DNA of 64,000 nt. It comes from Ostreococcus lucimarinus. Taxonomy: Eukaryota. Below the pieces are notes generated by a model, which made no database searches, was not told where the DNA came from, and saw nothing but the letters and a program-made list of their open reading frames with translations. Below are positions 1 through 64,000 of this stretch, one piece after another. Position 1 is the first letter of the stretch. Each line of letters begins with the position of its first letter. The position numbers and the translations under genes are program-made. The stretch is from assembly GCA_000092065.1 (NCBI GenBank), contig CP000590.1, one strand, 5' to 3'.

Positions 1-6
1 GAGGCT

Positions 7-3000
7 GTGAGCGTTCGCTTGACGCATCCCTCTGGTTCTCAAGAAGCTATTCCGGTCACGTTGTCAAGGGATAACAAGTGTTATACCGCCAAGATCCGCT
101 GGCTCCATCCTGGTCACCACTCTGTGAACATCATGTTGGACGGTGTTGTGGTTCCAGGCACGCCAGTTCGCGCCAACGCAGAGGGTAAAAAACTCGCTCT
201 TATTTCATCAGCTCTTGTCGGCGATGGTGCCACAACTGCCACCGCCGGAGAAGATGCCGAGTTTACGCTTCTCGCTCGCGATTACGGAGGAAACCAAATT
301 AACAAGGGCGGCGCTGACTTGGCGATTTCTTGTCGAGCCAGTGGCAGAGAACCAATTGCTGGTGAAATCCATGATAACGGCGACGGCTCGTACCGCTGCA
401 TCTACTCGAGTACGATTGCGGGCGATATCGAAGTTGTCTTAACGTTAAATGAAGGCACGACGCAGACGAAGCGTTTGATCAACGTCAAATGCGAAGCGGC
501 TGAGTGCGAAATCAGCGAATGTCGTGTTGACGCTGGTAAAATGATGTTACTTTGGAATGCGGGAGACGCTGGTCTAATTCGCGTCCAACGCCGGGACAAG
601 TATGGTAACCCGACGACTAAAGATACCGCAAATGGTCTTAACCGTTTCGCCGCCGAAGTTGTCGGGCCAGGATGGGCTGACTGTGAAGCCTTGGAGCTTG
701 GCGATGGTTCGTGCGAACTTCGACTTGTCGCTCAGGCTGCTGGGTCCTACGACATCTCTATCGTCGCCTTGGCAATCGATGAAGAAACAATGACCCCACT
801 CGATGTTCCATCCGTCGAACTCACGTCTTTCAGCGCTATGGTGAGCAGTCAAGAGACTTTCCCGTCTTCTTGCGTCGCCCGAATGGCACTTGTCAACGGC
901 GGTAAAGAGGAAACGCTCGCCGAAGTGGACGCCGATATTACGCTGCCGTCCACCATCATGGCAGGGGATGATATTGCGATGCACGTCTTATCACGCGACT
1001 TGCACGGGAATCACACTAACTGGCTTGGCGGCGAACGTATCGCCGTTCACGCACGCGGACCCATCGAAGTTCCGTTCGTTCCGATGGATGCGGTCGGCTC
1101 TTTCACGGCGGTCATCACAACGGCCGGAGCCTACTCGGTCGCCGCCCTCGTCGGCGACTGTGCGTGCAACGGATGGCCAAGAATCTTGCAAGTCGTCGCT
1201 GGTCCGTGTAACCCGGACAAGTGCACGGTAAGTGGGGATGCGCTCGGTAATTGTGCGACAGCGACTCCTATTTCGCTGTTGATGCAAGCTACGGACCAGT
1301 ACGGTAATCCGCGATCGCTTGGCGGTGATTTCATTGAAGCAGTGCTGATCAACGAAGACGAAGGTACCATTGATACACAGATAATCGACAATACCGACGG
1401 TACTTACACAATTAATTTCGAGCTGGACATGCCGATTGAGCACGAGCTGTGGATTTCTGCCAATGGCCTGCGCGAGAAACAAAGTCGCTACAGCTTGATG
1501 CCCAGCCTTGGCGCGCTGCAAGCGTCGGATTGCGTCATCAACGGTCTCGGCGGCGAGCGGTTGTGTCTCGCCGATCGCTCGACACTTTTCGTGCAACCAG
1601 CGAATCCGAGTCGCGTAATGAGTGGCAGGGAAGCCGTGGTGGTGTCTGTTCGCATGCCGAGCGAAATGTCCTTCAACTTGCCCCTGAAGTTTGAAACCGA
1701 TTCGCGAAGATTTTCGTGCCCTCTTCTTTGGGTTGAAGTCGGCGATCATCACATCACTGTCAATCTTGCTGGTGAAGTCGTTCCGGGTTGTCCATTCATG
1801 GTTCGTGTTCGAGATCCAGATGAAGAATTTGAGGAAATCGAAGGCGAGGAGTCGCAGACGGCGATGACCATGGTTCCCGCGGATAACTCTTTCGGATTTG
1901 TCTACACCAACGACAAGACGGCCGTCGCCGCTGCGCAAGCCGCGAGTGGCATCGGCACGACAGACGTGGACCCGGACGCAGAAGACGAAGACGATGAAGA
2001 TGCCTTCACATTTGGAACCGCACTCAACCCGCCACCTCCGCAACAAGTGGATTCGACCATCGCCATTATCCGCAAGCTCGAGCTCGAGGATGCAGGTGAT
2101 GCGCTCTCTGATATGCGCCCGGAGGTTGCCGCGGCGGTTTTGCAGCGCTTGAATCCACAAAAGGCTGCGTGTGCTGCGGCGATGATGTCTCAGACTGAAC
2201 TTAGTGCAGCGGTGGTAATGATGACGGAGGAAAGCGTATTGAGCGTGCTCAACGACGCGCCACCGGCCGCACGTGCGTCTATCATCGAATCTTTACCACC
2301 CGCTGCTGCGGCACAAGTGATGAATGGTATGGATGCCCGCGCCGCTTCCTTATGCGTCAATAAGCTCATTGATCCCGACGTTGCCGCGGCAATCATCGCT
2401 AAGATGAAACCCACAAAGGCAGCCGAGATGATGCAGTTTATCCCAGCTGATGCACAGAAGGCAATTTTGATCGAACTCGACCCGGTATCCATGTGCGCAT
2501 TGGTCACTGGTGCGTATGAGCCGACGGCGGCGGATGCCATCAGGCGAGGCCTGCAAGTGTCCCCGGACACGGTCAGTATCATCTTTACCACCGCTCCGGC
2601 GGAAGAGTGCGCTAAGATGGTCCGAAACATGCAACTTGACGCTCAAGGTTGTGAAATTGCAGCCGGTGCTATGCAGCGCGCCGCGCGAACGCATCCTCGT
2701 GCCGTTGAAAATATTCTCGCCATGACGAAGATGACCGCCGTCGACGGCGGCGCCGCCATCAAGGCAGCCGTGTTGAGACAACCGGGTGGTGATGTGATCG
2801 TCAAGAACGCCGAAACGAGTATAGCAAAGGGCGAGATTGAAATCCCCGCGCCCGTCGTGAAGACAAGGCAAGCCAAATTTAAGTGGGGTGGCACCGGTCT
2901 TAAGCCGAGTAAGACTGCATCCGAGCGCGCGGCGCGTTCGCTCGCCGGTATGGCTCCAAAGGTGTCTGCTCAAGCGCTCGCCGACATGCGTCCCGGTGCA

Positions 3001-6000
3001 GCGGGCGCGGTGCTCGCATCGATGGACTCTGAACGTATCTCCAGTATCATCTCCGTTATGGATCAGAATGTCATGGCGAGCGCGGTCGGAAGTATGGAGG
3101 CTGAAGAGGCATTACGCGTCATCAGCAGCTCATCGAATGCGGCGCGCGTGACGATTGTTGAAGCGCTCCCGGCTGGCGCGGCAGGATCCATCTTGAGTAT
3201 GTTACCGGCAGACGAAGCCGCGGACTTGCTTCGAGCCATGGACGCCAGCGCCGCCATTGAAGCAGTAAGCTCGATGCCCGCCAAGGCGGCTGCACTTGCC
3301 TTGCAAGAGCTCCCTGATGATCAAATGTCGACGTATTTGCTCACGCTTCCACCGAGCACGGCGGCACCTATCCTCTCGCACATGTGCGAGAGAGAAGAAG
3401 GCCGAGTGAGTGCATCCAAGGCGTTACAGCTGTTGAGCACGCTCAACGCAGATAAGACTACATTACACATCAGTGGAATGTTGCAACGAGATCCGAAGAG
3501 CACAGCGAAAATCATGACCGAACTCACCCAAGACGCTCGCGCAGCTGTGTTGGGTGCCTTGAACGCAAAGGATGCTGGCAAGGCGCTTCAATTCTTGGGG
3601 CCTCAAAATGCCGCATCTTCGCTCGTGGCTGCGGTAGCTGCGGGTACGAGTCCAGCGATTGCCGCAGTTGCACTCGAATCGTTGGCACGCCTCGGTGTTT
3701 GGCCACCAAGCATTGACGTACCGCGTTCTGGCGCCAAAGTGCGAGGTCCGCTTGCTGACGTCCTGTTGGTCATGTTCGAGCTTGAGCCTGAAGCAGCAGC
3801 GCAAGTACTCACCGCGCTCGATCCCGATGTCAGCGCATCGGCCGTCGGAGCAATGACCCCTGCAACTGCTGGTGCACTCGCGAGTGCCATCCCAGATCCA
3901 AAGGCTGCTGCGCTCTTGTTGGAGTCAATGCCGCACGCCAAACGGGCGGCGATGATCATCAAGATGCGTCCGCAGCCCGCCGCGGATGCGGCATCGAACA
4001 TGGAAACAGAGAACATCCTCGCTGTGATGAAAACGCTGTATGAAACGTTGGATCCGGCGACAATGTCGATTGCGAACGACATCATCTCGAAGATGGAGCC
4101 TTTCAAAGCTGGTTCCGTCGTTGCGGGTCTGGATGAAGCACACGCTGTCCGCATAATGTCAGCGTTGCCTCCTTTGGTTGCTGCCGCCTTGATTTCCAGT
4201 GGTGGTCTTCCGAGTGACAAGGCTGGTACATTCCTCGATCGCGTGAAGGTAGATCAAGCGGAGAATGTCCTTGCGGCACTCCCTCCGACTCTCGCGGAGG
4301 AAGCCGTGCAGAAGGTGTCAAGCACCGAGCTCAAGTCGAAGACGGCGTCTCGCACGGTGGTGCACCTGACCTCATCCCACATCTCAGGTCCTGGATGCGA
4401 AGAATGCGTCGCCGGTCTGGAAACCAAGTTCATCTTCGAAAGCACCAATCCAGGTGGTGTCCGAATCCACAAGGGTGGCGCGACATTGCAGTGCACAATC
4501 CATCATTTGACCTTCAAGTCGCAAGATGGGACGAACAGCGTGGATTTCATTCGAGGCGAAGGCAAACACGTGCAGGTGCAAGACATGATGAACGGTGCGT
4601 ACGAGTTCCCTTACAAACTCGATAAAGCCGGTGAATATGATGCCATGATTACGTCTGCTGGGCAGACTCGCGTCGTGCGAATCAGGTGCAAACCAACGAT
4701 ACTTGATCCGACGCAGTGCTCGGTGGTGCCGGTTGAGGAAGGAACCACATGGCGGGCGGGTGAAGTCCTCGTAGTCAAGGTGCTTTGTCGAGATCGATTC
4801 GGAAACGATGTTGCGCCACCGAAACAGGGTGATGCTGGTGTTGATTTCGTCTTGCTGGCGGATGGAGAAGGGCCGAGCGTCGTCGAGGCAGAGGTCGTCA
4901 ACGACCCAGCGGGTGTCGGCGCCTTCGCGAAATTCCGCGCGACGGAGTGCGGCAAGTACTCGCTTCGCATTTTTACGGCAGACGTCGCTCGTCAATGGTG
5001 GGGTGGTGTACAACGCGACTGCATTCAAGGTGCACCGATCGACATCGTTTTGACGGCCACCGCCGCAGATGCCTCGCGCTCAAGCGTGCAGCTCAGCGGC
5101 ATTCGTGAACGAGGTGGTGGCATGCTTCTCGGTTTGGCTGGTCGACAAATGGCCATCATCATTTTCGCCAGAGACAAGTTCAACAACGAAGCAGTCTTTG
5201 ATAATCAAAGACTGCGTGTTGACGCTGTCGGTGTCGCTACTTCTGTATTTAGCCTTACCTCGAAAGAGCCCGGAGAAGCAATGTTTACGAGTGCACTCCA
5301 GCGAGCAGGTACTTACTCGCTTCGCGTGACTGTGGACGGTAAGCCCGTGCACGGTTTCCCCCGTAACTTGCAGGTTGTTGCCGCTCAAACGGATCCGCGT
5401 TTCTGCTCTATTCGTGGAGATGCGCTCAACACTGTCGTTGCAGGCGAAGTCACGAAGGTTCTCGTGAATGCTGCGGATCGGTACCAAAACGTCTGCCTCG
5501 AAGGCGGTGATAGACTCACGGCGCGCCTTCTCGGTCCGGCGGGTTCTATCGATGCTGATACTTCTGATTTCGGCGATGGTACGTACCGATTGTCGTTCGT
5601 CGTCCCACGGGCTGGTGAGTGGAGAATCTTCTTAGCGGTTAATGGCGTGGAGAATCCGAAACCCGCGACTTCATTCGTCGCTTCCCAAGGCGGCTTGACG
5701 TCAAAGCAGCTCATGCTCATTCCAGCCGACAAGCGTGACGAGTACATGGTGGGTTCTGAATCTGAATTCTTCATTCAGTCCATCGATTACGAGGTCGGAG
5801 GTCTCGAAGTGAACGGCCATGAGGCTATCTGTCTGCGATTAATCGCACCCTCTGGCTTGTCCACGATTGTTCCCTTGAGGTTGACCAAAGACAAGGCGCG
5901 TTACCGCGCCAATATAATGTGGCCTGAAGTGGGCTCGCATTCGCTCATCGCGGCTTTGAACGGCGAAACTGTCGTTGGATGTCCATTCTCTGTGCAAACC

Positions 6001-7383
6001 GCCGCAGCACAGGTGTACGTCCCGGGATGTAAGATGACTGGCGCGGGCTCGACGAAGGCTGTCGCGGGCGAACGAGCGTCGTTCATCGTTGAGGCACGAG
6101 ACAACAGAGGCAACCGCATGATGGGAGGAGGCGCTACTCTGAGCGCCGTCGTACGATCTGCGTTGACCCCGGGGAAATCAGTCAAGGCCACCATACTTGA
6201 TCAAGGAGATGGTACGTACGTGTGCAGCTACACGATTAACAAAGCTGGTCCGTTCACCATCGTTGTGTCCTCACCCAACTCGCAAGCAACGCTCAGCGCC
6301 ACGTGCGTTGCCGGACCAGCGGACCCAGCATACTGCCGAATCGACGCGAGCGACGTCAAACAGATTGAAGCTGGTACGCGCGGCATCGTCAAGGTGTTAC
6401 GCGCCGATCGCTTCGATAACTTAATTCCCGCTGGTGCGGAGTTGATGCCATTCCGCGTTGAAGTCACTGGCGTCGGCCCGGCGGATGTCGAAACCGTCGA
6501 AGCAGGAGACGGTTCGGCAGAAGTTCGATTCGAGGCTCGTGCAGTCGGTCGATACACTCTTTACGTGTGGAGCGGCTTCAAACGCGAACCGGTGTTGGGT
6601 TCTCCGTGCGAGATTCAAGTCCTACCCAGTCAGCCCGCGGCTTCATCCTGCAAGGCGCAGTTACAAGGCGCCGAGTTCAAAGCTCAAGGCGTCTACAGCG
6701 CGCAAGCGGGTACCACTGTCACGGTGCGCATGCAACCGCGCGACAGATTCGGGAACACCACGGCTTGGAAGTCCTGGCAAACACTCAGCGTTACCGCGAG
6801 TGGTACCGAAGACATAACGTTTACAGAAATTGATGATCAAGAAGCAGTCTCGTCCCGCGGTGTGTTTTCTGCGACGTTTTCGAAAGCCGGCGCGTACGTC
6901 GTCTGGGTTACCGTCGGTGGACAAACCATCGTCGGCTGGCCGCGAGTCGTGCAAATCATTCCGGGCACCACCAACGCCAACGTCTCTCAGCTTCGTCCCG
7001 AGGCCGATAGTATGGCTCTCGCCGCCGAACTGGTGCGCCACGGTGGAAACGACGCTTCTCTCATCGACGCGCTCGGCCGTCAATCCACCGACGTGGACAA
7101 GCTGCGCGGTGAGATGATCGCTTTGAAGCAAAAGTTGGCTTCCTACGAACGCGCTGAACACGACGCGCGTCAGCGTGGCACAATAGATCCCACCGCCACC
7201 GCGCTGACGACTGAGCAAGTGGACAAGAAGAATATGAAAACCATGCAGTTGATGGTCGCCGAGACCGAGTCCGATAGAGGCACGCTCGACTCCGCCAACG
7301 ACGACGACGAGTTCGGCGACGCGTCGCCATTCTATGATGACAACGTTGACGACGCGGAGTTTGAAGACGCACGATCGCCGTGA
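7..7383 (+). CDS. Giant filamin/ABP280-repeat protein, 5'-truncated at window edge (>=2458 aa). Filamin-repeat block I is ~nt 7-1800 and an acidic linker ~1800-2100. An Ala/Met-rich helical repeat array of ~16-aa units resembling MgtE_N/FliG-type repeats spans ~2100-4320. Filamin block II is ~4380-6990 and a coiled-coil/acidic tail ~6990-7383.
   Basis: The frame is open from the window edge, and the track's M at nt 7 is GTG, so the gene continues upstream. There are many Ig-like filamin repeat signatures (HDNGDGSYRCIYS, DNTDGTYTINF, FGDGTYRLSFVVPRAGEW, LDQGDGTYVCSYTINKAGPF). The central region has repeated xMxPxxAAxxLxxL units (LSDMRPEVAAAVLQRL, LADMRPGAAGAVLASM, MRPQPAADAASNME). The call is from motif recognition only. 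Confidence 0.7.
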   Translation: MSVRLTHPSGSQEAIPVTLSRDNKCYTAKIRWLHPGHHSVNIMLDGVVVPGTPVRANAEGKKLALISSALVGDGATTATAGEDAEFTLLARDYGGNQINKGGADLAISCRASGREPIAGEIHDNGDGSYRCIYSSTIAGDIEVVLTLNEGTTQTKRLINVKCEAAECEISECRVDAGKMMLLWNAGDAGLIRVQRRDKYGNPTTKDTANGLNRFAAEVVGPGWADCEALELGDGSCELRLVAQAAGSYDISIVALAIDEETMTPLDVPSVELTSFSAMVSSQETFPSSCVARMALVNGGKEETLAEVDADITLPSTIMAGDDIAMHVLSRDLHGNHTNWLGGERIAVHARGPIEVPFVPMDAVGSFTAVITTAGAYSVAALVGDCACNGWPRILQVVAGPCNPDKCTVSGDALGNCATATPISLLMQATDQYGNPRSLGGDFIEAVLINEDEGTIDTQIIDNTDGTYTINFELDMPIEHELWISANGLREKQSRYSLMPSLGALQASDCVINGLGGERLCLADRSTLFVQPANPSRVMSGREAVVVSVRMPSEMSFNLPLKFETDSRRFSCPLLWVEVGDHHITVNLAGEVVPGCPFMVRVRDPDEEFEEIEGEESQTAMTMVPADNSFGFVYTNDKTAVAAAQAASGIGTTDVDPDAEDEDDEDAFTFGTALNPPPPQQVDSTIAIIRKLELEDAGDALSDMRPEVAAAVLQRLNPQKAACAAAMMSQTELSAAVVMMTEESVLSVLNDAPPAARASIIESLPPAAAAQVMNGMDARAASLCVNKLIDPDVAAAIIAKMKPTKAAEMMQFIPADAQKAILIELDPVSMCALVTGAYEPTAADAIRRGLQVSPDTVSIIFTTAPAEECAKMVRNMQLDAQGCEIAAGAMQRAARTHPRAVENILAMTKMTAVDGGAAIKAAVLRQPGGDVIVKNAETSIAKGEIEIPAPVVKTRQAKFKWGGTGLKPSKTASERAARSLAGMAPKVSAQALADMRPGAAGAVLASMDSERISSIISVMDQNVMASAVGSMEAEEALRVISSSSNAARVTIVEALPAGAAGSILSMLPADEAADLLRAMDASAAIEAVSSMPAKAAALALQELPDDQMSTYLLTLPPSTAAPILSHMCEREEGRVSASKALQLLSTLNADKTTLHISGMLQRDPKSTAKIMTELTQDARAAVLGALNAKDAGKALQFLGPQNAASSLVAAVAAGTSPAIAAVALESLARLGVWPPSIDVPRSGAKVRGPLADVLLVMFELEPEAAAQVLTALDPDVSASAVGAMTPATAGALASAIPDPKAAALLLESMPHAKRAAMIIKMRPQPAADAASNMETENILAVMKTLYETLDPATMSIANDIISKMEPFKAGSVVAGLDEAHAVRIMSALPPLVAAALISSGGLPSDKAGTFLDRVKVDQAENVLAALPPTLAEEAVQKVSSTELKSKTASRTVVHLTSSHISGPGCEECVAGLETKFIFESTNPGGVRIHKGGATLQCTIHHLTFKSQDGTNSVDFIRGEGKHVQVQDMMNGAYEFPYKLDKAGEYDAMITSAGQTRVVRIRCKPTILDPTQCSVVPVEEGTTWRAGEVLVVKVLCRDRFGNDVAPPKQGDAGVDFVLLADGEGPSVVEAEVVNDPAGVGAFAKFRATECGKYSLRIFTADVARQWWGGVQRDCIQGAPIDIVLTATAADASRSSVQLSGIRERGGGMLLGLAGRQMAIIIFARDKFNNEAVFDNQRLRVDAVGVATSVFSLTSKEPGEAMFTSALQRAGTYSLRVTVDGKPVHGFPRNLQVVAAQTDPRFCSIRGDALNTVVAGEVTKVLVNAADRYQNVCLEGGDRLTARLLGPAGSIDADTSDFGDGTYRLSFVVPRAGEWRIFLAVNGVENPKPATSFVASQGGLTSKQLMLIPADKRDEYMVGSESEFFIQSIDYEVGGLEVNGHEAICLRLIAPSGLSTIVPLRLTKDKARYRANIMWPEVGSHSLIAALNGETVVGCPFSVQTAAAQVYVPGCKMTGAGSTKAVAGERASFIVEARDNRGNRMMGGGATLSAVVRSALTPGKSVKATILDQGDGTYVCSYTINKAGPFTIVVSSPNSQATLSATCVAGPADPAYCRIDASDVKQIEAGTRGIVKVLRADRFDNLIPAGAELMPFRVEVTGVGPADVETVEAGDGSAEVRFEARAVGRYTLYVWSGFKREPVLGSPCEIQVLPSQPAASSCKAQLQGAEFKAQGVYSAQAGTTVTVRMQPRDRFGNTTAWKSWQTLSVTASGTEDITFTEIDDQEAVSSRGVFSATFSKAGAYVVWVTVGGQTIVGWPRVVQIIPGTTNANVSQLRPEADSMALAAELVRHGGNDASLIDALGRQSTDVDKLRGEMIALKQKLASYERAEHDARQRGTIDPTATALTTEQVDKKNMKTMQLMVAETESDRGTLDSANDDDEFGDASPFYDDNVDDAEFEDARSP

Positions 7384-8888
7384 AAGTAAACACGGATAAC
7401 TGCAACTCATTGTACCGCGCGATCTACTCGCGCAGCGAGACCTCGCGCGGGCCGCGCGACCTCGTTCGCCGGTGTACTACTAATACCTCAATCCACCTTT
7501 TTAACCACCCTAGCGAGTACAGTAGCTCATAACGACACATCACACTACTATCTCACCTCTGGCCACGCGCGTCGACGCACCCCGCGCGCGATCGGTCGAT
7601 CGTTCAAGCGCGCGTTCGAACGATCGCTCGATCGACATCGTCCGCGCGGCCGTTCGCTCGCGCGAAACCCATCAACCGCGCATCGAATCCGTCGGTATCC
7701 GCGCGCGCCGTCGCGTCGCGCGTCCCACCTCCTCCCATCGCCGCCGTCGCGCCGCCTCCCATCGCCGCCGTCGCGCCGCCTCCCGTCGCCCGTCCCCCCT
7801 CGACCGCCCGCTCGAGTTTCGGATAGCGCGAAAAAGCGATTCGTCTACCCCCGACCGACGTCCGCGCGTACCGCGCGCCGCGCCGACGACCGACGCCGCG
7901 ATCGACGCCCGCCCGCATCGCATCGCGTATTACGCGCGTCCGCGACCCCATGAGCGTTTCGAGACTCGATCGCGCGCACCGCGCGCGTCCCGCGCCGGCG
8001 CCCGGGCGTCCGCGTCCGAGTAGCCCAATCGACGAAACGGCGAAAAAAAGGGGTCGCGTCGACGCGAGCGTTACGTCGCGGCGGCGCGATTCGCGTTAAA
8101 TACGACGCGATCGCCATGTAAATAAAGCGCGCGCCGTAACGCTCGCGTCGCGGGCCGCGCGGAGACGCGTCGCGTCGCGTCCGCGGAGACGCGTCGCCGC
8201 GCGTCGACACACCGAGTCGCGACGCGCGCGCGAGTCGGACGCGGCCGACGCGCGCGCGACGACATCGCCGAGATCGAGCCTCGCGAGCGTCCATCGCGGT
8301 GCGTGCGCGCGCGCGACGCGCGCGATGACGCGCGGTAGACGAATCGCTGAAAAGTACATTCATATCTTTTCGAACGGCGCGCGCGCGGCGACGGAACGAT
8401 CGCGCGAACGATCGCGCGCGCGCGAAACGCGATGGATGTACCTATTTGTCTTAGGGTCCACGTCCGCGCGCGGGACGACCCGACGGACGGTGTCGACTGA
8501 CTCGAGCGTCGGCGGCGCGCGCAGGTCATCTCGCTCGCTCGCGCGGGGACGCGGCGGCGCGGCGACGCTTCTTCGTTCGCTACTTTGCGTCGGGAAATTG
8601 AAAAGGCGCGACGAGATGTCGATGGAGGATGATTTAGAATTGCACCTCGCGGAGTTTATCGATGAAGAGGGGGCGTTCGACGAGTGGTGCGTGGACGACG
8701 CGGAGGGACGCGACGCGACGCGGGAAATCGACGGGACGGCGGCGAACGCGCGGAACGGCGAGCGCGAGGAAACGGCGAGCGCTGACGATTAGAACGACGA
8801 TGACGATGACGGAAATGACTGACTTTGACGCGTTTGTACGCGATGGATCAACCGTAGGTGCGAAGCTTCGATCGATTTCGACGCCTTT
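7384..8888. repeat. 1.5-kb CpG-rich low-complexity intergenic block (CGCGACGCG-type). It contains short tandem repeats, e.g. a ~24-bp unit ccatcgccgccgtcgcgccgcctc at ~7738-7800 and gcggagacgcgtcgc x2 at ~8141-8200. A 9-bp inverted repeat cgatcgttc...gaacgatcg lies near 7600-7630.
   Basis: Read directly from the sequence. All ORFs here are Arg/Ala-rich in every frame, and none has a recognisable domain. Confidence 0.6.
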
Positions 8889-8921
8889 GTGGATGACGAC
8901 GCGCTCGCGATCGAGTACGAC

Positions 8922-10130
8922 ATGACGCCGAGATCTGGGGGAGATCGAAAAAGCGCGCCGGCGAGAAATTCAACAAACTTGAAAACCCGTAAACGCGGCC
9001 TCAAGCGCGGCGTCGACGGCGAGCTGTCGCTGAATGAACACGTGTACGTGGAATTCACGCCCGAGGGCAAGTTCAAGATGCGCGATGGGGAGAAACTGAA
9101 AGGACAATGGAGCGCGGAGGAAGACGGCCGCCTCGCGGACCTCGTCGCCAAGTACGGCACGCGTAGATGGTCTCACATCGCGCGTGCGCTCGAAAACCGC
9201 GTGGGCAAACAATGCCGAGAGCGATGGAATAATCACTTAGCGCCTGATATAAAACGTGGATCGTGGAGCACGGAAGAAGAGGATACTTTCATCAGGGCGC
9301 ACGGCGAGCTCGGAAACAAATGGTCGGACATCGCCAAGCTTCTCGAGGGCAGAACCGAAAATAGCGTGAAGAATCACTGGAACGCAACGAAGCGGCGCAA
9401 GGATGGTGACATGTCGAGATTTCGTGCATACGTTATAGAAACCAGTGACAAACAGCAACGAGATGGTGTAGAAACGACACCACGCTCGAAGAGTCAGTCG
9501 ATGACGGCGAGCGACTCGCTCGGGAGCTCGATGAGGCGCCCGACGCGACCATCCAGTCCGAGTCAAAGCCAGTCGACGATTAAGCCCAATGTGGATAAGC
9601 TGGTGAATACAGAAACGCACGACTCAAACGCATCGACGCAAGACGGTATGCCGATGAATCGTGCTCAAGCGCGATCGGTGGATATGCTCGACGGCTCGAT
9701 GGCGGCGAACACGTTCATTTACGTCGACGCGAAACTGGTCCCGGCATTACACGACTGCATCGTCGTCAAGGCTCCTGGGAACGCGCACGATTTCATCGAA
9801 ATTCTCAACAGTCACGAGCAACTGGTGCAAGACCGAACTCACGCCGACGACAGCCGCATCGAAGTGGCGTCGTACGCGTCCACCATCCCGCTGCCGTCTG
9901 CGCTTCTCGCCGACGCGCTTGGCACGCTCAGCGGTTTGATCGACGCCGTGCGTCGACACTGCAGCGTCGTCAGCATCGCGCTTGCTGTAAAAAGCGGGGA
10001 TCACGCCATTCTGAAGCGGTTTGGAGGCAACTGTTTCATGGTATCCGTCTCCGCGCGCAAGTGGGAAGACGCCATGCAAGGCGTCAAGCTCGCCGTGCGA
10101 CACATCAAAGACGTCAGCGCGACGTCTTAA
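8922..10130 (+). CDS. R2R3-MYB transcription factor. The track ORF begins at 8889 with GTG; the first in-frame ATG is 8922.
   Basis: There are two canonical MYB repeats with regularly spaced Trp: KGQWSAEEDGRLADLVAKYGTRRWSHIARAL-NRVGKQCRERWNNHL and RGSWSTEEEDTFIRAHGELGNKWSDIAKLLEGRTENSVKNHWNATKRRK. Confidence 0.85.
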   Translation: MTPRSGGDRKSAPARNSTNLKTRKRGLKRGVDGELSLNEHVYVEFTPEGKFKMRDGEKLKGQWSAEEDGRLADLVAKYGTRRWSHIARALENRVGKQCRERWNNHLAPDIKRGSWSTEEEDTFIRAHGELGNKWSDIAKLLEGRTENSVKNHWNATKRRKDGDMSRFRAYVIETSDKQQRDGVETTPRSKSQSMTASDSLGSSMRRPTRPSSPSQSQSTIKPNVDKLVNTETHDSNASTQDGMPMNRAQARSVDMLDGSMAANTFIYVDAKLVPALHDCIVVKAPGNAHDFIEILNSHEQLVQDRTHADDSRIEVASYASTIPLPSALLADALGTLSGLIDAVRRHCSVVSIALAVKSGDHAILKRFGGNCFMVSVSARKWEDAMQGVKLAVRHIKDVSATS

Positions 10131-10299
10131 ATGCCTATAAATTATTCGTCACACATGCTCAAATTGTGCACGGTGTACCATTTATCAATCTTTCGATCAA
10201 GGATAAACAGCTCGCTCGCTCGCTCACAAGCTCGCACGCACCGCCACACCCGTCAAATTCATTTGCAATGTCACATTAATCATTCTAAGCTACTACGCG

Positions 10300-11271
10300 T
10301 CACTGATTCAGCGGCGGATGCACCAATACATACTCCTCCGCGTACGCCCCCGTGCGATCATCTCCCTCATCACACGCCACGGGTGCGCACGACTTCGAAC
10401 ACGTGTACACGGCGATTGACCCAAAATCGAGCGCGGAGTCGCTCTCGGCGTCGACGCCGAGCTGACTGATGATTGTGGGCAAAATCTGAAACTCAAATTT
10501 TCTCGGCGCGCCGCACCGTTCGCAGTGCGGAATGTTATCCGTATTCGGCGCGTGCGTCACCGACGGCCACAGCGGCTTCGCCCCGGGCTCCGGGCAATAC
10601 CTCAACACCTGCTCCGGGTCGTTCTTCAGCATGACGTGAAACGTCGCCAACTGCTCCATATCCTCATCGACCACCGCAGCCTCGATCGCGTCGATCTCTT
10701 CCGCGGTCATGTCCCCCCCCACGTCACCATCCACGCACTCCACTCCCCCCATCGCGTCTCCCTCCCCTCGCTCCTCCGTCTCCACCACCAACTCGTACTC
10801 TGGATACGTCTTCGTCGCCGCCGCGCTCGCGTCCCACCAATCGCACCTCGCGCGCCGCGTCGCCGTCTCCTCCGCCGTCAGCGCGCGCCCCGCTTCTCCC
10901 TCCGCCACCGGATCCCACCCGTAGAACGCGTTCGCCCTCGGAAGCTGTCCCCTGAACGCCCGCGCGCCGCCCCTCGCGTGCGTCTCGCCCCCTCGCGTCC
11001 CGTTCACGAACACGTACACCGTCCGATGAAACGCGCTCGCCTCCGCGTCCACCGGCGCGTACACCTGGCACAAAAACGCCATTCGCTCCCCCTCGTTCGT
11101 CTCCAGCGCGCTCGCCCGCGGCACGCGCACGGGATCCATCCACGCCGGCGCGCCGCCCGCCTTGCTCGGAAACCGCCACGCCTCGAGGTCGTCGTCCCGT
11201 CGCGCGCGCTCGAGAAAGCCCAGCGACCACTCGCGGTCGTCGCTCAGCGCGTCGTCGTCGTCGTCGTCCAT
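10300..11271 (-). CDS. PDCD2/TSR4-like protein with a PDCD2_C domain.
   Basis: The C-terminal signature is HCERCGAPRKFEFQILPTIISQL...LDFGSIAVYTCSKSC. The N-terminus is acidic (MDDDDDDALSDD). An ATG sits at 11271 on the minus strand. Confidence 0.7.
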   Translation of the reverse strand: MDDDDDDALSDDREWSLGFLERARRDDDLEAWRFPSKAGGAPAWMDPVRVPRASALETNEGERMAFLCQVYAPVDAEASAFHRTVYVFVNGTRGGETHARGGARAFRGQLPRANAFYGWDPVAEGEAGRALTAEETATRRARCDWWDASAAATKTYPEYELVVETEERGEGDAMGGVECVDGDVGGDMTAEEIDAIEAAVVDEDMEQLATFHVMLKNDPEQVLRYCPEPGAKPLWPSVTHAPNTDNIPHCERCGAPRKFEFQILPTIISQLGVDAESDSALDFGSIAVYTCSKSCAPVACDEGDDRTGAYAEEYVLVHPPLNQ

Positions 11272-11779
11272 GGCGCGCGCGTCTCGCGCCGTCGCGCGCC
11301 GTCGCGTCGCGCTCTGTCGCGCGGCGTCGCGTCGCCGCCGCCGGTCGCCTCCGGGGGACGCGCGTCCGTCGACGCGCGGCGCGGCGCGCGACGCGACGCG
11401 CGGCGCGCGCGACGGACGCGCGTATTTTTTCCGCGCGCGGCGTCGCGCGCGGAACCGCGCGCGCGACGTCGCGGCCGTCGCGCGCGGCGCGGATCGAATC
11501 CGTCGTCGGTCGGCGCCGCAGAGCCGCGCGCGGGATTGGATTGGATTCGCGCGCGGCGTTCCTTCGCGCGCGATGTCGACGTCGCCGCGCGGCGCGAGCC
11601 AACGCGCGGAGACGAGCGGAGGTGCGCGGAGACGCGCGATCGCGGACGCGACGACGACGCGAGGGCGACGGATTGGGACGATTCGACGAGGACGCGCGAT
11701 TTGAAATGATTCGCGCGCGAAACGTCGAGGACGCGCGCGCGATCGAGGCGCGAGGGCGAGGAACGGTGAGACTGACGCG

Positions 11780-14197
11780 ATGCGCGCGATGCGGACGCGC
11801 GATCGGGACGCAGACGCGCGAGAGGCGATGGAGACGGCGGCGAAGACGGTGTCGAAGCTCGCGGCGGACGCCGAGCAAGCCGACTTGGTGGAACTGCTTC
11901 GAGAGGCGCCTCGGGAGGCGTATTCGTTTCAAAACGCGGGATGGCCGAGCGATGTGGTGGGTATGAAGAAGGAGGAACTGCCGGGGGTGGTGCTGGAGCG
12001 GTACAACACGCGGCAGTCGGTGTGCTTTTGCGGGGTGCTGCCGGAGATTTCGCGCGCGTGGGCGAGCGTGGACAACGCGTTGTTTTTGTGGAGGTTGGAC
12101 GTCGCGGACGACGTGCCGGTGGAGTACAGCGGCGAAGAGCAAGCGATCGTGGCGGTGGGGTTGGTGAAACCGAAGAGTGGGGTGTTTTTAGAGGCGATCT
12201 CGTACGTGCTCGTCATCGCGACGACGGTGGAGCTCGTCATGGTGGGGGTGTGCTTGGAGGACGACGGACGCGAGCTCACGCTGCATCCGCTGCAGTACTC
12301 GTGCCCGACGGACGCGACCATCATGAACGACATCACGTCTACGCCGGAGGGTAGGATCTTCTTAGCCGGTGCGGACGAAGCGCTTTATGAACTCGTGTAC
12401 GCGCAGAGCGACACGTGGCACAGCAAGCGATGCAAAAAGGTGCGACACAGTCAAAACTTGTCCTCGCTGTTGCCTTCGGTGCTGCGATTGAAGGGCTCGG
12501 ACGCTTTGAAACAAGTCGTCGTGGACGCCAAGCGCGGGATTTTGTACACGCGCAGCGAACAAGGCGTGGTGGTTGTGTACGACGTCGGCGCCGCGGCGAA
12601 GGACGCGCCGAGAAAAGTCGCCGAGGTTAAAAACGTCGCGCAACTCGCCGCGCAGGCTCGCGGTCAAGGGTCTCTGTTTGCATCGGCGACGTCATCGGTG
12701 AAGAAAGGGGCGAAGTTAGTGCACGTCGCATTGGTGCATCCGGAGGAGTCGTCCGTCGTGACGTTGGTGGCGATTTGCGCGGATGGAAGACGCATTTACC
12801 TCACCGCTCTTCCGCCGTCGCGCGGGTACTCGTACGGCGTCGCCTCGGGTACGGGTAGCTCTCGACAAGGGCCTTCGCGACTGTCCGTGGTCGAACAACG
12901 CGACCCGCCGCCGCAAGGAGGAAATCAGCGCGGTATGACGACGGCGCAGGCGCTCTTGAACACCACGTCGAGGGCCTTGGAAATTGAAGCCGGGTTTTAC
13001 AGCAGCGGCGTTTTGTTACTGTCGGACGCGACGCCGAACGACTCTGACGCGCGATTGATACTTTCAAACCGCGACCTGGCGCTACCCCCACACTTGCAGT
13101 TGCCGCCGCCGACGCCCCCACCGAGCTCGGGAAGCGGCACTCGCGGTTTGCGCGAAGTCGTCACCTTGGAACAACTTGAAGGGCGCTGCGCGTCGAGTCT
13201 CGGATCGCTCGGTGAGATTCCTATGCCAAAGAGCGTACAGGACGCGATCGATCCGCCATACCCCACGGGGACGCTTCCAGAAGCACGTGTAAAATCGACG
13301 GGACTACTCTCTGAGCTCGTCACGCAATACATGTGCCCGAGAAGAACGTTTGTGTTGATGACCAACGCCGGGTTGGTTCGATTCGAGAAGGCGCGCCCGA
13401 TTGACACGTTGAGAAGTGTTCTTGAAAAGAACATTCCGGAACAAATCGAGGAGTTCTTTAAGAGTTACGGACCGATTGAAGCTGCGGCAATGTGCGTCGC
13501 GTTATCTGTTTCGGGATCCGAATCCAACGCCGTGATCCTCGCCGCGAAGCGGGCCTTTGACGACCCGCGTCTCACCGGCGAGCCGAGCATCGTGGAGGAT
13601 AGCTACGCGCAAAATCAAGAGAATAATGGTGGATCTTTCAACATGGGGCGTGCGATCGTGCAACCGGTGCTGACTTTTTCGTCGGCGCAGCGTGGACTGT
13701 ACTTGTTCACGGCTCGCATAATGTCTAGCACGTGGGAACGAGCGATCATTGTGCCCGTTCGCGCGCCCGTTCAAACGAATTTGAACGGCAACTCGCGACC
13801 GCTATCGCCGGCGATGAAGATCGCGAACAAAGCGCTCGGCGCGGTGCAAGCGGCAGCTCGGTACATGAGTGAAGAACCGGCGCTCAGATGCTCCTTGGAT
13901 CCGACGTTGCTCAAGAATTTGCACGATCGCTTGATGCCGTTGGTGACTTTCTTGAAGCAGCGTAGACCGCGCATTAGCAGCGGCGCCACGATGTCGCAGA
14001 CGAAGCGGCGTCGAGTGCGTTCATCCGGCAGCGAACTCACGGCACTCCAGGAAGAAGAGCGCAGTCTCTCGGCCCTCTCCGCCTTGGTGAGCCGCACGGC
14101 GCAGGCTTTGTCTCTCATTAGAATCATCATCACTGATGAACGTTTCTCACGAGTGGCCGACATGCTTCCCTCGGCGATTCGCAAGGAGCTGTCACAG
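11780..14197 (+). CDS. NUP155: Nucleoporin Nup155/Nup170 homologue, exon 1 (N-terminal beta-propeller).
   Basis: Nucleoporin_N-like sequence: NALFLWRLDVADDVPVEYSGEEQAIVAVGLVKPKSGVFLEAISYVLVIATTVELVMVGV. A GT donor (caG|GTACGT) lies at ~14198. Confidence 0.8.
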
Positions 14198-14239
14198 GTA
14201 CGTTTCCGCGCTCCTACGCCTCGTCTTTTCTTTTTTGCC

Positions 14240-14325
14240 TGCGCGATGATGATTTCCCATATATCAATCTGTCAATCCCCTGATTCACAGTGATGACAAC
14301 TCATATGGTGCCCTTCCACTGAGCG
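14240..14325 (+). ncRNA. Candidate intron-encoded box C/D snoRNA in Nup155 intron 1.
   Basis: Canonical order and spacing are present: C box AUGAUGA (~14246-14252), D' CUGA (~14280-14283), C' GUGAUGA (~14290-14296) and D CUGA (~14319-14322). The C-to-D distance is ~77 nt. The intron is AT-rich, unlike the surrounding GC-rich DNA. Confidence 0.4.
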
Positions 14326-14395
14326 TCCACTTTTACTTTTCCGCGCTGTGTTCTTCTGAGACTTTCGACTGACTTTTTGTTTTACACTGCGACAG

Positions 14396-14833
14396 CTCAC
14401 CTTGAAGAAGTTGGTTTCGACGACGCACGGGGCGCGTTTGGCGGGTGCGCTCATCGAAGCGATGATGTCTCACATAATGTCTCACGCTCGTCACAGCGCC
14501 GAGGAATTAGCTGCGGAGCTCCAAAAGGGATGCCCAGACTTTTTCGGCGCAGATTCGAGGACATTTTACCACGCCAGAGACTTGTTGCAGTTGGCGCGCG
14601 ACGCGCGCGCGAGAAAGGAAAACGTCTTGCGCGACCAATACGTGAACGATGCGATCGCTTTATTCATGAAGGTGCCGACTTCTGGAGACTTATCGGCCGT
14701 TTGTGCTGAACTTGTCGATCTTCGCGCGTTTCATGGCGTCACCGCTGTGCCCCTCGCGGCGGCGGCGGCGCTCGAGGCGCGCGCAGAGGAAGCTCGTTTT
14801 ACGATGCATTCGCAACCGAATGTGGACATGGTG
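14396..14833 (+). CDS. NUP155: Nup155 homologue, exon 2 (phase 0). Intron 1 is ~14198-14395 (198 nt, GT..AG).
   Basis: An acceptor ...cgacAG|CTCACC precedes the exon, and the frame continues in frame with exon 1. A donor GTG|GTAAGT lies at ~14834. Confidence 0.75.
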
Positions 14834-14919
14834 GTAAGTTTATCTTGACCTCAAATCTCGAAAGAACTTCGTTGCGATGAAGACGAATCTGATACGTGAA
14901 CGTTCGGCTTACCGCCGGG

Positions 14920-15022
14920 CGTGCCGTGATGATTAAAAACTACAGAACATCTAAGCCTGAGCGACGGCGAATCATTCTCGGCTCGAGTCACGACGGGATC
15001 GCGAAAATCTCTTACTGACGAC
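14920..15022 (+). ncRNA. Candidate intron-encoded box C/D snoRNA in Nup155 intron 2.
   Basis: A C box GUGAUGA (~14926-14932), internal CUGA (D', ~14957-14960) and D box CUGA (~15015-15018) are present, about 90 nt apart. A terminal stem is not obvious. Confidence 0.3.
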
Positions 15023-15042
15023 AAATTTTTACCGCATTATAG

Positions 15043-16482
15043 GATCTCCAATCGTGCTTTGAAGTCACGTGTACCACGATTCGGGCGCTTGCGACTGGAA
15101 GGGCTGATGCGGACGCTGAACCAGGTTCGCTGAGTCGCGTCGCGGCGGAAGAACTTCCCGAGGACATTCGTGAACGAGGTCTCGTGAAGATTCTAGAGCA
15201 GCTTCAACGAGTGTCTGGAGCTGACTCACAAGATTTCATGCACCGCGTATTTGCGGAGCTGATTGCAGTGAGACGCGACGCCATGCTTTTATCGCTACCC
15301 GCGGCTATGTTGGAACCGTACTTGGTGAACAAGAGCGCGTTGACGTCTGCGCAACAAGGCGGCGCGCTCACGCCGGATGAGGCGAGACATCTCGATCTCT
15401 TGGCGCAGTTGTACGCCGCCCGAAGTCTGTTTGGATTGGCGGCACAGGTCGATTGCTCGTTAGCGGAGCGTCGATGCGCGAACGACGAAACGTTCAGTTT
15501 GGACCAGCGCATGGCTTTGTTTGAGCGCGCGCTCATGCACGCCAGAAAGTCGGTCGACGGGGGATTGACCAATGGTTTGGACACGTCGTTTTGCGAAAAC
15601 GTCGACAGCAAAATCAAATTGCTCGACATGCAGCGGCGAGTGCTGGGCGTGTGCATAGAGCGCTCCCGTCAAGCACGCGCCACCGGATCGTCGAACGCTC
15701 CGGAGGAGGCGTTTGTGTACGAATTGGAGCGCGAGTTGAAGCAACTGAGCGACTTGTACAACGACTTCGCCAAGCCGTGTGAGTTGTGGGACATCTGCCT
15801 CGAAATGGTGCACTTCTCGCAATACCACGATCCGGATGGCGAGATTGTGTGTGACTTATGGGATAAGCTCCTCTTACAAGCCGCGTCTCGCGCGCCGAGC
15901 GCCGCGACGTGCCTGCGGGAAGCCTGCCTCGTGGTTCGCGCGTTGGGCGTGAAGTTGTTCCCATCGGACGTCGCGTTTCCGGTCATTCACGTGGCTTTGC
16001 GTTTGGAGCTCATGGCGGCAGGACTGTGGGGTGTTCCCGATGTCGCAGTCGAAGCGCACGTCGACGATGAGTATGACACGAGCGAAGTCGCGGACGCGCT
16101 CGTCGTCGCGTGCAAAGGACTCGCAGAGCCCGTGCAACGAGCGTACGACCGCTTGCTCGCGACCCCGGCCCAACGCATGCACGATAAGCGTCTGTCGAAA
16201 GTGGATGCGTTACAAACCCCGCGTTTGCGCCTCCGCTTGCTCAGATCGGTGTACTTTGTGCTCCAGCTTTGGGACCAGTCGCTCGTGCCCAAGGCGACGG
16301 CGTACGGCGAACCGAGAGCGTACGCCACCGGAGGCCACGTGCGCGCGGCGATCGGCGACTTGTGCGTGAGCTACGCCTCGGAAAGCCGACGAATGCAGTG
16401 TCCGAATGAGGTTATTCGCGCGAACGCCGAGGAACTCGCCGCCGCTTTCGACACGTTCGGCCGCCGCTTGCTTTCTTCGTAG
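15043..16482 (+). CDS. NUP155: Nup155 homologue, exon 3 (alpha-solenoid C-terminal part). Intron 2 is ~14834-15042 (209 nt).
   Basis: A polypyrimidine tract plus ttatAG acceptor is at ~15042, and the in-frame extension of the 15184 ORF (DLQSCFEVTCTTIRA...IRERGLVKILEQL) reaches back to it. The assembled protein is ~1431 aa, typical for Nup155. The stop codon TAG is at 16480-16482. Confidence 0.75.
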   Translation, partial: DLQSCFEVTCTTIRALATGRADADAEPGSLSRVAAEELPEDIRERGLVKILEQLQRVSGADSQDFMHRVFAELIAVRRDAMLLSLPAAMLEPYLVNKSALTSAQQGGALTPDEARHLDLLAQLYAARSLFGLAAQVDCSLAERRCANDETFSLDQRMALFERALMHARKSVDGGLTNGLDTSFCENVDSKIKLLDMQRRVLGVCIERSRQARATGSSNAPEEAFVYELERELKQLSDLYNDFAKPCELWDICLEMVHFSQYHDPDGEIVCDLWDKLLLQAASRAPSAATCLREACLVVRALGVKLFPSDVAFPVIHVALRLELMAAGLWGVPDVAVEAHVDDEYDTSEVADALVVACKGLAEPVQRAYDRLLATPAQRMHDKRLSKVDALQTPRLRLRLLRSVYFVLQLWDQSLVPKATAYGEPRAYATGGHVRAAIGDLCVSYASESRRMQCPNEVIRANAEELAAAFDTFGRRLLSS

Positions 16483-16595
16483 ACGAGTAGACAAAGCCCT
16501 CGCGACGGGGCGTTGAGAAAAATAAAACCGTGTATGATTTAAATCGGATGTTGTGTGTTTGATATTCGACATCATAAGCTAATCAACGTCGGTGT

Positions 16596-17231
16596 TTACT
16601 CTTCATCTTTCTTTTCCTCGACCTTGGTCGCGGTCAAAGCGTCCGCGAGCGCGTCCGCTTCTTCGGCGACTTGCGCCTTTTCCTCGGCGGCCTCGGCTTC
16701 GCCCTCTTCCGCCGGAAGCGCCGCCATCTTCTTTTGGGCGTCATTGAACGCCGCCGTGAAGAGTTCGCACTTTTCCGCGCTTCCGAACTTGATGCACATG
16801 TTGTAAAGCTCCGGGCGTTCGTCGCCGTCCGAGCAATCCACCGTGGTGAACACGCACGCCTTTTCGCTCGCCGCGTGCTCCGCCACCTTGGATTCTTGTT
16901 GCACGTAAAAGTTGGCGCAAATCTTCAGCGTTTTATCCCGGCGCATGAGCACGCGAATCTTTTTAGACGTCTTGTGCTCGAGAAGTTTAATCGGACCGAG
17001 TCCTCGTTCCTTCCATTCGCCGTCGGTGAACCGGTACGATTTCACCTTGCTGCGTCGCGCGTCGTCGTTCTCGTCGTCAGTCCTCCATCCTCGCGTCGCG
17101 CGTCCCATCTCTCCATCCCACGCCTCGCGTCCGTTCGCTTCGTCTCGCACGTACGCTTCGAACAAAATATCTTCGTCCTCCTCCCCCGTGGTCGTCGCCT
17201 CCGCGCCCTCCACGATCTCCAGCTTCACCAC
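16596..17231 (-). CDS. Ran-binding-domain protein (RanBP1/Yrb2/Nup50-like). This is a C-terminal exon and the 5' end is unresolved.
   Basis: RanBD signature: FKPVVKLEIVEG...YRFTDGEWKERGLGPIKLLEHKTSKKIRVLMRRDKTLKICANFYV, followed by an acidic tail. The track start at 17231 is GTG. The frame stays open upstream through FG-like sequence (PIFGAAFAQGGFGAAAAGGGFDPSKF) to a TGA, with no in-frame ATG. An upstream exon or intron is therefore likely. Confidence 0.75.
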   Translation of the reverse strand: MVKLEIVEGAEATTTGEEDEDILFEAYVRDEANGREAWDGEMGRATRGWRTDDENDDARRSKVKSYRFTDGEWKERGLGPIKLLEHKTSKKIRVLMRRDKTLKICANFYVQQESKVAEHAASEKACVFTTVDCSDGDERPELYNMCIKFGSAEKCELFTAAFNDAQKKMAALPAEEGEAEAAEEKAQVAEEADALADALTATKVEEKKDEE

Positions 17232-18359
17232 GGGTTTAAACTCCGCCTTGCACTCCGCCTCGACGTCGTCGTCCCCCTCCTCGTCATCGTTCCCGGTCTT
17301 TTCCTCCGCCTTCGGCGCCTCCTTCGACGCGAACTTCGACGGATCGAAACCTCCGCCCGCGGCCGCGGCGCCGAACCCTCCCTGCGCGAACGCCGCGCCG
17401 AAGATCGGCGTCGTCGTCGGCGGCGCCGTCTGTCGACATGCATTCAGATCGCGCCTTCGTCAGTCCCTCGTCGCGCGTCGTCGCGCGCGCGCGTCACCGG
17501 GTCGTCGCGCGGTCGTCGCGCGTCGCGAGCGTCCGTTCGCGCACCTCGTTCGCGGCGTCCTCGCTCATCGCGCGCGATCGATCGCGTCGCGATGTGCGGC
17601 GACGCCCTCGCGCGCGGCACTCCATGTCGACCACCGGAGCGCGCGCGCGCGACGACGGCGGCGGGTCATCGACGCGCACGTGCGTGGGGGTGACGACGTT
17701 CGACGACGCGCGCGAGAGTCGACGCGCGACGCCGGTGCGCGACGCGCGACGCGAATCTTCCGAATCCGCGAATCTTCCGTCGACGCGAATCGACGGCGAA
17801 TCGACCGACGCGCGCGACTGACGAGCGCGCCGACGCCCGCAGACGTGCTACGGATTCACGCGCCGGCGAGACGCGGCGCTGCGCGAAGAGCGGCGGACGC
17901 TGCGCACGGGGGACGTCGTCGGACGGTATCGGTACGCGTGCCTGGGACGAAGCGCGCGCGCGGTGCCCTTCTACGCCGAGGGACGACGCGCGCCCACGCT
18001 GGAGGAGCGCAAGCGCGGGACGGAGTTCCCGGTGTGCCAAGGGCTGGAGGTGCTCGTCGCGGAGAGAGTGGACGAACGCGCGGCGCGGCGCGGCGACGGC
18101 GACGCGAGCGAAGACGACGCGACGGACGCGGCGATGCGAAAGCGCGTCGGCGCGCGGGAGATCAGGGAGACGCGCGAACGCGAGCTCGGCGCGAGCGCGG
18201 CGTTGGAGCGGTTCAACAGGAGCGCGGGGAAAATTTCAGCCAACATGCGGCGACACGCGAAGTTCATCGGCGACGGCGCGTACTCGCTCTTCTTCACCGG
18301 CGGTCGGCGGTCGTGAACCGTGGGTCGAGCGCGCGACGCGCGCATTCTTTGTAATCACG

Positions 18360-19106
18360 ATGTACCATCGAATCGTAGCCACCGCGCGCGACGTTCGCGT
18401 CGCGGCGTCCGTCGACGTCGTCGACGCCGCACATCGCGACTCGCGCGACATGTTCCGCGCCCCTCCCGAAGGTTTGCGCGCGCGCGCGAACGCGCTCGAC
18501 GATCGACGCGCGCTGCGTTTACACGACGACGAGCGATGCGTCTTGTCCTGCGACGCCGCGATGACGATCGGCGACGACGACCCGGCGTCGAGCGCGATTC
18601 CGGGTGAATTATACATCACCGACGCGCGCGTCGCCTTCGTCCCGCGAGACCCGACGTCGACGTCGGCGTACGCGTGCGAGTATCGCTGTCTCGCGCTGCA
18701 CGCGATCTCGCGCGAGGACGATCGCTACGGAAGCGGCGGGTGCGTGTATTGTCAGATTGACGGCGGCGCCGACGCGCCGAGCGCGTCGACGACGACGAAC
18801 GCCGACGACGCGAACGACGACGAGCCCTACGACGAGGACGACCCGGTGACGGCGCACGTGCGCTTCGTCCCGAAAGACGCGACGACGCTGGAGGAGATCT
18901 ATCGCGCGATGAGCGAGGGGTCGTTATTGAACCCGGATCCCGACGCCGAGCGATTCGACGACGACGACGACGACGACGAATTCCTTGAAGACGACGACGA
19001 GGCGCACGCGCGCGAAGCCGCGCTCGAGCGATTAGATAAGCTCCTCGTCGTGGACGACGAGGTCGAGGCGTTGATGAAGCGCGACCCGGGTCGTTTCGAG
19101 GATTAA
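18360..19106 (+). CDS. CLNS1A: ICln / methylosome subunit pICln (chloride conductance regulatory protein, Voldacs domain).
   Basis: Sequence matches to human ICln: ELYITDARVAFVP, CLALHAISRED and HVRFVPKDATTLEEIYRAMSEGSLLNPDPD, plus poly-acidic C-terminal stretches. Confidence 0.75.
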   Translation: MYHRIVATARDVRVAASVDVVDAAHRDSRDMFRAPPEGLRARANALDDRRALRLHDDERCVLSCDAAMTIGDDDPASSAIPGELYITDARVAFVPRDPTSTSAYACEYRCLALHAISREDDRYGSGGCVYCQIDGGADAPSASTTTNADDANDDEPYDEDDPVTAHVRFVPKDATTLEEIYRAMSEGSLLNPDPDAERFDDDDDDDEFLEDDDEAHAREAALERLDKLLVVDDEVEALMKRDPGRFED

Positions 19107-19189
19107 AGTCGGTCGACGTATGTAACGAGCCGACGTCGCTCGCTCGCGCCGTCGCCCCTCGCCCCGCGACTCGCGCTTCTCGCCTCACA

Positions 19190-19660
19190 ATGTCTCTCGC
19201 GACCGTCTCGCGCGCGCTCTCGCGCCCTCGCGTCGTCGTCGGACGCAAGGCATCGCGACGCACCGATTCCGAGCCCGCGGCTCGACGGACGACGCGCATG
19301 CACGCCTCGGACATCCAACGCTTGGGCACCGATGACCCTCGCATGAGTCAGGTGGTCGTGCACAACGGCATCGTCTACTGCAGCGGACAGGTTGGATTGA
19401 CCACGACCACGGTGCGAGAACAAACGATCGAAACGCTGGAAAAGTTTGACAAACTGCTCGCGATGGCGGGGACGGATAAGTCGCGAATATTGACCTCGAT
19501 GTGCTGGCTGCGGGACATCAAAGACGCGCCCGAGTTCAACGCCGTGTACAACGCGTGGATCGATCCGGATAATAAACCCACGCGGGCGTGCGTGCAGAGC
19601 GAGTTGGCGCGACCTGAATTGTTGGTTGAGGTGCAAATTACCGCGGCGTTGCCGCCGTGA
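19190..19660 (+). CDS. RIDA: RidA/YjgF/UK114-family enamine/imine deaminase with an N-terminal organellar presequence.
   Basis: VVVHNGIVYCSGQVG...TIETLEKFDKLLAMAG...NAVYNAWIDPDNKPTRACVQSELARPELLVEVQITAAL. The N-terminus is Arg/Ser-rich. Confidence 0.8.
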   Translation: MSLATVSRALSRPRVVVGRKASRRTDSEPAARRTTRMHASDIQRLGTDDPRMSQVVVHNGIVYCSGQVGLTTTTVREQTIETLEKFDKLLAMAGTDKSRILTSMCWLRDIKDAPEFNAVYNAWIDPDNKPTRACVQSELARPELLVEVQITAALPP

Positions 19661-19774
19661 GGCGTCGAGACGAACGAGTTGAGTCGCCGGAGGGCGAAGG
19701 AGCGCTCGACGCTCGCGTTGAAATCTTGAAATACATATTTATTCATTCACTCATCGACGACGATAGTACACGCG

Positions 19775-21346
19775 CTACAGCTTGCTGTTCGGCTTGGCGT
19801 CGAACATGGGGTACCACGCGAACGGGTCTTCGGACACGTAGGTGACGACTTGCTTTTGGTGCAAGTACTTGTCCATGCCGTTCGCGCCGAGGTCGCGACC
19901 GAATCCGCTTCGCTTGCGACCGCCCCACGGGAGCTGAGCGAAGCAGGGTTGCGAGCAATTCACCCACACGATCCCGGTGTCAAACGCGGCAGTCATACGC
20001 TCGCGTCGCGCTAAGTCGTCTGTGATCACCGCCGCGGCTAAGGCGTAATCGGAATCGTTCGCCATCGCCACGACTTCCGTTTCAGAGGCGAACGTCTTGA
20101 CGCACATCACCGGGCCAAAAATTTCTTCTCGCCACACTTCCGCATCCATAGGGACGTCGACGAATACCGTGGGTTCGAGATAGAACCCCTCTCGACAGTC
20201 CGGATCGCTCGGTTTCTTGCCGCCCGTCAAAAGCGTGTATCCCTTGCGCTTCGCGCGTTCGACCATTTTCATCACCTTTTTGTACTGCCCTTCGCTCACG
20301 AGCGGGCCGAGGCGACACCCCTTGACGAGTGGGTTGCCGTACGGAATGGCTTCCGCAGCCTCCTTGAGACGCGCTAAGAACTTCTCTCGAATGCGCTCGT
20401 GAATGAAGACGCGCGACGTCGCGCTGCAGATCTGACCATTCGTCCAGAAACACCCAAACAGAGCCCACTCCACCGCCTTTTCCAAATCGCAGTCGTCGAA
20501 AATGACCAACGCGCTCTTGCCGCCCAATTCCAACGATACGGGCTTGACATCTTTCGCGCACGCGCTCATGATGATGCGGCCGGTTTGCAACGAGCCAGTG
20601 AACGATATTTTATCCACACCCTTGTGTGCGCACAGCGCAGCGCCAGCCTCGTCGCCTCGCCCCGTGACTACGTTGAACGCCCCCGGCGGCAACCCTGCTT
20701 CGACGCACACGTCCCCCAACACCTGACACGTCAAGCTCGCGAGCTCACTCGGTTTCAGCACCACCGCACATCCACTCGCGAGCGCGGGCGCGACTTTCCA
20801 CGTCGCCATGAGCAACGGATAGTTCCAAGGCGTGATCAAACCGATCACCCCCAGCGCCTCGCGTCGCAACCGTCCCGCGAACTCGTCCATGGGTAACTTC
20901 ACATCCTCCTCCGCGTACGCCTTATCCCCGAACACTTCATCGCACCGATCGGCGTAATAATCAAAGCACGCGCTGACATCATCGATATCCCACTCGCTCT
21001 CCTCGATCGGCTTCCCCGCGTCCAGCGTCTCCAGCTCGGCGAGCGCGCGTTTCCGCCGTTCGATCCCTCTCGCAATCCCCCGCAGCACCCGCGACCTTTC
21101 GCGCCCCGGCGTGGCGCTCCACACCTTATATCCCTTGCGCGCCGCCCGCACCGCGTCGTCGATCATCGCGCGATCGCCCGCACCGACGGCACCGATGTTT
21201 TTATTGTCGTGCGGGTTCACCACCGGCAGCGTCCTCGCGGCACCGCCGAGCGCCTGCGCCTGCGCCGCAGCCTGCGGCGCGCGCACCCACGCGTTATTAA
21301 TAAATTGTTCCACCCGTCCGCATCGTCCCGGCGGCGGCGCGGCCAT
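19775..21346 (-). CDS. Aldehyde dehydrogenase of the ALDH10-type (aminoaldehyde/betaine-aldehyde dehydrogenase) with a C-terminal -SKL. The track ORF starts at 21409 with GTG; the first ATG is 21346.
   Basis: FTGSLQTGRIIMSACAKDVKPVSLELGGKSALVIFDDCDLEKAVEWALFGCFWTNGQICSATSRVFIHE is the catalytic Cys/Glu region typical of plant AMADH/BADH. The C-terminus ...KPNSKL is a PTS1 signal. Confidence 0.85.
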   Translation of the reverse strand: MAAPPPGRCGRVEQFINNAWVRAPQAAAQAQALGGAARTLPVVNPHDNKNIGAVGAGDRAMIDDAVRAARKGYKVWSATPGRERSRVLRGIARGIERRKRALAELETLDAGKPIEESEWDIDDVSACFDYYADRCDEVFGDKAYAEEDVKLPMDEFAGRLRREALGVIGLITPWNYPLLMATWKVAPALASGCAVVLKPSELASLTCQVLGDVCVEAGLPPGAFNVVTGRGDEAGAALCAHKGVDKISFTGSLQTGRIIMSACAKDVKPVSLELGGKSALVIFDDCDLEKAVEWALFGCFWTNGQICSATSRVFIHERIREKFLARLKEAAEAIPYGNPLVKGCRLGPLVSEGQYKKVMKMVERAKRKGYTLLTGGKKPSDPDCREGFYLEPTVFVDVPMDAEVWREEIFGPVMCVKTFASETEVVAMANDSDYALAAAVITDDLARRERMTAAFDTGIVWVNCSQPCFAQLPWGGRKRSGFGRDLGANGMDKYLHQKQVVTYVSEDPFAWYPMFDAKPNSKL

Positions 21347-21420
21347 CGTCGCGCGCGCGCGAGTGTCGGGACACTTTTCGCGAAAAAGTGAAAAAGCGCA
21401 CCGCCGCACTGTCGGCCGCG
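21347..21420. promoter_or_regulatory. 74-bp interval between the divergent ATGs of the ALDH10 and GABA-T genes; a presumed bidirectional promoter with 5'UTRs.
   Basis: This is inferred from the head-to-head geometry. It contains an A-rich stretch (cgaaaaagtgaaaaagcg). Confidence 0.4.
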
Positions 21421-22923
21421 ATGCTCGCGCGCGCGCTCGAGCGATGCGCGCGACGACGCGCGCGCGAGGCGATTTCGCGCGCGTCGCGCGACGCGCGCGC
21501 GTCGACGCGCGCGTCGTCGTCGTCGTCGCGCGCGGGGACGTCGAACGGTGAACCAGCCGCCCCGGTGGTGCGGACGCCCATCCCGGGACCGGCGTCGCGA
21601 CGCGCCGTGGAAGCGCTCAGCGCGCACGCGGACGTGGGGTCGATACGATACTTCGTCGACGTCGACGCTTCGCGCGGGAATTACGTCGTCGACGCGGATG
21701 GGAACGCGGTGCTGGACCTGTACGCGCACATCGCGTCGCTGCCGGTGGGATACAACCACGAAAAGATGCTCGCGGCGATGCGAGACGAAGCGAACGTGGG
21801 GATTCTCGCGCACCGACCGGCGCTGGGGAATAACCCACCGATCGGATGGGACGACAGAGTGGCGCGAACGCTCATGCGAGTGGCGCCGAAAGGGTTGACG
21901 CGCGCGACGACGATGGCGTGCGGGGCGTGCGCGAACGAACACGCGATGAAGGCGGTATTCATAAGCGCGGCGAACGCGCGGCGGGGCGGACGCGAGATAA
22001 GCGAGGAAGAAAAGGTGAGCTGTCTGACGAATCAAGCGCCCGGGTCGCCGGGATTTAAAGTTTTGTCGTTCGATGGTGCGTTTCACGGACGGACGGCGGC
22101 GTGTCTGTCGCTGACGCACACAAAGTGGATTCACAAGCTTGATTTCCCGACGTTTGACTGGCCGTCGTGCCCGTTTCCGAAATTAAAGTACCCACTGGAT
22201 AAATTTGAGCGAGAAAACGCCGAAGAGGAGGCGCGGTGTCTCGCTGAAGTCGAGAAGGCGTTGACGCGAGATCGAGACGTCGTCGCGGTGATCGTCGAGC
22301 CCATGCAAGCGGAGGGCGGCGATAATCACGCGAGCGCGGATTTTTTCCGAAAGCTTCGCGCTTTGACGAAGAGAGAAAACGTCCGCATGATCGTCGATGA
22401 GGTGCAGACTGGGTGTGGATCGAGTGGGACGTTTTGGGCGCACGAAGCTTGGGGATTAGAACATCCGCCGGACATTGTGACGTTTAGCAAAAAAATGCAA
22501 ATCGCGGGATTCTACGCGGCCGCGGATCTCGCGCCCGAGCTCCCGTACCGCATCTTCAACACGTGGATGGGTGATCCAGCAAAGCTCATTCAGCTCGAGG
22601 TTGTCCTCGATTGCATAGAAGAGCATCATTTATTGGACGTCGTGAAATCCGCCGGCGAGACGCTCTTGAATGGGTTGCGCGAGTTACAGGAGAAATATCC
22701 GAGCATTCTCGCCAATGCGCGGGGCGTGGGCACGCTTGTCGCCATCGATTGCGATACATCCGCGCGCAGGGACGCGCTGTTGCACGCACTCTTGCAAAAA
22801 GGTGTCGACATCGGCGGGTGCGGCTCGGCGACCATTCGCGCGCGTCCGGGGCTCTTGTTTACTTCGGCGCACGCGGGGGTGTTTTTAGAGCGGTTCGAGC
22901 GAGTCCTCGCTGCTGAAATGTAG
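21421..22923 (+). CDS. 4-aminobutyrate aminotransferase (ABAT-type class III PLP aminotransferase) with a mitochondrial-type presequence. The track ORF starts at 21388 with GTG.
   Basis: EPMQAEGGDNHASADFFRKLRALTKRENVRMIVDEVQTGCGSSGTFWAHEAWGL...PDIVTFSKKMQIAGFY. The N-terminus is Arg/Ala/Ser-rich (MLARALERCARRRAREAISRASRDARAS). Confidence 0.8.
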   Translation: MLARALERCARRRAREAISRASRDARASTRASSSSSRAGTSNGEPAAPVVRTPIPGPASRRAVEALSAHADVGSIRYFVDVDASRGNYVVDADGNAVLDLYAHIASLPVGYNHEKMLAAMRDEANVGILAHRPALGNNPPIGWDDRVARTLMRVAPKGLTRATTMACGACANEHAMKAVFISAANARRGGREISEEEKVSCLTNQAPGSPGFKVLSFDGAFHGRTAACLSLTHTKWIHKLDFPTFDWPSCPFPKLKYPLDKFERENAEEEARCLAEVEKALTRDRDVVAVIVEPMQAEGGDNHASADFFRKLRALTKRENVRMIVDEVQTGCGSSGTFWAHEAWGLEHPPDIVTFSKKMQIAGFYAAADLAPELPYRIFNTWMGDPAKLIQLEVVLDCIEEHHLLDVVKSAGETLLNGLRELQEKYPSILANARGVGTLVAIDCDTSARRDALLHALLQKGVDIGGCGSATIRARPGLLFTSAHAGVFLERFERVLAAEM

Positions 22924-22938
22924 TCATTTTTATTCAAT

Positions 22939-23868
22939 CTATTGAACTCTGTAGATCATCGAACCCGTGCGCCTGGCGACGTCTTCGGGAGATTCCACCG
23001 CTTCTAAAGCCGCAAACACGGCACGCACGGTGTTGTGCGGATGGTGACTGCCGTGAATCTTCGCTTTGATGTTTTTAATACCCGCCAGCGTGCAAATCGC
23101 CTCCACGGTGTCGTTCGCCACGATCCCGTCTCCGCTCGGCGCGGGTAACATCACGCAAATCGTCTTACAGTATTTTCCCCTCACCTCGTGATAAATCGTG
23201 TGATCCTCGAAGCGTTGCACGTACGTCAACGACCTCGCCGCCTTGCGATACGCCTTATCGATCGCCATCCCCACATCCGCGCCTTTACCCGTGGCGAACC
23301 CGATGACGCCATCACCGTTCCCCACGACCACCATGGCGGTGAAATTCGTCAAATCGCCTCCCTTGGTTACCTTTGTCGTCCTGTTGACGTCGATGACGCG
23401 CGTCTGGAGCGCTCGCCGCTGGCGTCCGCCCTCGTTTTCGTCCCCACCATCTCCACCAACGTCCGCGTCCACGCGTCCTTTCAGCGCTAAATTCAGTAAG
23501 AATCGCTTTCGTTTATTCGGCGCGTTTTCGAATCGTTCGAACAGCGCCTCGTACTGTCGCCGCAGCGCCTCGTCTTCGTCTTCGTCGCCGTCCCGACCGC
23601 CTGAGCTCGAGCTCGAGCTCGCACCCGCGTCGCTCGACGCCGCGAATCCCCGTCGCGCGCCCGCGAACGCGTCACGACGGTTGTGATCACGCGTTCGCGC
23701 GTCCGCGCCGACGCCGATCGTCCGCGCGCGCGTCGTCGTGGCCGGCATCGTTCTCCCGGCTTCGAGCGACGCCGTCGCAAAGGTTGCCGACGACGACGCG
23801 CACGCGGTCGCCGCGCGCGCGCGCGCGGCGAGGGAAGTCGCGAACGTTTTCACGGCGCTGCGTGACAT
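22939..23868 (-). CDS. Organellar (bacterial-type) ribosomal protein S5, nuclear-encoded. The track ORF starts at 23988 with TTG; the first ATG is 23868.
   Basis: S5 dsRBD and C-terminal domains: VIDVNRTTKVTKGGDLTNFTAMVVVGNGDGVIGFATGKGADVGMAIDKAYRKAARSL...GSHHPHNTVRAVFAALEAV. The N-terminus is presequence-like. Confidence 0.8.
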   Translation of the reverse strand: MSRSAVKTFATSLAARARAATACASSSATFATASLEAGRTMPATTTRARTIGVGADARTRDHNRRDAFAGARRGFAASSDAGASSSSSSGGRDGDEDEDEALRRQYEALFERFENAPNKRKRFLLNLALKGRVDADVGGDGGDENEGGRQRRALQTRVIDVNRTTKVTKGGDLTNFTAMVVVGNGDGVIGFATGKGADVGMAIDKAYRKAARSLTYVQRFEDHTIYHEVRGKYCKTICVMLPAPSGDGIVANDTVEAICTLAGIKNIKAKIHGSHHPHNTVRAVFAALEAVESPEDVARRTGSMIYRVQ

Positions 23869-24004
23869 CGTTCGAGCGCGCGCGCGGGGCAGCGCGCCGT
23901 CGAGTGCGGCGCGATCGAGAATGAAGGGTTTTTTGAAGCCTTGGCGCGACGCGCGGCTCGACGATGTTACAAGAAGAATAAGAATCAAGTGCTGGTGTGA
24001 GACG

Positions 24005-25723
24005 TCACGGAGCGAGAAGCTCGGACGCGAGGAAGTTGACGAAAGCGCGGGTGTCGTAATGCGCGACTTTGGCGCCGCTGGGGGATGGGACGGGGATGGA
24101 ATCGCACTCGTGAACGGCGACGCCCATCGCGGCGAGCGCGTCGACGTCGACGGTGATGCCTCCGTTCTTGGGGTATACGACGTCGGTGATCAGTTCTTTG
24201 ACGTCAAAGTTGGTTTCAGCGGCGGTGTAACGCATGTTGACGGCATCGACGACGGCGCGAACGATTTCGCTGGCTGTCATCGTGCCAGTCTCGCGATCGA
24301 GCGAACCGTTGAGCATGAGAAGTTTTTTGGATGTGGAGCTCGCGATGCATTGCGCCATGCCTTTCAGGCCGACGTTGGGGATGATTGAGGTATAGAGCGA
24401 GCCCATACCGTACAAGATGGCGTCGCAATCCGTGATGTTTTCCAGCACCGTGGGGTTCGGTTTTGGCTGCACCTCAAAGTTGTCGTCCGCCGGATCGAGA
24501 CTCGAGGCGTAAAAGACGCGCTTGATGGGCGACTCCAACGGATCATACGCGGTGACGACTTTATCGACGTCCCAAACACTTAAAGGCGTGTCGGCGATGT
24601 CGACGAAGCGCGACTTCAACAGTTCGCCGGCGTCGATGAGGCTGCCGCTCGCGAGCGCCGAGCGCACGCTCTTGAAACCTCCCGAACTTTGTTGCAACCC
24701 GCCCCACATCTCGTGCGCCTCCGTCTTCGGCACTTCGCCCAATTCCAGAACTTTCGTCCAAAATTCTTTGCTCACGACGTCCGGGCTCTTGCGCGCGGAT
24801 GACGATGACATGGAGACTTCCTTTGAAAACTTTTTGCTGTCGATGGACGGGTGTGAAATTTCATTCTGCCCGCGGAGAATCGTCCCGTTCATGAGCTCAG
24901 CCGCGAGATTTACGCGCTCGTTTTCCTTGTGCAAAAGGCACGGCACGATGTGCGTGTCGTCTGGAATGCGACTGACGCGAGAGTACAAGAAAATGGCCGC
25001 ATCCATCGAGCGAAAGAATAGTCGCGCGCCGGCGAAGAAGAAGTTTCCGATTGACCCGTTGACGAAATCAAACCTCTCCTTGATCGGCTTGGACGTCACT
25101 TCTTGATGAAAGTGCACCAAGAACCGGCGAATGATGTTCGCGTAGTCCTGTCCGATGCCTTCCCACAGCTCGTGATCGCCCTCTTGAATCTTGTACCACT
25201 CGTCTCGAGCGAGCGCGCTATCCGTCGGATGCAGACGGTGCCCGAGCAGCGCCTTGACCGCCACCGCCTCGGGCGTGGACTCATCCGTCACCCTCAGACA
25301 CCGCGATCGCAGATCACCCACCGCGGGCCCACCCAACACGCGCACGATCTCGCTCGTGGACCCACCGTTATCGCTCACGGGTATCACGTGCGTCACCTTT
25401 TGCGTCAACTCGCTCAGCTCCACCGCGATCACGTTCATCGCCGTCCCTCCCGAAAACACCACCACCTTTGGCGCCGAATCCGCGCGCGCCTCGAAATCGT
25501 TCACTCGCACCGCGACTCGCCTCTCGCCGCGTCCCTCGCGCGTCTCCGTCTCCGTCTCCGTCTCCGTCTCCGTCGCCGCCGCGTCGCCGTCGTTCCGCGT
25601 ATCCACCACCGACGCCCGTCCCCGCGCGCATCTCCCCCCCCTCCCGCGCGCCCGCGTTTCACCACCGCGCGCGCGCCGTCTCGCGACCGTCGCGCCTCTC
25701 CCCATCACCGCGCCGCGCGCCAT
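24005..25723 (-). CDS. CofD/YvcK-like (UPF0052, 2-phospho-L-lactate transferase-like fold) protein.
   Basis: Hallmark KVVVFSGGTAMNVIAVELSELTQKVTHVIPVSDNGGSTSEIVRVLGGPAVGDLRSR. The N-terminus has a (TE)5 run encoded by a (GAGACG)5 microsatellite. Confidence 0.65.
   Translation of the reverse strand: MARGAVMGRGATVARRRARGGETRARGRGGRCARGRASVVDTRNDGDAAATETETETETETREGRGERRVAVRVNDFEARADSAPKVVVFSGGTAMNVIAVELSELTQKVTHVIPVSDNGGSTSEIVRVLGGPAVGDLRSRCLRVTDESTPEAVAVKALLGHRLHPTDSALARDEWYKIQEGDHELWEGIGQDYANIIRRFLVHFHQEVTSKPIKERFDFVNGSIGNFFFAGARLFFRSMDAAIFLYSRVSRIPDDTHIVPCLLHKENERVNLAAELMNGTILRGQNEISHPSIDSKKFSKEVSMSSSSARKSPDVVSKEFWTKVLELGEVPKTEAHEMWGGLQQSSGGFKSVRSALASGSLIDAGELLKSRFVDIADTPLSVWDVDKVVTAYDPLESPIKRVFYASSLDPADDNFEVQPKPNPTVLENITDCDAILYGMGSLYTSIIPNVGLKGMAQCIASSTSKKLLMLNGSLDRETGTMTASEIVRAVVDAVNMRYTAAETNFDVKELITDVVYPKNGGITVDVDALAAMGVAVHECDSIPVPSPSGAKVAHYDTRAFVNFLASELLAP
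25540..25572. repeat. (CGTCTC)5 hexanucleotide microsatellite inside CDS, giving TETETETETE in the CofD-like protein.
   Basis: Read directly from the sequence. Confidence 0.8.
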
Positions 25724-26044
25724 CGCGCCGCCCCGCGCCCGCCCGCGAATCCCCGCGCGTCGTCGATGAATCCCGTCTCCGTCGCGTCACCGTCGTCCCG
25801 ACGACGTCGCCGCGCGCCCCGTTCGACGTCCCGCGTCGTCCCGCGTCGTCCCGCGTCCGCGTCGCGACGCCGTCGTCCGCGCGGTCGCCGCCGCGTCGAC
25901 GATTGATGATTCATTCGCGATTCGCATCCATCGCGCGACCCGTAAGTTTCGCGAAATCACGCGCGCTCAGAGCCGAAATCATCCCTAGGGTTCGGGCGAC
26001 GCCGCGCGACGCCCTCGATTGCGCGTCGCGGCGACGACGCGACG

Positions 26045-26749
26045 ATGAGCGACGACGACGCCGGGTGGGACGACGACGACTACGAGGTCCCCGACCTGAC
26101 GCGCGTCGGAATCAGAGCAGCCGCGACCGAGGACAAGTTCGCGGACGAGGACGCGGAGACGGCGGAGGAGGTCGCGGCGCGCGAGGCGAAGGCGAGGGCG
26201 GACGCCCAGGCGCGCGCGGCGCAGAGCGCGCGGACGAAGGCGAAGGCGGCGGTGAAGACGCGCGTGGCGTACGACGACGACGCGCTGGACGATCCGGTGG
26301 CGGAGAAGGCGCGACGACAGCGGTTGGTGGAGGAGGCGGATTTGAGGGCGGCGCGCGAGCTCTTCGGCGACGCGGAGGTGAAGTTGGACGAGTTCGAACC
26401 GAAGAGTAAGGGGGAGTTTGAGAAGTTTGGGAGCGCGATCGCGTATAAATACTTGACGTCGAGGAGTGAGAGTGGGTTTTACACCGCGGGGTTGAAGGCG
26501 CTGTTGAGAGTGGCGATGCGGGACTTGACGGCGGCGGAGGCGAAGGACGTGGAGACGCAGGTGGTGGCGACGCGCACGGAAAAGGTGAAGAAGGAGAAGT
26601 CCGACGCCGAGGCGGCGAAAAAACTCGCGAGTGGGTCGAAGAAGGGTAAGGGCAAATTCTTGAACGCCGGGTCCAAGGGCGGGGACTCGGGCTTGGACGA
26701 TTACAAGTACGACGTCGCGAGTCCGGACGACGATTACGATTTCATGTGA
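26045..26749 (+). CDS. EIF3J: Translation initiation factor eIF3 subunit j.
   Basis: Acidic N-terminus MSDDDAGWDDDDYEVPDL, a K/E-rich middle and the characteristic C-terminus ...DDYKYDVASPDDDYDFM. Confidence 0.7.
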   Translation: MSDDDAGWDDDDYEVPDLTRVGIRAAATEDKFADEDAETAEEVAAREAKARADAQARAAQSARTKAKAAVKTRVAYDDDALDDPVAEKARRQRLVEEADLRAARELFGDAEVKLDEFEPKSKGEFEKFGSAIAYKYLTSRSESGFYTAGLKALLRVAMRDLTAAEAKDVETQVVATRTEKVKKEKSDAEAAKKLASGSKKGKGKFLNAGSKGGDSGLDDYKYDVASPDDDYDFM

Positions 26750-26837
26750 TCGCGCCGCTCGCCGACGATGAACGCGGACGAACACTGGAATATACACACG
26801 AATATATTACACACACACGCGCATCTAGTATAGTATG

Positions 26838-29804
26838 CTATATCGCCTCTCCGAACGCGACGTTCCAATGAACGTCGAGCGCCCGCGCGCGTTTCGTCGA
26901 CTCGTTCGCCTCGAGCGCCGACGCTTTGTTTTGAATCGATCGGACGACGTCGCGCAACTCGTCTTTGGAAATTTCAATCGAACCGGCGGCGGTTTCCGTG
27001 ATCAACTTGCTCACGAAAGCCAACGCGCGATCGGTGAGCGCGGCGGAAGATTCGGAAGACGCGACGACCGCGCTCGCGACGGGACCAGGCGTCGTCGAAG
27101 GCGCGGCGCGCAACGCTCGCCACGCGACGTCGACGTCAACGCCATCGCCGTCTTCAGCGCGCAAGATGAACCAAGCGAACATCTCTGGAATGGCGCCGGA
27201 AACGTTATCGTCATCGATCGATTGACCCGATTGACCCGACACCGATCTTGCGAATTCAGCCGTGCTCGCGATGAGCGCGACGAACCCGCTCGCCGTTCGC
27301 GTGGCGCCGTCGACGTCGCCCTTTTCCACTCGACTGCTCCACATGTGCTTGAGCGTCACACTGGCGAGAGATGCCCCGGTCCACGGCGCGTCGGCATCAC
27401 TAAGCGCTACTAAAGCGGCCGCCGCGCTCGGAATCGCTCGACGAGCGATGAGCCAGGATTTCTGTTCCACCGTCGCGACGTCGCGCTTGCTCGACTTGTC
27501 GAGAAATTTCACCCCGGCGGCGCCGACGAGTAGAGTGGCGTAGAACGACATCGTTAACTCTAAAGGCGCCGCCAGCGCGTTGGCTTGCATGGCCTCGATA
27601 GCGATGACGCAAAGTTCTTCATTCACGCGGTCAACGTCCAGACACATCTTGGCCAACGCCCGAATCATCGGCGGCGTGAGCGTCGGCAAGACGCCTACGA
27701 GACGCACCGCCGCACACTGCGACGGGAACGGAAGGCGGGCGAACGGACCGGGTCTCGATTTCGCGCCTTCGGGTGACCCCGCGGGTGGAACCATGAAGAA
27801 AAGCACCGCCATTTCTGCCTCGCACGTCGATAAGACGTCAGCCAACGGCGATCCCGGAGGATTTCTCGCCGCGACGTCGTGTAGCAACGACAGCAACTTT
27901 TGCGTCGCAGAGGGGTTTTCATGCTTGAACGCCCACAGTACGCGAGGAATGTGACGCACCCATCCCGCAGCGGTTTCGATCGGCACGCGAAAGTACCCTT
28001 GTCGCGCTTCTTCAGGCAAAGTTTCCGTCAACAAAGCGACGCATTGCGTGATGCGTTCGATGTCTTCATCCGCCACGGCGCGCTCCCAAGTCTCCGTCAC
28101 GGCGACGAGAAGATCTGCACACGCGCTACCCGTGATGCTCGCACTGAAACACCACGCCGGTAAAGTAAGTGCGTCACGCGCGAGCGCCAAGACGTCCCCG
28201 TACGCGTCATCCGGCGTCGGCACGTCTTCGCCCATGGCGCCGCCGTCGAGGGCGACGCCCCGCAGCGTCGACGTGACGTATTGCAAAGCGCGCGCGAGAA
28301 CGTGCGGAAGCGCATCCATCACTCCTGGCGCTAAATGCTGCGCGAGTGCTTCGTGAGCAACCGATGAGGACGCGTCGAGCAAGAACCGACACGTCTCGAA
28401 ATTCAAATCCACCATCGCCTCGCGCGTTCGCGAGATGTCTTGCTTCTCCGCCACGCTCGCCGGCGACGTCGATGGGAACATGCCGAGAGTACGCCGCGCG
28501 ATTTCCGGAACGACACTCACCGCAGTCGATGCACTATCAGTGTTTTCGAGCATCTCCGATTCTTCCGCACCGTCGGCGAGGCTGAGCGCTAACCGAGCGC
28601 ACGCCATGGATTGCGCCATTACTCGAACGCGATCAACGTCGACGCCTCTCTCATCCGTAAACGTCTGCGCTGCGTCGTCCCAGACGCACATCGCCAACTC
28701 TACAAGGCGTTTGGCGTTCACGCGCACCGCAGCACGACTTTCACCGGTGATTCGTCCCCCGGAATCTTCAGATTCGTCGTTGGACGCCGTCGTCGCCGCG
28801 AGCACGCTCGGCGGCGCTTGGCGCGATCTTTCCGCATACATCGATCCGATAGAGCGCGTGGCGGCGCCGCGGCGCGCCTCTTCTCCCCAAACGAACGTCG
28901 TCGTCATCGACGAGGTCGACGAAAGACCACCGCGATCGCCGTCCGTCGTGCCTACGCCCTCTGCGAGCGTCTCCAAAAAGCGCCTACAACTTCGCAATAG
29001 CGCCAATCGCGTCGCGGGCTTTTGCGATCCGACGCCACGCTGCACGGACGACCCCGAACCGACGCCACCGTCGTCTCCGCGCCGCAAGAGCTCGCCCAAG
29101 TGCCCCAGCGTGCTCGCCGGCGCGTGCGCCGCCACGAGCGTCGGCGCCGCCTCCAACAGCGCGTCCAGCGCCGCGGGCGCGTCCCTCCGTACATCGTCCG
29201 CCACGTGCGTCAGCGCCGCCCCCGCGTACAAAATCAACGTTTTCGCAAACGGCGCCAGCCCCTCCACCCCTAACGCCGGCACCACGCCTCGCCCCAGGCA
29301 CTCCCTCGCCGCTCGTCTCGCCTCTCTCGCTTCGTCCGCCAACCGTTCGCCCACGCGTTCGATCGCGTCCCCCGCCCTCGCTCGCACCGCGCCCGGATAC
29401 CTCTCGCACACCTCCAACAACCCATTCAACCCATCGCATCGCGTCTTCGCCGCGTAGTGTCCGCACTGATTCAACAGTTCGTTCAGCGGCGTCCCTCGCG
29501 CGCTCGCCGCGTCCTCGTCCCGCGTCCCCTCACCGCTCGTCCCCGCCCCCGCGCTCTGCAAATTCTGCGCCGCGAGCCGTATGCGCTTGCTCCGCACCGC
29601 GCTGTCCGTCTCGTTCGCGTGTTTCGCCACCTTTCGACCGACTTTCAGGCGTTTCTTCGCGAACTCCACGCCGCCGCCGAGCGTCTTCCCGGTGCGATGC
29701 TTCGTCGGCCCGCTCGTGAACCCGACGCCGCGCCTCGGCTTGGTCGCCGGCGCGGACGACGCGGCGGACGACCGCGCGACGGCGCGCGCCTTGGCCTTGC
29801 CCAT
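26838..29804 (-). CDS. TEX10: Ipi1/TEX10-like pre-60S (rixosome) subunit, 988 aa from the ATG at 29804. The track ORF extends to 30209.
   Basis: Ipi1_N-like N-terminus: MGKAKARA...FAKKRLKVGRKVAKHANETDSAVRSKRIRLAAQNL, then a long helical-repeat body. Compare TEX10 [28 protein letters not shown]. Confidence 0.55.
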   Translation of the reverse strand: MGKAKARAVARSSAASSAPATKPRRGVGFTSGPTKHRTGKTLGGGVEFAKKRLKVGRKVAKHANETDSAVRSKRIRLAAQNLQSAGAGTSGEGTRDEDAASARGTPLNELLNQCGHYAAKTRCDGLNGLLEVCERYPGAVRARAGDAIERVGERLADEAREARRAARECLGRGVVPALGVEGLAPFAKTLILYAGAALTHVADDVRRDAPAALDALLEAAPTLVAAHAPASTLGHLGELLRRGDDGGVGSGSSVQRGVGSQKPATRLALLRSCRRFLETLAEGVGTTDGDRGGLSSTSSMTTTFVWGEEARRGAATRSIGSMYAERSRQAPPSVLAATTASNDESEDSGGRITGESRAAVRVNAKRLVELAMCVWDDAAQTFTDERGVDVDRVRVMAQSMACARLALSLADGAEESEMLENTDSASTAVSVVPEIARRTLGMFPSTSPASVAEKQDISRTREAMVDLNFETCRFLLDASSSVAHEALAQHLAPGVMDALPHVLARALQYVTSTLRGVALDGGAMGEDVPTPDDAYGDVLALARDALTLPAWCFSASITGSACADLLVAVTETWERAVADEDIERITQCVALLTETLPEEARQGYFRVPIETAAGWVRHIPRVLWAFKHENPSATQKLLSLLHDVAARNPPGSPLADVLSTCEAEMAVLFFMVPPAGSPEGAKSRPGPFARLPFPSQCAAVRLVGVLPTLTPPMIRALAKMCLDVDRVNEELCVIAIEAMQANALAAPLELTMSFYATLLVGAAGVKFLDKSSKRDVATVEQKSWLIARRAIPSAAAALVALSDADAPWTGASLASVTLKHMWSSRVEKGDVDGATRTASGFVALIASTAEFARSVSGQSGQSIDDDNVSGAIPEMFAWFILRAEDGDGVDVDVAWRALRAAPSTTPGPVASAVVASSESSAALTDRALAFVSKLITETAAGSIEISKDELRDVVRSIQNKASALEANESTKRARALDVHWNVAFGEAI

Positions 29805-29889
29805 GGCGCGCGCTCGCGCGACGCGACGCGACGCGCTGTGTCGCGTCGACACACCCGCGCGCGAACCGACGCGTGCCGACGACGACGGG

Positions 29890-29908
29890 ATGACGACGCT
29901 CGCGCGCG

Positions 29909-29941
<33 letters not shown>

Positions 29942-30456
29942 TCGACGCGCGGCGAAGGACGCGCGCGCGACGCGTCGTCGCGCGCGCGGGACGATCGATG
30001 GTTGACGAACGCGACGAAACGATCGCGACGGCGAAGAGCCGACGCGCGGCGGTCCTGAGCGTCGGCGCGGCGCTGCTCGCGATGCCGGTGGCGGTGAACA
30101 CGCCGCGGGCGCGCGCGGTCGTCGCGCCGGAGTTCGTGGAGGAGACGATGGAGGTGATCGACATGACGCGCGCGCTGCTGCGAGGCGAAAAGACGGACGA
30201 GGCGTTCATCGATGAATTTCAAACGAAACGCCGCGCGTGGTTCGCGAAGTATCAGTACCATCACGGAAAGTCGTTTTATGGGTACGCGAACGCGTGGAAC
30301 GCGCAGGCGAAGGTTGGGGTGCAAATCGCGGTGAACCGAGAGAACGGGGTGCCGTACGATTCGGAGCACACGGCGTATAACAAGGATTATTTGCTTTCGA
30401 TTTTAGATAAAGCGGAGGCGGAGTTGTTCGACATGCAAAAGCGCAATGGGTTTTAG
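29890..30456 (+). CDS. Psb27-like thylakoid-lumen protein with a stromal transit peptide and a twin-arginine lumen signal. An alternative ATG is at 29803.
   Basis: The poly-Thr Ala/Arg-rich N-terminus (from (ACG)9) is followed by KSRRAAVLSVGAALLAMPVAVNTPRARA|VVAPEF. The mature part (LLRGEKTDEAFIDEFQTKRRAWFAKYQYHHGKSFYGYANAWNAQAKVG...LLSILDKAEAEL) resembles Psb27. Confidence 0.5.
29908..29934. repeat. (ACG)9 trinucleotide repeat encoding poly-Thr in the Psb27-like transit peptide.
   Basis: Read directly from the sequence (acgacgacg...). Confidence 0.8.
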
Positions 30457-30635
30457 GCGAAACGCGTCGCTCGAGCGAGCGATCGCGAGGACGGGCACGA
30501 CACTAAATAAGATTTGTTATTCAATTTCTTCGCTGCGATTTCGACGCCTTATCCGCTCGCGCGGCGTCGCGCGGCGACGAATGATCGCCGCGCACACGAC
30601 ACCGCGACGCGACGAACGCTTAACCGCAGCACTCA

Positions 30636-31388
30636 CTATCGCGAGTTCGCTCGCGTCTTGACCAATTTCACCTCGAACACCATCGGTTCGTCGTTCGCGC
30701 TCAGACGAATAATCTGACGCTGTTGGCCAAACTCGGGTGGCCGCGGCGCGAATCGAGATAACTTTGGATCGTCCTTATACCCCAAATCGGCCTTGATGAG
30801 CGCCTTGCGCTTCGCTCCCGGTTTCATGCCCGTCAAGAGCTCGTCCAAACCCGCGATCAAGTTCCCATCCGGGCCTAACTTTGCCTCGAACGGGTCGCCG
30901 TTTCCGCATCCGATGCCGCAGTCGACGGTGCCGTAGATGAAATATCCATTCGCGCGGCGCATGACGTATTCAAAAACCGCCACGTCACCCGCGCGCGCCG
31001 GTTCACCGATGCCCTCGTTGACGTCCTCGTACACCAAACCGCTCGGCGTTTTCACGTACTTCGCCGCGGGTCCGCTCGACGCCAAGCCCGGCGAGCTCCA
31101 GTCGCCGGCGTCCGACGCCGCGCGCGCCGCGTTCGTCGTCGTCGCGCTCGCCGCCGCCGCCATCGCGAGCGCGAGCGACGCGAGCGTCATCTCGCGTCGT
31201 CGCGCGGAGGTCGTCGCGCGCGCGCTCGCGCTCGCGCGTTCGTCGTCGCGTTCGTCGTCGCGAGAGGTTGACGCGCGCGCGACGCCGACGCGCGCGCGGT
31301 GCGCGACACCGGACGACGCGGTGCGCGCGCGCAGGACGCGCGTTCGCGGGCGAGCGACGGGCGCGTTCGTCGTCGCGGACGCGAGCAT
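30636..31388 (-). CDS. FKBP-type peptidyl-prolyl isomerase, thylakoid-lumen type (transit peptide plus RR motif).
   Basis: FKBP domain: GLVYEDVNEGIGEPARAGDVAVFEYVMRRANGYFIYGTVDCG...DPFEAKLGPDGNLIAGLDELLTGMKPGAKRKALIKADLGY. The presequence ...ARRREMTLASLALAMAAAASA has a twin-Arg-like motif. Confidence 0.8.
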   Translation of the reverse strand: MLASATTNAPVARPRTRVLRARTASSGVAHRARVGVARASTSRDDERDDERASASARATTSARRREMTLASLALAMAAAASATTTNAARAASDAGDWSSPGLASSGPAAKYVKTPSGLVYEDVNEGIGEPARAGDVAVFEYVMRRANGYFIYGTVDCGIGCGNGDPFEAKLGPDGNLIAGLDELLTGMKPGAKRKALIKADLGYKDDPKLSRFAPRPPEFGQQRQIIRLSANDEPMVFEVKLVKTRANSR

Positions 31389-31475
31389 GGTGGATCGTCG
31401 AGGGGCGTCGCGCGTCGACGTGTGACGTTTCCATTACAGAACGAGGACGCGCTCTATGTAGCTCGTCGTGAACGA

Positions 31476-31510
31476 ATGATGGATGGATGGATGGATGGAT
31501 GGATGGATGT
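31476..31510. repeat. (ATGG)8 microsatellite in the 163-bp spacer upstream of the FKBP gene.
   Basis: Read directly: gatggatggatggatggatggatggatggatg. Confidence 0.9.
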
Positions 31511-31551
31511 TTGAGTGATTGCGTGCAACTCGATTCTTTCCTCGACGTCGC

Positions 31552-33021
31552 TCACGCGTCGTCACCGAGCATGCCGGCCAAAATTTCTGGATGCGGCGTC
31601 GGCGGCAACGGCGGCGCGGCGGCGGTCGCCGCCGGCGCGCTCGTGGTCGGGGCGAAGATGTCTTCGTAACCGCTGCGTCCGCCGTTGGCGCCGTCGCTTC
31701 CAACTCTCAATGCAGACGTGAACGGGTCGTCGTCCGTGCCCGTGGTGCTGGCCAAGAAGGACTGAATAGCTCCGTCGGCGAGGCCCCACTGGTCGTACGC
31801 GGCGTCGAAAGACGTCGACGACAGGGGCGTCGATGGCATCGCTGATTCAAATCCAGGCGGCACGCGCACGGATGAGTGATTCGGCGACGCCGGCAGCGCA
31901 TCGATAGCGTGCGACGACATGCGTCGGACTTCGCCGAGAGGCGCCACGGGGGGCAACGGCGGATTGATTTCGCTCGGCGGACGCGCGTACTCGGGCGGCG
32001 GACCTTTCGGTAGCGGCGGTGGATCTCGCGGCAGCGGTGACGGAACCGGCGGTCGAACGCCGATCGCGCCGATCTGTTTCGGCGCGTTCGCCATGCGCGG
32101 CGTTGGGATCTTTCGAAGCGTCAAACCACTGGGCCGCGGCGCCGGCGCTTGCTTGCGAGGCGACGCGGGGAGTGGTATTTTCTTCGACTCCGCGCCACCG
32201 GCGGTCACCTTGATCGACGTCATCGTTTCGGACGACTTCTCCGTCGGTTGCTGCTGTTTGTTCGTCTTCAGAGCCTCAACCTCTTGCTCTCGCTGTTTTT
32301 CTAGCTCGGCCGCCGCCGCCGCCTCGGCGACGCGAGCCTCCTCCTCTTCTCGCTTCTTCATGGCTAATCTCTCCTCCTCGGCCGCGACTCGCTCCGCCTC
32401 GCGCTTGGCGCGCTCCGCCTCGACCAACTGCGCGATCTCGGCGCGCTCTAGCTCCTCTCGTTTCGCTAAAAGCTCTTGCTCTTCGCGAAGCCGACGTTTA
32501 CGCTCCTTCGCCGCCTCCTTCGCTCGAGCGATCTCTTCTAAACTCCGCGGCGTCCCTCTCGGCGATCGCGATTCGGGCGTTCGCGGCGATCCATCACCGC
32601 TTCGCCCGCCATCGCTCGCGCCGTCGATTCTCTCTCCCTCGCCCCTCGCGCGCTTCCCCTCGCCGTTCGTCGCCCCTCGCTCCGCCGTCATCGCCGCCAC
32701 CGCGCACGCCGCGCTCGCGCACGCCAGCGCCTTCGCCGTCGCCCACAGCGCGTCTACAAAATCACCGCTTCCGACGCCGCCGTCCCCTCGCAGCACGTTC
32801 GCCAGCAGGCTTCCGCCGACGTACGGTTCGTCGCGCGCGTCGCCCCTCGCCCTCGCGCGCGCGTCCGATCCCTCCATCCGCGTCGCCGCCCCCGCGCACG
32901 CCCCCGCGCACGCGCCCAGCGCGATCGCGAGCGCCCACGCGATCGCGCGCCGTCCGAACGTCGCGCGTCGCGCCTCGCGCGCGCGCGTCGCGTCCGCGCG
33001 CGCGATTCGCACCGACCGCAT
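31552..33021 (-). CDS. Hypothetical protein (~489 aa from the ATG at 33021). It has a hydrophobic N-terminal segment, an E/K/R-rich coiled coil and a Pro-rich C-terminal half. The 5' part of the 906-aa track ORF is treated as non-coding.
   Basis: Coiled-coil REEQELLAKREELERAEIAQLVEAERAKREAERVAAEEERLAMKKREEEEARV, then PPVPSPLPRDPPPLPKGPPPEYARPPSEINPPLPP. No family was recognised. Confidence 0.3.
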   Translation of the reverse strand: MRSVRIARADATRAREARRATFGRRAIAWALAIALGACAGACAGAATRMEGSDARARARGDARDEPYVGGSLLANVLRGDGGVGSGDFVDALWATAKALACASAACAVAAMTAERGATNGEGKRARGEGERIDGASDGGRSGDGSPRTPESRSPRGTPRSLEEIARAKEAAKERKRRLREEQELLAKREELERAEIAQLVEAERAKREAERVAAEEERLAMKKREEEEARVAEAAAAAELEKQREQEVEALKTNKQQQPTEKSSETMTSIKVTAGGAESKKIPLPASPRKQAPAPRPSGLTLRKIPTPRMANAPKQIGAIGVRPPVPSPLPRDPPPLPKGPPPEYARPPSEINPPLPPVAPLGEVRRMSSHAIDALPASPNHSSVRVPPGFESAMPSTPLSSTSFDAAYDQWGLADGAIQSFLASTTGTDDDPFTSALRVGSDGANGGRSGYEDIFAPTTSAPAATAAAPPLPPTPHPEILAGMLGDDA

Positions 33022-33236
33022 CGCGCGAATCGCCGCCGCGCCGCCGCGCCGCGCCGTCGCGACGCTGGTTCGCGCCGCCGCGCGAGTCTCGCGGCGCGTC
33101 GTCTCCCGCGCCCGGTCCGCGCGTCGCGCGCGCGTCGCGACGCGCGTCGCCGCGCGCGTCGATCTGTCGTCGTCGTCGTCTCGTCGATCTTCGCGCGTCC
33201 GCACACGCGCGCGCGCGTCGTCGCGCGCCTCGACGC

Positions 33237-33629
33237 ATGACGCTCGCGAATCGGACGCTCGACGCCGCGCGCCGCGCGCGCGCCGCCGCGTCGCGCGCCG
33301 CGAGCGCGACGTACGACGCGATCGCGCCCGAGGTGATCGCGCGGTACGAGAAAACCATGGCGGCGAACGCCGAGTACGTCGTGCGAGACCCGGCGCGGGC
33401 GAAGCGACTGGGACGCGAGTTCGTGTACACGAACCTGGCGCGGCTGCCGCGGGCGATCGAGGCGGCGACGGCGGAGGCGGCGGCGGCGAGGGCGACGGCG
33501 GCGCGAGCGCGAGCGGGCGAGGCGGACGTGGCGACGATCGGGACGGCGGTGGTGTTCGCGGCGGAGGTGTACGCGTGGTTTTGCGTGGGGGAGATCGTGG
33601 GACGGGGAGGGAAGCTGACGGGGTACTAG
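33237..33629 (+). CDS. Mitochondrial F1Fo-ATP synthase subunit g-like protein.
   Basis: The C-terminal TM segment AVVFAAEVYAWFCVGEIVGRGGKLTGY matches the subunit-g motif (human EVLMWFYVGEIIGKRGIIGY). The size of 130 aa fits. Confidence 0.55.
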   Translation: MTLANRTLDAARRARAAASRAASATYDAIAPEVIARYEKTMAANAEYVVRDPARAKRLGREFVYTNLARLPRAIEAATAEAAAARATAARARAGEADVATIGTAVVFAAEVYAWFCVGEIVGRGGKLTGY

Positions 33630-33704
33630 ACGAGGGAGAGACGCGGGAGGCGCGCGCGCGACGCGACGAGACGAACGCGCGAGGGTCGTTTGAAAATAAA
33701 AATC

Positions 33705-34865
33705 CTACTCGAATCCTCTGGGCGCGCGACCGGGCGGAACGTACGCCGTGGGATCGAAACCTAACGCGGTGAAATCGTCGAGGTCGCGCGCGCCGGCGCG
33801 GGCGCGATCGGCGCGACCGTCGGTCATTTTCGGCGGGACGGGCTCGCCGCGTTTGGGAAGCGCTTCGATCGCCTCGCGCGCCTCGTCCTCGGTGAAGAAC
33901 AGGTTCATCTGGCGAAGTAATTGTCGACCGTCGCAATCGCCCACGCCGAGGTACTCGCCCACCAATCGTCTGCGCTGCACGACGCCGCCGAAGTCGGCCC
34001 AGACGTCGGCGTCGGCGTCGGCGTCGGCGACGAGCCCCCACTCGGCGAGCGCCTCGCGCGTGAACACCGCGCGATCTCGGTCGGCGCGGCGAGCGTCGGC
34101 GATCGCGCGCGCGATGTCCTCGCCCTCGCCGTGCTCGACGCCCACGTTCCCTCGCGCGTGCCACTTTCCGTCCTCTTTCGCCGAGCTCACGCGCGTGCCC
34201 ATAAACGCGTGCGCGGCGTCGGGAAAACGTCGCAAAAACGCATTCCTCAGCTGCCGCCCCGCGGTGTCGCAATCGAACAACACGACGATCGGTGCGTCAT
34301 ACTTTACGCTTAATTCCTCGATCTCATCCATTCTCTCGCGCTTCACCTCCATCTCGCCGTTCGGTCGCCTGCGAAACGCGCCTCGATGTCGCACCGCGAC
34401 GACTTTCGCTCGTTCGCTCGTAAATCCCGCCTTGTTTCGCACCGCTCGAACGTCCGCGCCGCCCTCGACGACGACGACGTATTCACACGCGTGTTTTCTC
34501 GCCTCCCTCGCGCGCTTTCGCGCGACGTACGCGTCGCGTTCTTTCCGCCGCGTCTCGCGCCGCGCGTCCCGCGGCGCGTCGTCGTCGTCGTACGCGCGAA
34601 CGAACGTCGACGCCGCGATGGACGTCGACGTCGACGTCGCCGAGTCATCGGTCGCGCGGCGTTCGTTCGCGTCGTCGTCGGCGCGCTTCGCGTCGTCGTC
34701 GGCGCGTCGTCGCGGTCGCCGTCGCGGAAGGAAAGCGCCGAGCGCGTCGTCGTTCGCGGCGGCTGGTCGCGCCGCGCGCCGACGCGCGCGCGAGACGCGC
34801 GACGCGCGACGCGCGAGCGCCGCCGACGGCGCGCGCGGCGCGATGGACGGCGCGCGGAGGGGCAT
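33705..34865 (-). CDS. Toprim-domain protein (RNase M5/DUF4093-like), probably organelle-targeted.
   Basis: Toprim-like motifs: EYVVVVEGGADVRAVRNKAG...VVAV and YDAPIVVLFDCDTAGRQLRNAF. The N-terminus is Arg/Ala-rich. The ATG lies only 88 bp downstream of the TAF5 stop. Confidence 0.45.
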   Translation of the reverse strand: MPLRAPSIAPRAPSAALARRASRVSRARRRAARPAAANDDALGAFLPRRRPRRRADDDAKRADDDANERRATDDSATSTSTSIAASTFVRAYDDDDAPRDARRETRRKERDAYVARKRAREARKHACEYVVVVEGGADVRAVRNKAGFTSERAKVVAVRHRGAFRRRPNGEMEVKRERMDEIEELSVKYDAPIVVLFDCDTAGRQLRNAFLRRFPDAAHAFMGTRVSSAKEDGKWHARGNVGVEHGEGEDIARAIADARRADRDRAVFTREALAEWGLVADADADADVWADFGGVVQRRRLVGEYLGVGDCDGRQLLRQMNLFFTEDEAREAIEALPKRGEPVPPKMTDGRADRARAGARDLDDFTALGFDPTAYVPPGRAPRGFE

Positions 34866-34952
34866 GGGGCGCGGCCGAATGCGGACGACGACGGCGGTCG
34901 AGCCGCCGTAACAGAACGGGCGAGCGAGGAGACTACGATTTCTTAAGTGTGA

Positions 34953-37103
34953 TTATTCCTTGGTCGATCTGCGGGCGCCCATGGCTAAGCACAAGTTACG
35001 CCTTGAAAACTTGACGCGGAACACCGGGGTGTTCTTGGTCGGGAACGTCTCGAGCGGGACGCGGCGGATGACTTCGCGTCTGGCCGCGGCGGCGTCGGCG
35101 GCGGCTTTCGCGGCGGCGGCCGCAGCCGCGGCGGCGGCGAGCGTCGCGGCGTCCGCGTCCGCGGGGACTTCTTTTAGCTTTTCTACCTCGTCGGCGGGGA
35201 CGGTTGCGTCCCAGACGCGCACGGTGTCGTCCGCACCACCGGAGACGAGTAAATTGCCGCCGCCGGCAAAGTCCATGGAATACACCGGACCAACGTGACC
35301 TTTGTACGAGATCACGCACGAGGCGCGCCTGAGATCCCACATGCAAATGCGACCGTCATCCGAGGCGCTGGCGATGGTTCGACCGTCGGGCGCGAATACT
35401 ATGGCGCGCACACCAGCGGCGTGACCGGCGAAAACGCGAACGCATTCGCCATCGAACATGTCCCACAGACGCACGGTGCGATCGGCGGAGCCGGTGGCGA
35501 CGTAATTACAGTTCGGATGCCACGCCACGCAATCGACGTTCGAAAGATGACCCACGAACATACGACGCGGGAAAGGCGCGTCCATCGCGTACACGCGCGC
35601 CACGCGGTCGTGACACGCGGTGGCGAAGTAGTGCCCGAAGGGACTCCACTGCACGTCCCAAATCGGATGCAGGTGACCTTCGTACGCGCACAGACATATC
35701 TTCAGCTCCATGCTCCACACGCGCACGTGGCAGTCTCGCGACACCGATAACAAAAACTTTCCACACGGGCTAAACGCGACTTGTTGCACGGGCGCGCTGT
35801 GGCCGACGAACTCAGTCATCGGAATCGATCGCGGCGTCTTTGCGTCGCGATCAACCGGAATCTCTTTGTCCTTGTCGTCTTCATCTTCTTCTTCTAAATG
35901 CCAAACGCGCACGACAGAGTCCGAAAAGCCACCAGCCACGTGCTTGACGTCGCCCGTGGCGTCGGCGCAGATTAACAATCCGTGCGCGTGCGTGAATGTG
36001 AAGAACGCCACCGTGGGTAGGACATCCTTCGAAAGCCTTATTCGCCACCGCAAATCCTCCAAAGCCTCTTCGAATGCGTCGTAATCGAGCTGTGGCACCG
36101 GTACCTTGCCTTTGATCACGTTCGGCGGATCTTCGAGCATGGCCACCGGATACTCGGCTTCCGTTTTCTTCTCGGGCGCGTCCTCCATCTCCTCATCCCC
36201 ACCCGCGGCGTCTCGTTCTTCAGCGGCGGCGGCTTCTTCCTTCTTCTGCTTCTTCGACTTCTTCGCCTCTTCGCGCGCCTTCGCCGCCGCTTCTTTTTCC
36301 TTTTCCTTTGATTCCTTTCTAAACTGCTTCACCCTCTCGATTTCCAAGCACGAGTCCACTAATCCCCATCGGCCCTTGATGCTGTTAAATTTGCGTTGCG
36401 CCTCAGGCGCGCGTCCGGTGATGACCACAGAACCCTCTTTCTCGTCCTCGTACGGACTCGGTTCGCCCTTCAACACTTCCACGCACAGGTGCGCGTTCAA
36501 CACCGCCAACATCGAGATGAGATTTTGCGCGTGTAAAAACTTGACCAGCAACTCAAACGAATACTGCGTCATTTTCAGGCTCACCTTGTTATCCAAAAAC
36601 TTCCTCGCGACCGGGTCCGTGAGCACGTGCTCGGGATCGCTCAGCGCGCTCAACGCCGCCAAATCCTCCCCGTACAGCCGCATGTGGTCCGCGTGGTGCG
36701 TCGCGTAAAACTCTCGCGCGTCCTCCGCGTATCCCTTCTTCACCAAATCCAGCAACACGTGCGCGAACATCGGGAACAGCACCCTACACAGTTCACTCTT
36801 GTACATATCCAACGAATTTTGCGCCCACTCTCGCAGCGTCGCGTATCCGCTCGCCGCGCCTCGCGGATCCGTCTCCGTCTCCGCGTGGTACAGCAAGTGA
36901 TCGCTGATCGCCGCGTCCGCGCCCATCGCGCTCGCGACGCTCATCCCGCTCGCCGCGTCCGCCTCCGCCAATCGCTTCGCCAGTCCGCTCTCCGTGCGCA
37001 GGACGCCCGCGGCGTTCCTGTACCCTCGGCGCTGCAGGTAGCGCAGCACGACCCGATCGAGCGCGTCGTTTTCGCTCGGCGTCTCTTCGCTCGGGTGCGA
37101 CAT
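34953..37103 (-). CDS. TAF5: TFIID subunit TAF5 (LisH + TAF5 NTD2 + WD40).
   Basis: LisH: LDRVVLRYLQRRGYRNAAGVLRTESG. NTD2: ELCRVLFPMFAHVLLDLVKKGYAEDAREFYATHHADHMRLYGEDL...SFELLVKFLHAQNLISMLAVLNAHLCVEV. There are WD40 repeats (GHSAPVQQVAFSPCGKFLLSVSRDCHVRVW etc.). Confidence 0.8.
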   Translation of the reverse strand: MSHPSEETPSENDALDRVVLRYLQRRGYRNAAGVLRTESGLAKRLAEADAASGMSVASAMGADAAISDHLLYHAETETDPRGAASGYATLREWAQNSLDMYKSELCRVLFPMFAHVLLDLVKKGYAEDAREFYATHHADHMRLYGEDLAALSALSDPEHVLTDPVARKFLDNKVSLKMTQYSFELLVKFLHAQNLISMLAVLNAHLCVEVLKGEPSPYEDEKEGSVVITGRAPEAQRKFNSIKGRWGLVDSCLEIERVKQFRKESKEKEKEAAAKAREEAKKSKKQKKEEAAAAEERDAAGGDEEMEDAPEKKTEAEYPVAMLEDPPNVIKGKVPVPQLDYDAFEEALEDLRWRIRLSKDVLPTVAFFTFTHAHGLLICADATGDVKHVAGGFSDSVVRVWHLEEEDEDDKDKEIPVDRDAKTPRSIPMTEFVGHSAPVQQVAFSPCGKFLLSVSRDCHVRVWSMELKICLCAYEGHLHPIWDVQWSPFGHYFATACHDRVARVYAMDAPFPRRMFVGHLSNVDCVAWHPNCNYVATGSADRTVRLWDMFDGECVRVFAGHAAGVRAIVFAPDGRTIASASDDGRICMWDLRRASCVISYKGHVGPVYSMDFAGGGNLLVSGGADDTVRVWDATVPADEVEKLKEVPADADAATLAAAAAAAAAAKAAADAAAARREVIRRVPLETFPTKNTPVFRVKFSRRNLCLAMGARRSTKE

Positions 37104-37273
37104 CGAGCGCGCGCGCGCGTCGCGCGACGCGCGCGCGTTCCGCGCCGCGACGACGCGCGGTCGAACGCGCGCGTTCTGCGCCGCGCGCGGCGACGAGTGC
37201 GGCGATCGGGCGTCGACGATCGAATTCGACCGCGGGCGACGAGAATCGCGACACTCGACGGCGCGCCGCGACG

Positions 37274-37352
37274 ATGGAGATCGTCGCCAACGCCCTGGTG
37301 TACGTCGGGGGGTATGTGTTCTTGGTGTTCATGGCGGTGTGCCTCGCCACCG
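37274..37352 (+). CDS. TEX261: TEX261-family (Svp26-like ER export cargo receptor) exon 1. The intron is ~37353-37544 (192 nt, GC-rich).
   Basis: MEIVANALVYVGGYVFLVFMAVCLAT-G, then a GTGCGT donor. This corresponds to the first TM of TEX261. Confidence 0.6.
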
Positions 37353-37544
37353 GTGCGTGCGACGCGCGAACGCGCCGACGACGCGACGCGATGATCCGAT
37401 TCGTTGGGTGACGATGGCGCGGCGACGGGGGGCGCGGTGGCGCGCGCGCGAGGCGTGGATCGCGGCGATGAGACGCGAGGCGCGGTGAGGCGCGCGCGAG
37501 CGCGAGGACTGACGGACGACGCGGCGAACGCGCGACGCGCGCAG

Positions 37545-38128
37545 GGTTGTACTACCTCGCGGAGATGGTCGAAGAGTACACGCGGTTGACGAAGAAGGTG
37601 CTCGATTGGTCGATCAAGGCGTCGTACGGGTTTCACGCGCTGCTGTTCATCGTCGATCGCATGCCGTTCTTCGCGTGCGCGGTGAGTTGTTTGGCGCAGT
37701 TCGCGTACTCGCGGATGTTGAAGCGGTTTCCGTTCATAGACTTTACGAGCGGAGAGTTTTTGGGTTCGCTCGCGGCGATGGGCGCGACGCACTGGGTGTG
37801 GGTGCGACACTTTCACAGCACTTATCACAGCACCGAGTACGTGCTCGGCTTTTTCTTCATGATCGTCTGGTTCGTGCCGTTTGGGTTCTTCATTAGCATC
37901 GCCGCGAACGAGAGCGTTTTGCCGGGCGGAGCCACAGTGCCGGGGGCGCCGAGTAGCGGCAACCTCGGTGGATACGACCCCAATAGAGGTGGCGGCAAAA
38001 AGACGAGGAACGCGTTGTTGATGCTGTTAGATACGCTCAAGTTGTACTGGACGCGACTCAGCGAACGCTTCATGCCCAAAGGCGGCATCCCGGGAACGTA
38101 TCGCGATACCCATCAGAAGGGATGGTAA
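37545..38128 (+). CDS. TEX261: TEX261-family protein, exon 2.
   Basis: The cgcgcAG acceptor joins as ...ATG|LYYLAEMVEEYT (human AAGLYYLAELIEEYT). Also KRFPFIDF and WFVPFGFFISIAANESVLP (human WIIPFAFFVSLSAGENVLP). Confidence 0.75.
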
Positions 38129-38256
38129 GATCAGCGAGACGCGCGCGCGCGTGATTTGAACGACCAACGACATTGCAATCGAATTTATTCTATCATCGCT
38201 CGGCGCCAGAAATGAGGGACTAAGGTTTTTGTTACACGATGCGCCGTACACGCACG

Positions 38257-38931
38257 CTACGCCGTCACTTGCGAACTCAGCTTGGCGTTGAGCGAACGCA
38301 ACACGCTCAAAGAGCTCCCTTGAATGAAGTGCTGCTTCACCGCGTTATTCGCCATCACCACCGGATCGATACTCGTCGAGCGCTCAGGCATGAAACCGCC
38401 GGTACGCTGCATGGCTTCGGCTTGCGCCAACAACGGTTGCAACTGCTTCGCCGTGTGCACGATTGCCCCCGCCGCGTTCAGTCCCTCCTTCACTCGCGCG
38501 TTTTCCTTACCAACCGCCGCCGTGATGGCTTGAATTCTACCAACAACTTCAACGTGCGATTCTAACTCCTTGTCCAACGCCTTACACTCCTTTTCACTCG
38601 TCGTCTTCAACGCCCTCGCTCGAGAGATTCGCGCTCGCAGCGAGCGCAACTCCCCGTCCAACGCGCTTTCCTCCTCTTCACTCACGCTCGGCAGCGCGTC
38701 AATCTCTTCCACGCGCGACTCATACTCAATCACTTCGCTCGGAATCGCGAAGCACGCCGCTTTGGCGTGCGAACAGAACCGATTAAAGTTGTCGCCAATC
38801 TTCAACTGCAGCTTCGCGTACAGCGCGTCCAAACCGTGCTTAAACGCCGCCTTCGTGCGCTCATCCGGGTCCGTCTCCTCGTTCAAGCACGACTCGAGCG
38901 CGTCGAACCCTTCGGCGGCGTAATGTTCCAC
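38257..38931 (-). CDS. MIS12-like kinetochore protein, downstream exon. The first exon is not located.
   Basis: FKHGLDALYAKLQLKIGDNFNRFCSHAKAACFAIPSEV resembles Arabidopsis MIS12 (...LWESYSLRFCFAVPDGF), followed by a coiled coil. The track start is GTG preceded by a tAG acceptor. The N-terminus has no Met. Confidence 0.4.
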   Translation of the reverse strand: MEHYAAEGFDALESCLNEETDPDERTKAAFKHGLDALYAKLQLKIGDNFNRFCSHAKAACFAIPSEVIEYESRVEEIDALPSVSEEEESALDGELRSLRARISRARALKTTSEKECKALDKELESHVEVVGRIQAITAAVGKENARVKEGLNAAGAIVHTAKQLQPLLAQAEAMQRTGGFMPERSTSIDPVVMANNAVKQHFIQGSSLSVLRSLNAKLSSQVTA

Positions 38932-39223
38932 CTATTCGCGTCGTCACGTCGCGTCGTCAGTCCTCATTCGCGCGTCGCGTCGCGCATTTCGCGTCGCGAG
39001 GGGAACCACGACGAATTTGAAATTTTCAAACCGTCGCGCGCGTCGCGTCGCGCGTTCGAGCGCTCGCGGGCGACGCACCGCGTTCGTGATGTCATCGCAC
39101 ACGTCTTTCGAGCGTTCGCGCTGTTCGCGCGCGCGCGCGCACGGAATCGGGTCGGGCATGCGCGCGCGATTATGCGGCAACAGCCGGGCGTTTGGCACCA
39201 ACACGACTAGACTACGGCTATCG

Positions 39224-40687
39224 CTACGGGTATAGCGCGTCGCGGGCGTCCGCGTCCAACGTCAACTCGCGATCGCCGAGGTTGACGTACCAATAAATAG
39301 CGCCAGAAACGTACACGAAGGCGATGACGGCGAAGACTAAGGACCAGGAATCGGAGGCGTCGAGGATGGCGCCGCTGACGGGCACGGCGAGCGCGCCGGC
39401 GAGCGTGGCGGCGGTGTTGCCGGTGGCGAAGACCATGCCGGCGTGTCGAGGCGCGATGTCTAGATGCGAGACGCTCACGCCCGCGAGTGTCAGGGCGGAG
39501 AGCGCGAGACCGAGGTCTACGGCGACGGCGGCGAGCGTGGCGTTGCCTTCGGCGAGCGGCGACGCGGCGACGAGGAGGCACAGCGCGGGGCCGAGCGTGC
39601 CGGCGCACTGCGCCGCGCGTCTCACCGTTTTCACCCGCACGTTTTTGTTGTGAATGAGGTCGTCTGCGATGATACCGACGCCGAATCCGAGGACGCCTTG
39701 AAGAATGTACGGCGCGAACGTGAAGGCTGGGAGGTCGGCCAAATCGACGCCTTGCGCCTCGTTAAAGTACGTCGGCAGCCAACTCAGAAGGCCGTACATG
39801 CCCCAGCTCTGCGTGAATTGCGCGACGCAAATCGCGCGCACTTCCTTGCGACGTATCAGCTCCGTCCAAATCGCGAACGACGCCGGCGGCTTCGTCGCCG
39901 TGGCGCTCGATTCCGCGATGAATCGTCTCGTCTCCGCGTCTTCGATTTCATCGTCTACGCCGCGCGGCTCGCGATGGTCCGGAAGTGCGAACCAAAACGG
40001 TGCCCACAACAGCGCGATCGCGCCAAAGCTATAAAACGCACTCGGCCATCCGAACTCGCTCACTAATCCCGGCGTCACCGCGAACGCGAACGCCGCGCCC
40101 GCGTAGGAAGCCGCAGTCACCGCCGCCACCGCCGTCGACCGCTTCTCCCTCGGCACCTCTCTCGCGATGAGCGCGTGACACGCCGGAAACGCCAAACCCT
40201 CACCCATGCCCAAAATCACCCGCATCGCGATCAACGGCGCGATCCCCGCGCGCGCCGCCGCCGGCGTCAGCGCCGTCGCCGCCGACCACGCCGCGACGCC
40301 CCAACCCAGCGTCGTCTTCCCGCCCGCTCGATCCGCCCACCGTCCTCCCACGATCTGCGTCGCCCCGTATCCGTAAAAAAACGCGCTCAGCACCAACCCT
40401 TCCTCGAATTTATCCCACCCGAACCCATCCTTCATCGCGACGATCGCGGTCGAAATGTTTGAGCGGTCCGCGTAGCACGTCGCCACCGCGAACGCGCACG
40501 CCGCCGTCGTCCCGAGCCAGGCTCGTCCCGCGTCCGCCTCGCGCCGATCGCGCGCCGGCGCGTCGCCGCCGCCGTCGCCGTCGTCGTCGTCGTCGCGCGC
40601 GAGCGTCGCGAGCTCGATCTCGCGCGTCGCGCGCGCGTCGTCGTCGTCGCGCGCGCGCGAGAGTTCGTTACGTCCTCCCGTCGCCAT
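39224..40687 (-). CDS. MFS transporter of the SLC17/PHT4 anion-transporter type (487 aa from the ATG at 40687). The upstream part of the 800-aa track ORF is antisense to the GT2 gene.
   Basis: About 12 TM segments. MFS motifs: GRWADRAGGKTTLGWGV, MRVILGMGEGLAFPACHALIAREVPREKRSTAVA and ...DIAPRHAGMVFATGNTAATLAGALAVPVSG. Confidence 0.75.
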   Translation of the reverse strand: MATGGRNELSRARDDDDARATREIELATLARDDDDDGDGGGDAPARDRREADAGRAWLGTTAACAFAVATCYADRSNISTAIVAMKDGFGWDKFEEGLVLSAFFYGYGATQIVGGRWADRAGGKTTLGWGVAAWSAATALTPAAARAGIAPLIAMRVILGMGEGLAFPACHALIAREVPREKRSTAVAAVTAASYAGAAFAFAVTPGLVSEFGWPSAFYSFGAIALLWAPFWFALPDHREPRGVDDEIEDAETRRFIAESSATATKPPASFAIWTELIRRKEVRAICVAQFTQSWGMYGLLSWLPTYFNEAQGVDLADLPAFTFAPYILQGVLGFGVGIIADDLIHNKNVRVKTVRRAAQCAGTLGPALCLLVAASPLAEGNATLAAVAVDLGLALSALTLAGVSVSHLDIAPRHAGMVFATGNTAATLAGALAVPVSGAILDASDSWSLVFAVIAFVYVSGAIYWYVNLGDRELTLDADARDALYP

Positions 40688-40835
40688 CGTCGTCGTCCCG
40701 CGCGTCGCGCGCGTCGCGCGCGTCGCGTCCGCGCGCGCCGCGCGATTCGTCGTCGACGCTCGCGCCGCGCGCGTCGACGCGCGCGCGAGCCCGCCGACGC
40801 GAGACGCCGCTCGAGCGCGCATTCGCCGCCGCGCA

Positions 40836-42215
40836 ATGCCGCGCGACGACGACGACGCGCGCGCGGCGCCGCGCGCGAAGCGCTCGAGGACGCGCGCGGG
40901 CGCGGGCGCGACGCCGGAGATCAGCGTGCTGATGCCCGCGCGCAACGCCATGCCCTGGCTCGCGGCGTGCGTGGAGAGCGTGCTGACGCAGCGCGACGTC
41001 GCGCTCGAGCTCGTCGTCGGCGACGACGGCAGCGACGACGGCACGCGCGAGTGGCTGCTGACGCTCGAGCGCGCGCTCGAAGCGCGAGACTCGAACGCGT
41101 CGAGCGACGCGGGGACGCGCGCGAGCGATGGGTTCGCGGAGGACGCGCTGACGGGGGACGCGACGCGGGCGCGGAGGCGAGGCGCGGAGGACGTCGCGAG
41201 AGCGGCGTCGAGGACGTGCGAGATGCGCGTGCTGTTGCTCGATCGCGACCGGGAGGGGAAGAGTCCGAGTGGACAAGGGTTGGCGCTGAACGCGTGCTTC
41301 GAGGCGTCGCGAGGAGCGTTGGTGGGGGAGATGGAGTCGGATGATTTGCGGCCGCCGGACGCGTTTCGATCGCTCGCCGACGCGCTCGAGGCGAACGCGG
41401 AGTGGGACGCGGCGACGTCGCGCATCGAGCTGTGTGGGACGGAGCGCGAGGGGATGAAAAGGTTCGAACGGTGGCAAAATGGCTTGCTCGAACCGCGCGA
41501 GCTGGCGCGAGGTCGATTTATTGAGATTCCCGCGCTTCGCGCGTCGGCGCTCTTTCGGCGAGCCAAGCTCGAAGAGTTGCGCGCCAAGACGCCCGAGGGG
41601 GCGTTGTACAGAGACTTGTGGCGCACGGACGACGGCGCGGTGTCGGATTTCGCGACGTGCGCCAGAGGAACGCCGGCGCCGGACGCGCGTCCGCATCGAT
41701 GGTGGCCGGTGGATTCCGACTTTTGGCACCGCTGGTTTCACCACGGTTTCACCGTCGGCAAGGTGCCGCGCGCGCTGTATTACTGGCGACAGTACGACGC
41801 TCAATCCACGCGCACACACTCGCGGTGCTCGCTCGAGCAGCTTCGTCGATGCAAGGCGTACTTCCTCGTCGCCGCCGCGCTCGAGGGCCAGTTTTCCGCG
41901 ACGCCGTTGCGCGAAATTCGCGTGTACAGCGTCGGCGAAACCCTTCGCGCGTGGAGCGAAGCCGTGCGTCGAGAGATCGACTGCCAGTGCCCCCGACGCC
42001 GTCCGAGCGACATTCCGCGCCTCATCGTCGCCCCTCGCGCGCACAAACCCGCCGCACTGTGTGCGTCCGGGTTTCTCGCGCGCGACGTCGACTCGGACGA
42101 CGATTCCGTCCTTCGCGTCTTCGCCTTTGGTTCCGAGCGACCTCGCGAGCGCGTCGCCGCCGCCGTCGCCGCGCTCGCGCGTCCGGACCGTTTTCCCCAC
42201 GTCTTCGTCGCCTAG
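40836..42215 (+). CDS. Family-2 glycosyltransferase (GT2).
   Basis: ISVLMPARNAMPWLAACVESVLTQRDVALELVVGDDGSDDGT is the classic Glycos_transf_2 N-terminus with the DDG motif. Confidence 0.75.
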   Translation: MPRDDDDARAAPRAKRSRTRAGAGATPEISVLMPARNAMPWLAACVESVLTQRDVALELVVGDDGSDDGTREWLLTLERALEARDSNASSDAGTRASDGFAEDALTGDATRARRRGAEDVARAASRTCEMRVLLLDRDREGKSPSGQGLALNACFEASRGALVGEMESDDLRPPDAFRSLADALEANAEWDAATSRIELCGTEREGMKRFERWQNGLLEPRELARGRFIEIPALRASALFRRAKLEELRAKTPEGALYRDLWRTDDGAVSDFATCARGTPAPDARPHRWWPVDSDFWHRWFHHGFTVGKVPRALYYWRQYDAQSTRTHSRCSLEQLRRCKAYFLVAAALEGQFSATPLREIRVYSVGETLRAWSEAVRREIDCQCPRRRPSDIPRLIVAPRAHKPAALCASGFLARDVDSDDDSVLRVFAFGSERPRERVAAAVAALARPDRFPHVFVA

Positions 42216-42536
42216 CCCTTCCCGTCGTCGTCGACTTTGTATCGCATCCCACGATTCCGCCCTCGCGCCGCGCTTCGGTCCCATCGCGCGCGTCGTCGAC
42301 GACGCCGCGTTCGCCGGTCAACCGTCGTCGTCGCCGCCGTCGCGCGTCGCGGTTCGCGCTGCATTGCTCTGCAATCCACCGAGCGACGCGCGTCCGTCGT
42401 CACAATCGAGCGCGCGTCAGAATTCGACCGCGGATCGCGCGAACGAAAGAAAACACCCTCGCGCGCGCGCCTCGCGCCTCGCGCGACCCGAACGCGCGCG
42501 CGCGACGCGACGCGCGACGCATTCGTCGCGGCGCGA

Positions 42537-45500
42537 ATGTCGTCGCTGCGCTGGACGCCCGAGAGTTTACGCGCGACGATTCGCGATGCGGACGCGCTGA
42601 GCGCGCACTGGACGCGCGCGAGCGCGAGCGGACACGGGACGATTCGAGGCGAGCACGCGGTGGCGTTCTTACGACCGAGCGGGTTGAGCGACGGCGCGTT
42701 GAGCAAGATCTGGAAGGCGGCGACGCGAGGCACGGGACGGCTGGCGTCGGCGAAGGAGCTGGGAGAGTGCTTGGAACTCGTGGCGCGGGAGATGGAGGCG
42801 CCGAACGCGGCGTTTGTGACGCCAGGGGCGGGAGGGGAGGGAAAGAGCGTGGGAGGCGGGATCGTGGAATCGCCGAGGACGCCGGCGAGCGCGAGCGCGA
42901 CGACGGTGAAGGCGGCGCCCATGACGGATGCGGAGCGAAGGAAGTACTTTGGACACTTTCGAACGCTCGATGTGGAGGGAAAGGGCGCGGTGAGCGTGGA
43001 TGGAGCGGTGAAGTTTTTATCTAAGGCGGCGCTGCCGATGCTTTCGGTGCAGTTGTGCGTGGCGAGGGCCTCGCGCGGGGCGTCGACGGTGGATCGAGAG
43101 GCGTTCGCGGCGGCTATGCACGATGTGTACGCGCTCATTCGCGCGCAAGGTAACACACCGGTGACGCCGATGATGACACCAAGCGCGAGCGTGGCGCCGA
43201 GCGCACCCGTACCGTCGGTATCGGACGCGAGCGTTTCCAAACTGGAGGACAACTTTTTTGCGAGCGCGGGCGCGCCGACGCTCGGCGCGAGTGCGCTCGA
43301 GGCGACGAGTGCCATGTCGCTGGATTCGCTTAATGATAGCGGCGAAATCGAACGACTAGAACGCGAGTCTCAGGCGCGAGCGGAGAAGGCAAAACGCGAA
43401 GTACAAGCCGCCGATGCGAAGCGGGCAGCCGCCGAGGCTCGCATCGCTCGCGCGCAACGAGCCATCGACGCAGCGGACGAGGACGTCAACGCTGCGCGCG
43501 CCGCCGTCGAGGCCGCGGAAGCTGAGGCAGAGCGAATGAAGCGCGACGCAACAGCGCGCCTCGACAATGCGCGGCAGCAGCACGCGGAGCTCGTTCAAAA
43601 GGAGAGCCGGGTGAAGGCAGACGCGCAACAGCTCATCGCGGCGAAAAAGGCGCAGTACCAGTCAACCTTGGCGGAGTACGAGCGCTTGAGGGCCCAAGTT
43701 GCCAACGCTTCTGCTGTTGCGGCTTTACCAGTGAAAGCGATGCAAGACAAGCTGTCGAAGATTGAAGCCGAAACGCGCTCGCTTAAAACGCAAACTGATA
43801 AAGCCGCCGCTGACGCTTCGCAAGCGCTCATGAAGCGAGCGGTCGAAGTCGCCAAGGCGGAGCGCGCGAAAGCCGCAGCGATGCGAGAAATGCAAGCCGT
43901 GGATGCCAAGCTCGAAATGGAGACTAGTCGAAGTCAGAAGCAGTTGGAAGCGCTACAAGCAGAAACCGAAGCGCTCATCGCGAAACGTGAAGCCAAAACG
44001 GCGTCGCATCCCGCGGTGATGGAAGATCTCAGCGCGAAGATTCAAAAGTGCAGAGAAGACGCGGTGAAGGAAAAAGAAAAAACGGAAAGTACGATCGCTG
44101 CGTGCGACAAGGAGCGTTCTGATCTCGAAGCGAAGGTTTCGCTCGCGAAAGCTGAACTTGAAGCCGCGAAATCTGTCATGGACAGCGATTTGGCCACTCA
44201 CAAGCTCAAGCTCGAAGAGAAGAGGACGTCGCACGAAGAGGTTTCCGAGGCCGTTAGACAGGCCCTGGAGAAGCGCCGCGCGTTGGCGGAGAATCAAGCC
44301 ATGGAAATGTCCGTCCTCGACGACAAAATAATCGAAGCTGAATCTGCGCTCAAGGCAGAAGAAGCGGCTTTCGACGCACAGGAGCAGTCGCACCAAAAAG
44401 AGATGTCTACGAAGGAGGGCGTGCTCGCGAACCTCAACTCAAAGATTGACGCGATGCGAGCGCAGATGGAGGACAAGTATCTCATGTCTCAGCAAGCTCT
44501 CAGTCAAATCGAGGCGCGCATCGATGCCGCGGAGTTGAAATTCGAAGAGCAGCAACAAGAGATGGAGCTTGGAATGGCGCGGTTGGGGCAAGAAAGCGAC
44601 GAGTTGACAGAGAAGCTGCGCGTGGCAAAGGAAAAAGACGAACAAAACGCCAAGGACAAGGTTCAAAACCAAGTGCTCGTTGCGTCCAAGCGCGCGGAAG
44701 TGGAAGAGCTCAAACAAGAAATTTCTACCGAGTCGTCGCGAATCGAACGCGAGGTGTCTGAAGCGCAGACCGAGTTCGCGACTGCGAACGCGGCGCTGGA
44801 TGCGGAACGATCGGCGTTGAGCAACGCTCTGCAAAAGTTGCGAGAGACACTTCCCAAATCCGCCGCGGTGCTCGCGCAGATTGAAGCACTTCGTTCTTCC
44901 AAGGAAACCACAGAGTTGTACCGCATGGAAGCCGAAGACACCGCGGAAAAAGCGATGACGTCTTACGAGGAAGTATTGCGACGACTCGAGAATATCGCGA
45001 TGCAAGAGGCGGAGAACGCAGCCGATGCCGGCGAACCCCTATTCGCCGACGCACAAGCCGCGCTCGCAAGCGCAGGTGCTGTGACTTTTGATTCAAACAG
45101 TTTCCAACCCGCGGAAGGTCCTGGGCACGAACGACTTCCCTCTTTCGTCGATTTCGAAGTTTCCCCGGTGATGGAAACGAAAACGCCGACGCTTGACGCA
45201 GACTTTGGTGAGCCGTTTGGTGCGTCGGATGCGTTCGGAGAGCCCGACGACATCTTCGCGGCTGGCGGCGGCGACGTCTTCGCTGCGCCGCCCGCGACGG
45301 ACGTTTTCGCGACTTCCAATGCGACTGATTTCGATGACGTGTCGTTCACCATGGCACCAACGTCGGAAAGCCAGTTTAGATCTTTCTCTCTGGATGAACC
45401 GGAACCCGAGGTGCCTCCAGCGGACGACTTTGCGGCTGCCGAAGAGCCGATCGAATCCTTCGGCGCGTTTGAAGAATTTCAGCCCGAAGCAACCGGTGCA

Positions 45501-46976
45501 GATAGTCCATTTGAGCCGTCTGCTAAGAGTGAACCCGAGGTGCCTCCAGCGGACGACTTTACGGCTGCCGAAGAGCCGATCGAATCCTTCGGCGCGTTTG
45601 AAGAATTTCAGCCCGAAGCAACCGGTGCAGATAGTCCATTTGAGCCGTCTGCTAAGAGTTTAGAGTTTACCGGTGCAGACACTTTCGAGCCCATGAGCGA
45701 TGAAGCGCGTTCTCCGTCGGAAGATCCATTCGCCGTGAGCTCGCCGACGGAGGAGAGCGCGCCGGCGTTTACAACTTTCGATAACCAAGCGTTCACCTCA
45801 AACGATGACCAACAATGGCAGGACGATTTCGCCTCCTCGCCACCGCGGGAAGAATCATCTTGGAACCCGGACGAATCTACAGATGATGCGTTCGCGACTG
45901 CTCAGAAACCGAGCGCGACGTTTGATAGCGGCTTTGAAGCGAACGAATCCGTGTTTGCGACGCCGAGCGCTCTGGCGTTTCAAGGTGGGAATGAAGGTGG
46001 ATTCTCTTCCTTGGACGAAAGTTCGGCGGCACCACCGACGCCTGCGGAAGACTACACGGATGCGCGAGACGAAATGGAAGAGGAACCCCACGAATTGTAC
46101 CCGATTCCTCCCGAAGACTTGTCTCGCAGCAACGCCGCTTGGGAAAAGCTTCGAGGCGACGCCAACGCGCCGGGCGTGACGGGCGAACAAATCGTCTCTC
46201 TCGCGACGAAGACGGGCTTAGATAATTCCGACTTGGCCGTTATATGGAACATTTCGTGCACCCCCGGCGCGAGCGAGTTGAGCATGCACGATTTTGCGCT
46301 TTTCATGCACTTTTTGAAGCATCGTGTCAACGGCGGCGAGCTCCCGTACGAAGTCGACGCCGAGCGTCGAGCGTACTTTTTGGGCGCTCCAGAGATGATC
46401 GAACAACCACCGTCACCACCGACAATTTATGCAGAGACGGTTGAAGATTCGGATCAAATGCCCGCGCCGTCGACGTATCAAACATCATTCAACGAAGCGT
46501 CGACGTCAAACGCCGCTTCGGCGCCGCAAAACGCCTCGGGCGACCGTCTGAGAATTTTCATCGAGTCCGTCGCCAACGTCAAGGAGGCGAGTAAAATGTC
46601 CTCCGCGCACTTCGGCGTCACGCTCGTCGACGGCGAAGGCACGCCCATCGAACCGTCGCAGAACACTCCCATCGGCGTCCAAGTCGGTCCCGACGACGTC
46701 ATGCGCGTCCAAGGCGGCGTCACGTTGAACTCCCTCCCCGCCGAGTGGCCCGAAGGTTCCGCCGTCGTCCTCGAGCTTCGTCACTACAAGCAAAAGGAAA
46801 AGAAAATGTCCACCCGGTGTTGGTCGTTCATGGAGAAAGAATCCATCCGTCTCGGTTTATTCGGTCTTCCCCTCGCCGCCAAGCCCGCGGACACGAAGCG
46901 GCGCAAGGTGAAACTGTACAACAAAGGCAACCCGGATTTGAAAATTCGTTTCTCCTTCGTCGGTCGGGACGAGTGA
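42537..46976 (+). CDS. Eps15/intersectin-like endocytic scaffold (1479 aa from the ATG at 42537). It has two N-terminal EH domains, a ~450-aa coiled coil, an acidic D-x-F motif region containing a 43-aa tandem duplication, a third EH domain and a C-terminal beta-rich module.
   Basis: EH-like: SKIWKAATRGTGRLASAKELGECLELV, RRKYFGHFRTLDVEGKGAVSVDGAVKFLSKAALP and AAWEKLRGDANAPGVTGEQIVSLATKTGLDNSDLAVIWNISCTPGASELSMHDFALFMHFL. Repeated DAF/DDF/DPF motifs are present. Confidence 0.7.
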   Translation: MSSLRWTPESLRATIRDADALSAHWTRASASGHGTIRGEHAVAFLRPSGLSDGALSKIWKAATRGTGRLASAKELGECLELVAREMEAPNAAFVTPGAGGEGKSVGGGIVESPRTPASASATTVKAAPMTDAERRKYFGHFRTLDVEGKGAVSVDGAVKFLSKAALPMLSVQLCVARASRGASTVDREAFAAAMHDVYALIRAQGNTPVTPMMTPSASVAPSAPVPSVSDASVSKLEDNFFASAGAPTLGASALEATSAMSLDSLNDSGEIERLERESQARAEKAKREVQAADAKRAAAEARIARAQRAIDAADEDVNAARAAVEAAEAEAERMKRDATARLDNARQQHAELVQKESRVKADAQQLIAAKKAQYQSTLAEYERLRAQVANASAVAALPVKAMQDKLSKIEAETRSLKTQTDKAAADASQALMKRAVEVAKAERAKAAAMREMQAVDAKLEMETSRSQKQLEALQAETEALIAKREAKTASHPAVMEDLSAKIQKCREDAVKEKEKTESTIAACDKERSDLEAKVSLAKAELEAAKSVMDSDLATHKLKLEEKRTSHEEVSEAVRQALEKRRALAENQAMEMSVLDDKIIEAESALKAEEAAFDAQEQSHQKEMSTKEGVLANLNSKIDAMRAQMEDKYLMSQQALSQIEARIDAAELKFEEQQQEMELGMARLGQESDELTEKLRVAKEKDEQNAKDKVQNQVLVASKRAEVEELKQEISTESSRIEREVSEAQTEFATANAALDAERSALSNALQKLRETLPKSAAVLAQIEALRSSKETTELYRMEAEDTAEKAMTSYEEVLRRLENIAMQEAENAADAGEPLFADAQAALASAGAVTFDSNSFQPAEGPGHERLPSFVDFEVSPVMETKTPTLDADFGEPFGASDAFGEPDDIFAAGGGDVFAAPPATDVFATSNATDFDDVSFTMAPTSESQFRSFSLDEPEPEVPPADDFAAAEEPIESFGAFEEFQPEATGADSPFEPSAKSEPEVPPADDFTAAEEPIESFGAFEEFQPEATGADSPFEPSAKSLEFTGADTFEPMSDEARSPSEDPFAVSSPTEESAPAFTTFDNQAFTSNDDQQWQDDFASSPPREESSWNPDESTDDAFATAQKPSATFDSGFEANESVFATPSALAFQGGNEGGFSSLDESSAAPPTPAEDYTDARDEMEEEPHELYPIPPEDLSRSNAAWEKLRGDANAPGVTGEQIVSLATKTGLDNSDLAVIWNISCTPGASELSMHDFALFMHFLKHRVNGGELPYEVDAERRAYFLGAPEMIEQPPSPPTIYAETVEDSDQMPAPSTYQTSFNEASTSNAASAPQNASGDRLRIFIESVANVKEASKMSSAHFGVTLVDGEGTPIEPSQNTPIGVQVGPDDVMRVQGGVTLNSLPAEWPEGSAVVLELRHYKQKEKKMSTRCWSFMEKESIRLGLFGLPLAAKPADTKRRKVKLYNKGNPDLKIRFSFVGRDE
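45402..45659. repeat. Near-perfect 129-bp x2 tandem duplication inside the EH-domain gene, with one mismatch (gcg/acg).
   Basis: gaacccgaggtgcctccagcggacgactttgcggctgccgaagagccgatcgaatccttcggcgcgtttgaagaatttcagcccgaagcaaccggtgcagatagtccatttgagccgtctgctaagagt occurs twice. It encodes EPEVPPADDF(A/T)AAEEPIESFGAFEEFQPEATGADSPFEPSAKS. Confidence 0.9.
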
Positions 46977-47153
46977 TCGCATCTCTTGTAACCTCAACCT
47001 CGCATTTTCGCGTCAATCGTCGTCGTTCGCCGCTTCGCGCCGCTTCGAGTCGCTTCGCGTCTCGTCGTCCCCTCCTCCGCGCCGCGCCGTCCCTCAGAAT
47101 TCGCCTCGCCGCGTCGTCCGGTCGTCGCGCCTCGCGCGCTCGCGACGCGCGCC

Positions 47154-48617
47154 ATGCCGTGGCACGACATTCTCACCGCCGGCGTCGACACGTGGAGCGA
47201 TTACGACGACACCGACGACGAGCGCTGCGCCGTCGATTTCGCGCGCGACGTCGGCGGCTCGACAATCGACGACCGCGCGACGTCCGCGCTCGTCAACACC
47301 GCGTCGGAGGAGGATCTGAGAGCGAAGCGCGCGTGCGCGAGCGATCGCAGCAGCGGAGAGGACGCGCGCGAGGGCGCGGAGGGAGAGAAAACGACGCGAC
47401 GAGGCGAAAGGGAGGACGCGCGCGAGGGCGCGAGACGCGCGAACGATCCGACAGAGGCGACGAAGGGCCACGGTGAGGGTGATGGCGCCGAAGGCGCGAA
47501 AACGGGCGCGTCGAGAGAAGATTGGGGGACGAAATTAGGATTAGACGCGGGATGGCGAAGCGAACGGAGGGATTTGGAATGGCAGTGCTTGTGGATCGAA
47601 TTGCGCGTGCGAGAGATCGGTAGGCACATCGAACGATACGAGAGTCGGTTGGAGACGATGAAGGCGCGAGGGGAGACGAGCGGGCGAGACGCGAAGGAGG
47701 AGGAGTCGGAAGACTTCAAAAATGATGGGACGCGCGGGGATTTACCGCGCAAGAGGTTGCGCCGCGGGAAGGCGACGCCGCGCGCGCCGGTGATATTGGG
47801 ACATCCCATGTTCGCCGCTTTGGAAAACTCTGGCTCGAAAGGTGGTCGGGCGGCGAAGAAGAAGACGATGCCGGCTCCGCAGGAGCCGTCAACGACGACC
47901 ACGGCGGAGTTGAGCGGGTCCAAGGCGTTGGGGTCGGGCAAGCGAGAGAGTTCTGAAGACAACCCTAAGTCGTCCGAGGAGAAGAAGCGCAAAGTCATGG
48001 AGGCCATCGTACCGAAAGAGACGAACTCAGACAGCGACATTTCCACCACCGCTTTGTACGAGCAAATCGACGCCGCCCAAAAGCGCGTGGCTTCGCTCAA
48101 GCAACGACTGAGCCAAACCGCGCCCAAGTTGTCGCAAAAGAACTCGGAGAGCAAATTTAAGACTCCGGCGTCGAAGAGTAGAGGCGACAAGCACGCGGCG
48201 GAAAAGACTCCGGGGAGCTCTGGCAAACGTGGAACGAGCCGAAAGGCTGAAGCGTACGACATCAACAACGTCATCTCGGCGCAAGGACCGGCAAAGTATG
48301 TCGAACGCGCTATTCACGAAACCATCGCTACGCCCAAGGTTCGCGCGGCGAGCACGTACGTCTCGCCCGCGCAAATCGCGACGGACGGCGAATCATCCGA
48401 TGAGGACGTATCCGACGCGGTGTACATCGAGCGCCACGCCAAGCTCGAGGTCGACGAGCGCGCGGCGCGCACGCCGCTCGCGCGCGGAAGAAGCGCCCAA
48501 AAGCAACCGCCGACGCCGTCGGGCAAGCAAGTTTCCCTCTTCGACGTCGACGTCGACGACGCGTCGCCGAACTCCACCGCGGAAGCGGCCACGACGACCC
48601 TGACGAACTCGAAGTGA
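47154..48617 (+). CDS. Hypothetical nuclear-type protein, Ser/Lys/Glu-rich. It has a possible PEHE-like motif near the C-terminus.
   Basis: The starting ATG is 178 bp after the previous stop. Low-complexity charged sequence, with ...DEDVSDAVYIERHAKLEVDERAARTP near the C-terminus. No confident family was found. Confidence 0.35.
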   Translation: MPWHDILTAGVDTWSDYDDTDDERCAVDFARDVGGSTIDDRATSALVNTASEEDLRAKRACASDRSSGEDAREGAEGEKTTRRGEREDAREGARRANDPTEATKGHGEGDGAEGAKTGASREDWGTKLGLDAGWRSERRDLEWQCLWIELRVREIGRHIERYESRLETMKARGETSGRDAKEEESEDFKNDGTRGDLPRKRLRRGKATPRAPVILGHPMFAALENSGSKGGRAAKKKTMPAPQEPSTTTTAELSGSKALGSGKRESSEDNPKSSEEKKRKVMEAIVPKETNSDSDISTTALYEQIDAAQKRVASLKQRLSQTAPKLSQKNSESKFKTPASKSRGDKHAAEKTPGSSGKRGTSRKAEAYDINNVISAQGPAKYVERAIHETIATPKVRAASTYVSPAQIATDGESSDEDVSDAVYIERHAKLEVDERAARTPLARGRSAQKQPPTPSGKQVSLFDVDVDDASPNSTAEAATTTLTNSK

Positions 48618-48751
48618 TCGAACGCGCCGTCGTCGACGGGAGTTCGAGTTGTAGTGACCAAAACTTTTGTTGTACAACCGCCTCGCGACTGAAACGTCCC
48701 CAGACGCCGACGCGCGCCGCACGCCGCGCGCGCGCGACGTCGCCCGGTCCG

Positions 48752-49075
48752 ATGCTCCGCGCGGCCGCGGTCGCGGCGACGACCGCGCCTCGAGCCATCG
48801 CACCGCGCGCGCGACGCGGTCGAGGCGTCCCGGCGACGCGGCGAACGCGCGTCTTCGCGCGCGCCGGCGGTGACGACGACGCCGACGACGACGCCGACGA
48901 CGCGCCGACGCCCGCGGGGAAGTTGGACGGGGGGAAGTACGGCATGGGCGGCAGAATCGACGACGCGCTGGACGCGAGCACGAACGAAACGAGCTTCGTG
49001 CTCGGCGGATTTCTGTTGACGTTGTCAGCCATCGCGTTGTTCGCGTTCGGGCCGCGGCCGCCGACGGAGTATTGA
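48752..49075 (+). CDS. Small presequence-bearing single-pass membrane protein (107 aa from the ATG at 48752), possibly organellar.
   Basis: MLRAAAVAATTAPRAIAPRARRGRG... presequence, an acidic stretch, then one TM segment ETSFVLGGFLLTLSAIALFAFG. Confidence 0.3.
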   Translation: MLRAAAVAATTAPRAIAPRARRGRGVPATRRTRVFARAGGDDDADDDADDAPTPAGKLDGGKYGMGGRIDDALDASTNETSFVLGGFLLTLSAIALFAFGPRPPTEY

Positions 49076-49159
49076 TTGAATGCATTAGAATCGCGCGCGT
49101 TGTAGACACAGAAGATACAGTACATTGTGACAAAGACGCGCGCGACGCGCCGCGGCTAT

Positions 49160-50992
49160 TCATCGGCGCCCGAATGGGCTGACGCTGAGTCCCATGACTT
49201 TCGCGCGGCGGCGAAGCTCTTCGTCGGAGGTTGGTTTGTACGCCCCGGGAGGAAGTTTCGGCGCGGGTCCGTGCGTGAGGCGGATGGCGACGCGCGCGCG
49301 AAGTCGTGGCGTCGGTAACATGCCTCGATGTCGCCCCGGCGAGTCAAACTCGTCGTCTGAATCTTTGTCCTCTTCTTCTTTTTCATCTTCCTCTCGTTTT
49401 TCATCTTCCTCGTTCGCGTGTTTCGCCTCGGAGAACTCCATCCAGTTTTCTACGGCTCGTTTCATCGGCGTCAAATCGTCGACCGTGGAGTAAACAAAGG
49501 GCGCCGGCGAGCACTTTTGACTTTCGCTCACGTATCTCGTCATCGCCGTCCGCGCGACGGAGACGCGGCGCTCCGCCGCGCGCGCGCGCTCTTCCAACGC
49601 TTCAACTTGCTCCTTGTCCAAGACGTCACCAATCGATCGCATTTCGAGCTTGTTCTCTAACATCGTCACCTTCGCTTGCAACTCGGTGTTTCTGGTCGTG
49701 GAATCGGCGAGCGCGGCGCTCAGACGCTGCGCCGTCGCAACACTACCGCACTTGCACGGCATTTCGCCTGATATTAAAGCCTCCGGCAAGCTCAAGCGTT
49801 GCGCGAGCGGGGCGTTTTCGGACTCACTCGCTCGCGCCTGCGCGGCAGCCAACGCAGACATGATGGACTCTTTTTCTTCCGCGGCGTGCTCGGCGTTGCG
49901 CGCCATTTGCTCCTTGAGTTTTTTCACTTCGGATTCAATCATCAAAAACTCCTCGCGCAACGCGTGAGCCGTGGCCTCTGCACCATTCGCGCGCTCGTCC
50001 GCGGTGTGGCTGCACCGCTCGAAAAATGCCGCGCGATCTTTAATCTGAGCGAGTTCGCGTTCGCGTCGTCGTTCCGACGCTTCCTTTGTCTTTGCGAGCT
50101 CGTCCTGAAGCGCGTCGAATTCTTCGGCGTGCGCTCGCGTCTCGCGTTCCATTTGCGTCTTGGCGATGTCAAGTTCGCGACGTAACGCCAGTATTTCCGC
50201 ATCCTTCGCCGTGATCTCTCGTTTGTGCACCGCAGATTCCTCGACTTCGGTCTCCGTCTGCACAACCGCGTTGACGAGCTTCGGCTTCTCCGCCCGCGTC
50301 TCGCGCAATCGCTTCGCCTCGGCTTTCGCCGCGACGAGCTCTACGTCACGCTTGTGCGCGTCGAGCCTCAACTTCGCGTTCTCCTTCTCCGTCTCCTCCA
50401 CTCGCGTCGCCCATTTCTCTTCGCTCGCTTCCTCCAACGACTTCGCCCACGCGTTCCTCGCCGTCGCCTCCGCGTGCGCCAACGCGAGCTCGGAATCCTT
50501 GACGTTTTCCAGCACCACCCGCAGCGACCTCGCCTCGAGCGATTCCTCGTAAATCTCCTCCAACGCCCTCCGCTGCGTCGCACTCAGCACCGCGTTCGCC
50601 CCGATTCGCCCCAACACCTCCTCGAACGCCTCCACCGCTTCGAACCCATCCTCGCGTTCCGTCGCCGCGCGCCCGAGCGTCTCCTCGCTCGCGCTCCTCG
50701 CGCGCGCCAGTCTCGACTTCCCGCGCCTCCGCGCCTCTCCCGGCGTCCGCGCGCCCCCTCCGTTCGCCGCGAACCTCTCCGGAGAATTTTTATCCAGCAC
50801 CGCCAGCGGCGAGCGCAGTTCCGTCGTCCCCAGCTTCGCGAGCGTCGGTCGTCGTCCCGCCGTCGTCGCCATCGTCGGCGACGCGATCGCGACCGCGACC
50901 GTCCCTCGCGCGCGCTCGCGTCCCGCGCCGTCGCGGTTCAGGTGCGCGTGCGCTTCCATCGCGCGTCGAATCGCCGCGCGTCGGTCGAGCAT
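49160..50992 (-). CDS. Hypothetical long coiled-coil protein (610 aa from the ATG at 50992) with an acidic, then basic, C-terminus.
   Basis: Extended E/K/R/A heptad-like sequence (…AKRLRETRAEKPKLV…ELDIAKTQMERETRAHAEEFDALQDELAKTKEASERRRERELAQIKD…). The C-terminus is ...EEDEKREEDEKEEEDKDSDDEF...TSDEELRRRAKVMGLSV. Confidence 0.35.
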   Translation of the reverse strand: MLDRRAAIRRAMEAHAHLNRDGAGRERARGTVAVAIASPTMATTAGRRPTLAKLGTTELRSPLAVLDKNSPERFAANGGGARTPGEARRRGKSRLARARSASEETLGRAATEREDGFEAVEAFEEVLGRIGANAVLSATQRRALEEIYEESLEARSLRVVLENVKDSELALAHAEATARNAWAKSLEEASEEKWATRVEETEKENAKLRLDAHKRDVELVAAKAEAKRLRETRAEKPKLVNAVVQTETEVEESAVHKREITAKDAEILALRRELDIAKTQMERETRAHAEEFDALQDELAKTKEASERRRERELAQIKDRAAFFERCSHTADERANGAEATAHALREEFLMIESEVKKLKEQMARNAEHAAEEKESIMSALAAAQARASESENAPLAQRLSLPEALISGEMPCKCGSVATAQRLSAALADSTTRNTELQAKVTMLENKLEMRSIGDVLDKEQVEALEERARAAERRVSVARTAMTRYVSESQKCSPAPFVYSTVDDLTPMKRAVENWMEFSEAKHANEEDEKREEDEKEEEDKDSDDEFDSPGRHRGMLPTPRLRARVAIRLTHGPAPKLPPGAYKPTSDEELRRRAKVMGLSVSPFGRR

Positions 50993-51279
50993 CGCGCGCG
51001 CGTCGTCGGCACGCGCGCGCGCGACGGTCGCGACGAACTGTGACGATTGACGTTCCCCTCCGTCGTTCCCCCGATCGCCGGGACGAGGGAACGACGGGGG
51101 AGCGCGCGACGCGCGCGACGCGAAAAAAAATCGAACCGACGGCGCGGTCGCGATCGAGCGACGCCGCGGTCGCGACGCGCGCGCGGGTCGCGCGGCGTCG
51201 CGGAGACGCGACGCGCGACGGGGCGACGTCACTCGGTGACGCCGTCGAACGACGACCGTCGCGAACGCGAGGCGACGCG

Positions 51280-52092
51280 ATGCGCGGCGCGCTCGCGGCG
51301 CGCGAATCGACGGCGCGACGACCGCGCGCGACGACCGCGCGCGCGCGCGGGAGACGCGCGCGCGCGCGCGCGGGACGACCGACGCGGGCGAATCTGGTGG
51401 ATGATTTCTTGGCGACGTTTTTGCCGCGCGAGGTGAACGAGGCGCGGCGAGAGATGGAGTACTTCGACGGGCCGGGAGGGATGCTGGCGAGGATCGTGCC
51501 GGGACGCGAGAAACCGACGGTTCGAGCGCCCGAGGTGCGAGGGGACGTGGTGTTCGATTTCGGGGAGATGTCGGCGGAGGCGTTCGCGGCGACGTTTAAC
51601 GCGCTGAACGACGTCGTCATGGGGGGGGCGAGCGACGCGGCGGCGACGCTGACGAAGGATGGATTCGCGCGGTTGGCGGGGGAGACGGAAGACGTGCGAG
51701 GTGGGTTCGCGTCGGTGAAATCGCGAGACTTTGATCGGGCGTTGGATTTGAGCGCGTACGAGGGGTTGAAGTTGACGGTTCGCGGCGACGGGAAAACGTA
51801 CAAGTGCATTTTGTACGACACGAACGACTCGTTTAACGTGGCGTTTCATCAAACGTTCGTCGCGCCGAGGGACGTCACCGAGGTGAAGCTCAAGTTTAGC
51901 GATTTCGTCCCCGTGAAGCGCGGTCGAGGCGTGGCGACGAACGACGCGGAGTACCGAAAGACGAACGGTGGGAAAATCGTCGCCATGCAGTTCATGCTGA
52001 GTAAATTCGCGTACGGCATGGAGGAGAAGAACGCCGGCTACGCCCCGGGTCCGTTCGAGTTCGAGCTCAAGCGCGTGGAGGCGTACAGGTGA
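51280..52092 (+). CDS. CIA30-domain protein (complex I intermediate-associated protein 30 family) with a presequence. The track ORF starts at 51040 with GTG.
   Basis: DVVMGGASDAAATLTKDGFARLAGETEDVRGGFASVKSRDFDRALDLSAYEGLKLTVRGDGKTYKCILYD...KIVAMQFMLSKF. Confidence 0.65.
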   Translation: MRGALAARESTARRPRATTARARGRRARARAGRPTRANLVDDFLATFLPREVNEARREMEYFDGPGGMLARIVPGREKPTVRAPEVRGDVVFDFGEMSAEAFAATFNALNDVVMGGASDAAATLTKDGFARLAGETEDVRGGFASVKSRDFDRALDLSAYEGLKLTVRGDGKTYKCILYDTNDSFNVAFHQTFVAPRDVTEVKLKFSDFVPVKRGRGVATNDAEYRKTNGGKIVAMQFMLSKFAYGMEEKNAGYAPGPFEFELKRVEAYR

Positions 52093-52154
52093 AAGTCGAC
52101 CAGCCCGCTCGCGACGTGTAAATCAACATCATTCTCAAATTACAAGGCGTTTTT

Positions 52155-54347
52155 TCATCGCTGCTGCACCGAGCATCGCGTCACCTCCGCGCGGAGGCAT
52201 TTGTGAAGCTTCGTCGCGAGCGCTTCGTCGCCACCGCACATATTTTTCAATACTAGCGGCGACATGCGGACGAACTGGCTTCCCGTGAGCGTGGTCGGTA
52301 CCTTGACAGACTGAAACGCCCCTCTCGCCGCGCTCGATAGCCACTGCGTCACTTCTTCGCGGCTCCATTTCACGGGGGCGATAAGACGCTCCGCCGCGAC
52401 CTCGGTGACTTGACCAGTCTTTGCGTCCACGCGAAGCGTCGCGGCGACGTCCTCTTTTTCTTCGGCGTATCCCTCGCTGTCTTCGTTGCCCCCGATGGCG
52501 TTGATCGTTTTCAAAGTCGCGAGAGAGTGCTCGGTGTCGATAGACGCCGGTGACATGGTGCCGATGACGGCGACGCCAGCGTCTTCGCGCACGAAGCACT
52601 CCGCCAGGACGCGAGTGAGCGGGCTGTTCCGGTACGGCACGTGCACGTTTGAGTTTCTAGCGCCCGAAAATTTCAGTCGTCGGAAGCGCACGCACTCTTT
52701 CAGCGCGTACAAGCTCGCATTAATTTCCGCCGTTTCCTTTCGCTGCTTCTCGTTGTGATGCGTATTGTCCTCTTTGCGTTCGCTTCCTGCACAATCCACC
52801 AACGTCAGACGACCCATCGATCCATCGGACAAAGTAACGGTGAGACGCATGACTGCGTGCGATCGAGACGACGACGCGTTACACTGCGTCGCACTCGTTT
52901 GTCGACGAGATTTGCCCTCGTCGATGACCTTTTTCAAGTCGCTCGCGCTCGTCACGACGGGTTCCTTCGCGCCCATGAGTTCGACTTCCATCTGCCCCGT
53001 GAGCGCGTCGCCCTGCTCTTCGAACAATTCTTTCAGTCGAATCTCCACTCGACCAGGTTGCAGCAAGTCCACGCACGCCTTACCGGCGATTTCGAAATAC
53101 GACACCTTGATGGATTTCGCCCCCGCCGCGGCGCCGTCGCCGACGAATAGCGCCTCGATGGCGTGTTTCTCAATGTTCTCCATCGTGTGCGTCTTCCCGC
53201 TTCCCGTTTGGCCGTACATGAATAAAGCGCCGACGCCACCTTTAAGCGTACCCGCCACGAGAGGCGCCGCGCTGCGATCGTACACATCGTGCTCTTGCGC
53301 GTCTTCGTCAAAGACGCCGCCCGAAAGCGTGTACGCGCAGTGCTTGACAAACATCCTCTTCAAATCGGCGTGCATCTGGCAGTTGTGCACGACAGCGGTT
53401 GATCCACTCTTCACGCTCACGACGTCGTACTCGCCGCGCTTCTTCTCGGGATCGAAAAGTGGACGCTTTCGCGCGTACACGTTAATCGCTCCGGGCGCGC
53501 TCGTCTCGGCGCCCGTCTCGGCGTCCGACGAATTCGTGAGATTCTTGTCACGCCAACGCTTCACCGACGCCGCGAAAGGGACTCGATTCATTCGCCTGCT
53601 CTCGCGCTTATCGAACATTTGACGATGCACCTTGTCTTCGCTCATGCCAGTCGGCCGCTTTTTCGCCGCCGGCGCGCCCGTCGGTCTCGTCGAGGATGGT
53701 TCGCTCACGCCGCCGACGGGGCGCGCCGCCGTGGACGGTTTACCAGGCGCGCTCACTCGCCCAACCGGTCGCGTCGTCGTCGACGTCACCTTGCGCTCGC
53801 GCGGTCGAGTCTTCTCCTTGGACGCGTCGCTCGTCGCTCGATTCGTCGCGAGCGGCGATCGCGACCGCTTCCCCTCTGGCTTTTTCGCGTTCGGCGGCGA
53901 CCACTCCGCCTTGTACGGTTTCGGCGCCGATTTCTTCGCCGGTTCCGGCGCCTTCGTCACCGCGCGCGGTTTTTCCTCTTCCTCCTCTTTCGCCGGCTTC
54001 TCCGCGGACGCCGTCTTCGTCTCCGCGGGCGGCTTCTCCGGCTTGGTCGGCGACTTTTGCGGCGTCGCCGTCGGCACCTTCTTCCGCTCCGGTTCCGGCG
54101 CGAGTTCGACGTCACCGCTCAACTCCAACGCCGTTCCATCGGGCACCACCTTCGAGTGCACCGTCGTCGTCTTCGCTCGCGCGTCCTCCTCCGCGCACGC
54201 TCGCTCCGCGCGCGCGTCCGCCTCCGCGCGTTCCCTCGCCAACTCCCGCTCCACCTCCTCGCGAATCTTCGCCGCCAGCGCCTCCGCCTCCCTCTTCGCC
54301 GCGCGTTCGTTCTCTTCGCGCTTCGCCCTGTCCGTCTTCGCTCGCAA
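52155..54347 (-). CDS. Kinesin-13-family motor (MCAK/KIF24-like) with a charged coiled-coil N-terminal region and a C-terminal SAM-like domain. The 5' end is unresolved.
   Basis: INVYARKRPLF...VFDEDAQEHDVYDRSAAPLVAGTLKGGVGALFMYGQTGSGKTHTM; SSRSHAVMRLTV; LVDCAGSER...INASLYALKECV. The C-terminus WSREEVTQWLSSAARGAFQSVKVPTTLTGSQFVRMSPLVLKNM is SAM-like. The track start is TTG. The frame stays open and coding-like upstream to a TAG at ~54483 with no in-frame ATG. Confidence 0.8.
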   Translation of the reverse strand: MRAKTDRAKREENERAAKREAEALAAKIREEVERELARERAEADARAERACAEEDARAKTTTVHSKVVPDGTALELSGDVELAPEPERKKVPTATPQKSPTKPEKPPAETKTASAEKPAKEEEEEKPRAVTKAPEPAKKSAPKPYKAEWSPPNAKKPEGKRSRSPLATNRATSDASKEKTRPRERKVTSTTTRPVGRVSAPGKPSTAARPVGGVSEPSSTRPTGAPAAKKRPTGMSEDKVHRQMFDKRESRRMNRVPFAASVKRWRDKNLTNSSDAETGAETSAPGAINVYARKRPLFDPEKKRGEYDVVSVKSGSTAVVHNCQMHADLKRMFVKHCAYTLSGGVFDEDAQEHDVYDRSAAPLVAGTLKGGVGALFMYGQTGSGKTHTMENIEKHAIEALFVGDGAAAGAKSIKVSYFEIAGKACVDLLQPGRVEIRLKELFEEQGDALTGQMEVELMGAKEPVVTSASDLKKVIDEGKSRRQTSATQCNASSSRSHAVMRLTVTLSDGSMGRLTLVDCAGSERKEDNTHHNEKQRKETAEINASLYALKECVRFRRLKFSGARNSNVHVPYRNSPLTRVLAECFVREDAGVAVIGTMSPASIDTEHSLATLKTINAIGGNEDSEGYAEEKEDVAATLRVDAKTGQVTEVAAERLIAPVKWSREEVTQWLSSAARGAFQSVKVPTTLTGSQFVRMSPLVLKNMCGGDEALATKLHKCLRAEVTRCSVQQR

Positions 54348-54758
54348 CCGCGCCTCTTCCCGCGCCTTCGCCTCGCGTCTCGCGACGCGCGCGTCCTCGT
54401 CGTCCGCGGTCGCGCGTCGCGCCTTGGCCCGCGCGATGGCTTCTTTTCGTTTCGCCGCCCACGCCGCCGCCGCGCTCGACGCCTATCGTTGCCCGCGCGC
54501 GACGAACGCGCCTTCGTCAGTCCATCGTCGCGTTCGTTCGCGCGATCGTCGTCGTCGATTCGTTCGTTCGTTCGTGCGTCATCGCCAGGGGAACAAAGAC
54601 GCGCGACGGCGCGATGGTCGACGCGTCGGTCGACGCCCATCGCGACGCGCGACGCCCATCGCGCTCGAGCGCTCGCACGCGGTTACGTTCGCGTCGCGTC
54701 GACGCGCGCACCTTCGCCGCGTCCATCGCGGCGTCGTCGACTGCGGACGCCGGCGGAC

Positions 54759-54782
54759 GATCGATCGATCGATCGATCGATT
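54759..54782. repeat. (GATC)6 microsatellite in the kinesin/hydrolase divergent spacer. A (TTCG)4 repeat is at ~54547-54562.
   Basis: Read directly from the sequence. Confidence 0.85.
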
Positions 54783-55016
54783 CGAACGTCGAAGAACCCG
54801 TAACCGTGCGCGTTCATCGCATGCGCGCGCGACCGCGTCGTCGAGTCGCGCTCGAGCGCGTAACGGTCGATAACCGCGACCGACACGTCCGGTTTCTATT
54901 TTTGAACCGTCGCGCGCCGTCGTCGCGAACGCGCGCGTCGCGGTCGACGACGACGCGGCGTCGCGACGACTCGAATCGTCGCGACGACGACGCGCGTGGG
55001 CGTCGCGACCGACGCG

Positions 55017-55040
55017 GATGATTGATTGATTGATTGATTC
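55017..55040. repeat. (GATT)5 microsatellite immediately upstream of the hydrolase ATG.
   Basis: Read directly: gatgattgattgattgattgattc. Confidence 0.85.
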
Positions 55041-55049
55041 AATGATGCG

Positions 55050-56060
55050 ATGCATGAATGCATGAATGCGCGGCCGTCGCGGCATCGCGCGACGCGCGCA
55101 AAAACGCGAATGCGCGCGGTCGCGACGCGCGCGCGCGACGCCGCGCGCGCGGTGACGCGTTCCAGCGCGTCGACGCGAGACGCGACGGGCGCGCGACCGA
55201 AGCGGATGGGATTCGACGCGCGCGCGTCGACGCGTGACGACGCGACGAGCGACGCGCGCGACGTCGAGCGAGTCGTGCGCAGGGTGAATCGAAGGATATC
55301 GAGCGCGGTGGGGGCGTTCGGGAGCGACGCGACGGGGCCGAGGGACGTCGAGGGGGAGGGGGGACGACGGGGCGCGACGCGCGAGGCGACGCGCGACGCG
55401 GGCGCGGCGCGGTTGTTGGTGTGGTTTCACGGGTACGGCGACGTCGACGGGGGGGCGTGGCGAGAGTTTTGTGAGGTCGTGGCGAGGGCGCGCGGGAGCG
55501 CGAGCGGGCGGACGGCGATCGCGACGCCGGACGCGATGCGGATGGACGCGGGGAACGGGCGGTTTCCGCGCGCGTGGTTCAAGCCGCGACTGCGCGTGCG
55601 AAGGAAAGACGAGCGCGAGTGGACGTGCGATGGGATCGAGGACGCGGTGGTGCGCGCGGTGACGATCGTGGACGATGCGGTGCGAAAGTACGGGATTCAG
55701 CGCAAAGACGTCGTCTTGGGCGGGTTCTCGCAGGGGGCGTGCTTGGCGTTGGCGTGCGCGAAGAGCGAGTTGAGCGACGTCGGCGGCGTGCTCGCGGTGC
55801 GCGGGTACCTGCCGAATCGCTCGAGAGAGTTCTCAGAACTGAAGCCCGACACTTTAATACTAGCGGGTGGGGCCGATCCTTTGGTGCCCGTGGAGTGGTC
55901 GTTGGAGGCGGGGCGGTTGACGGGGGGGATGGTGACGCTGCGCGAAAACATGGGGCACGAGTTGTGCGTCGAGGACGTCTATCGCGCGCGACGGTGGTTC
56001 CACGAACGCGCGGTCGCGAACGGTAATTGTATCGCGAATCACACCAGACTAGAGGCTTAG
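55050..56060 (+). CDS. Alpha/beta-hydrolase of the phospholipase/carboxylesterase (acyl-protein thioesterase, Abhydrolase_2) family with an N-terminal presequence.
   Basis: LLVWFHGYGD...GIQRKDVVLGGFSQGACLALACA (a GxSxG nucleophile elbow)...LILAGGADPLVP...NMGHE. Confidence 0.7.
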   Translation: MHECMNARPSRHRATRAKTRMRAVATRARDAARAVTRSSASTRDATGARPKRMGFDARASTRDDATSDARDVERVVRRVNRRISSAVGAFGSDATGPRDVEGEGGRRGATREATRDAGAARLLVWFHGYGDVDGGAWREFCEVVARARGSASGRTAIATPDAMRMDAGNGRFPRAWFKPRLRVRRKDEREWTCDGIEDAVVRAVTIVDDAVRKYGIQRKDVVLGGFSQGACLALACAKSELSDVGGVLAVRGYLPNRSREFSELKPDTLILAGGADPLVPVEWSLEAGRLTGGMVTLRENMGHELCVEDVYRARRWFHERAVANGNCIANHTRLEA

Positions 56061-56097
56061 CGTAGTTGTAACGCGACGCGTTTGCGCTTCTCGGACG

Positions 56098-57117
56098 TTA
56101 CATAAATCGAGGCTTTTTCGTTTTGCTCGCGAGCTTGGCGCGAATGCTCGAGACGTCCACCTTGGGCGCGGACGACTTCTTGGGCTCCGCACCGCGCGCC
56201 GCGAACGCGGCGCGCGCGTTTTCATCGCTCATATCTAAATGAATCGTCTCGTCGTACGTCGGCATTTCGTTGAGCATGTCCTTGGACACGTAATTCTCCT
56301 CCGCCGCGCGCGTCGCCGCCGCACCGGAGCCGTAGTGCACGCCGGTGAAGGAGACGTGTCCGCCGCCTTGAATTTTCCCTTCCGCGCGTAGTTCCTCCAC
56401 TTTCCTCCGCACCGCGAGCGTCAAGTACTCCTTTCTCGTGTCTTTGTGACTCAACAAATCGAGCACGTTTTTCACCGCGCGCTGCGCCGCGGGCGCCTTC
56501 GCGTGCGCGTTCCTCGATTTATCCAAACGTAAACTCAACAGTTTGCATCGCATCGCGATTTCGTTTGTTTTCACCGCCTCGTGTCCGCTCCATTCAACCT
56601 TACCGAGCGAATCGATGGGCACCTCGCGCAACTTTAACAAACGCAAAAAATCCTTGTCCCGGTGCGCCGCGAGTATGTCTTCAATCTCCTTCGCCGTCGC
56701 CACGCCCAGGCGCGCGTTCACGTCCTCCGTCACCGCATCATCTAACGTCAGTTTCGGCGCGTAGTCCTCCACCTTGGCGCCTCCCATGCGCACCGCGCCG
56801 CCCGTGACGCGTCCCGAGCCGCCGGCGCCGTCCCCGTCCAGTCCTTGTCGCGCCCGCGAACTCGCCATCGACGCCTTCACCGCCTCCGCCAAGTCATCGC
56901 CCGACGGTGCTCGCTTCTTTTCACCCGCCAGCGCGCGTTTCAGCGCTTCGCGGAACGTCGCCGCGTCGTCGTCGCGCACGCCGACGTCTTCGAGCAGCGC
57001 GTCCAAGTCTCTCTCGTAACGCAAATCGTCGACGGTATCGACGCCTTGCTCGACGAAACGCGCGGCGTAGTGCTCGTCGAGACCGGCGTCGACGATGAAG
57101 TCGCGCACGGCGACCAT
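56098..57117 (-). CDS. Hypothetical protein with a degenerate J-domain-like segment (339 aa from the ATG at 57117).
   Basis: ...DFLRLLKLREVPIDSLGKVEWSGHEAVKTNEIAMRCKLLSLRLDKSRNAHAKAPAAQRAVKNVLDLLSHKDTRKEY has a J-domain-like helix arrangement without HPD. It is weak. Confidence 0.3.
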   Translation of the reverse strand: MVAVRDFIVDAGLDEHYAARFVEQGVDTVDDLRYERDLDALLEDVGVRDDDAATFREALKRALAGEKKRAPSGDDLAEAVKASMASSRARQGLDGDGAGGSGRVTGGAVRMGGAKVEDYAPKLTLDDAVTEDVNARLGVATAKEIEDILAAHRDKDFLRLLKLREVPIDSLGKVEWSGHEAVKTNEIAMRCKLLSLRLDKSRNAHAKAPAAQRAVKNVLDLLSHKDTRKEYLTLAVRRKVEELRAEGKIQGGGHVSFTGVHYGSGAAATRAAEENYVSKDMLNEMPTYDETIHLDMSDENARAAFAARGAEPKKSSAPKVDVSSIRAKLASKTKKPRFM

Positions 57118-57197
57118 GGCGTCGGTCGGGCGCGAGCGGAGGCTGATTGTGAGGGCGGCGCGAGCGCGGGCGCGACGACGCGAGCTACAACGCAAAG

Positions 57198-58298
57198 CTA
57201 GGCCAACGCCGCTCGTAAGCGGTCGATGCGGGTGCGATAATAGTTCCCGCGCAAAGGGTCGAGTGTGGCTAAGTTTCTAAACATCGACTCCGCGCTCGCG
57301 GCGCGACCGATGTCGGCGTCGCGAACGGCTTCGGCGGCGACGCGGTCGGCGAGCAGGAGCGCGGCGTGACGCGACGGCACGCGCGACGGCGCGGGCGCCG
57401 CGGCGGTTCGCGCGGCGTCGATCGCGAGCGCGACGACGCGGTTCGCGACGTCGCGCGGTATCGCGCTCCCATCTCGCTCCGCGATCGCGCACAGACCGCG
57501 AAGATAATTCCACGCGCTCTCGTTGTCGTCGTCGACGCGCGGCGCCGTCGTCGCGAACGCCGCCTCCCGCTCCAACACCCCCACGTCTCCTCGCTCCAAG
57601 CACACCATCACGCACTGAAACCGCGCGTTCCAAGCGCTGTTATTCATCCAATCTTCCGCCAGCATCTCCTCCGTGAACGCCATCTCTTCCTCCCACGCGT
57701 CGCATCGCTCGACGAGCCACGCGCGATGCGACCACGCGTGTATGTTCTTCCCATCCAGCATCAGCGCCGCGTTCGCGTGCGCGAACGCCCCGTCTCGTAA
57801 TCCTTCAAACGCACCCGCGGCATCCGCGCGTTCGAGCACCATTCTCGCGTGATTCCACACTTGATAATTCTTTGGATTTTTCGTCGTCTGCGCCTCGGCG
57901 AACGCGAGCTCGTCGCGCAGCGTCGCCGTCCCCGCCTCCGCCTCGCGCGCGTCGACCGCGTCCTCGACGCACCGCATGCGAAACGCCCACGCGGTGTAGT
58001 GCGCGCCGCACGTCTCGAGCACGCGCGCCGCGGCTTCCGCGCCGTCCTCGGGCGTCCACTCGCGCGCCGTCGTCCCGCCGTCGTCGCCTTCGAGCGCCGC
58101 GCGCGCGCGACGCGCCATCGCGCGCTCGAGCGCGCCGACGGCGTCCTCGTACGCGTCCTCGTACGCCGGTCGCGCGACGTCGCGCGCGCCGTCGCCGTCG
58201 CCGTCGCGGCGCATCCGTCGCGCTCTGCCGCAATCCGCGACGCCGTCGCCGCGCGCGCCGCCGCGCCGCGCTCGAGCGCGCGCCGCGATGGACGACAT
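57198..58298 (-). CDS. FNTA: Protein prenyltransferase (farnesyl/geranylgeranyl-I transferase) alpha subunit (366 aa from the ATG at 58298). The upstream part of the 646-aa track ORF is treated as non-coding.
   Basis: PPTA repeats: KNYQVWNHARMV, KNIHAWSHRAWLV, NNSAWNARFQCV and NESAWNYLRGL. Confidence 0.85.
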   Translation of the reverse strand: MSSIAARARARRGGARGDGVADCGRARRMRRDGDGDGARDVARPAYEDAYEDAVGALERAMARRARAALEGDDGGTTAREWTPEDGAEAAARVLETCGAHYTAWAFRMRCVEDAVDAREAEAGTATLRDELAFAEAQTTKNPKNYQVWNHARMVLERADAAGAFEGLRDGAFAHANAALMLDGKNIHAWSHRAWLVERCDAWEEEMAFTEEMLAEDWMNNSAWNARFQCVMVCLERGDVGVLEREAAFATTAPRVDDDNESAWNYLRGLCAIAERDGSAIPRDVANRVVALAIDAARTAAAPAPSRVPSRHAALLLADRVAAEAVRDADIGRAASAESMFRNLATLDPLRGNYYRTRIDRLRAALA

Positions 58299-58667
58299 CG
58301 AGAACGACCGCTCGCTGAGCAACTCCGGGCGCTCGACGCCCGTGCACCGCGAGCGCAAGCTCGCGGAACCGTCGACGACGGCGCAACCGCCGACGACCGA
58401 TCCGTCGCGCACGCTGCGACTGTTCGAACAGCAGAGCGTCGATCGACGACGACGGGCGCTGGGAGAGACGGTGCGCGATGCGAGCGTCGATCGCGCGCGC
58501 GCGACGGGCGAACGGGCGCGAGCGACGCGAACGAGACGGCGATTCGAGCGATTCCGGCGCAACCGTTTCTCGAGCGAAGTCTTTCCCCTCGGGACGCGCG
58601 ACGAGACGCGAGGGACGCTGGCGTCGTGGTCGAGCGCCGAGACTGACGATGCGCGTTCACGCGCGCG

Positions 58668-59216
58668 ATGAAGGATGATTCGGCGTCGTTGGCGCGGTTG
58701 TTGCAGGAGCAAGAGCGCGCGTACTTCATGATGCGCTTCGACGGGAACGCGCGAGGCGAGACGGCGTTCGCGGACGAGGACGCGGCGTTCGAGGAGGAGG
58801 AAGAGGATGAATCGTTGGCGCTCGCGAGGCAACTGCAGGAACAGGAGGAACAAGAGTATAGGAATCGGATGTTGGCCATGGCTGGGATCGATCCCGATGC
58901 GGAGGAGGATTCTGAGGCGGAGGGGATCGATACGGACGCGATGACGTACGAGGAGTTGTGCGAGCTCGGGGACGTCGTGGGGAAGGTGACGTGTGGGCTC
59001 ACCGATGCGCAAATCGCGTCGTTGCCGCAAAGGACGATCGATGCGAGCGTGGCGGGGACGAAGTGTGCGGTGTGTTGCATGGAATTCGACGCCGGTGAGG
59101 ACGCGTGCGAGTTGCCGAGGTGCGGGCACGTGTATCACGGTGAGTGCGTCGAGCCGTGGTTGAAGGAGAACAAGTCGTGTCCGACGTGCAAGACGGAGGT
59201 GTTCGAAGAGACTTAG
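58668..59216 (+). CDS. RING-H2 finger E3 ubiquitin ligase-like protein. An upstream exon is possible.
   Basis: CAVCCMEFDAGEDACELPRCGHVYHGECVEPWLKENKSCPTCK at the C-terminus. L-x-R-L-LQEQE motifs occur twice in this ORF, and a related LRLFEQQSV occurs in the upstream out-of-frame ORF 58288-58671. Confidence 0.75.
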   Translation: MKDDSASLARLLQEQERAYFMMRFDGNARGETAFADEDAAFEEEEEDESLALARQLQEQEEQEYRNRMLAMAGIDPDAEEDSEAEGIDTDAMTYEELCELGDVVGKVTCGLTDAQIASLPQRTIDASVAGTKCAVCCMEFDAGEDACELPRCGHVYHGECVEPWLKENKSCPTCKTEVFEET

Positions 59217-59350
59217 TCAAATTCTACTGTACTACCATTTTTACGCCTTAATTCCTTCCATGGACGATTTTTCGCGTAGCGCGGCGTTGCAATGAAGATC
59301 TACGCGTCTCGTTTCTCTCTGGCATCGTTTCTCTCTGGTATCGTTTCATC

Positions 59351-62300
59351 TCACGCTGTCGCGGGATTCACAACCAGCGAAGCGGTTTCTTTCGGGTCCC
59401 ACGCCATCGCGCCCTTCGCCTTCAAGCCCACGAATCCGAGAGGGATGTCACTCGGCATACCGTCCACGTCGAGCGCGGCCGCGCACTTCTTCGCGCTCGC
59501 GCCGATCAACTGCACGCGAAGCTCGTCGCCGGCGTGATCGCAGAGCGTCACGAACAACATGTCAAACTTCTTCCCAGTCTTTGGATTCTCTTTCACAGCC
59601 ACTCCGTTCGCGGGCTCGCGCTTGATGAGTTGCCCGATGACGTTTATCGACGTCCCCGGCGGCTTGCTTGCGATCGAGGCAAACGCGCACGGTTCCGCCG
59701 CCCCTGCGGGCCACGCCGCTTGGGGAATTTCCAAACGCTTCGCGGCGGGCGTCGGCGGCGCCGACAACGGTACGGTGTTCTCTTTTGAACTGTGCTGAAT
59801 GAGCCCGACGCCCGCCCAAAGATCGTTCACGTGAGAAACGAGCGCGCGTCTGGCGTGCGATTCTTTCCTCTTCATGGCCGCTTTGATGGGCGACAAGACG
59901 TGCGTCTTTACGAGCCGCGTCGCCGCGGGTGTCGAAATCGCGAAGGCTGATATAAACTTGAGCGCGGCCACAGCCGTGGCCGTCGGCGACGCTTGCTCGA
60001 CGTCAGTTTCTCGCGCATCGGCCAAAGTTTCCACCGGTGGCTTGAACGAGCGGTAAACTTCCTCCAAAGCGTGCGTCGTCGCAGACGGCGTCGCGCCCAA
60101 CACGCCTCGCAGCCGGCGACCGGCGGCGTTGCGATCCATCTCGCTGAGTGGCATGAAGCCCTTGCTTTGCTCTGCGCCACCGAGCGCGTATGCGATTTCA
60201 CCGATCGCCGCTCGCATTATCGCGATGAAGAAGACGTTTTCGGGCTCCGTAGATGCCACCACATCGCCGTCGACGCGCGCCGTGAGATCTGGATGGTGCG
60301 TCACTGCGTCGATGAGTAAGCGATAGAGCGCTGCACGAATACTCGTATCCGATGTTGAAATCGGTGGCGGTGCCGCACTTTTACCGATGGCGACCGCAGG
60401 TGGCTGAAGCGCGTCCAAAATCGACGGCATAAGCGCTCGCAGCCACGTGGCTTCAGAACTCTTCTTCGTCAAAAGCGCGAGCGCGAGCGCCCATCCCTTC
60501 GCGGCTTGCGTGCCAGCTTTGCTCGACGCCGTGTATCTCGCGCGCTCTATCGATCGTTTTGCGCACGAGGTGATGACGAACTCGCGAAGCGCGACGACCT
60601 TTTCGCTGGCAATTCCTAAACTCACGTGCAAAGAATCGGTGGCGTCGAGCGCCGCCCAAATGGCGCCGATGGCGTCGTCGGCATCCGTCGCTCGCGGTCG
60701 TTCCATCGTCTCGTGCAATATCGCGACAAGCGTCGTCAGCATTGTGACGTCGCGGGGATCAAACTTCAAGGCGACCGTCAGCATAGCGTGCGCCAATGTT
60801 TCAGCGCGAGCTTCCGATTGACGCCCACCTCTCGTCGAGCTCAACTCCACCGTCTTGCAAAGCATGGGCACGAGTTTTGGCGGCGGTGGCGCCAAGAAAG
60901 CGTCCGACAGATGAGACACCGCCGTCGTGAGAATCAAAGCACTCGCACCCATGAATGCACTTTCACTGTGCTTTCCCCGAACTTCGGCTTCGCGACACGG
61001 GAGCGCATCCCAGAAGGCGTTCGACGCGGCGACGGCTGATACTCGAACCTTGGGCGAAACCGCCGTCGTCGCCGCCTGGTGCAGCACTTCCGCCACCCAA
61101 CGCGCGCGCTTGTGTAACGATGCGTTGTCCGACTTGTCGCACCCTTCCAGCTTTTCGCTCGCAGGGAAAGCGGGGAACAAAATGGGATGTCGTTTCGCGG
61201 CTCTGGTGATTCTCGCGCGGGCTCGACTGATGCCGGTCGCGCCAGATTCCCCGGCGGCGGGATCCATCGTCGCAAGGACCCACAACTTTAGAAGTGGGGC
61301 ACCGATACCGCCGTAATAAATCGGCGTGACGTCGAGTAATCGTGAATAAAGTCGATACGCGAACGCTCGATACGGCGCGCCTGCCAACCGCCAAAAAGTT
61401 GCCGGCGTGTGCGGAGCCACGACGGCTGTCTCCGCTTGGCTCCACGTCCAAACGCCAGACCGAAGCAGCAGGGCGATGAGCCGAGCCGAGCCTTCGATAG
61501 CCGCTCGCGTGACTCCAGAACCACCAACAGTTGTCACTGGCGAGTTCGAGCGCGCCGGGAAATCTAGAGCGAGTAAATTCGAAAGCGCCGGCCATATGTG
61601 TTCGCTCGCATTCTTAGCCAAAGCCAACGTCTCGGGTGATTTTGGATCTCCCCAATCACGCGTGGCCGCGGTGACGGCGGCGGCGATCAAACGTAGCGCT
61701 TGCTTCCTCAATTTAACTTTGAACGGATAGCTCGGGTCGAGAAACGCAGCGAGCGTCGGGCAGAAGAGCTCTTCGCGGCCCGCCAAAGGTGGTCCTCGCA
61801 CAGATCGACGAAGCGCAGCCATGGATGCGTACAGCAAAACGTGCGCCGCTTCGAGTCTTTCCAGCAAAAGCAGGGCGACTTGGTCTTCTTTAGTCGTCTG
61901 ATTTTCGCCCTCGGCATCGACAGCTGCAAGTTCGTGGATCGATGCTTGAATATACGTCGGTAATTCCGGTGGCGTTTCGCCCGACTTGGCTTGTATGTAT
62001 TCGCGAATCATGCAATACTCCTGACCGAGCTCAGCCAAGAGCGTGAGCAACTGAATGAGCGACTCGCCGACGTGGACACCCTGATACGCCGCGTGATCAC
62101 TACAGCGCAGTAGCGCCCTGAGCACGACGGCGCGCGCAGTACTTTGATGCGCGCGAAACGTTTCTGGATCTGCGAGCGTCTCTCGCGCGTCGGAAATTAT
62201 TTGTAAACCTGCGGGCGTCCTCGGCGCAACGCGAGCGATGCGCACGACGAGGGCGCAAAACGCTCGCAGCTCGCTCTCGTCGACCACAATACCAGAGTCT

Positions 62301-63859
62301 GTCTCGACCATTGCGCCGCGAAGGGCTTGGTTGGAGCACACCAACGCGTCCCTGAACTGAAACTCATCTCGCGCCCCGTCTCGAAGGTCACGCAAAATTT
62401 GCGCGCACGCGCCTTCACCCTGCGCGGCGCGAGTTTCCTCGTCCTCTTCTTGCGCGGCGGCGTGTACGGCGCGGCTCTGTGCAGCCTCAACGACTTCCGG
62501 ATTGACTGTCGCAAACTGTTCCGCTTCAGTCGGTCTGGGAACTCGTCGACGACGACGACGACGCGCCGTCGGCGGCGCGACGTCGCCCTGTCGAACGACG
62601 ACTGTCTCGCCGTACTCTGTCGTGTGCGTCGCCACGCCAGGACGCGACGTCGATGGCTCGCGCGTTCTGCGTTCAATCCGATCTCCGTCGTCTTCGTGCA
62701 CGGCATCAACGACGTGACGTTGTTCCCGAGGTACGTGAACAAAGTCTGCGCCAGACGCGCCTTCGTCGTCGGAACGCCACTCTTCGTCCTCGCGGCGATC
62801 AGGAGCGGGTCCATAATCCGTCCGCGCGCGCTTCTGTTTTGGCACACGTTGCGCGACCGACCCTTCGCGCGCCGTCGACGTCGCCGCGTAGGATCGAACG
62901 TGCCCGGTGACGTGATCCGAACGCGGCGGCGCTGCGACCATCGCGACGTCGACCGGCTCGGCATCGCGCGCGACGACGTCCGGCGTGGTGGCAGTTTCGA
63001 CATCACCCTCGCTGTCGGAAGAATTCAACTCAGAACCATCTGAACTTCCATAGCCATCTAGTTGCTGCGCGCCGACGCGGGCACCGCGAGTACCGCGCGC
63101 CCTAGATCGACCGCCGCGTCGCCGCGCGTTCGAGCCGGTTTCGGCGGCTTCGGCGGCGCCGTCGGATTGATCGCCTTCGTCGTCACCATCGGCGCCTCGA
63201 TCCCCATCGGTAACGAGATCACCGAACGCCGCGCGCACACTCGCCGCGACTTTTGCGCGCAAGGCGATGGCTTGCGCCTCTTTGTTCGAGCGCGCGCCGA
63301 AGAGTCCCGGAATGGTGCCGCGACCGCTTCCGCCGCCGCCACCCGCCGCGGCGGGATCACGCTGTCTTCGCTGCCGTTCCGTGTACGCCGCGGGCAAGTC
63401 CAACATCGGCGGTGCGTCTCGCCCACTCACGATGGCGGTCGTGATCAAGTAATGCGCCACCGACGGCCACCCGTACGCCAAAGCCTCGCCCGTCAACTGT
63501 TGCGTCGGGAACAAATTCCGCTTCGCCCGCAAGCAATTCGCCCCGCTACAATTGCATATATCCCGACACACCGGACACCGCCACTCCGCATCCGCCATCG
63601 CCTCGTCCAAATTTTCCCCCACGCGCATCTCCAGGCACCACCCGCACCACGTCCCTCGCCCCCGTCCTCCCTCCGGCGCTCTCCGCCACGTTCCGCACAC
63701 GCACGTCGTCTTCGCGTCCGTCGTCTTTTGTCTACAAAAGTGGCACGTCGTGCACTCTCGACACCCCGCGTCGTGCACGTCCTTGCACCACGTCTTACTC
63801 CCGCGCGCGTCTCGTCGCCACCGTCGCTCGCACCCGTACAACCGATCGTAGTGCGACAT
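59351..63859 (-). CDS. Large CDCA7-type (zf-4CXXC_R1) zinc-finger protein (1502 aa) fused to a long helical (ARM/HEAT-like) region.
   Basis: N-terminal Cys pattern: CRECTTCHFCRQKTTDAKTTCVCG...WCGWCLEMRVGENLDEAMADAEWRCPVCRDICNCSGANC. This matches the CDCA7/JPO1 zinc finger. It is followed by an acidic/Arg-rich linker and ~1000 aa of helical repeats. Confidence 0.55.
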   Translation of the reverse strand: MSHYDRLYGCERRWRRDARGSKTWCKDVHDAGCRECTTCHFCRQKTTDAKTTCVCGTWRRAPEGGRGRGTWCGWCLEMRVGENLDEAMADAEWRCPVCRDICNCSGANCLRAKRNLFPTQQLTGEALAYGWPSVAHYLITTAIVSGRDAPPMLDLPAAYTERQRRQRDPAAAGGGGGSGRGTIPGLFGARSNKEAQAIALRAKVAASVRAAFGDLVTDGDRGADGDDEGDQSDGAAEAAETGSNARRRGGRSRARGTRGARVGAQQLDGYGSSDGSELNSSDSEGDVETATTPDVVARDAEPVDVAMVAAPPRSDHVTGHVRSYAATSTAREGSVAQRVPKQKRARTDYGPAPDRREDEEWRSDDEGASGADFVHVPREQRHVVDAVHEDDGDRIERRTREPSTSRPGVATHTTEYGETVVVRQGDVAPPTARRRRRRRVPRPTEAEQFATVNPEVVEAAQSRAVHAAAQEEDEETRAAQGEGACAQILRDLRDGARDEFQFRDALVCSNQALRGAMVETDSGIVVDESELRAFCALVVRIARVAPRTPAGLQIISDARETLADPETFRAHQSTARAVVLRALLRCSDHAAYQGVHVGESLIQLLTLLAELGQEYCMIREYIQAKSGETPPELPTYIQASIHELAAVDAEGENQTTKEDQVALLLLERLEAAHVLLYASMAALRRSVRGPPLAGREELFCPTLAAFLDPSYPFKVKLRKQALRLIAAAVTAATRDWGDPKSPETLALAKNASEHIWPALSNLLALDFPARSNSPVTTVGGSGVTRAAIEGSARLIALLLRSGVWTWSQAETAVVAPHTPATFWRLAGAPYRAFAYRLYSRLLDVTPIYYGGIGAPLLKLWVLATMDPAAGESGATGISRARARITRAAKRHPILFPAFPASEKLEGCDKSDNASLHKRARWVAEVLHQAATTAVSPKVRVSAVAASNAFWDALPCREAEVRGKHSESAFMGASALILTTAVSHLSDAFLAPPPPKLVPMLCKTVELSSTRGGRQSEARAETLAHAMLTVALKFDPRDVTMLTTLVAILHETMERPRATDADDAIGAIWAALDATDSLHVSLGIASEKVVALREFVITSCAKRSIERARYTASSKAGTQAAKGWALALALLTKKSSEATWLRALMPSILDALQPPAVAIGKSAAPPPISTSDTSIRAALYRLLIDAVTHHPDLTARVDGDVVASTEPENVFFIAIMRAAIGEIAYALGGAEQSKGFMPLSEMDRNAAGRRLRGVLGATPSATTHALEEVYRSFKPPVETLADARETDVEQASPTATAVAALKFISAFAISTPAATRLVKTHVLSPIKAAMKRKESHARRALVSHVNDLWAGVGLIQHSSKENTVPLSAPPTPAAKRLEIPQAAWPAGAAEPCAFASIASKPPGTSINVIGQLIKREPANGVAVKENPKTGKKFDMLFVTLCDHAGDELRVQLIGASAKKCAAALDVDGMPSDIPLGFVGLKAKGAMAWDPKETASLVVNPATA

Positions 63860-64000
63860 CGTGTAGTGTTCCCTCGTCTCGCCCTGCGCCGCGCGCAGCG
63901 CCGCGAGTTCGGGTCCGATCGTCCCGACGCGCGCGCCCTCGCGCGTCGTCGTCGCCGTCGTCGCCGACGCGCTCGCGATTCGCGACGCCGCCGCGTCGCG

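Follow-up and report, generated by a model that had tools for sequence, protein, structure and literature searches.

Why should a nucleoporin gene of Ostreococcus lucimarinus retain two introns that differ so plainly in composition from the DNA around them? The preliminary description of the window, by which we mean the whole 64-kb (64,000-nucleotide) stretch of DNA analysed, had noticed box C/D-like motifs in both introns and suggested that the hosting of snoRNAs might account for their survival. The locus thus raises two questions: what the introns encode, and why they persist.

The host gene and its introns

Both introns begin with GT, end with AG and lie in phase 0, and their removal restores a single 1431-aa protein with the two Pfam domains of a Nup155-type nucleoporin (Nucleoporin_N, 1.1e-79; Nucleoporin_C, 6.7e-54); a search with this protein brought up no named homologue in NCBI or UniRef. 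The species is almost certainly O. lucimarinus: an organellar ribosomal protein S5 of the window is identical at 148/148 positions to XP_001420155.1 of that species. The gene is laid out as follows.

11573..16482, + strand: Nup155-type nucleoporin host gene, with exons 11814-14197, 14396-14833 and 15043-16482 (stop codon included)
11573-11621, + strand: probable exon 1 of the host gene
11622..11813, + strand: probable first intron, 192 nt, phase 1, GC 0.69
14198..14395, + strand: snoRNA-1-hosting (upstream) intron, 198 nt, phase 0, GC 0.464
14369-14373, + strand: branch-point motif CTGAC of the upstream intron
14834..15042, + strand: snoRNA-2-hosting (downstream) intron, 209 nt, phase 0, GC 0.464
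15015-15019, + strand: branch-point motif CTGAC of the downstream intron

The two introns are indeed AT-richer than their surroundings, as had been remarked: their GC content of 0.464 compares with 0.58-0.60 in the adjacent exons, 0.628 in the window and 0.766 in the intron of TEX261 (37353-37544), which had been described as GC-rich and devoid of a complete C/D pair and in which we likewise found no C/D architecture and no Rfam match at E<=1. CUGA occurs four times in the upstream intron and three times in the downstream one; in each, one copy belongs to the branch point.

The earlier count of only three introns in the window, two of them in Nup155, is probably too low. The segment 11622-11813 has the splice and branch motifs GTGCGC...CTGAC...GCAG; protein conservation with three relatives (L001, L005, L010) starts exactly at 11814, CTGAC and AG being found just upstream of the conserved start in each of them; and the corresponding snoRNA-bearing introns of O. 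tauri are numbered 2 and 3. From these three points we infer that the segment is probably an additional 5' intron of Nup155, absent from the earlier listing. It bears no sign of a snoRNA. A crude splice-motif scan yields further candidate introns.

Architecture and conservation of the two RNAs

The order C, D', C', D read earlier in the upstream intron is exactly what is found there (AUGAUGA at 14246, CUGA at 14280, GUGAUGA at 14290, CUGA at 14319), and these boxes are part of a complete box C/D snoRNA:

14241..14326, + strand: box C/D snoRNA-1, 86 nt, orthologue by sequence of Ot-CDsno90, full-length match to the snoR14 model
14241-14244 paired with 14323-14326, + strand: terminal stem, 4 bp
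14246..14252, + strand: box C (AUGAUGA)
14264..14278, + strand: D' guide, 15 nt, complementary to 18S GGAUUGACAGAUUGA
14280..14283, + strand: box D' (CUGA)
14290..14296, + strand: box C' (GUGAUGA)
14306..14317, + strand: D guide, 12 nt, complementary to 18S GGAAGGGCACCA
14319..14322, + strand: box D (CUGA)

On the two strands of the 64-kb window, snoRNA-1 is the only site at which RUGAUGA..CUGA is accompanied by a terminal stem of at least 4 bp; the same pattern arose at a mean of 0.21 sites in 100 first-order Markov simulations of the window, and the full C-D'-C'-D order in none of the 100. Rfam returned snoR14 (RF01280) over the full length of the model, with 35.0 bits (E=7.5e-5), short of the 40 set as gathering score; at gathering thresholds there was no match anywhere in the window. 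The terminal stem of snoRNA-1 has 4 bp, against 5 bp in relatives, with 97% of alignment cells paired; it is invariant among the relatives and shows no covariation. Single-sequence folding was uninformative (z = 0.08), which is usual for C/D snoRNAs.

The downstream intron had been read differently, with GUGAUGA and two copies of CUGA forming one C...D'...D unit. These strings are present (at 14926, 14957 and 15015), but they do not make up such a unit. The snoRNA that we find instead has the following parts:

14870..14966, + strand: box C/D snoRNA-2, 97 nt, orthologue by sequence of Ot-CDsno91
14870-14875 paired with 14961-14966, + strand: terminal stem, 6 bp, kept in the centroid fold
14877..14883, + strand: box C, variant AUGAAGA
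14896..14899, + strand: putative D'-like element (GUGA, degenerate)
14901..14921, + strand: internal 8-bp hairpin, 14901-14908 paired with 14914-14921, present in the centroid fold
14926..14932, + strand: box C' (GUGAUGA)
14943..14955, + strand: D guide, 13 nt, complementary to 18S CUUAGAUGUUCUG
14957..14960, + strand: box D (CUGA)

GUGAUGA is thus C' and not C; the C box is AUGAAGA, which deviates from the RUGAUGA consensus and takes canonical or near-canonical forms in relatives (AUGAUGA, UUGAUGA, GUGAAGA or AUGACGA). The CUGA at 15015, earlier taken for box D, lies outside the snoRNA in the branch-point motif CTGAC. The conserved block between the D'-like element and C' is a structural hairpin with an invariant UUACC loop. 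Covariation bears out both of the helices: in the terminal stem 90.5% of alignment cells are paired and two of the six pairs have changed on both sides, in the hairpin 98% and three of the eight, giving 94.9% and five such pairs for the stems together, whereas control stems slid by 1-3 columns had only 29-44% of cells paired. None of 500 shuffles reached the covariation score. The Rfam comparison that had been proposed for both introns gave the match of snoRNA-1 to snoR14, below the gathering score, and nothing useful for the downstream intron at E<=10, where the sole hit was a meaningless 12-bit fragment of sR14.

BLAST and MAFFT comparison with the introns of nine distinct metagenomic relatives, whose protein identity, where measured, is 48-91%, delimits the same two segments. 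The introns can be aligned only at positions 44-130 of the upstream one and 62-131 of the downstream one, which correspond to the snoRNAs; the flanks outside them are unalignable. Conservation is strongest in the guides, boxes and stems, the guides showing no change from one lineage to another. No sampled lineage, down to 48% protein identity, has lost either intron or either snoRNA, and the layout of host gene and snoRNAs is repeated in L001, L003-L006, L010, L131 and L132, of which the lower-GC loci L010, L131 and L132 retain both RNAs in the same introns. Each intron holds one snoRNA in the sense (+) orientation of its host. Only 43 nt and 36 nt of intron precede the two snoRNAs, and this sequence is not conserved. 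Box D ends 50 nt before the branch-point A in one intron and 58 nt before it in the other; across 13 introns of seven lineages this distance is 50-65 nt.

The pair has published counterparts in O. tauri. Ot-CDsno90 and Ot-CDsno91 reside in introns 2 and 3 of ostta10g02140, which encodes a Nup133/Nup155-like nucleoporin (Bousquet et al. 2020, NAR Genom Bioinform 2:lqaa080, PMC7671301); snoRNA-1 matches the former at 81 of 89 positions (91%) and snoRNA-2 the latter at 78 of 97 (80%), and where they pair with rRNA the three guides are the same in both species, save that two nucleotides are swapped in Ot-CDsno91 as printed. Judged by sequence, the two RNAs of the window are orthologues of this pair. 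The arrangement in a nucleoporin host was therefore already known: it was described from O. tauri in 2020, and O. lucimarinus orthologues of both RNAs were recorded as present by BLASTN (Table S5, PMC7671301). The O. tauri RNAs are expressed, according to RNA-seq at 5733 TPM for Ot-CDsno90 and 161 TPM for Ot-CDsno91, and their size and uncapped state have been demonstrated, each giving a single northern band (PMC7671301).

Guides and their predicted 18S rRNA targets

Complementarity to rRNA next to the D and D' boxes, which the preliminary description had advised looking for, was found for three guides. The D' and D guides of snoRNA-1 and the D guide of snoRNA-2 form uninterrupted Watson-Crick runs of 15, 12 and 13 nt with 18S rRNA, each beginning 1 nt from its box. 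In the D' guide of snoRNA-1 the fifth position upstream of D' is opposite the first U of GGAUUGACAGAUUGA, that is the first U of GGAUUGACAG. According to literature tables this nucleotide corresponds to the predicted Um1202 of O. tauri, to Um1235 of Arabidopsis and to Um1288 of human, the site of snoR14/SNORD110; RiboMeth-seq has located Um1235 in Arabidopsis, where it is attributed to SnoR14. A yeast identity for the target (Um1269, snR55/SNORD33) was considered and rejected from site spacing and the literature tables, according to which the human U1288/SNORD110/At-snoR14 site is without yeast equivalent. The D guide of snoRNA-1, invariant in all relatives, points to the second A of GGAAGGGC within GGAAGGGCACCA, the predicted O. 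tauri Am1123, and that of snoRNA-2 to the first A of CCUUAGAUG, the predicted A1414. These two are predicted sites in O. tauri also, and neither appears in the methylation lists of Arabidopsis, human or yeast.

At least 120 metagenome contigs matched a search pattern that combined the complements of the three guides in their 18S order and spacing. Two loci retrieved in this way are scored by Rfam as SSU_rRNA_eukarya (1761 bits for L011, 1723 bits for L050), the exact matches in L011 being partly by construction, since the rRNA loci were fetched with a guide-derived pattern. The matches lie 79 and 291 nt apart, as do A1123, U1202 and A1414 in the set of sites published for O. tauri. For the shortest guide, the 12-nt D guide of snoRNA-1, one of 300 shuffles matched rDNA somewhere equally well. 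A D' guide in snoRNA-2 was also sought and is rejected: the best rRNA run in the whole C-to-C' region is 8 nt, equalled by 278 of 300 shuffles, and the spacer upstream of the D'-like element is neither conserved nor matched in rRNA.

Both RNAs, then, have C and D boxes, a terminal stem, internal boxes (D' of snoRNA-2 being a putative assignment) and rRNA antisense next to a box. Architecture, the near-threshold Rfam match, guides, conservation, the covariation in snoRNA-2 and orthology together lead us to conclude with high confidence that each of the two introns encodes one sense-strand box C/D snoRNA, orthologous to Ot-CDsno90 and Ot-CDsno91 respectively, as the preliminary description had supposed of their nature.

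Processing, intron persistence and related systems

By analogy with the established intronic C/D pathway, the host pre-mRNA would be transcribed and spliced and the lariat debranched; exonucleases would next digest the intron inwards from its two termini until halted at the snoRNP (Snu13, Nop56, Nop58 and fibrillarin) assembled on the kink-turn that boxes C and D form with the terminal stem. Once mature, at about 86 and 97 nt, the RNAs would base-pair with 18S rRNA, and fibrillarin would be expected to methylate the 2'-O of the nucleotide that faces the fifth position of the guide, counted upstream from D or D'. In snoRNA-2, which has no D' guide, the covarying internal hairpin may serve to bring the degenerate D' and C' together.

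Does hosting of the snoRNAs explain why the introns are still there? The proposal is plausible and compatible with the data. One may equally accept the snoRNAs and hold that the introns owe their survival to drift or to some other cause, a reading which disputes only the persistence claim and which we consider quite possible. Introns do persist without snoRNAs, as shown by that of TEX261 (GC ~0.77, no Rfam match) and by the probable first intron of Nup155, whose position is conserved in three relatives, and other routes of expression are available to such RNAs, 59 of the 131 O. tauri snoRNAs not being intronic (PMC7671301). This reading is less easily reconciled with the retention of both introns and their snoRNAs in every lineage sampled, or with a snoRNA-to-branch-point spacing that is constrained while the flanks diverge; moreover, of the 131 O. 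tauri snoRNAs 72 lie in introns, nearly all being single-copy (PMC7671301), so that loss of the intron would entail loss of the RNA. On a broader scale we would suggest, tentatively and with some doubt, that in Mamiellales a single-copy essential snoRNA shields its intron from loss, that the Nup155 pair and its branch-point distance were fixed before the split between Ostreococcus and the lower-GC, Bathycoccus-like lineages, and that A1123 and A1414 are real lineage-specific methylations.

The remaining alternatives concern the RNAs themselves. It is very unlikely that the conserved blocks are not stable snoRNAs in the window species but decaying relics or splicing-regulatory elements: the Rfam scores do lie under gathering thresholds and Ot-CDsno91 accumulates weakly in O. 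tauri (161 TPM, as above), but the parts under strongest conservation are just the guides, boxes and stems, with guides invariant across lineages, the stems of snoRNA-2 have been kept by compensatory changes, and near-identical O. tauri RNAs are seen on northern blots. Transcription from promoters of their own within the introns, rather than processing from the spliced host intron, we regard as extremely improbable. Independent intergenic genes do encode ten of the O. tauri snoRNAs, yet all the intronic ones, this pair included, are uncapped (PMC7671301); here the sense orientation, the single copy per intron, the constrained branch-point distance and the shortness and lack of conservation of the upstream flanks also speak for processing. 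That box-like motifs have merely arisen by chance in AT-rich introns, as the recurrence of short motifs such as CUGA might suggest, is scarcely credible and already refuted by conservation restricted to the snoRNA spans, three guide complements co-occurring in order in 18S rRNA, covariation and orthology to published expressed RNAs, besides an expectation of about zero for the full architecture in a window.

Real intronic snoRNAs can thus be recognised from sequence alone, and two snoRNA genes of this genome now have exact coordinates. The biological gain is small, since this pair had been described and experimentally validated in the same host gene of O. tauri in 2020 (PMC7671301). To this we add evidence from several uncultured lineages for conservation and covariation, a covarying hairpin inside the RNAs of the CDsno91 family, and the constraint that keeps snoRNA and branch point 50-65 nt apart; with these, the idea of intron retention can be tested by genome-wide comparison.

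The closest known system is the O. tauri pair, with the same host gene, consecutive introns, the same order, and the same guides and predicted 18S targets. The published sizes are 86 and 95 nt, as against 86 and 97 nt here; the RNAs of the window, being of another species, carry 8 and 19 substitutions or indels, and box C of snoRNA-2 is AUGAAGA where that of Ot-CDsno91 is UUGAUGA. Next is plant snoR14 (RF01280, clan CL00076), whose consensus shares with snoRNA-1 the D' guide UCUGUCAAUCC followed by CUGA; snoRNA-1 and plant snoR14/human SNORD110 target the same 18S uridine, although as a member of the Rfam family snoRNA-1 scores below the gathering threshold. Arabidopsis SnoR14 has a second mapped target at 25S U803, whereas the D guide of snoRNA-1 fits 18S A1123, and the plant RNAs occur in polycistronic clusters while snoRNA-1 is single and intronic. 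For snoRNA-2 the plant counterpart of Ot-CDsno91 is Arabidopsis snoR19 (Bousquet Table S4), which addresses the same 18S helix segment, CCUUAGAUG. The mapped SnoR19 sites are G1434 and U1448, the latter equivalent to O. tauri U1412, whereas the predicted site of snoRNA-2 is 2 nt further 3' (A1414); no Rfam match links snoRNA-2 with snoR19.

The intronic C/D snoRNAs of animals and intron-poor yeasts are likewise found one per intron, on the sense strand, with a terminal stem and C and D boxes, and in mammalian cells splicing-coupled processing is optimal when the snoRNA precedes the branch point by about 50-65 nt, the distance seen here. From that class the two RNAs described here do not differ in kind; what sets them apart is their host, a nucleoporin gene rather than one for a ribosomal protein or another component of translation.

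Host gene and neighbouring genes

Splicing out the two introns at 14198-14395 and 14834-15042 fuses three open frames in phase 0 to give a 1431-aa protein with the Pfam domains Nucleoporin_N (1.1e-79) and Nucleoporin_C (6.7e-54), identifying the host as a Nup155/Nup170-type nucleoporin. Both introns are AT-rich, as the preliminary description held: GC content is 0.464 in each, against 0.58-0.60 in the adjoining exons, 0.628 in the window and 0.766 in the TEX261 intron (37353-37544). The Nup155 coding region (~0.58-0.60) itself lies below the window mean of 0.63, and sharp GC peaks (0.75-0.82) occur at gene starts and intergenic spacers (11200-11500, 17400-18100, 21400-21600).

Introns of Nup155 in the window
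11573-11621 (+): candidate exon 1, ATG at 11573, 16 codons
11622-11813 (+): candidate first intron, 192 nt, GC 0.69, phase 1, GTGCGC...CTGAC...GCAG
14198-14395 (+): host intron of snoRNA-1, 198 nt, starts GTACGT, ends CAG
14834-15042 (+): host intron of snoRNA-2, 209 nt, starts GTAAGT, ends TAG

An additional first exon and first intron of Nup155 are probable at 11573-11813: protein conservation with the related genes on metagenome contigs L001, L005 and L010 begins precisely at 11814, and each contig has CTGAC and AG immediately upstream of the matching start. No signs of a snoRNA were seen in this candidate intron, whose presence would account for the snoRNA introns being numbered 2 and 3 in O. 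tauri. The first count of three introns in the window, which left out 11622-11813, is probably too low. It may be further raised by others that a crude scan (splice site, branch point, ORF continuity) picked out at 8687-8857 (+), 17680-17842 (+), 38932-39314 (-), 39460-39608 (-) and 54483-54711 (-), all of them candidates, as GC-rich DNA yields long spurious ORFs.

Two other genes deserve mention. The 349-aa ORF at 22939-23988 (-) encodes a bacterial-type (organellar) ribosomal protein S5 that falls in a 90%-identity cluster with XP_001420155.1 of O. lucimarinus CCE9901 (148/148 identical; O. tauri, 80%); since this 148-aa partial model, the only form of the protein in NCBI, is matched at 100% over its whole length, the public gene model looks truncated. 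At 24005-25723 (-), a 572-aa ORF matches Pfam CofD (2-phospho-L-lactate transferase / YvcK family, 3.4e-38), a family unusual for a green alga.

Anatomy of the two snoRNAs

The proposal that each noted intron hosts a box C/D snoRNA proved right in substance. It is based on anatomy, conservation, covariation, rRNA complementarity and orthology, all established here; expression, size and an uncapped 5' end have been demonstrated for the O. tauri orthologues (PMC7671301).

Elements of snoRNA-1 (14241-14326) and snoRNA-2 (14870-14966)
14246, 14280, 14290, 14319 (+): snoRNA-1 AUGAUGA, CUGA, GUGAUGA and CUGA, from motif search
14877 (+): snoRNA-2 box C, variant AUGAAGA (AUGAUGA, UUGAUGA, GUGAAGA or AUGACGA in relatives)
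14896 (+): snoRNA-2 D'-like element, degenerate GUGA
14901-14908 with 14914-14921 (+): snoRNA-2 internal hairpin, 8 bp, between the D'-like GUGA and C', loop UUACC invariant
14926 (+): snoRNA-2 box C', GUGAUGA
14957 (+): snoRNA-2 box D, CUGA

In the first intron all four strings were found in the order originally given, and the layout (stem GCGC/GCGU, C, 15-nt guide, D', C', 12-nt guide, D) is that of a textbook box C/D RNA. Scanning both window strands for RUGAUGA, 50-120 nt and CUGA, closed by a terminal stem of 4 bp or more, returned this element as the single site; first-order Markov simulations of the window gave a mean of 0.21 such sites, with an internal D'-C' pair in none of 100. The TEX261 intron is GC-rich and lacks a complete C/D pair, as described, and has no Rfam match at E<=1. 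At a permissive Rfam threshold snoRNA-1 matches the whole model of plant snoR14 (RF01280) at 35 bits (E=7.5e-5; gathering score 40 bits), sharing its D' guide with the family consensus. Its terminal stem is paired but invariant among relatives, so covariation provides no evidence for or against it.

For the second intron the preliminary description correctly saw GUGAUGA (14926) and two copies of CUGA (14957 and 15015) but misassigned their roles: aligned with relatives, the conserved unit opens with a terminal stem of 6 bp (14870-14875 with 14961-14966), GUGAUGA is C' and the CUGA at 14957 is D. The CUGA at 15015 was rejected as a box, since it belongs to the branch-point motif CTGAC, which precedes the 3' splice site by 24 nt and falls outside the conserved block. 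In the two helices of snoRNA-2, standard pairs fill 94.9% of the cells, both sides having changed in 5 of 14 pairs, and the covariation score was reached by none of 500 column shuffles, figures that rest on seven related sequences and support the structure rather than give a probability. When the 3' partners are shifted by 1-3 columns, pairing falls to 29-44%. Between C and C', rRNA complementarity is not above chance and no D' guide was found. The loop-closing pairs of the hairpin differ on one related contig, L132 (GGGGCUUACCGACAC), in whose lineage it may have been remodelled.

By the established intronic C/D pathway, each snoRNA would be set free from the spliced, debranched intron by exonuclease trimming down to the snoRNP-protected terminal stem, and fibrillarin would methylate the nucleotide facing the fifth guide position.

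Conservation and 18S rRNA targets

Relatives were sought among metagenome proteins with the Nup155 exon 3-4 segment (86-91% and 45-49% identity; contigs L001-L010, L131, L132). With whole introns as BLAST queries, alignment is confined to positions 44-130 in intron 1 and 62-131 in intron 2, that is, to the two snoRNAs; MAFFT finds the flanks unalignable and the snoRNAs conserved, along with the splice sites and with the branch-point motif. Little or no change is seen in any of the three guides. Even three distant, possibly Bathycoccus-like lineages (GC 0.45-0.51, 45-49% Nup155 identity) retain the two snoRNAs, each in its corresponding intron.

Both snoRNAs in lower-GC marine lineages
L131, 1000-1917
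L132, 560-1400
L010, 3639-4531

In these three, AUGA replaces the D' CUGA of snoRNA-1 and the D'-C' spacer is longer; in L010 and L131 the 3' part of the intron contains a (TG)n microsatellite.

In 13 introns from seven lineages (window 14322-14395 and 14960-15042, L001, L003-L006, L010), box D ends 50-65 nt upstream of the branch-point A, and its distance to the 3' splice site is 72-102 nt, although the sequence between box D and branch point is not conserved. The held distance fits splicing-coupled assembly; 50-65 nt is the range reported optimal in mammalian cells.

We then scanned metagenome contigs for the three guide complements in expected 18S order (GGAAGGGCACCA, N55-80, GGATTGACAGATTGA, N185-215, CTTAGATGTTCTG), and at least 120 matched. 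On two, L011 and L050, the pattern lies inside SSU rRNA (Rfam SSU_rRNA_eukarya, 1761 and 1723 bits). Guide complementarity to rRNA, which the first reading had left to be looked for, is present in 18S: in L011 every duplex starts 1 nt from its box, with the fifth guide position opposite U1234, A1155 and A1448, matches that are by construction, the informative point being that any sequence fits this 40-nt specified pattern, and that it is 18S. Among the matches listed, inter-site distances are 79 nt in most loci and 291 nt in many, the published O. tauri spacings.

Intron retention and known counterparts

That snoRNA hosting explains the persistence of these introns is plausible: both introns and their snoRNAs occur in every sampled lineage, and O. 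tauri snoRNAs are nearly all single-copy (PMC7671301), so that intron loss would lose the RNA; against this, snoRNA-free introns also persist, in TEX261 and probably at 11622-11813 in Nup155.

O. tauri has 131 snoRNAs, 72 of them intronic (Bousquet et al. 2020, PMC7671301). Ot-CDsno90 and Ot-CDsno91, to which snoRNA-1 and snoRNA-2 are identical at 81/89 and 78/97 positions, are uncapped, expressed at 5733 and 161 TPM and give single northern bands; 18S Um1202 and Am1123 are predicted for the former (homologues SNORD110, At-snoR14) and A1414 for the latter (homologue At-snoR19) (Table S4), O. tauri 18S methylation sites being predicted, not measured. The snoRNAs of contig L003 are nearly identical to the published pair, yet the printed Ot-CDsno91 guide is ACAAGACAUC where L003 (1112-1209) and every other lineage have ACAGAACAUC; as this 2-nt swap would break 18S pairing, the supplement probably contains a typographical error or reflects a difference between strains.

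Neither the CDsno91 site nor A1123 appears in published plant, human or yeast methylation lists. RiboMeth-seq mapped Arabidopsis Um1235, which is attributed to SnoR14; a review table gives human Um1288 and O. tauri Um1202 as its equivalents; Arabidopsis Um1448 (SnoR19) corresponds to O. tauri U1412, placing the CDsno91 site 2 nt from that of snoR19. BLASTN orthologues are tabulated in O. lucimarinus, O. mediterraneus, Bathycoccus and Micromonas, CDsno91 being absent from Micromonas 1545 (Table S5, PMC7671301). The presence of the pair in O. lucimarinus had thus been recorded before: the window holds this species' copy of an already known snoRNA pair, characterised experimentally in O. tauri.

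Follow-up and report, generated by a model that had tools for sequence, protein, structure and literature searches.

Genetic organization of the locus

The DNA analysed, denominated here the window, is a 64-kb stretch from Ostreococcus lucimarinus CCE9901, as identified by exact database matches of both proteins described below. O. lucimarinus is a tiny marine green alga. An aldehyde dehydrogenase (ALDH) gene located on the minus strand (19775-21346) and a class-III aminotransferase gene located on the plus strand (21421-22923) are divergently arranged, and each consists of a single exon. An earlier note on this DNA had described a head-to-head pair with ATGs about 74 bp apart, and the spacer (21347-21420) measures indeed 74 bp. 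The ALDH ORF runs from 19775 to 21409 when read from a GTG, and its first ATG at 21346 sets a product of 523 aa plus stop, identical to XP_001420154.1 / A4S3U6. The transaminase ORF similarly spans 21388-22923 from a GTG, and the first ATG at 21421 gives 500 aa plus stop, identical to XP_001419983.1 / A4S3U7. Position 21421 is the only sensible transaminase start, because the next in-frame Met is found more than 110 codons downstream.

Bidirectional pairs are defined by head-to-head orientation and a distance below 1 kb, and at 74 bp the two genes are one of them. In O. tauri 2,288 such pairs, involving about half of the genes, have been catalogued (PMC4035068), and the head-to-head orientation by itself is ordinary for Ostreococcus. 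Their abundance favours the view that the pair is a neutral coincidence, resulting from an ordinary rearrangement in the ancestor of Ostreococcus and kept by colinearity and minimal intergenic DNA, with no special coupling. We regard this neutral origin as a serious contender, though its chances are below even. Against it, the 74-bp gap is the smallest of the 6-7 or so credible divergent ATG-ATG gaps in the window, a small sample in which the others measure 287, 321, 461, about 508, 1111 and about 1404 bp.

The 64-kb window includes no amine oxidase, GAD, SSADH or transporter gene. The other credible ORFs with Pfam matches, about 27, are unrelated to the pair, and encode a nucleoporin, Myb, S5, CofD-like, eIF3 and kinesin proteins, among others. 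Metabolic gene clusters feature at least three non-homologous pathway genes, and only two are found here. Both enzyme genes were already annotated and their identities known, and the ALDH10 of O. lucimarinus with Ile at position 441 has been published (PMC4046141). The pairing itself appears undescribed, no mention of it having been found in the literature searched.

The ALDH10 gene

The minus-strand product matches the Pfam domain Aldedh (1.3e-163). Its top PDB matches are pea AMADH2 (3iwj, 622 bits), maize AMADH1 and spinach BADH. ALDH10 entries in PDB score 545-622 bits, against about 395 bits or less for other ALDH families, and identity to the plant ALDH10s found as database neighbours is 52-58%. 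Under the AGNC rule quoted in PMC3280228, a protein of the ALDH10 family is more than 40% identical to established members; it should also be closer to these than to other ALDH families. Both hold for the O. lucimarinus protein.

The catalytic residues C307 (codon at 20426-20428, minus strand), E273 and N175 align with Cys294, Glu260 and Asn162 of PsAMADH2. In the omega-aminoaldehyde binding site, D120 and D123 correspond to D110 and D113, and the aromatic residues Y176, W183, W301 and W474 to Y163, W170, W288 and W459. The two aspartates and the four aromatic residues are kept in all 11 aligned green-lineage sequences. Substrate specificity hinges on Ile459 (codon at 19970-19972, minus strand), which corresponds to Ala441 of SoBADH and Ile444 of PsAMADH2. 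In the alignments, supported by MAFFT mapping, it pairs with A441 in 4a0m and 4v3f, with I444 in 3iwj, and with Cys in 4i8p. AMADH-only enzymes carry Ile at the residue matching SoBADH position 441, whereas efficient BADHs carry Ala or Cys; in the spinach enzyme, the A441I change reduces BADH efficiency about 200-fold, and enzymes with I441 are described as AMADHs that lack significant BADH activity (PMC7823795, PMC4046141). O. lucimarinus, O. tauri and M. pusilla have each a single ALDH10, with Ile at 441 (PMC4046141). By its Ile459, the enzyme falls in the AMADH (I441) subtype.

The stop codon at 19775-19777 is preceded by Ser-Lys-Leu codons (19778-19786, minus strand), and the protein ends in KPNSKL. 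The tripeptide fits the PTS1 consensus (S/A)-(K/R)-(L/M) (PMC4046141). SKL, SRL or AKL terminate also nine of the ten other green-lineage ALDH10s aligned, which include those of Ostreococcus lineages, Micromonas, a Bathycoccus-like sequence, Cymbomonas and pea. The exception is a sequence with 48% GC (P0037), which ends in SSS. The -SKL signal pointed out in the earlier note is hence canonical and conserved in relatives. A peroxisomal isoenzyme would bear a PTS1 in a cell with peroxisome import machinery; the tripeptide is seen here, and PEX11 is listed for O. tauri (PMC12216367). The enzyme is predicted to be peroxisomal.

The hypothesis of a true betaine aldehyde dehydrogenase, producing the osmolyte glycine betaine and metabolically unrelated to the transaminase, finds some ground in the JGI/IMG names of cluster members (betaine-aldehyde dehydrogenase), and in TIGR01804 (BADH) being the top NCBIfam match. 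The score of 516 bits falls however short of the model cutoff (668.6), Ile459 is of the AMADH type, and high glycine-betaine accumulators use non-peroxisomal A441 or C441 isoenzymes (PMC4046141), whereas the protein here bears -SKL. We consider the hypothesis very improbable. The SSADH model TIGR01780 scores 371 bits, versus 516 for the BADH model. Model scores, PDB neighbours and signature residues all agree with the assignment to the ALDH10/AMADH class originally proposed, rather than to SSADHs or true BADHs. Judged on its residues, the minus-strand gene is of the ancestral Ile441 aminoaldehyde dehydrogenase type of ALDH10. The enzyme should oxidise omega-aminoaldehydes, converting 4-aminobutanal to GABA and 3-aminopropanal to beta-alanine, and should act poorly on betaine aldehyde.

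The GABA transaminase gene

The plus-strand product matches the Pfam domain Aminotran_3 (4.9e-97). It passes marginally the cutoff of TIGR00699 (GABAtrns_euk; 571.2 bits vs 567.15), and the runner-up model, lysine 6-transaminase, scores 273 bits. The best PDB match is pig ABAT (1ohv, 501 bits). Residues which we take, after Storici et al., to bind PLP in pig ABAT (Lys329, Asp298, Gln301, Thr353) or the substrate (Arg192, Phe189, Glu270, Arg445), and the presumed Fe-S ligands Cys135 and Cys138, provide a detailed comparison. All are kept, as K357, D326, Q329 and T381, as R224, F221, E298 and R473, and as C167 and C170, respectively (pig residues numbered on the mature enzyme). The proposal of an ABAT-type GABA transaminase holds, and the plus-strand gene is, from these features, of the animal/fungal ABAT type, encoding a 2-oxoglutarate-dependent GABA/beta-alanine transaminase. 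Source databases name the protein 4-aminobutyrate aminotransferase/(S)-3-amino-2-methylpropionate transaminase, and it is named as a transaminase in UniProt already. Its substrates would be GABA, yielding succinic semialdehyde, or beta-alanine, yielding malonate semialdehyde, with the amino group going to glutamate.

The alignment with 1ohv begins at residue 47, corresponding to mature pig residue 15. The protein therefore extends N-terminally about 32 codons past the mature pig enzyme (21421-21516, plus strand). The extension, MLARALERCARRRAREAISRASRDARASTRAS, is rich in Arg, Ala and Ser, has a net charge of +7 and includes three acidic residues, and is a candidate organelle presequence. N-terminal extensions are present in all the Mamiellales orthologues compared, and are of comparable Arg/Ala/Ser-rich composition in all the Ostreococcus orthologues and in a Micromonas-like one. 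With its Arg-rich extension, the transaminase may be mitochondrial. In Ostreococcus, mitochondrial peptides resemble those of plastid proteins, as the N-termini of CIA30 and S5 illustrate.

A possible two-step pathway

For two physiological substrates, transamination is the step that strictly follows aminoaldehyde oxidation. The earlier view of ALDH10 and GABA-T as catalysing successive reactions agrees with established biochemistry, and such a strict succession is not what a neutral coincidence would lead one to expect. Conversely, the predicted location of the products in separate compartments is in line with a neutral origin, and, since the organelles differ, no argument can be made from channelling. 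By our own rough estimate, a genome of some 7,700 genes should contain about one pair of pathway-consecutive enzymes that are neighbours by chance.

In the route that we envisage, a peroxisomal ALDH10 would supply GABA or beta-alanine to a mitochondrial transaminase, and an ALDH5 (SSADH) encoded elsewhere in the genome would complete the conversion to succinate. A variant compatible with it would assign the main flux to beta-alanine. 3-aminopropanal, formed by oxidation of spermidine/spermine or of 1,3-diaminopropane, would be converted by ALDH10 to beta-alanine, which the transaminase would interconvert with malonate semialdehyde, and the link would serve the beta-alanine/pantothenate balance or the catabolism of propionate/uracil. 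The inclusion of (S)-3-amino-2-methylpropionate transaminase in the database name and the conservation of all ALDH10 substrate-channel residues are in tune with this variant. Plant ALDH10s moreover oxidise both APAL and ABAL, and peroxisomal I441 enzymes have been linked to polyamine catabolism (PMC4046141). Sequence features do not separate C3 from C4 substrates, however, and the SSADH (ALDH5) of O. tauri (PMC3280228 Table 2) can complete the GABA route. A main flux through beta-alanine seems unlikely.

The spacer

The 74-bp spacer (66% GC) is a putative shared or overlapping promoter region. It includes a perfect 12-bp palindrome, TTTTCGCGAAAA (21375-21386), and, after it, GAAAAAG[CT]G twice, in copies that overlap each other. 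Orthologous spacers are 106, 130, 135, 138 and 154 bp long in the five other Ostreococcus lineages. The palindrome is found in O. lucimarinus only. A-rich elements resembling AAAAAG[CT]G are found in four of the six lineages, those of clades X and Y and, in part, of O. mediterraneus being the others, and are absent from the spacers of clade X2 and O. tauri. In a k-mer comparison, no motif is common to the six spacers except CG-rich low-complexity words, as would suit a neutral coincidence.

So short a distance between the two ATGs, 74 bp, leaves two options: core promoters that overlap, or core promoters that each extend into the partner gene. Some transcriptional coupling is therefore likely. 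In O. tauri, UTRs frequently overlap (PMC4378021). The two genes may share a bidirectional promoter.

Conservation in relatives

The head-to-head pair is present in all six Ostreococcus lineages sampled. It is part of a block of at least ten genes, Nup133..Voldacs-(L-PSP)-ALDH-GABA-T-S5-CofD-eIF3-Ipi1, which is colinear in every one of them. The pair is thus conserved together with its entire surroundings, as neutral synteny would predict, and its persistence says little on selection. Local changes occurred in the vicinity, as L-PSP was lost in O. tauri and about 1.7 kb were inserted in clade Y. Both left the pair together, a point against neutral coincidence.

Outside the genus, no GABA-T gene was found within 8 kb on either side of ALDH10 in Micromonas pusilla CCMP1545. 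Pairing with ALDH10 is similarly absent at Micromonas-like GABA-T loci, and pairing with GABA-T in Bathycoccus-like ALDH10 contigs. This distribution favours the neutral view. Adjacency beyond general synteny was thus not found, the pair being confined to lineages with a colinear block, those of Ostreococcus. The earlier note had suggested testing adjacency in related genomes; it holds throughout Ostreococcus, with the reservation that the entire block is conserved, and does not hold in Micromonas and Bathycoccus-like loci. The arrangement is real and genus-specific.

Expression of the O. tauri orthologues

The O. tauri orthologues of the pair are ostta10g02190 and ostta10g02200. Under long days, both peak in the ZT20 bin (sheet 'LD ZT20', Table S2), both belong to the same DD-only free-running class ('LD_DD_rhythmic_genes', Table S1), and both are included in the list of two-peak (bimodal) genes (Table S3); the corresponding proteins have both been detected (Table S4; all in PMC12216367). 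The bins are broad: about 23% of LD-rhythmic genes fall in ZT20, and about one third of the classified genes in the DD-only class.

The tail-to-tail neighbour S5, which is unrelated, also has a ZT20 peak in long days, a coincidence that a neutral origin readily accommodates. The free-running class of S5 differs from that of the pair, and the sharing by the two genes of three independent, if coarse, expression classes points away from neutrality. For short days, the ZT0 list includes GABA-T, whereas ALDH10 was found neither there nor in ZT4 or the part of ZT8 examined. The short-day peaks of the two orthologues may differ, and different bins would again favour the neutral alternative. Co-regulation, as hypothesized earlier, is sustained coarsely by the common ZT20 bin, DD-only class and bimodality; the ZT20 peak of S5 and the short-day listing of GABA-T at ZT0 without ALDH10 detract from it. 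Overall, the O. tauri orthologues provide weak positive evidence for co-regulation of the pair.

Interpretation

The data are best accounted for by a functional pair with some transcriptional coupling, in which two ordinary enzyme genes were joined head to head in an Ostreococcus ancestor. We give this reading about even chances. Ordinary single-exon genes would have been brought together in the common ancestor of the genus, and their coupling would be coarsely visible in O. tauri as a common night-time peak under long days. Selection for a route salvaging nitrogen from polyamines and omega-amino compounds may have kept the pairing. A stronger version, in which a promoter region of about 100 bp co-controls a selection-kept, night-active two-gene module salvaging polyamine/omega-amino nitrogen across organelles to glutamate and succinate, is doubtful. 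On the whole, a two-gene functional pair is plausible and weakly supported.

If the coupling is real, the pair offers a simple genetic handle on the recycling of polyamine- or GABA-derived nitrogen in a picoeukaryote that is among the most abundant in the ocean, in a system tractable because O. tauri can be transformed, and a spacer of about 100 bp would be able to drive two genes whose products work in different organelles. If the module reading is true, extreme genome compaction would have driven pathway-level gene pairing in a free-living eukaryote. If the coupling is not real, the two genes encode correctly annotated housekeeping-type enzymes, and are chance neighbours in a very compact genome.

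Comparison with known systems

The ALDH10 described here is 54% identical over the full length to pea PsAMADH2 (3IWJ), with which it shares the catalytic Cys/Glu/Asn, Asp110/Asp113, the Tyr163/Trp170/Trp288/Trp459 aromatic box and Ile444. A C-terminal PTS1 is common to it and to plant I441 ALDH10s such as PsAMADH2 and Arabidopsis ALDH10A9. It differs from plant ALDH10s by some 15 additional N-terminal residues and a short Ala/Gln-rich insertion (AQAQALGGAA). It is the only ALDH10 of its genome (tabulated in PMC4046141), and its gene is paired to a GABA transaminase gene, a partner unreported for plants.

The transaminase is about 47-50% identical to pig ABAT (1OHV). The PLP lysine, the carboxylate-binding Arg192/Arg445, the Glu270 switch and the inter-subunit [2Fe-2S] cysteine pair are kept, and both proteins have an N-terminal extension of presequence length, the putative presequence here including three acidic residues. 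In land plants, GABA-T is a class-III enzyme of another, pyruvate-dependent type. The ABAT-type enzyme here is instead hosted by a green alga.

The spacer of the yeast GAL1-GAL10 pair measures about 600-700 bp, and the 74-bp spacer is far shorter. Head-to-head organization, a short shared upstream region, involvement in one pathway and coarse co-expression, here that of the O. tauri orthologues, are common to the O. lucimarinus pair, to GAL1-GAL10 and to bidirectional pairs of plants and O. tauri (PMC4035068). Unlike GAL1-GAL10, the pair here encodes products predicted in different organelles.

The order of the chemistry, from aminobutyraldehyde dehydrogenase to GABA transaminase to SSADH, is the same in E. 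coli patA-patD, in the puu cluster with puuE and in gabDTP. Genes of these putrescine/GABA operons are physically linked for co-regulation, but are co-directional, encode cytosolic proteins and belong to other ALDH and transaminase subfamilies. Bacterial NCBIfam models score under their cutoffs here. A nitrate-assimilation gene cluster was reportedly described in Ostreococcus by Derelle et al. in 2006. It includes many genes, unlike the two found here with no further pathway gene in 64 kb, and sets within the same genus a precedent for the clustering of one nitrogen-related pathway.

A tight head-to-head pair in Ostreococcus lucimarinus

The window derives from nuclear DNA of O. lucimarinus CCE9901. 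The aminoaldehyde dehydrogenase (ALDH10) gene lies on the minus strand, from the first ATG of the ORF at 21346 to a stop codon at 19775-19777, and encodes 523 aa ending in KPNSKL. The class-III aminotransferase (GABA-T) gene lies on the plus strand, from a first ATG at 21421 to a stop codon ending at 22923, and encodes 500 aa. Both proteins exactly match RefSeq entries of a 613,585-bp record (XP_001420154.1, A4S3U6, and XP_001419983.1, A4S3U7, respectively). The start codons are separated by a 74-bp spacer (21347-21420, 66% GC, CGTCGCGCGCGCGCGAGTGTCGGGACACTTTTCGCGAAAAAGTGAAAAAGCGCACCGCCGCACTGTCGGCCGCG), so that the head-to-head arrangement and the gap of about 74 bp reported in the earlier note hold to the base. 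Other credible divergent ATG-ATG gaps in the window measure 287-1404 bp on a rough gene map, and the 74-bp gap is the short extreme of this small sample. Orthologous spacers measure 135/136 bp in clade X, 130 bp in clade X2, 138 bp in clade Y (three further Ostreococcus lineages), 154 bp in O. mediterraneus and 106 bp in O. tauri. As overlapping UTRs are common among O. tauri transcripts (PMC4378021), the 5' ends of the two genes may overlap, rather than both fit in 74 bp.

A conserved promoter motif was sought across the six Ostreococcus spacers, but the words common to them are only CG-rich. An A-rich element resembling AAAAAG[CT]G is found in the spacers of four of the six lineages. The O. 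lucimarinus spacer also hosts a perfect palindrome, TTTTCGCGAAAA (21375-21386), confined to this species among the six, which we take to resemble an E2F site at 7/8 positions. The 64 kb contain exactly two copies of its 10-bp core TTTCGCGAAA (21376-21385 and 25947-25956; 0.48 copies expected), a count reached in 9/100 shuffles. Both copies sit in head-to-head spacers, the second between the CofD-like and eIF3 subunit genes. The core may act in a bidirectional promoter or as an E2F-like element, or may be a chance occurrence; no functional site is claimed.

Identity of the encoded enzymes

The ALDH10 protein matches Pfam Aldedh (1.3e-163). Among solved structures it is closest to pea AMADH2 (3iwj, 622 bits), followed by maize AMADH1 (4i8p, 613 bits) and then spinach BADH (588 bits); ALDH10 structures in the PDB score 545-622 bits overall, other ALDH families at most 395. 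In a search of 5.8 billion proteins all the matches past Mamiellales orthologues were plant ALDH10s, at 52-58% identity, exceeding the 40% taken as family threshold in ALDH nomenclature (PMC3280228). The bacterial NCBIfam equivalogs BADH, PatD and SSADH all scored below cutoff, SSADH clearly lowest. Structure and model scores thus rule out a succinic semialdehyde dehydrogenase (SSADH), the alternative which the earlier note had envisaged. The note had described an AMADH/BADH-type active site; the full set of ALDH10 signature residues is present: D110/D113 of pea PsAMADH2 correspond to D120/D123, N162 to N175, Y163 and W170 to Y176 and W183, E260 to E273, W288 to W301, C294 to C307, and W459 to W474.

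The position governing specificity (SoBADH A441, PsAMADH2 I444) is occupied by Ile459. Ile at 441 is characteristic of aminoaldehyde dehydrogenases that act poorly on betaine aldehyde, and the A441I change cuts efficiency about 200-fold (PMC7823795, PMC4046141); a single ALDH10 with Ile at 441 had already been tabulated for O. lucimarinus, O. tauri and M. pusilla (PMC4046141). A true BADH was rejected on this residue, and the JGI label "betaine-aldehyde dehydrogenase" is probably too specific. Val replaces Ile in P0037, an ALDH10 orthologue (63% identity) encoded on a eukaryotic contig of 48% GC (L008, 4073-5581). P0037 ends in -SSS, lacks a PTS1, and may be a non-peroxisomal ALDH10 variant.

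The GABA-T protein matches Pfam Aminotran_3 (4.9e-97) and narrowly passes TIGR00699, the curated equivalog for eukaryotic 4-aminobutyrate:2-oxoglutarate transaminases (571.2 bits, cutoff 567.15; runner-up model 273 bits). Among structures, pig and human-type ABAT score highest (501 bits). Residues were read from a residue-level alignment and an alignment of 17 sequences. The PLP lysine K357 (pig K329), D326, Q329, T381, F221, E298, the carboxylate-binding R224 and R473, and the CxxC pair C167/C170 are all fully conserved. The roles of these residues are those known from pig structures; in pig ABAT the CxxC pair ligates an inter-subunit [2Fe-2S] cluster. Beyond Mamiellales, the closest relatives are found in other algae, oomycetes and animals. 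The protein is of the animal/fungal type, as opposed to the pyruvate-dependent type of land plants. The TIGR00699 score and the match to pig ABAT agree with the ABAT-type GABA transaminase first proposed.

Predicted organelle targeting

The C-terminal -SKL of ALDH10 is a canonical PTS1, as previously noticed, and belongs to the KPNSKL end of the exact RefSeq match. Among the ten other green-lineage sequences aligned, the protein ends in SKL in four Ostreococcus lineages and M. pusilla, in SRL in one Ostreococcus-like sequence, and in AKL in a Bathycoccus-like sequence, Cymbomonas and pea; Pterosperma (-TKL) and the relative of 48% GC (-SSS) fall outside the quoted PTS1 consensus. O. tauri possesses genes for peroxisome biogenesis, with PEX11 listed in PMC12216367.

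GABA-T aligns to the mature pig enzyme from residue 47, corresponding to mature residue 15, and hence carries about 32 extra N-terminal residues (MLARALERCARRRAREAISRASRDARASTRAS). The first 46 residues include 11 Arg, no Lys and four acidic residues (3 Glu, 1 Asp), and the net charge of the 32-residue extension is +7. The N-termini of the S5 and CIA30 proteins encoded in the same window are similar in composition. A comparable extension is found in every Ostreococcus orthologue. The extension is thus likely an organelle presequence, either mitochondrial or plastid.

One Micromonas-like GABA-T orthologue begins with MLRHASRRALSAARW. In several Micromonas-like genes (L018 9929-11362; L016; L032; L091) the conserved FPGGEP..P motif precedes the called ATG and has no in-frame ATG ahead of it; a 5' exon carrying the presequence is probably joined by splicing in these genes. 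The L091 and L093 genes, which feature the MLRHASRRALSAARW presequence, are interrupted within the coding region by a gap of about 180 bp, likely an intron.

Distribution of the pair

Orthologue contigs were fetched from the side of both genes, and by a metagenome scan with the GABA-T alignment, and were searched with both proteins. ALDH10 was found head to head in every full-length locus with a GABA-T at least 72% identical, namely in O. lucimarinus, the Ostreococcus clades X, X2 and Y, O. mediterraneus (matched to UniRef A0A7S1END7) and O. tauri (matched to XP_003081654.1); the partial locus L053 includes the GABA-T 3' end alone, and its upstream side is outside the comparison. Loci with at most 60% identity lack ALDH10 as head-to-head partner within up to 8 kb, or less at contig ends. 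The partner is absent at the M. pusilla CCMP1545 ALDH10 locus (GG663751.1), where an unrelated 1,287-aa gene takes its place, and at several GABA-T loci tentatively assigned as Micromonas-like by their GC content and by flagellar genes nearby. At the latter, GABA-T is preceded by a Ras gene and followed by an ammonium transporter. No GABA-T partner was found on contig L008. Bathycoccus-like ALDH10 contigs similarly lack it, but these are short (L006 extends only 640 bp upstream) and absence is weakly established. The adjacency thus extends throughout the Ostreococcus sampled and stops short of the M. pusilla, Micromonas-like and Bathycoccus-like loci; on these sequence comparisons, the genus Ostreococcus is either where the arrangement arose or the only group to have kept it.

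Among its lineages, however, the whole block is colinear (Nup133, Voldacs, L-PSP, ALDH10, GABA-T, S5, CofD-like, eIF3 subunit, Ipi1-like), so that the pair is conserved only to the extent expected from general synteny. The sole hints of independent retention are the lack of L-PSP beside ALDH10 in O. tauri and an insertion of about 1.7 kb adjoining ALDH10 in clade Y, both of which leave the pair intact. ALDH10 and L-PSP separate GABA-T from Voldacs in Ostreococcus. On the Micromonas-like contig L018 (10001-14117) Voldacs (pICln-like) is found about 2.5 kb from GABA-T, with the ammonium transporter in between. This hints that the two genes were already close in the common ancestor, and that ALDH10 may have moved in later.

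Expression in O. tauri

The earlier note had proposed co-regulation from a tiny bidirectional promoter. In orthology lists (PMC5508029 supplements) ostta10g02190 is the chromosome-10 ALDH and ostta10g02210 the S5 gene; in the supplements of PMC12216367 ostta10g02190 is annotated as "Aldehyde dehydrogenase, C-terminal" and ostta10g02200 as "Pyridoxal phosphate-dependent transferase", in agreement with synteny. The latter study monitored 16:8 and 8:16 light:dark cycles followed by constant light or dark. Both orthologues are in the long-day ZT20-peak sheet, in the free-running class rhythmic in DD only, and among genes with two daily peaks, and the long-day proteome includes values for both proteins (log2 about 19.3 and about 16.5). 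The ZT20 bin, however, holds about 23% of the long-day rhythmic genes, and includes S5, located tail-to-tail with GABA-T, though S5 is in another free-running class. The short-day sheets list GABA-T at ZT0, whereas ALDH10 is absent from ZT0, ZT4 and the portion of ZT8 covered. By rough estimate, agreement in all three classes would be seen for a few percent of pairs of independent rhythmic genes; the classes are intercorrelated, and the agreement is suggestive only. The Table S5 rows (rhythmic proteins) of PMC12216367 for both IDs were left out because annotation text mismatched the genes. Neither gene is present in the Lelandais 2016 supplements. In the sheets covered, the listings are suggestive of co-expression under long days, and the short-day peaks may differ.

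Pathway context and neighbouring genes

The pair had been read as consecutive steps from polyamines through GABA to succinate. A Pfam scan of all credible ORFs in the window detected no amine oxidase, GAD, SSADH or pathway transporter, which rules out a larger pathway cluster within the 64 kb. One ALDH5 (SSADH) and one ALDH10 are counted among the six ALDH genes of O. tauri (PMC3280228, Table 2), so that the route from GABA through succinic semialdehyde to succinate is complete. The ABAT family also acts on beta-alanine and beta-aminoisobutyrate, as its database names show, and ALDH10s oxidise 3-aminopropanal (PMC4046141); a beta-alanine route would therefore be equally compatible with the sequences.

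A RidA/YjgF gene (Endoribonuclease L-PSP, Pfam 1.1e-22; 19190-19660, plus strand) encoding an N-terminal extension is convergent to ALDH10, at a distance of 114 bp. It occupies the same position in clades X and Y, as well as in O. mediterraneus; O. tauri lacks it there. Since PLP enzymes are damaged by reactive enamines, which RidA proteins quench, a functional tie to the adjacent GABA-T is conceivable.

Elsewhere in the window, a Nup133-type nucleoporin (11780-16482, plus strand) is split over three ORFs (11780-14293, 14462-14848, 15238-16482) matching successive portions of Nucleoporin_N/C, which points to two introns or frameshifts in a region otherwise intron-poor. The stretch at about 31400-34900 is very GC-rich (0.64-0.71); its sole long ORFs are abnormal in codon-position composition (GC2 about 0.72) and match no Pfam family, and no credible gene model was found there. 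In a 2,416-aa protein (133-7383, plus strand), five filamin repeats and a GEX2-type Ig domain occur together with MgtE_N and FliG_M-like segments, a mix unusual for a non-flagellate alga.

Comparison with known gene pairs

The identifications of ALDH10 and GABA-T are solid and already known. Their head-to-head pairing is real, unusually tight and genus-wide, and no earlier description of it came up in the searchable literature. A functional meaning is plausible, if only weakly supported; by our estimate, chance alone would place consecutive enzymes side by side about once among some 7,700 genes. The pair belongs to a familiar class, the functionally related divergent gene pairs of compact genomes.
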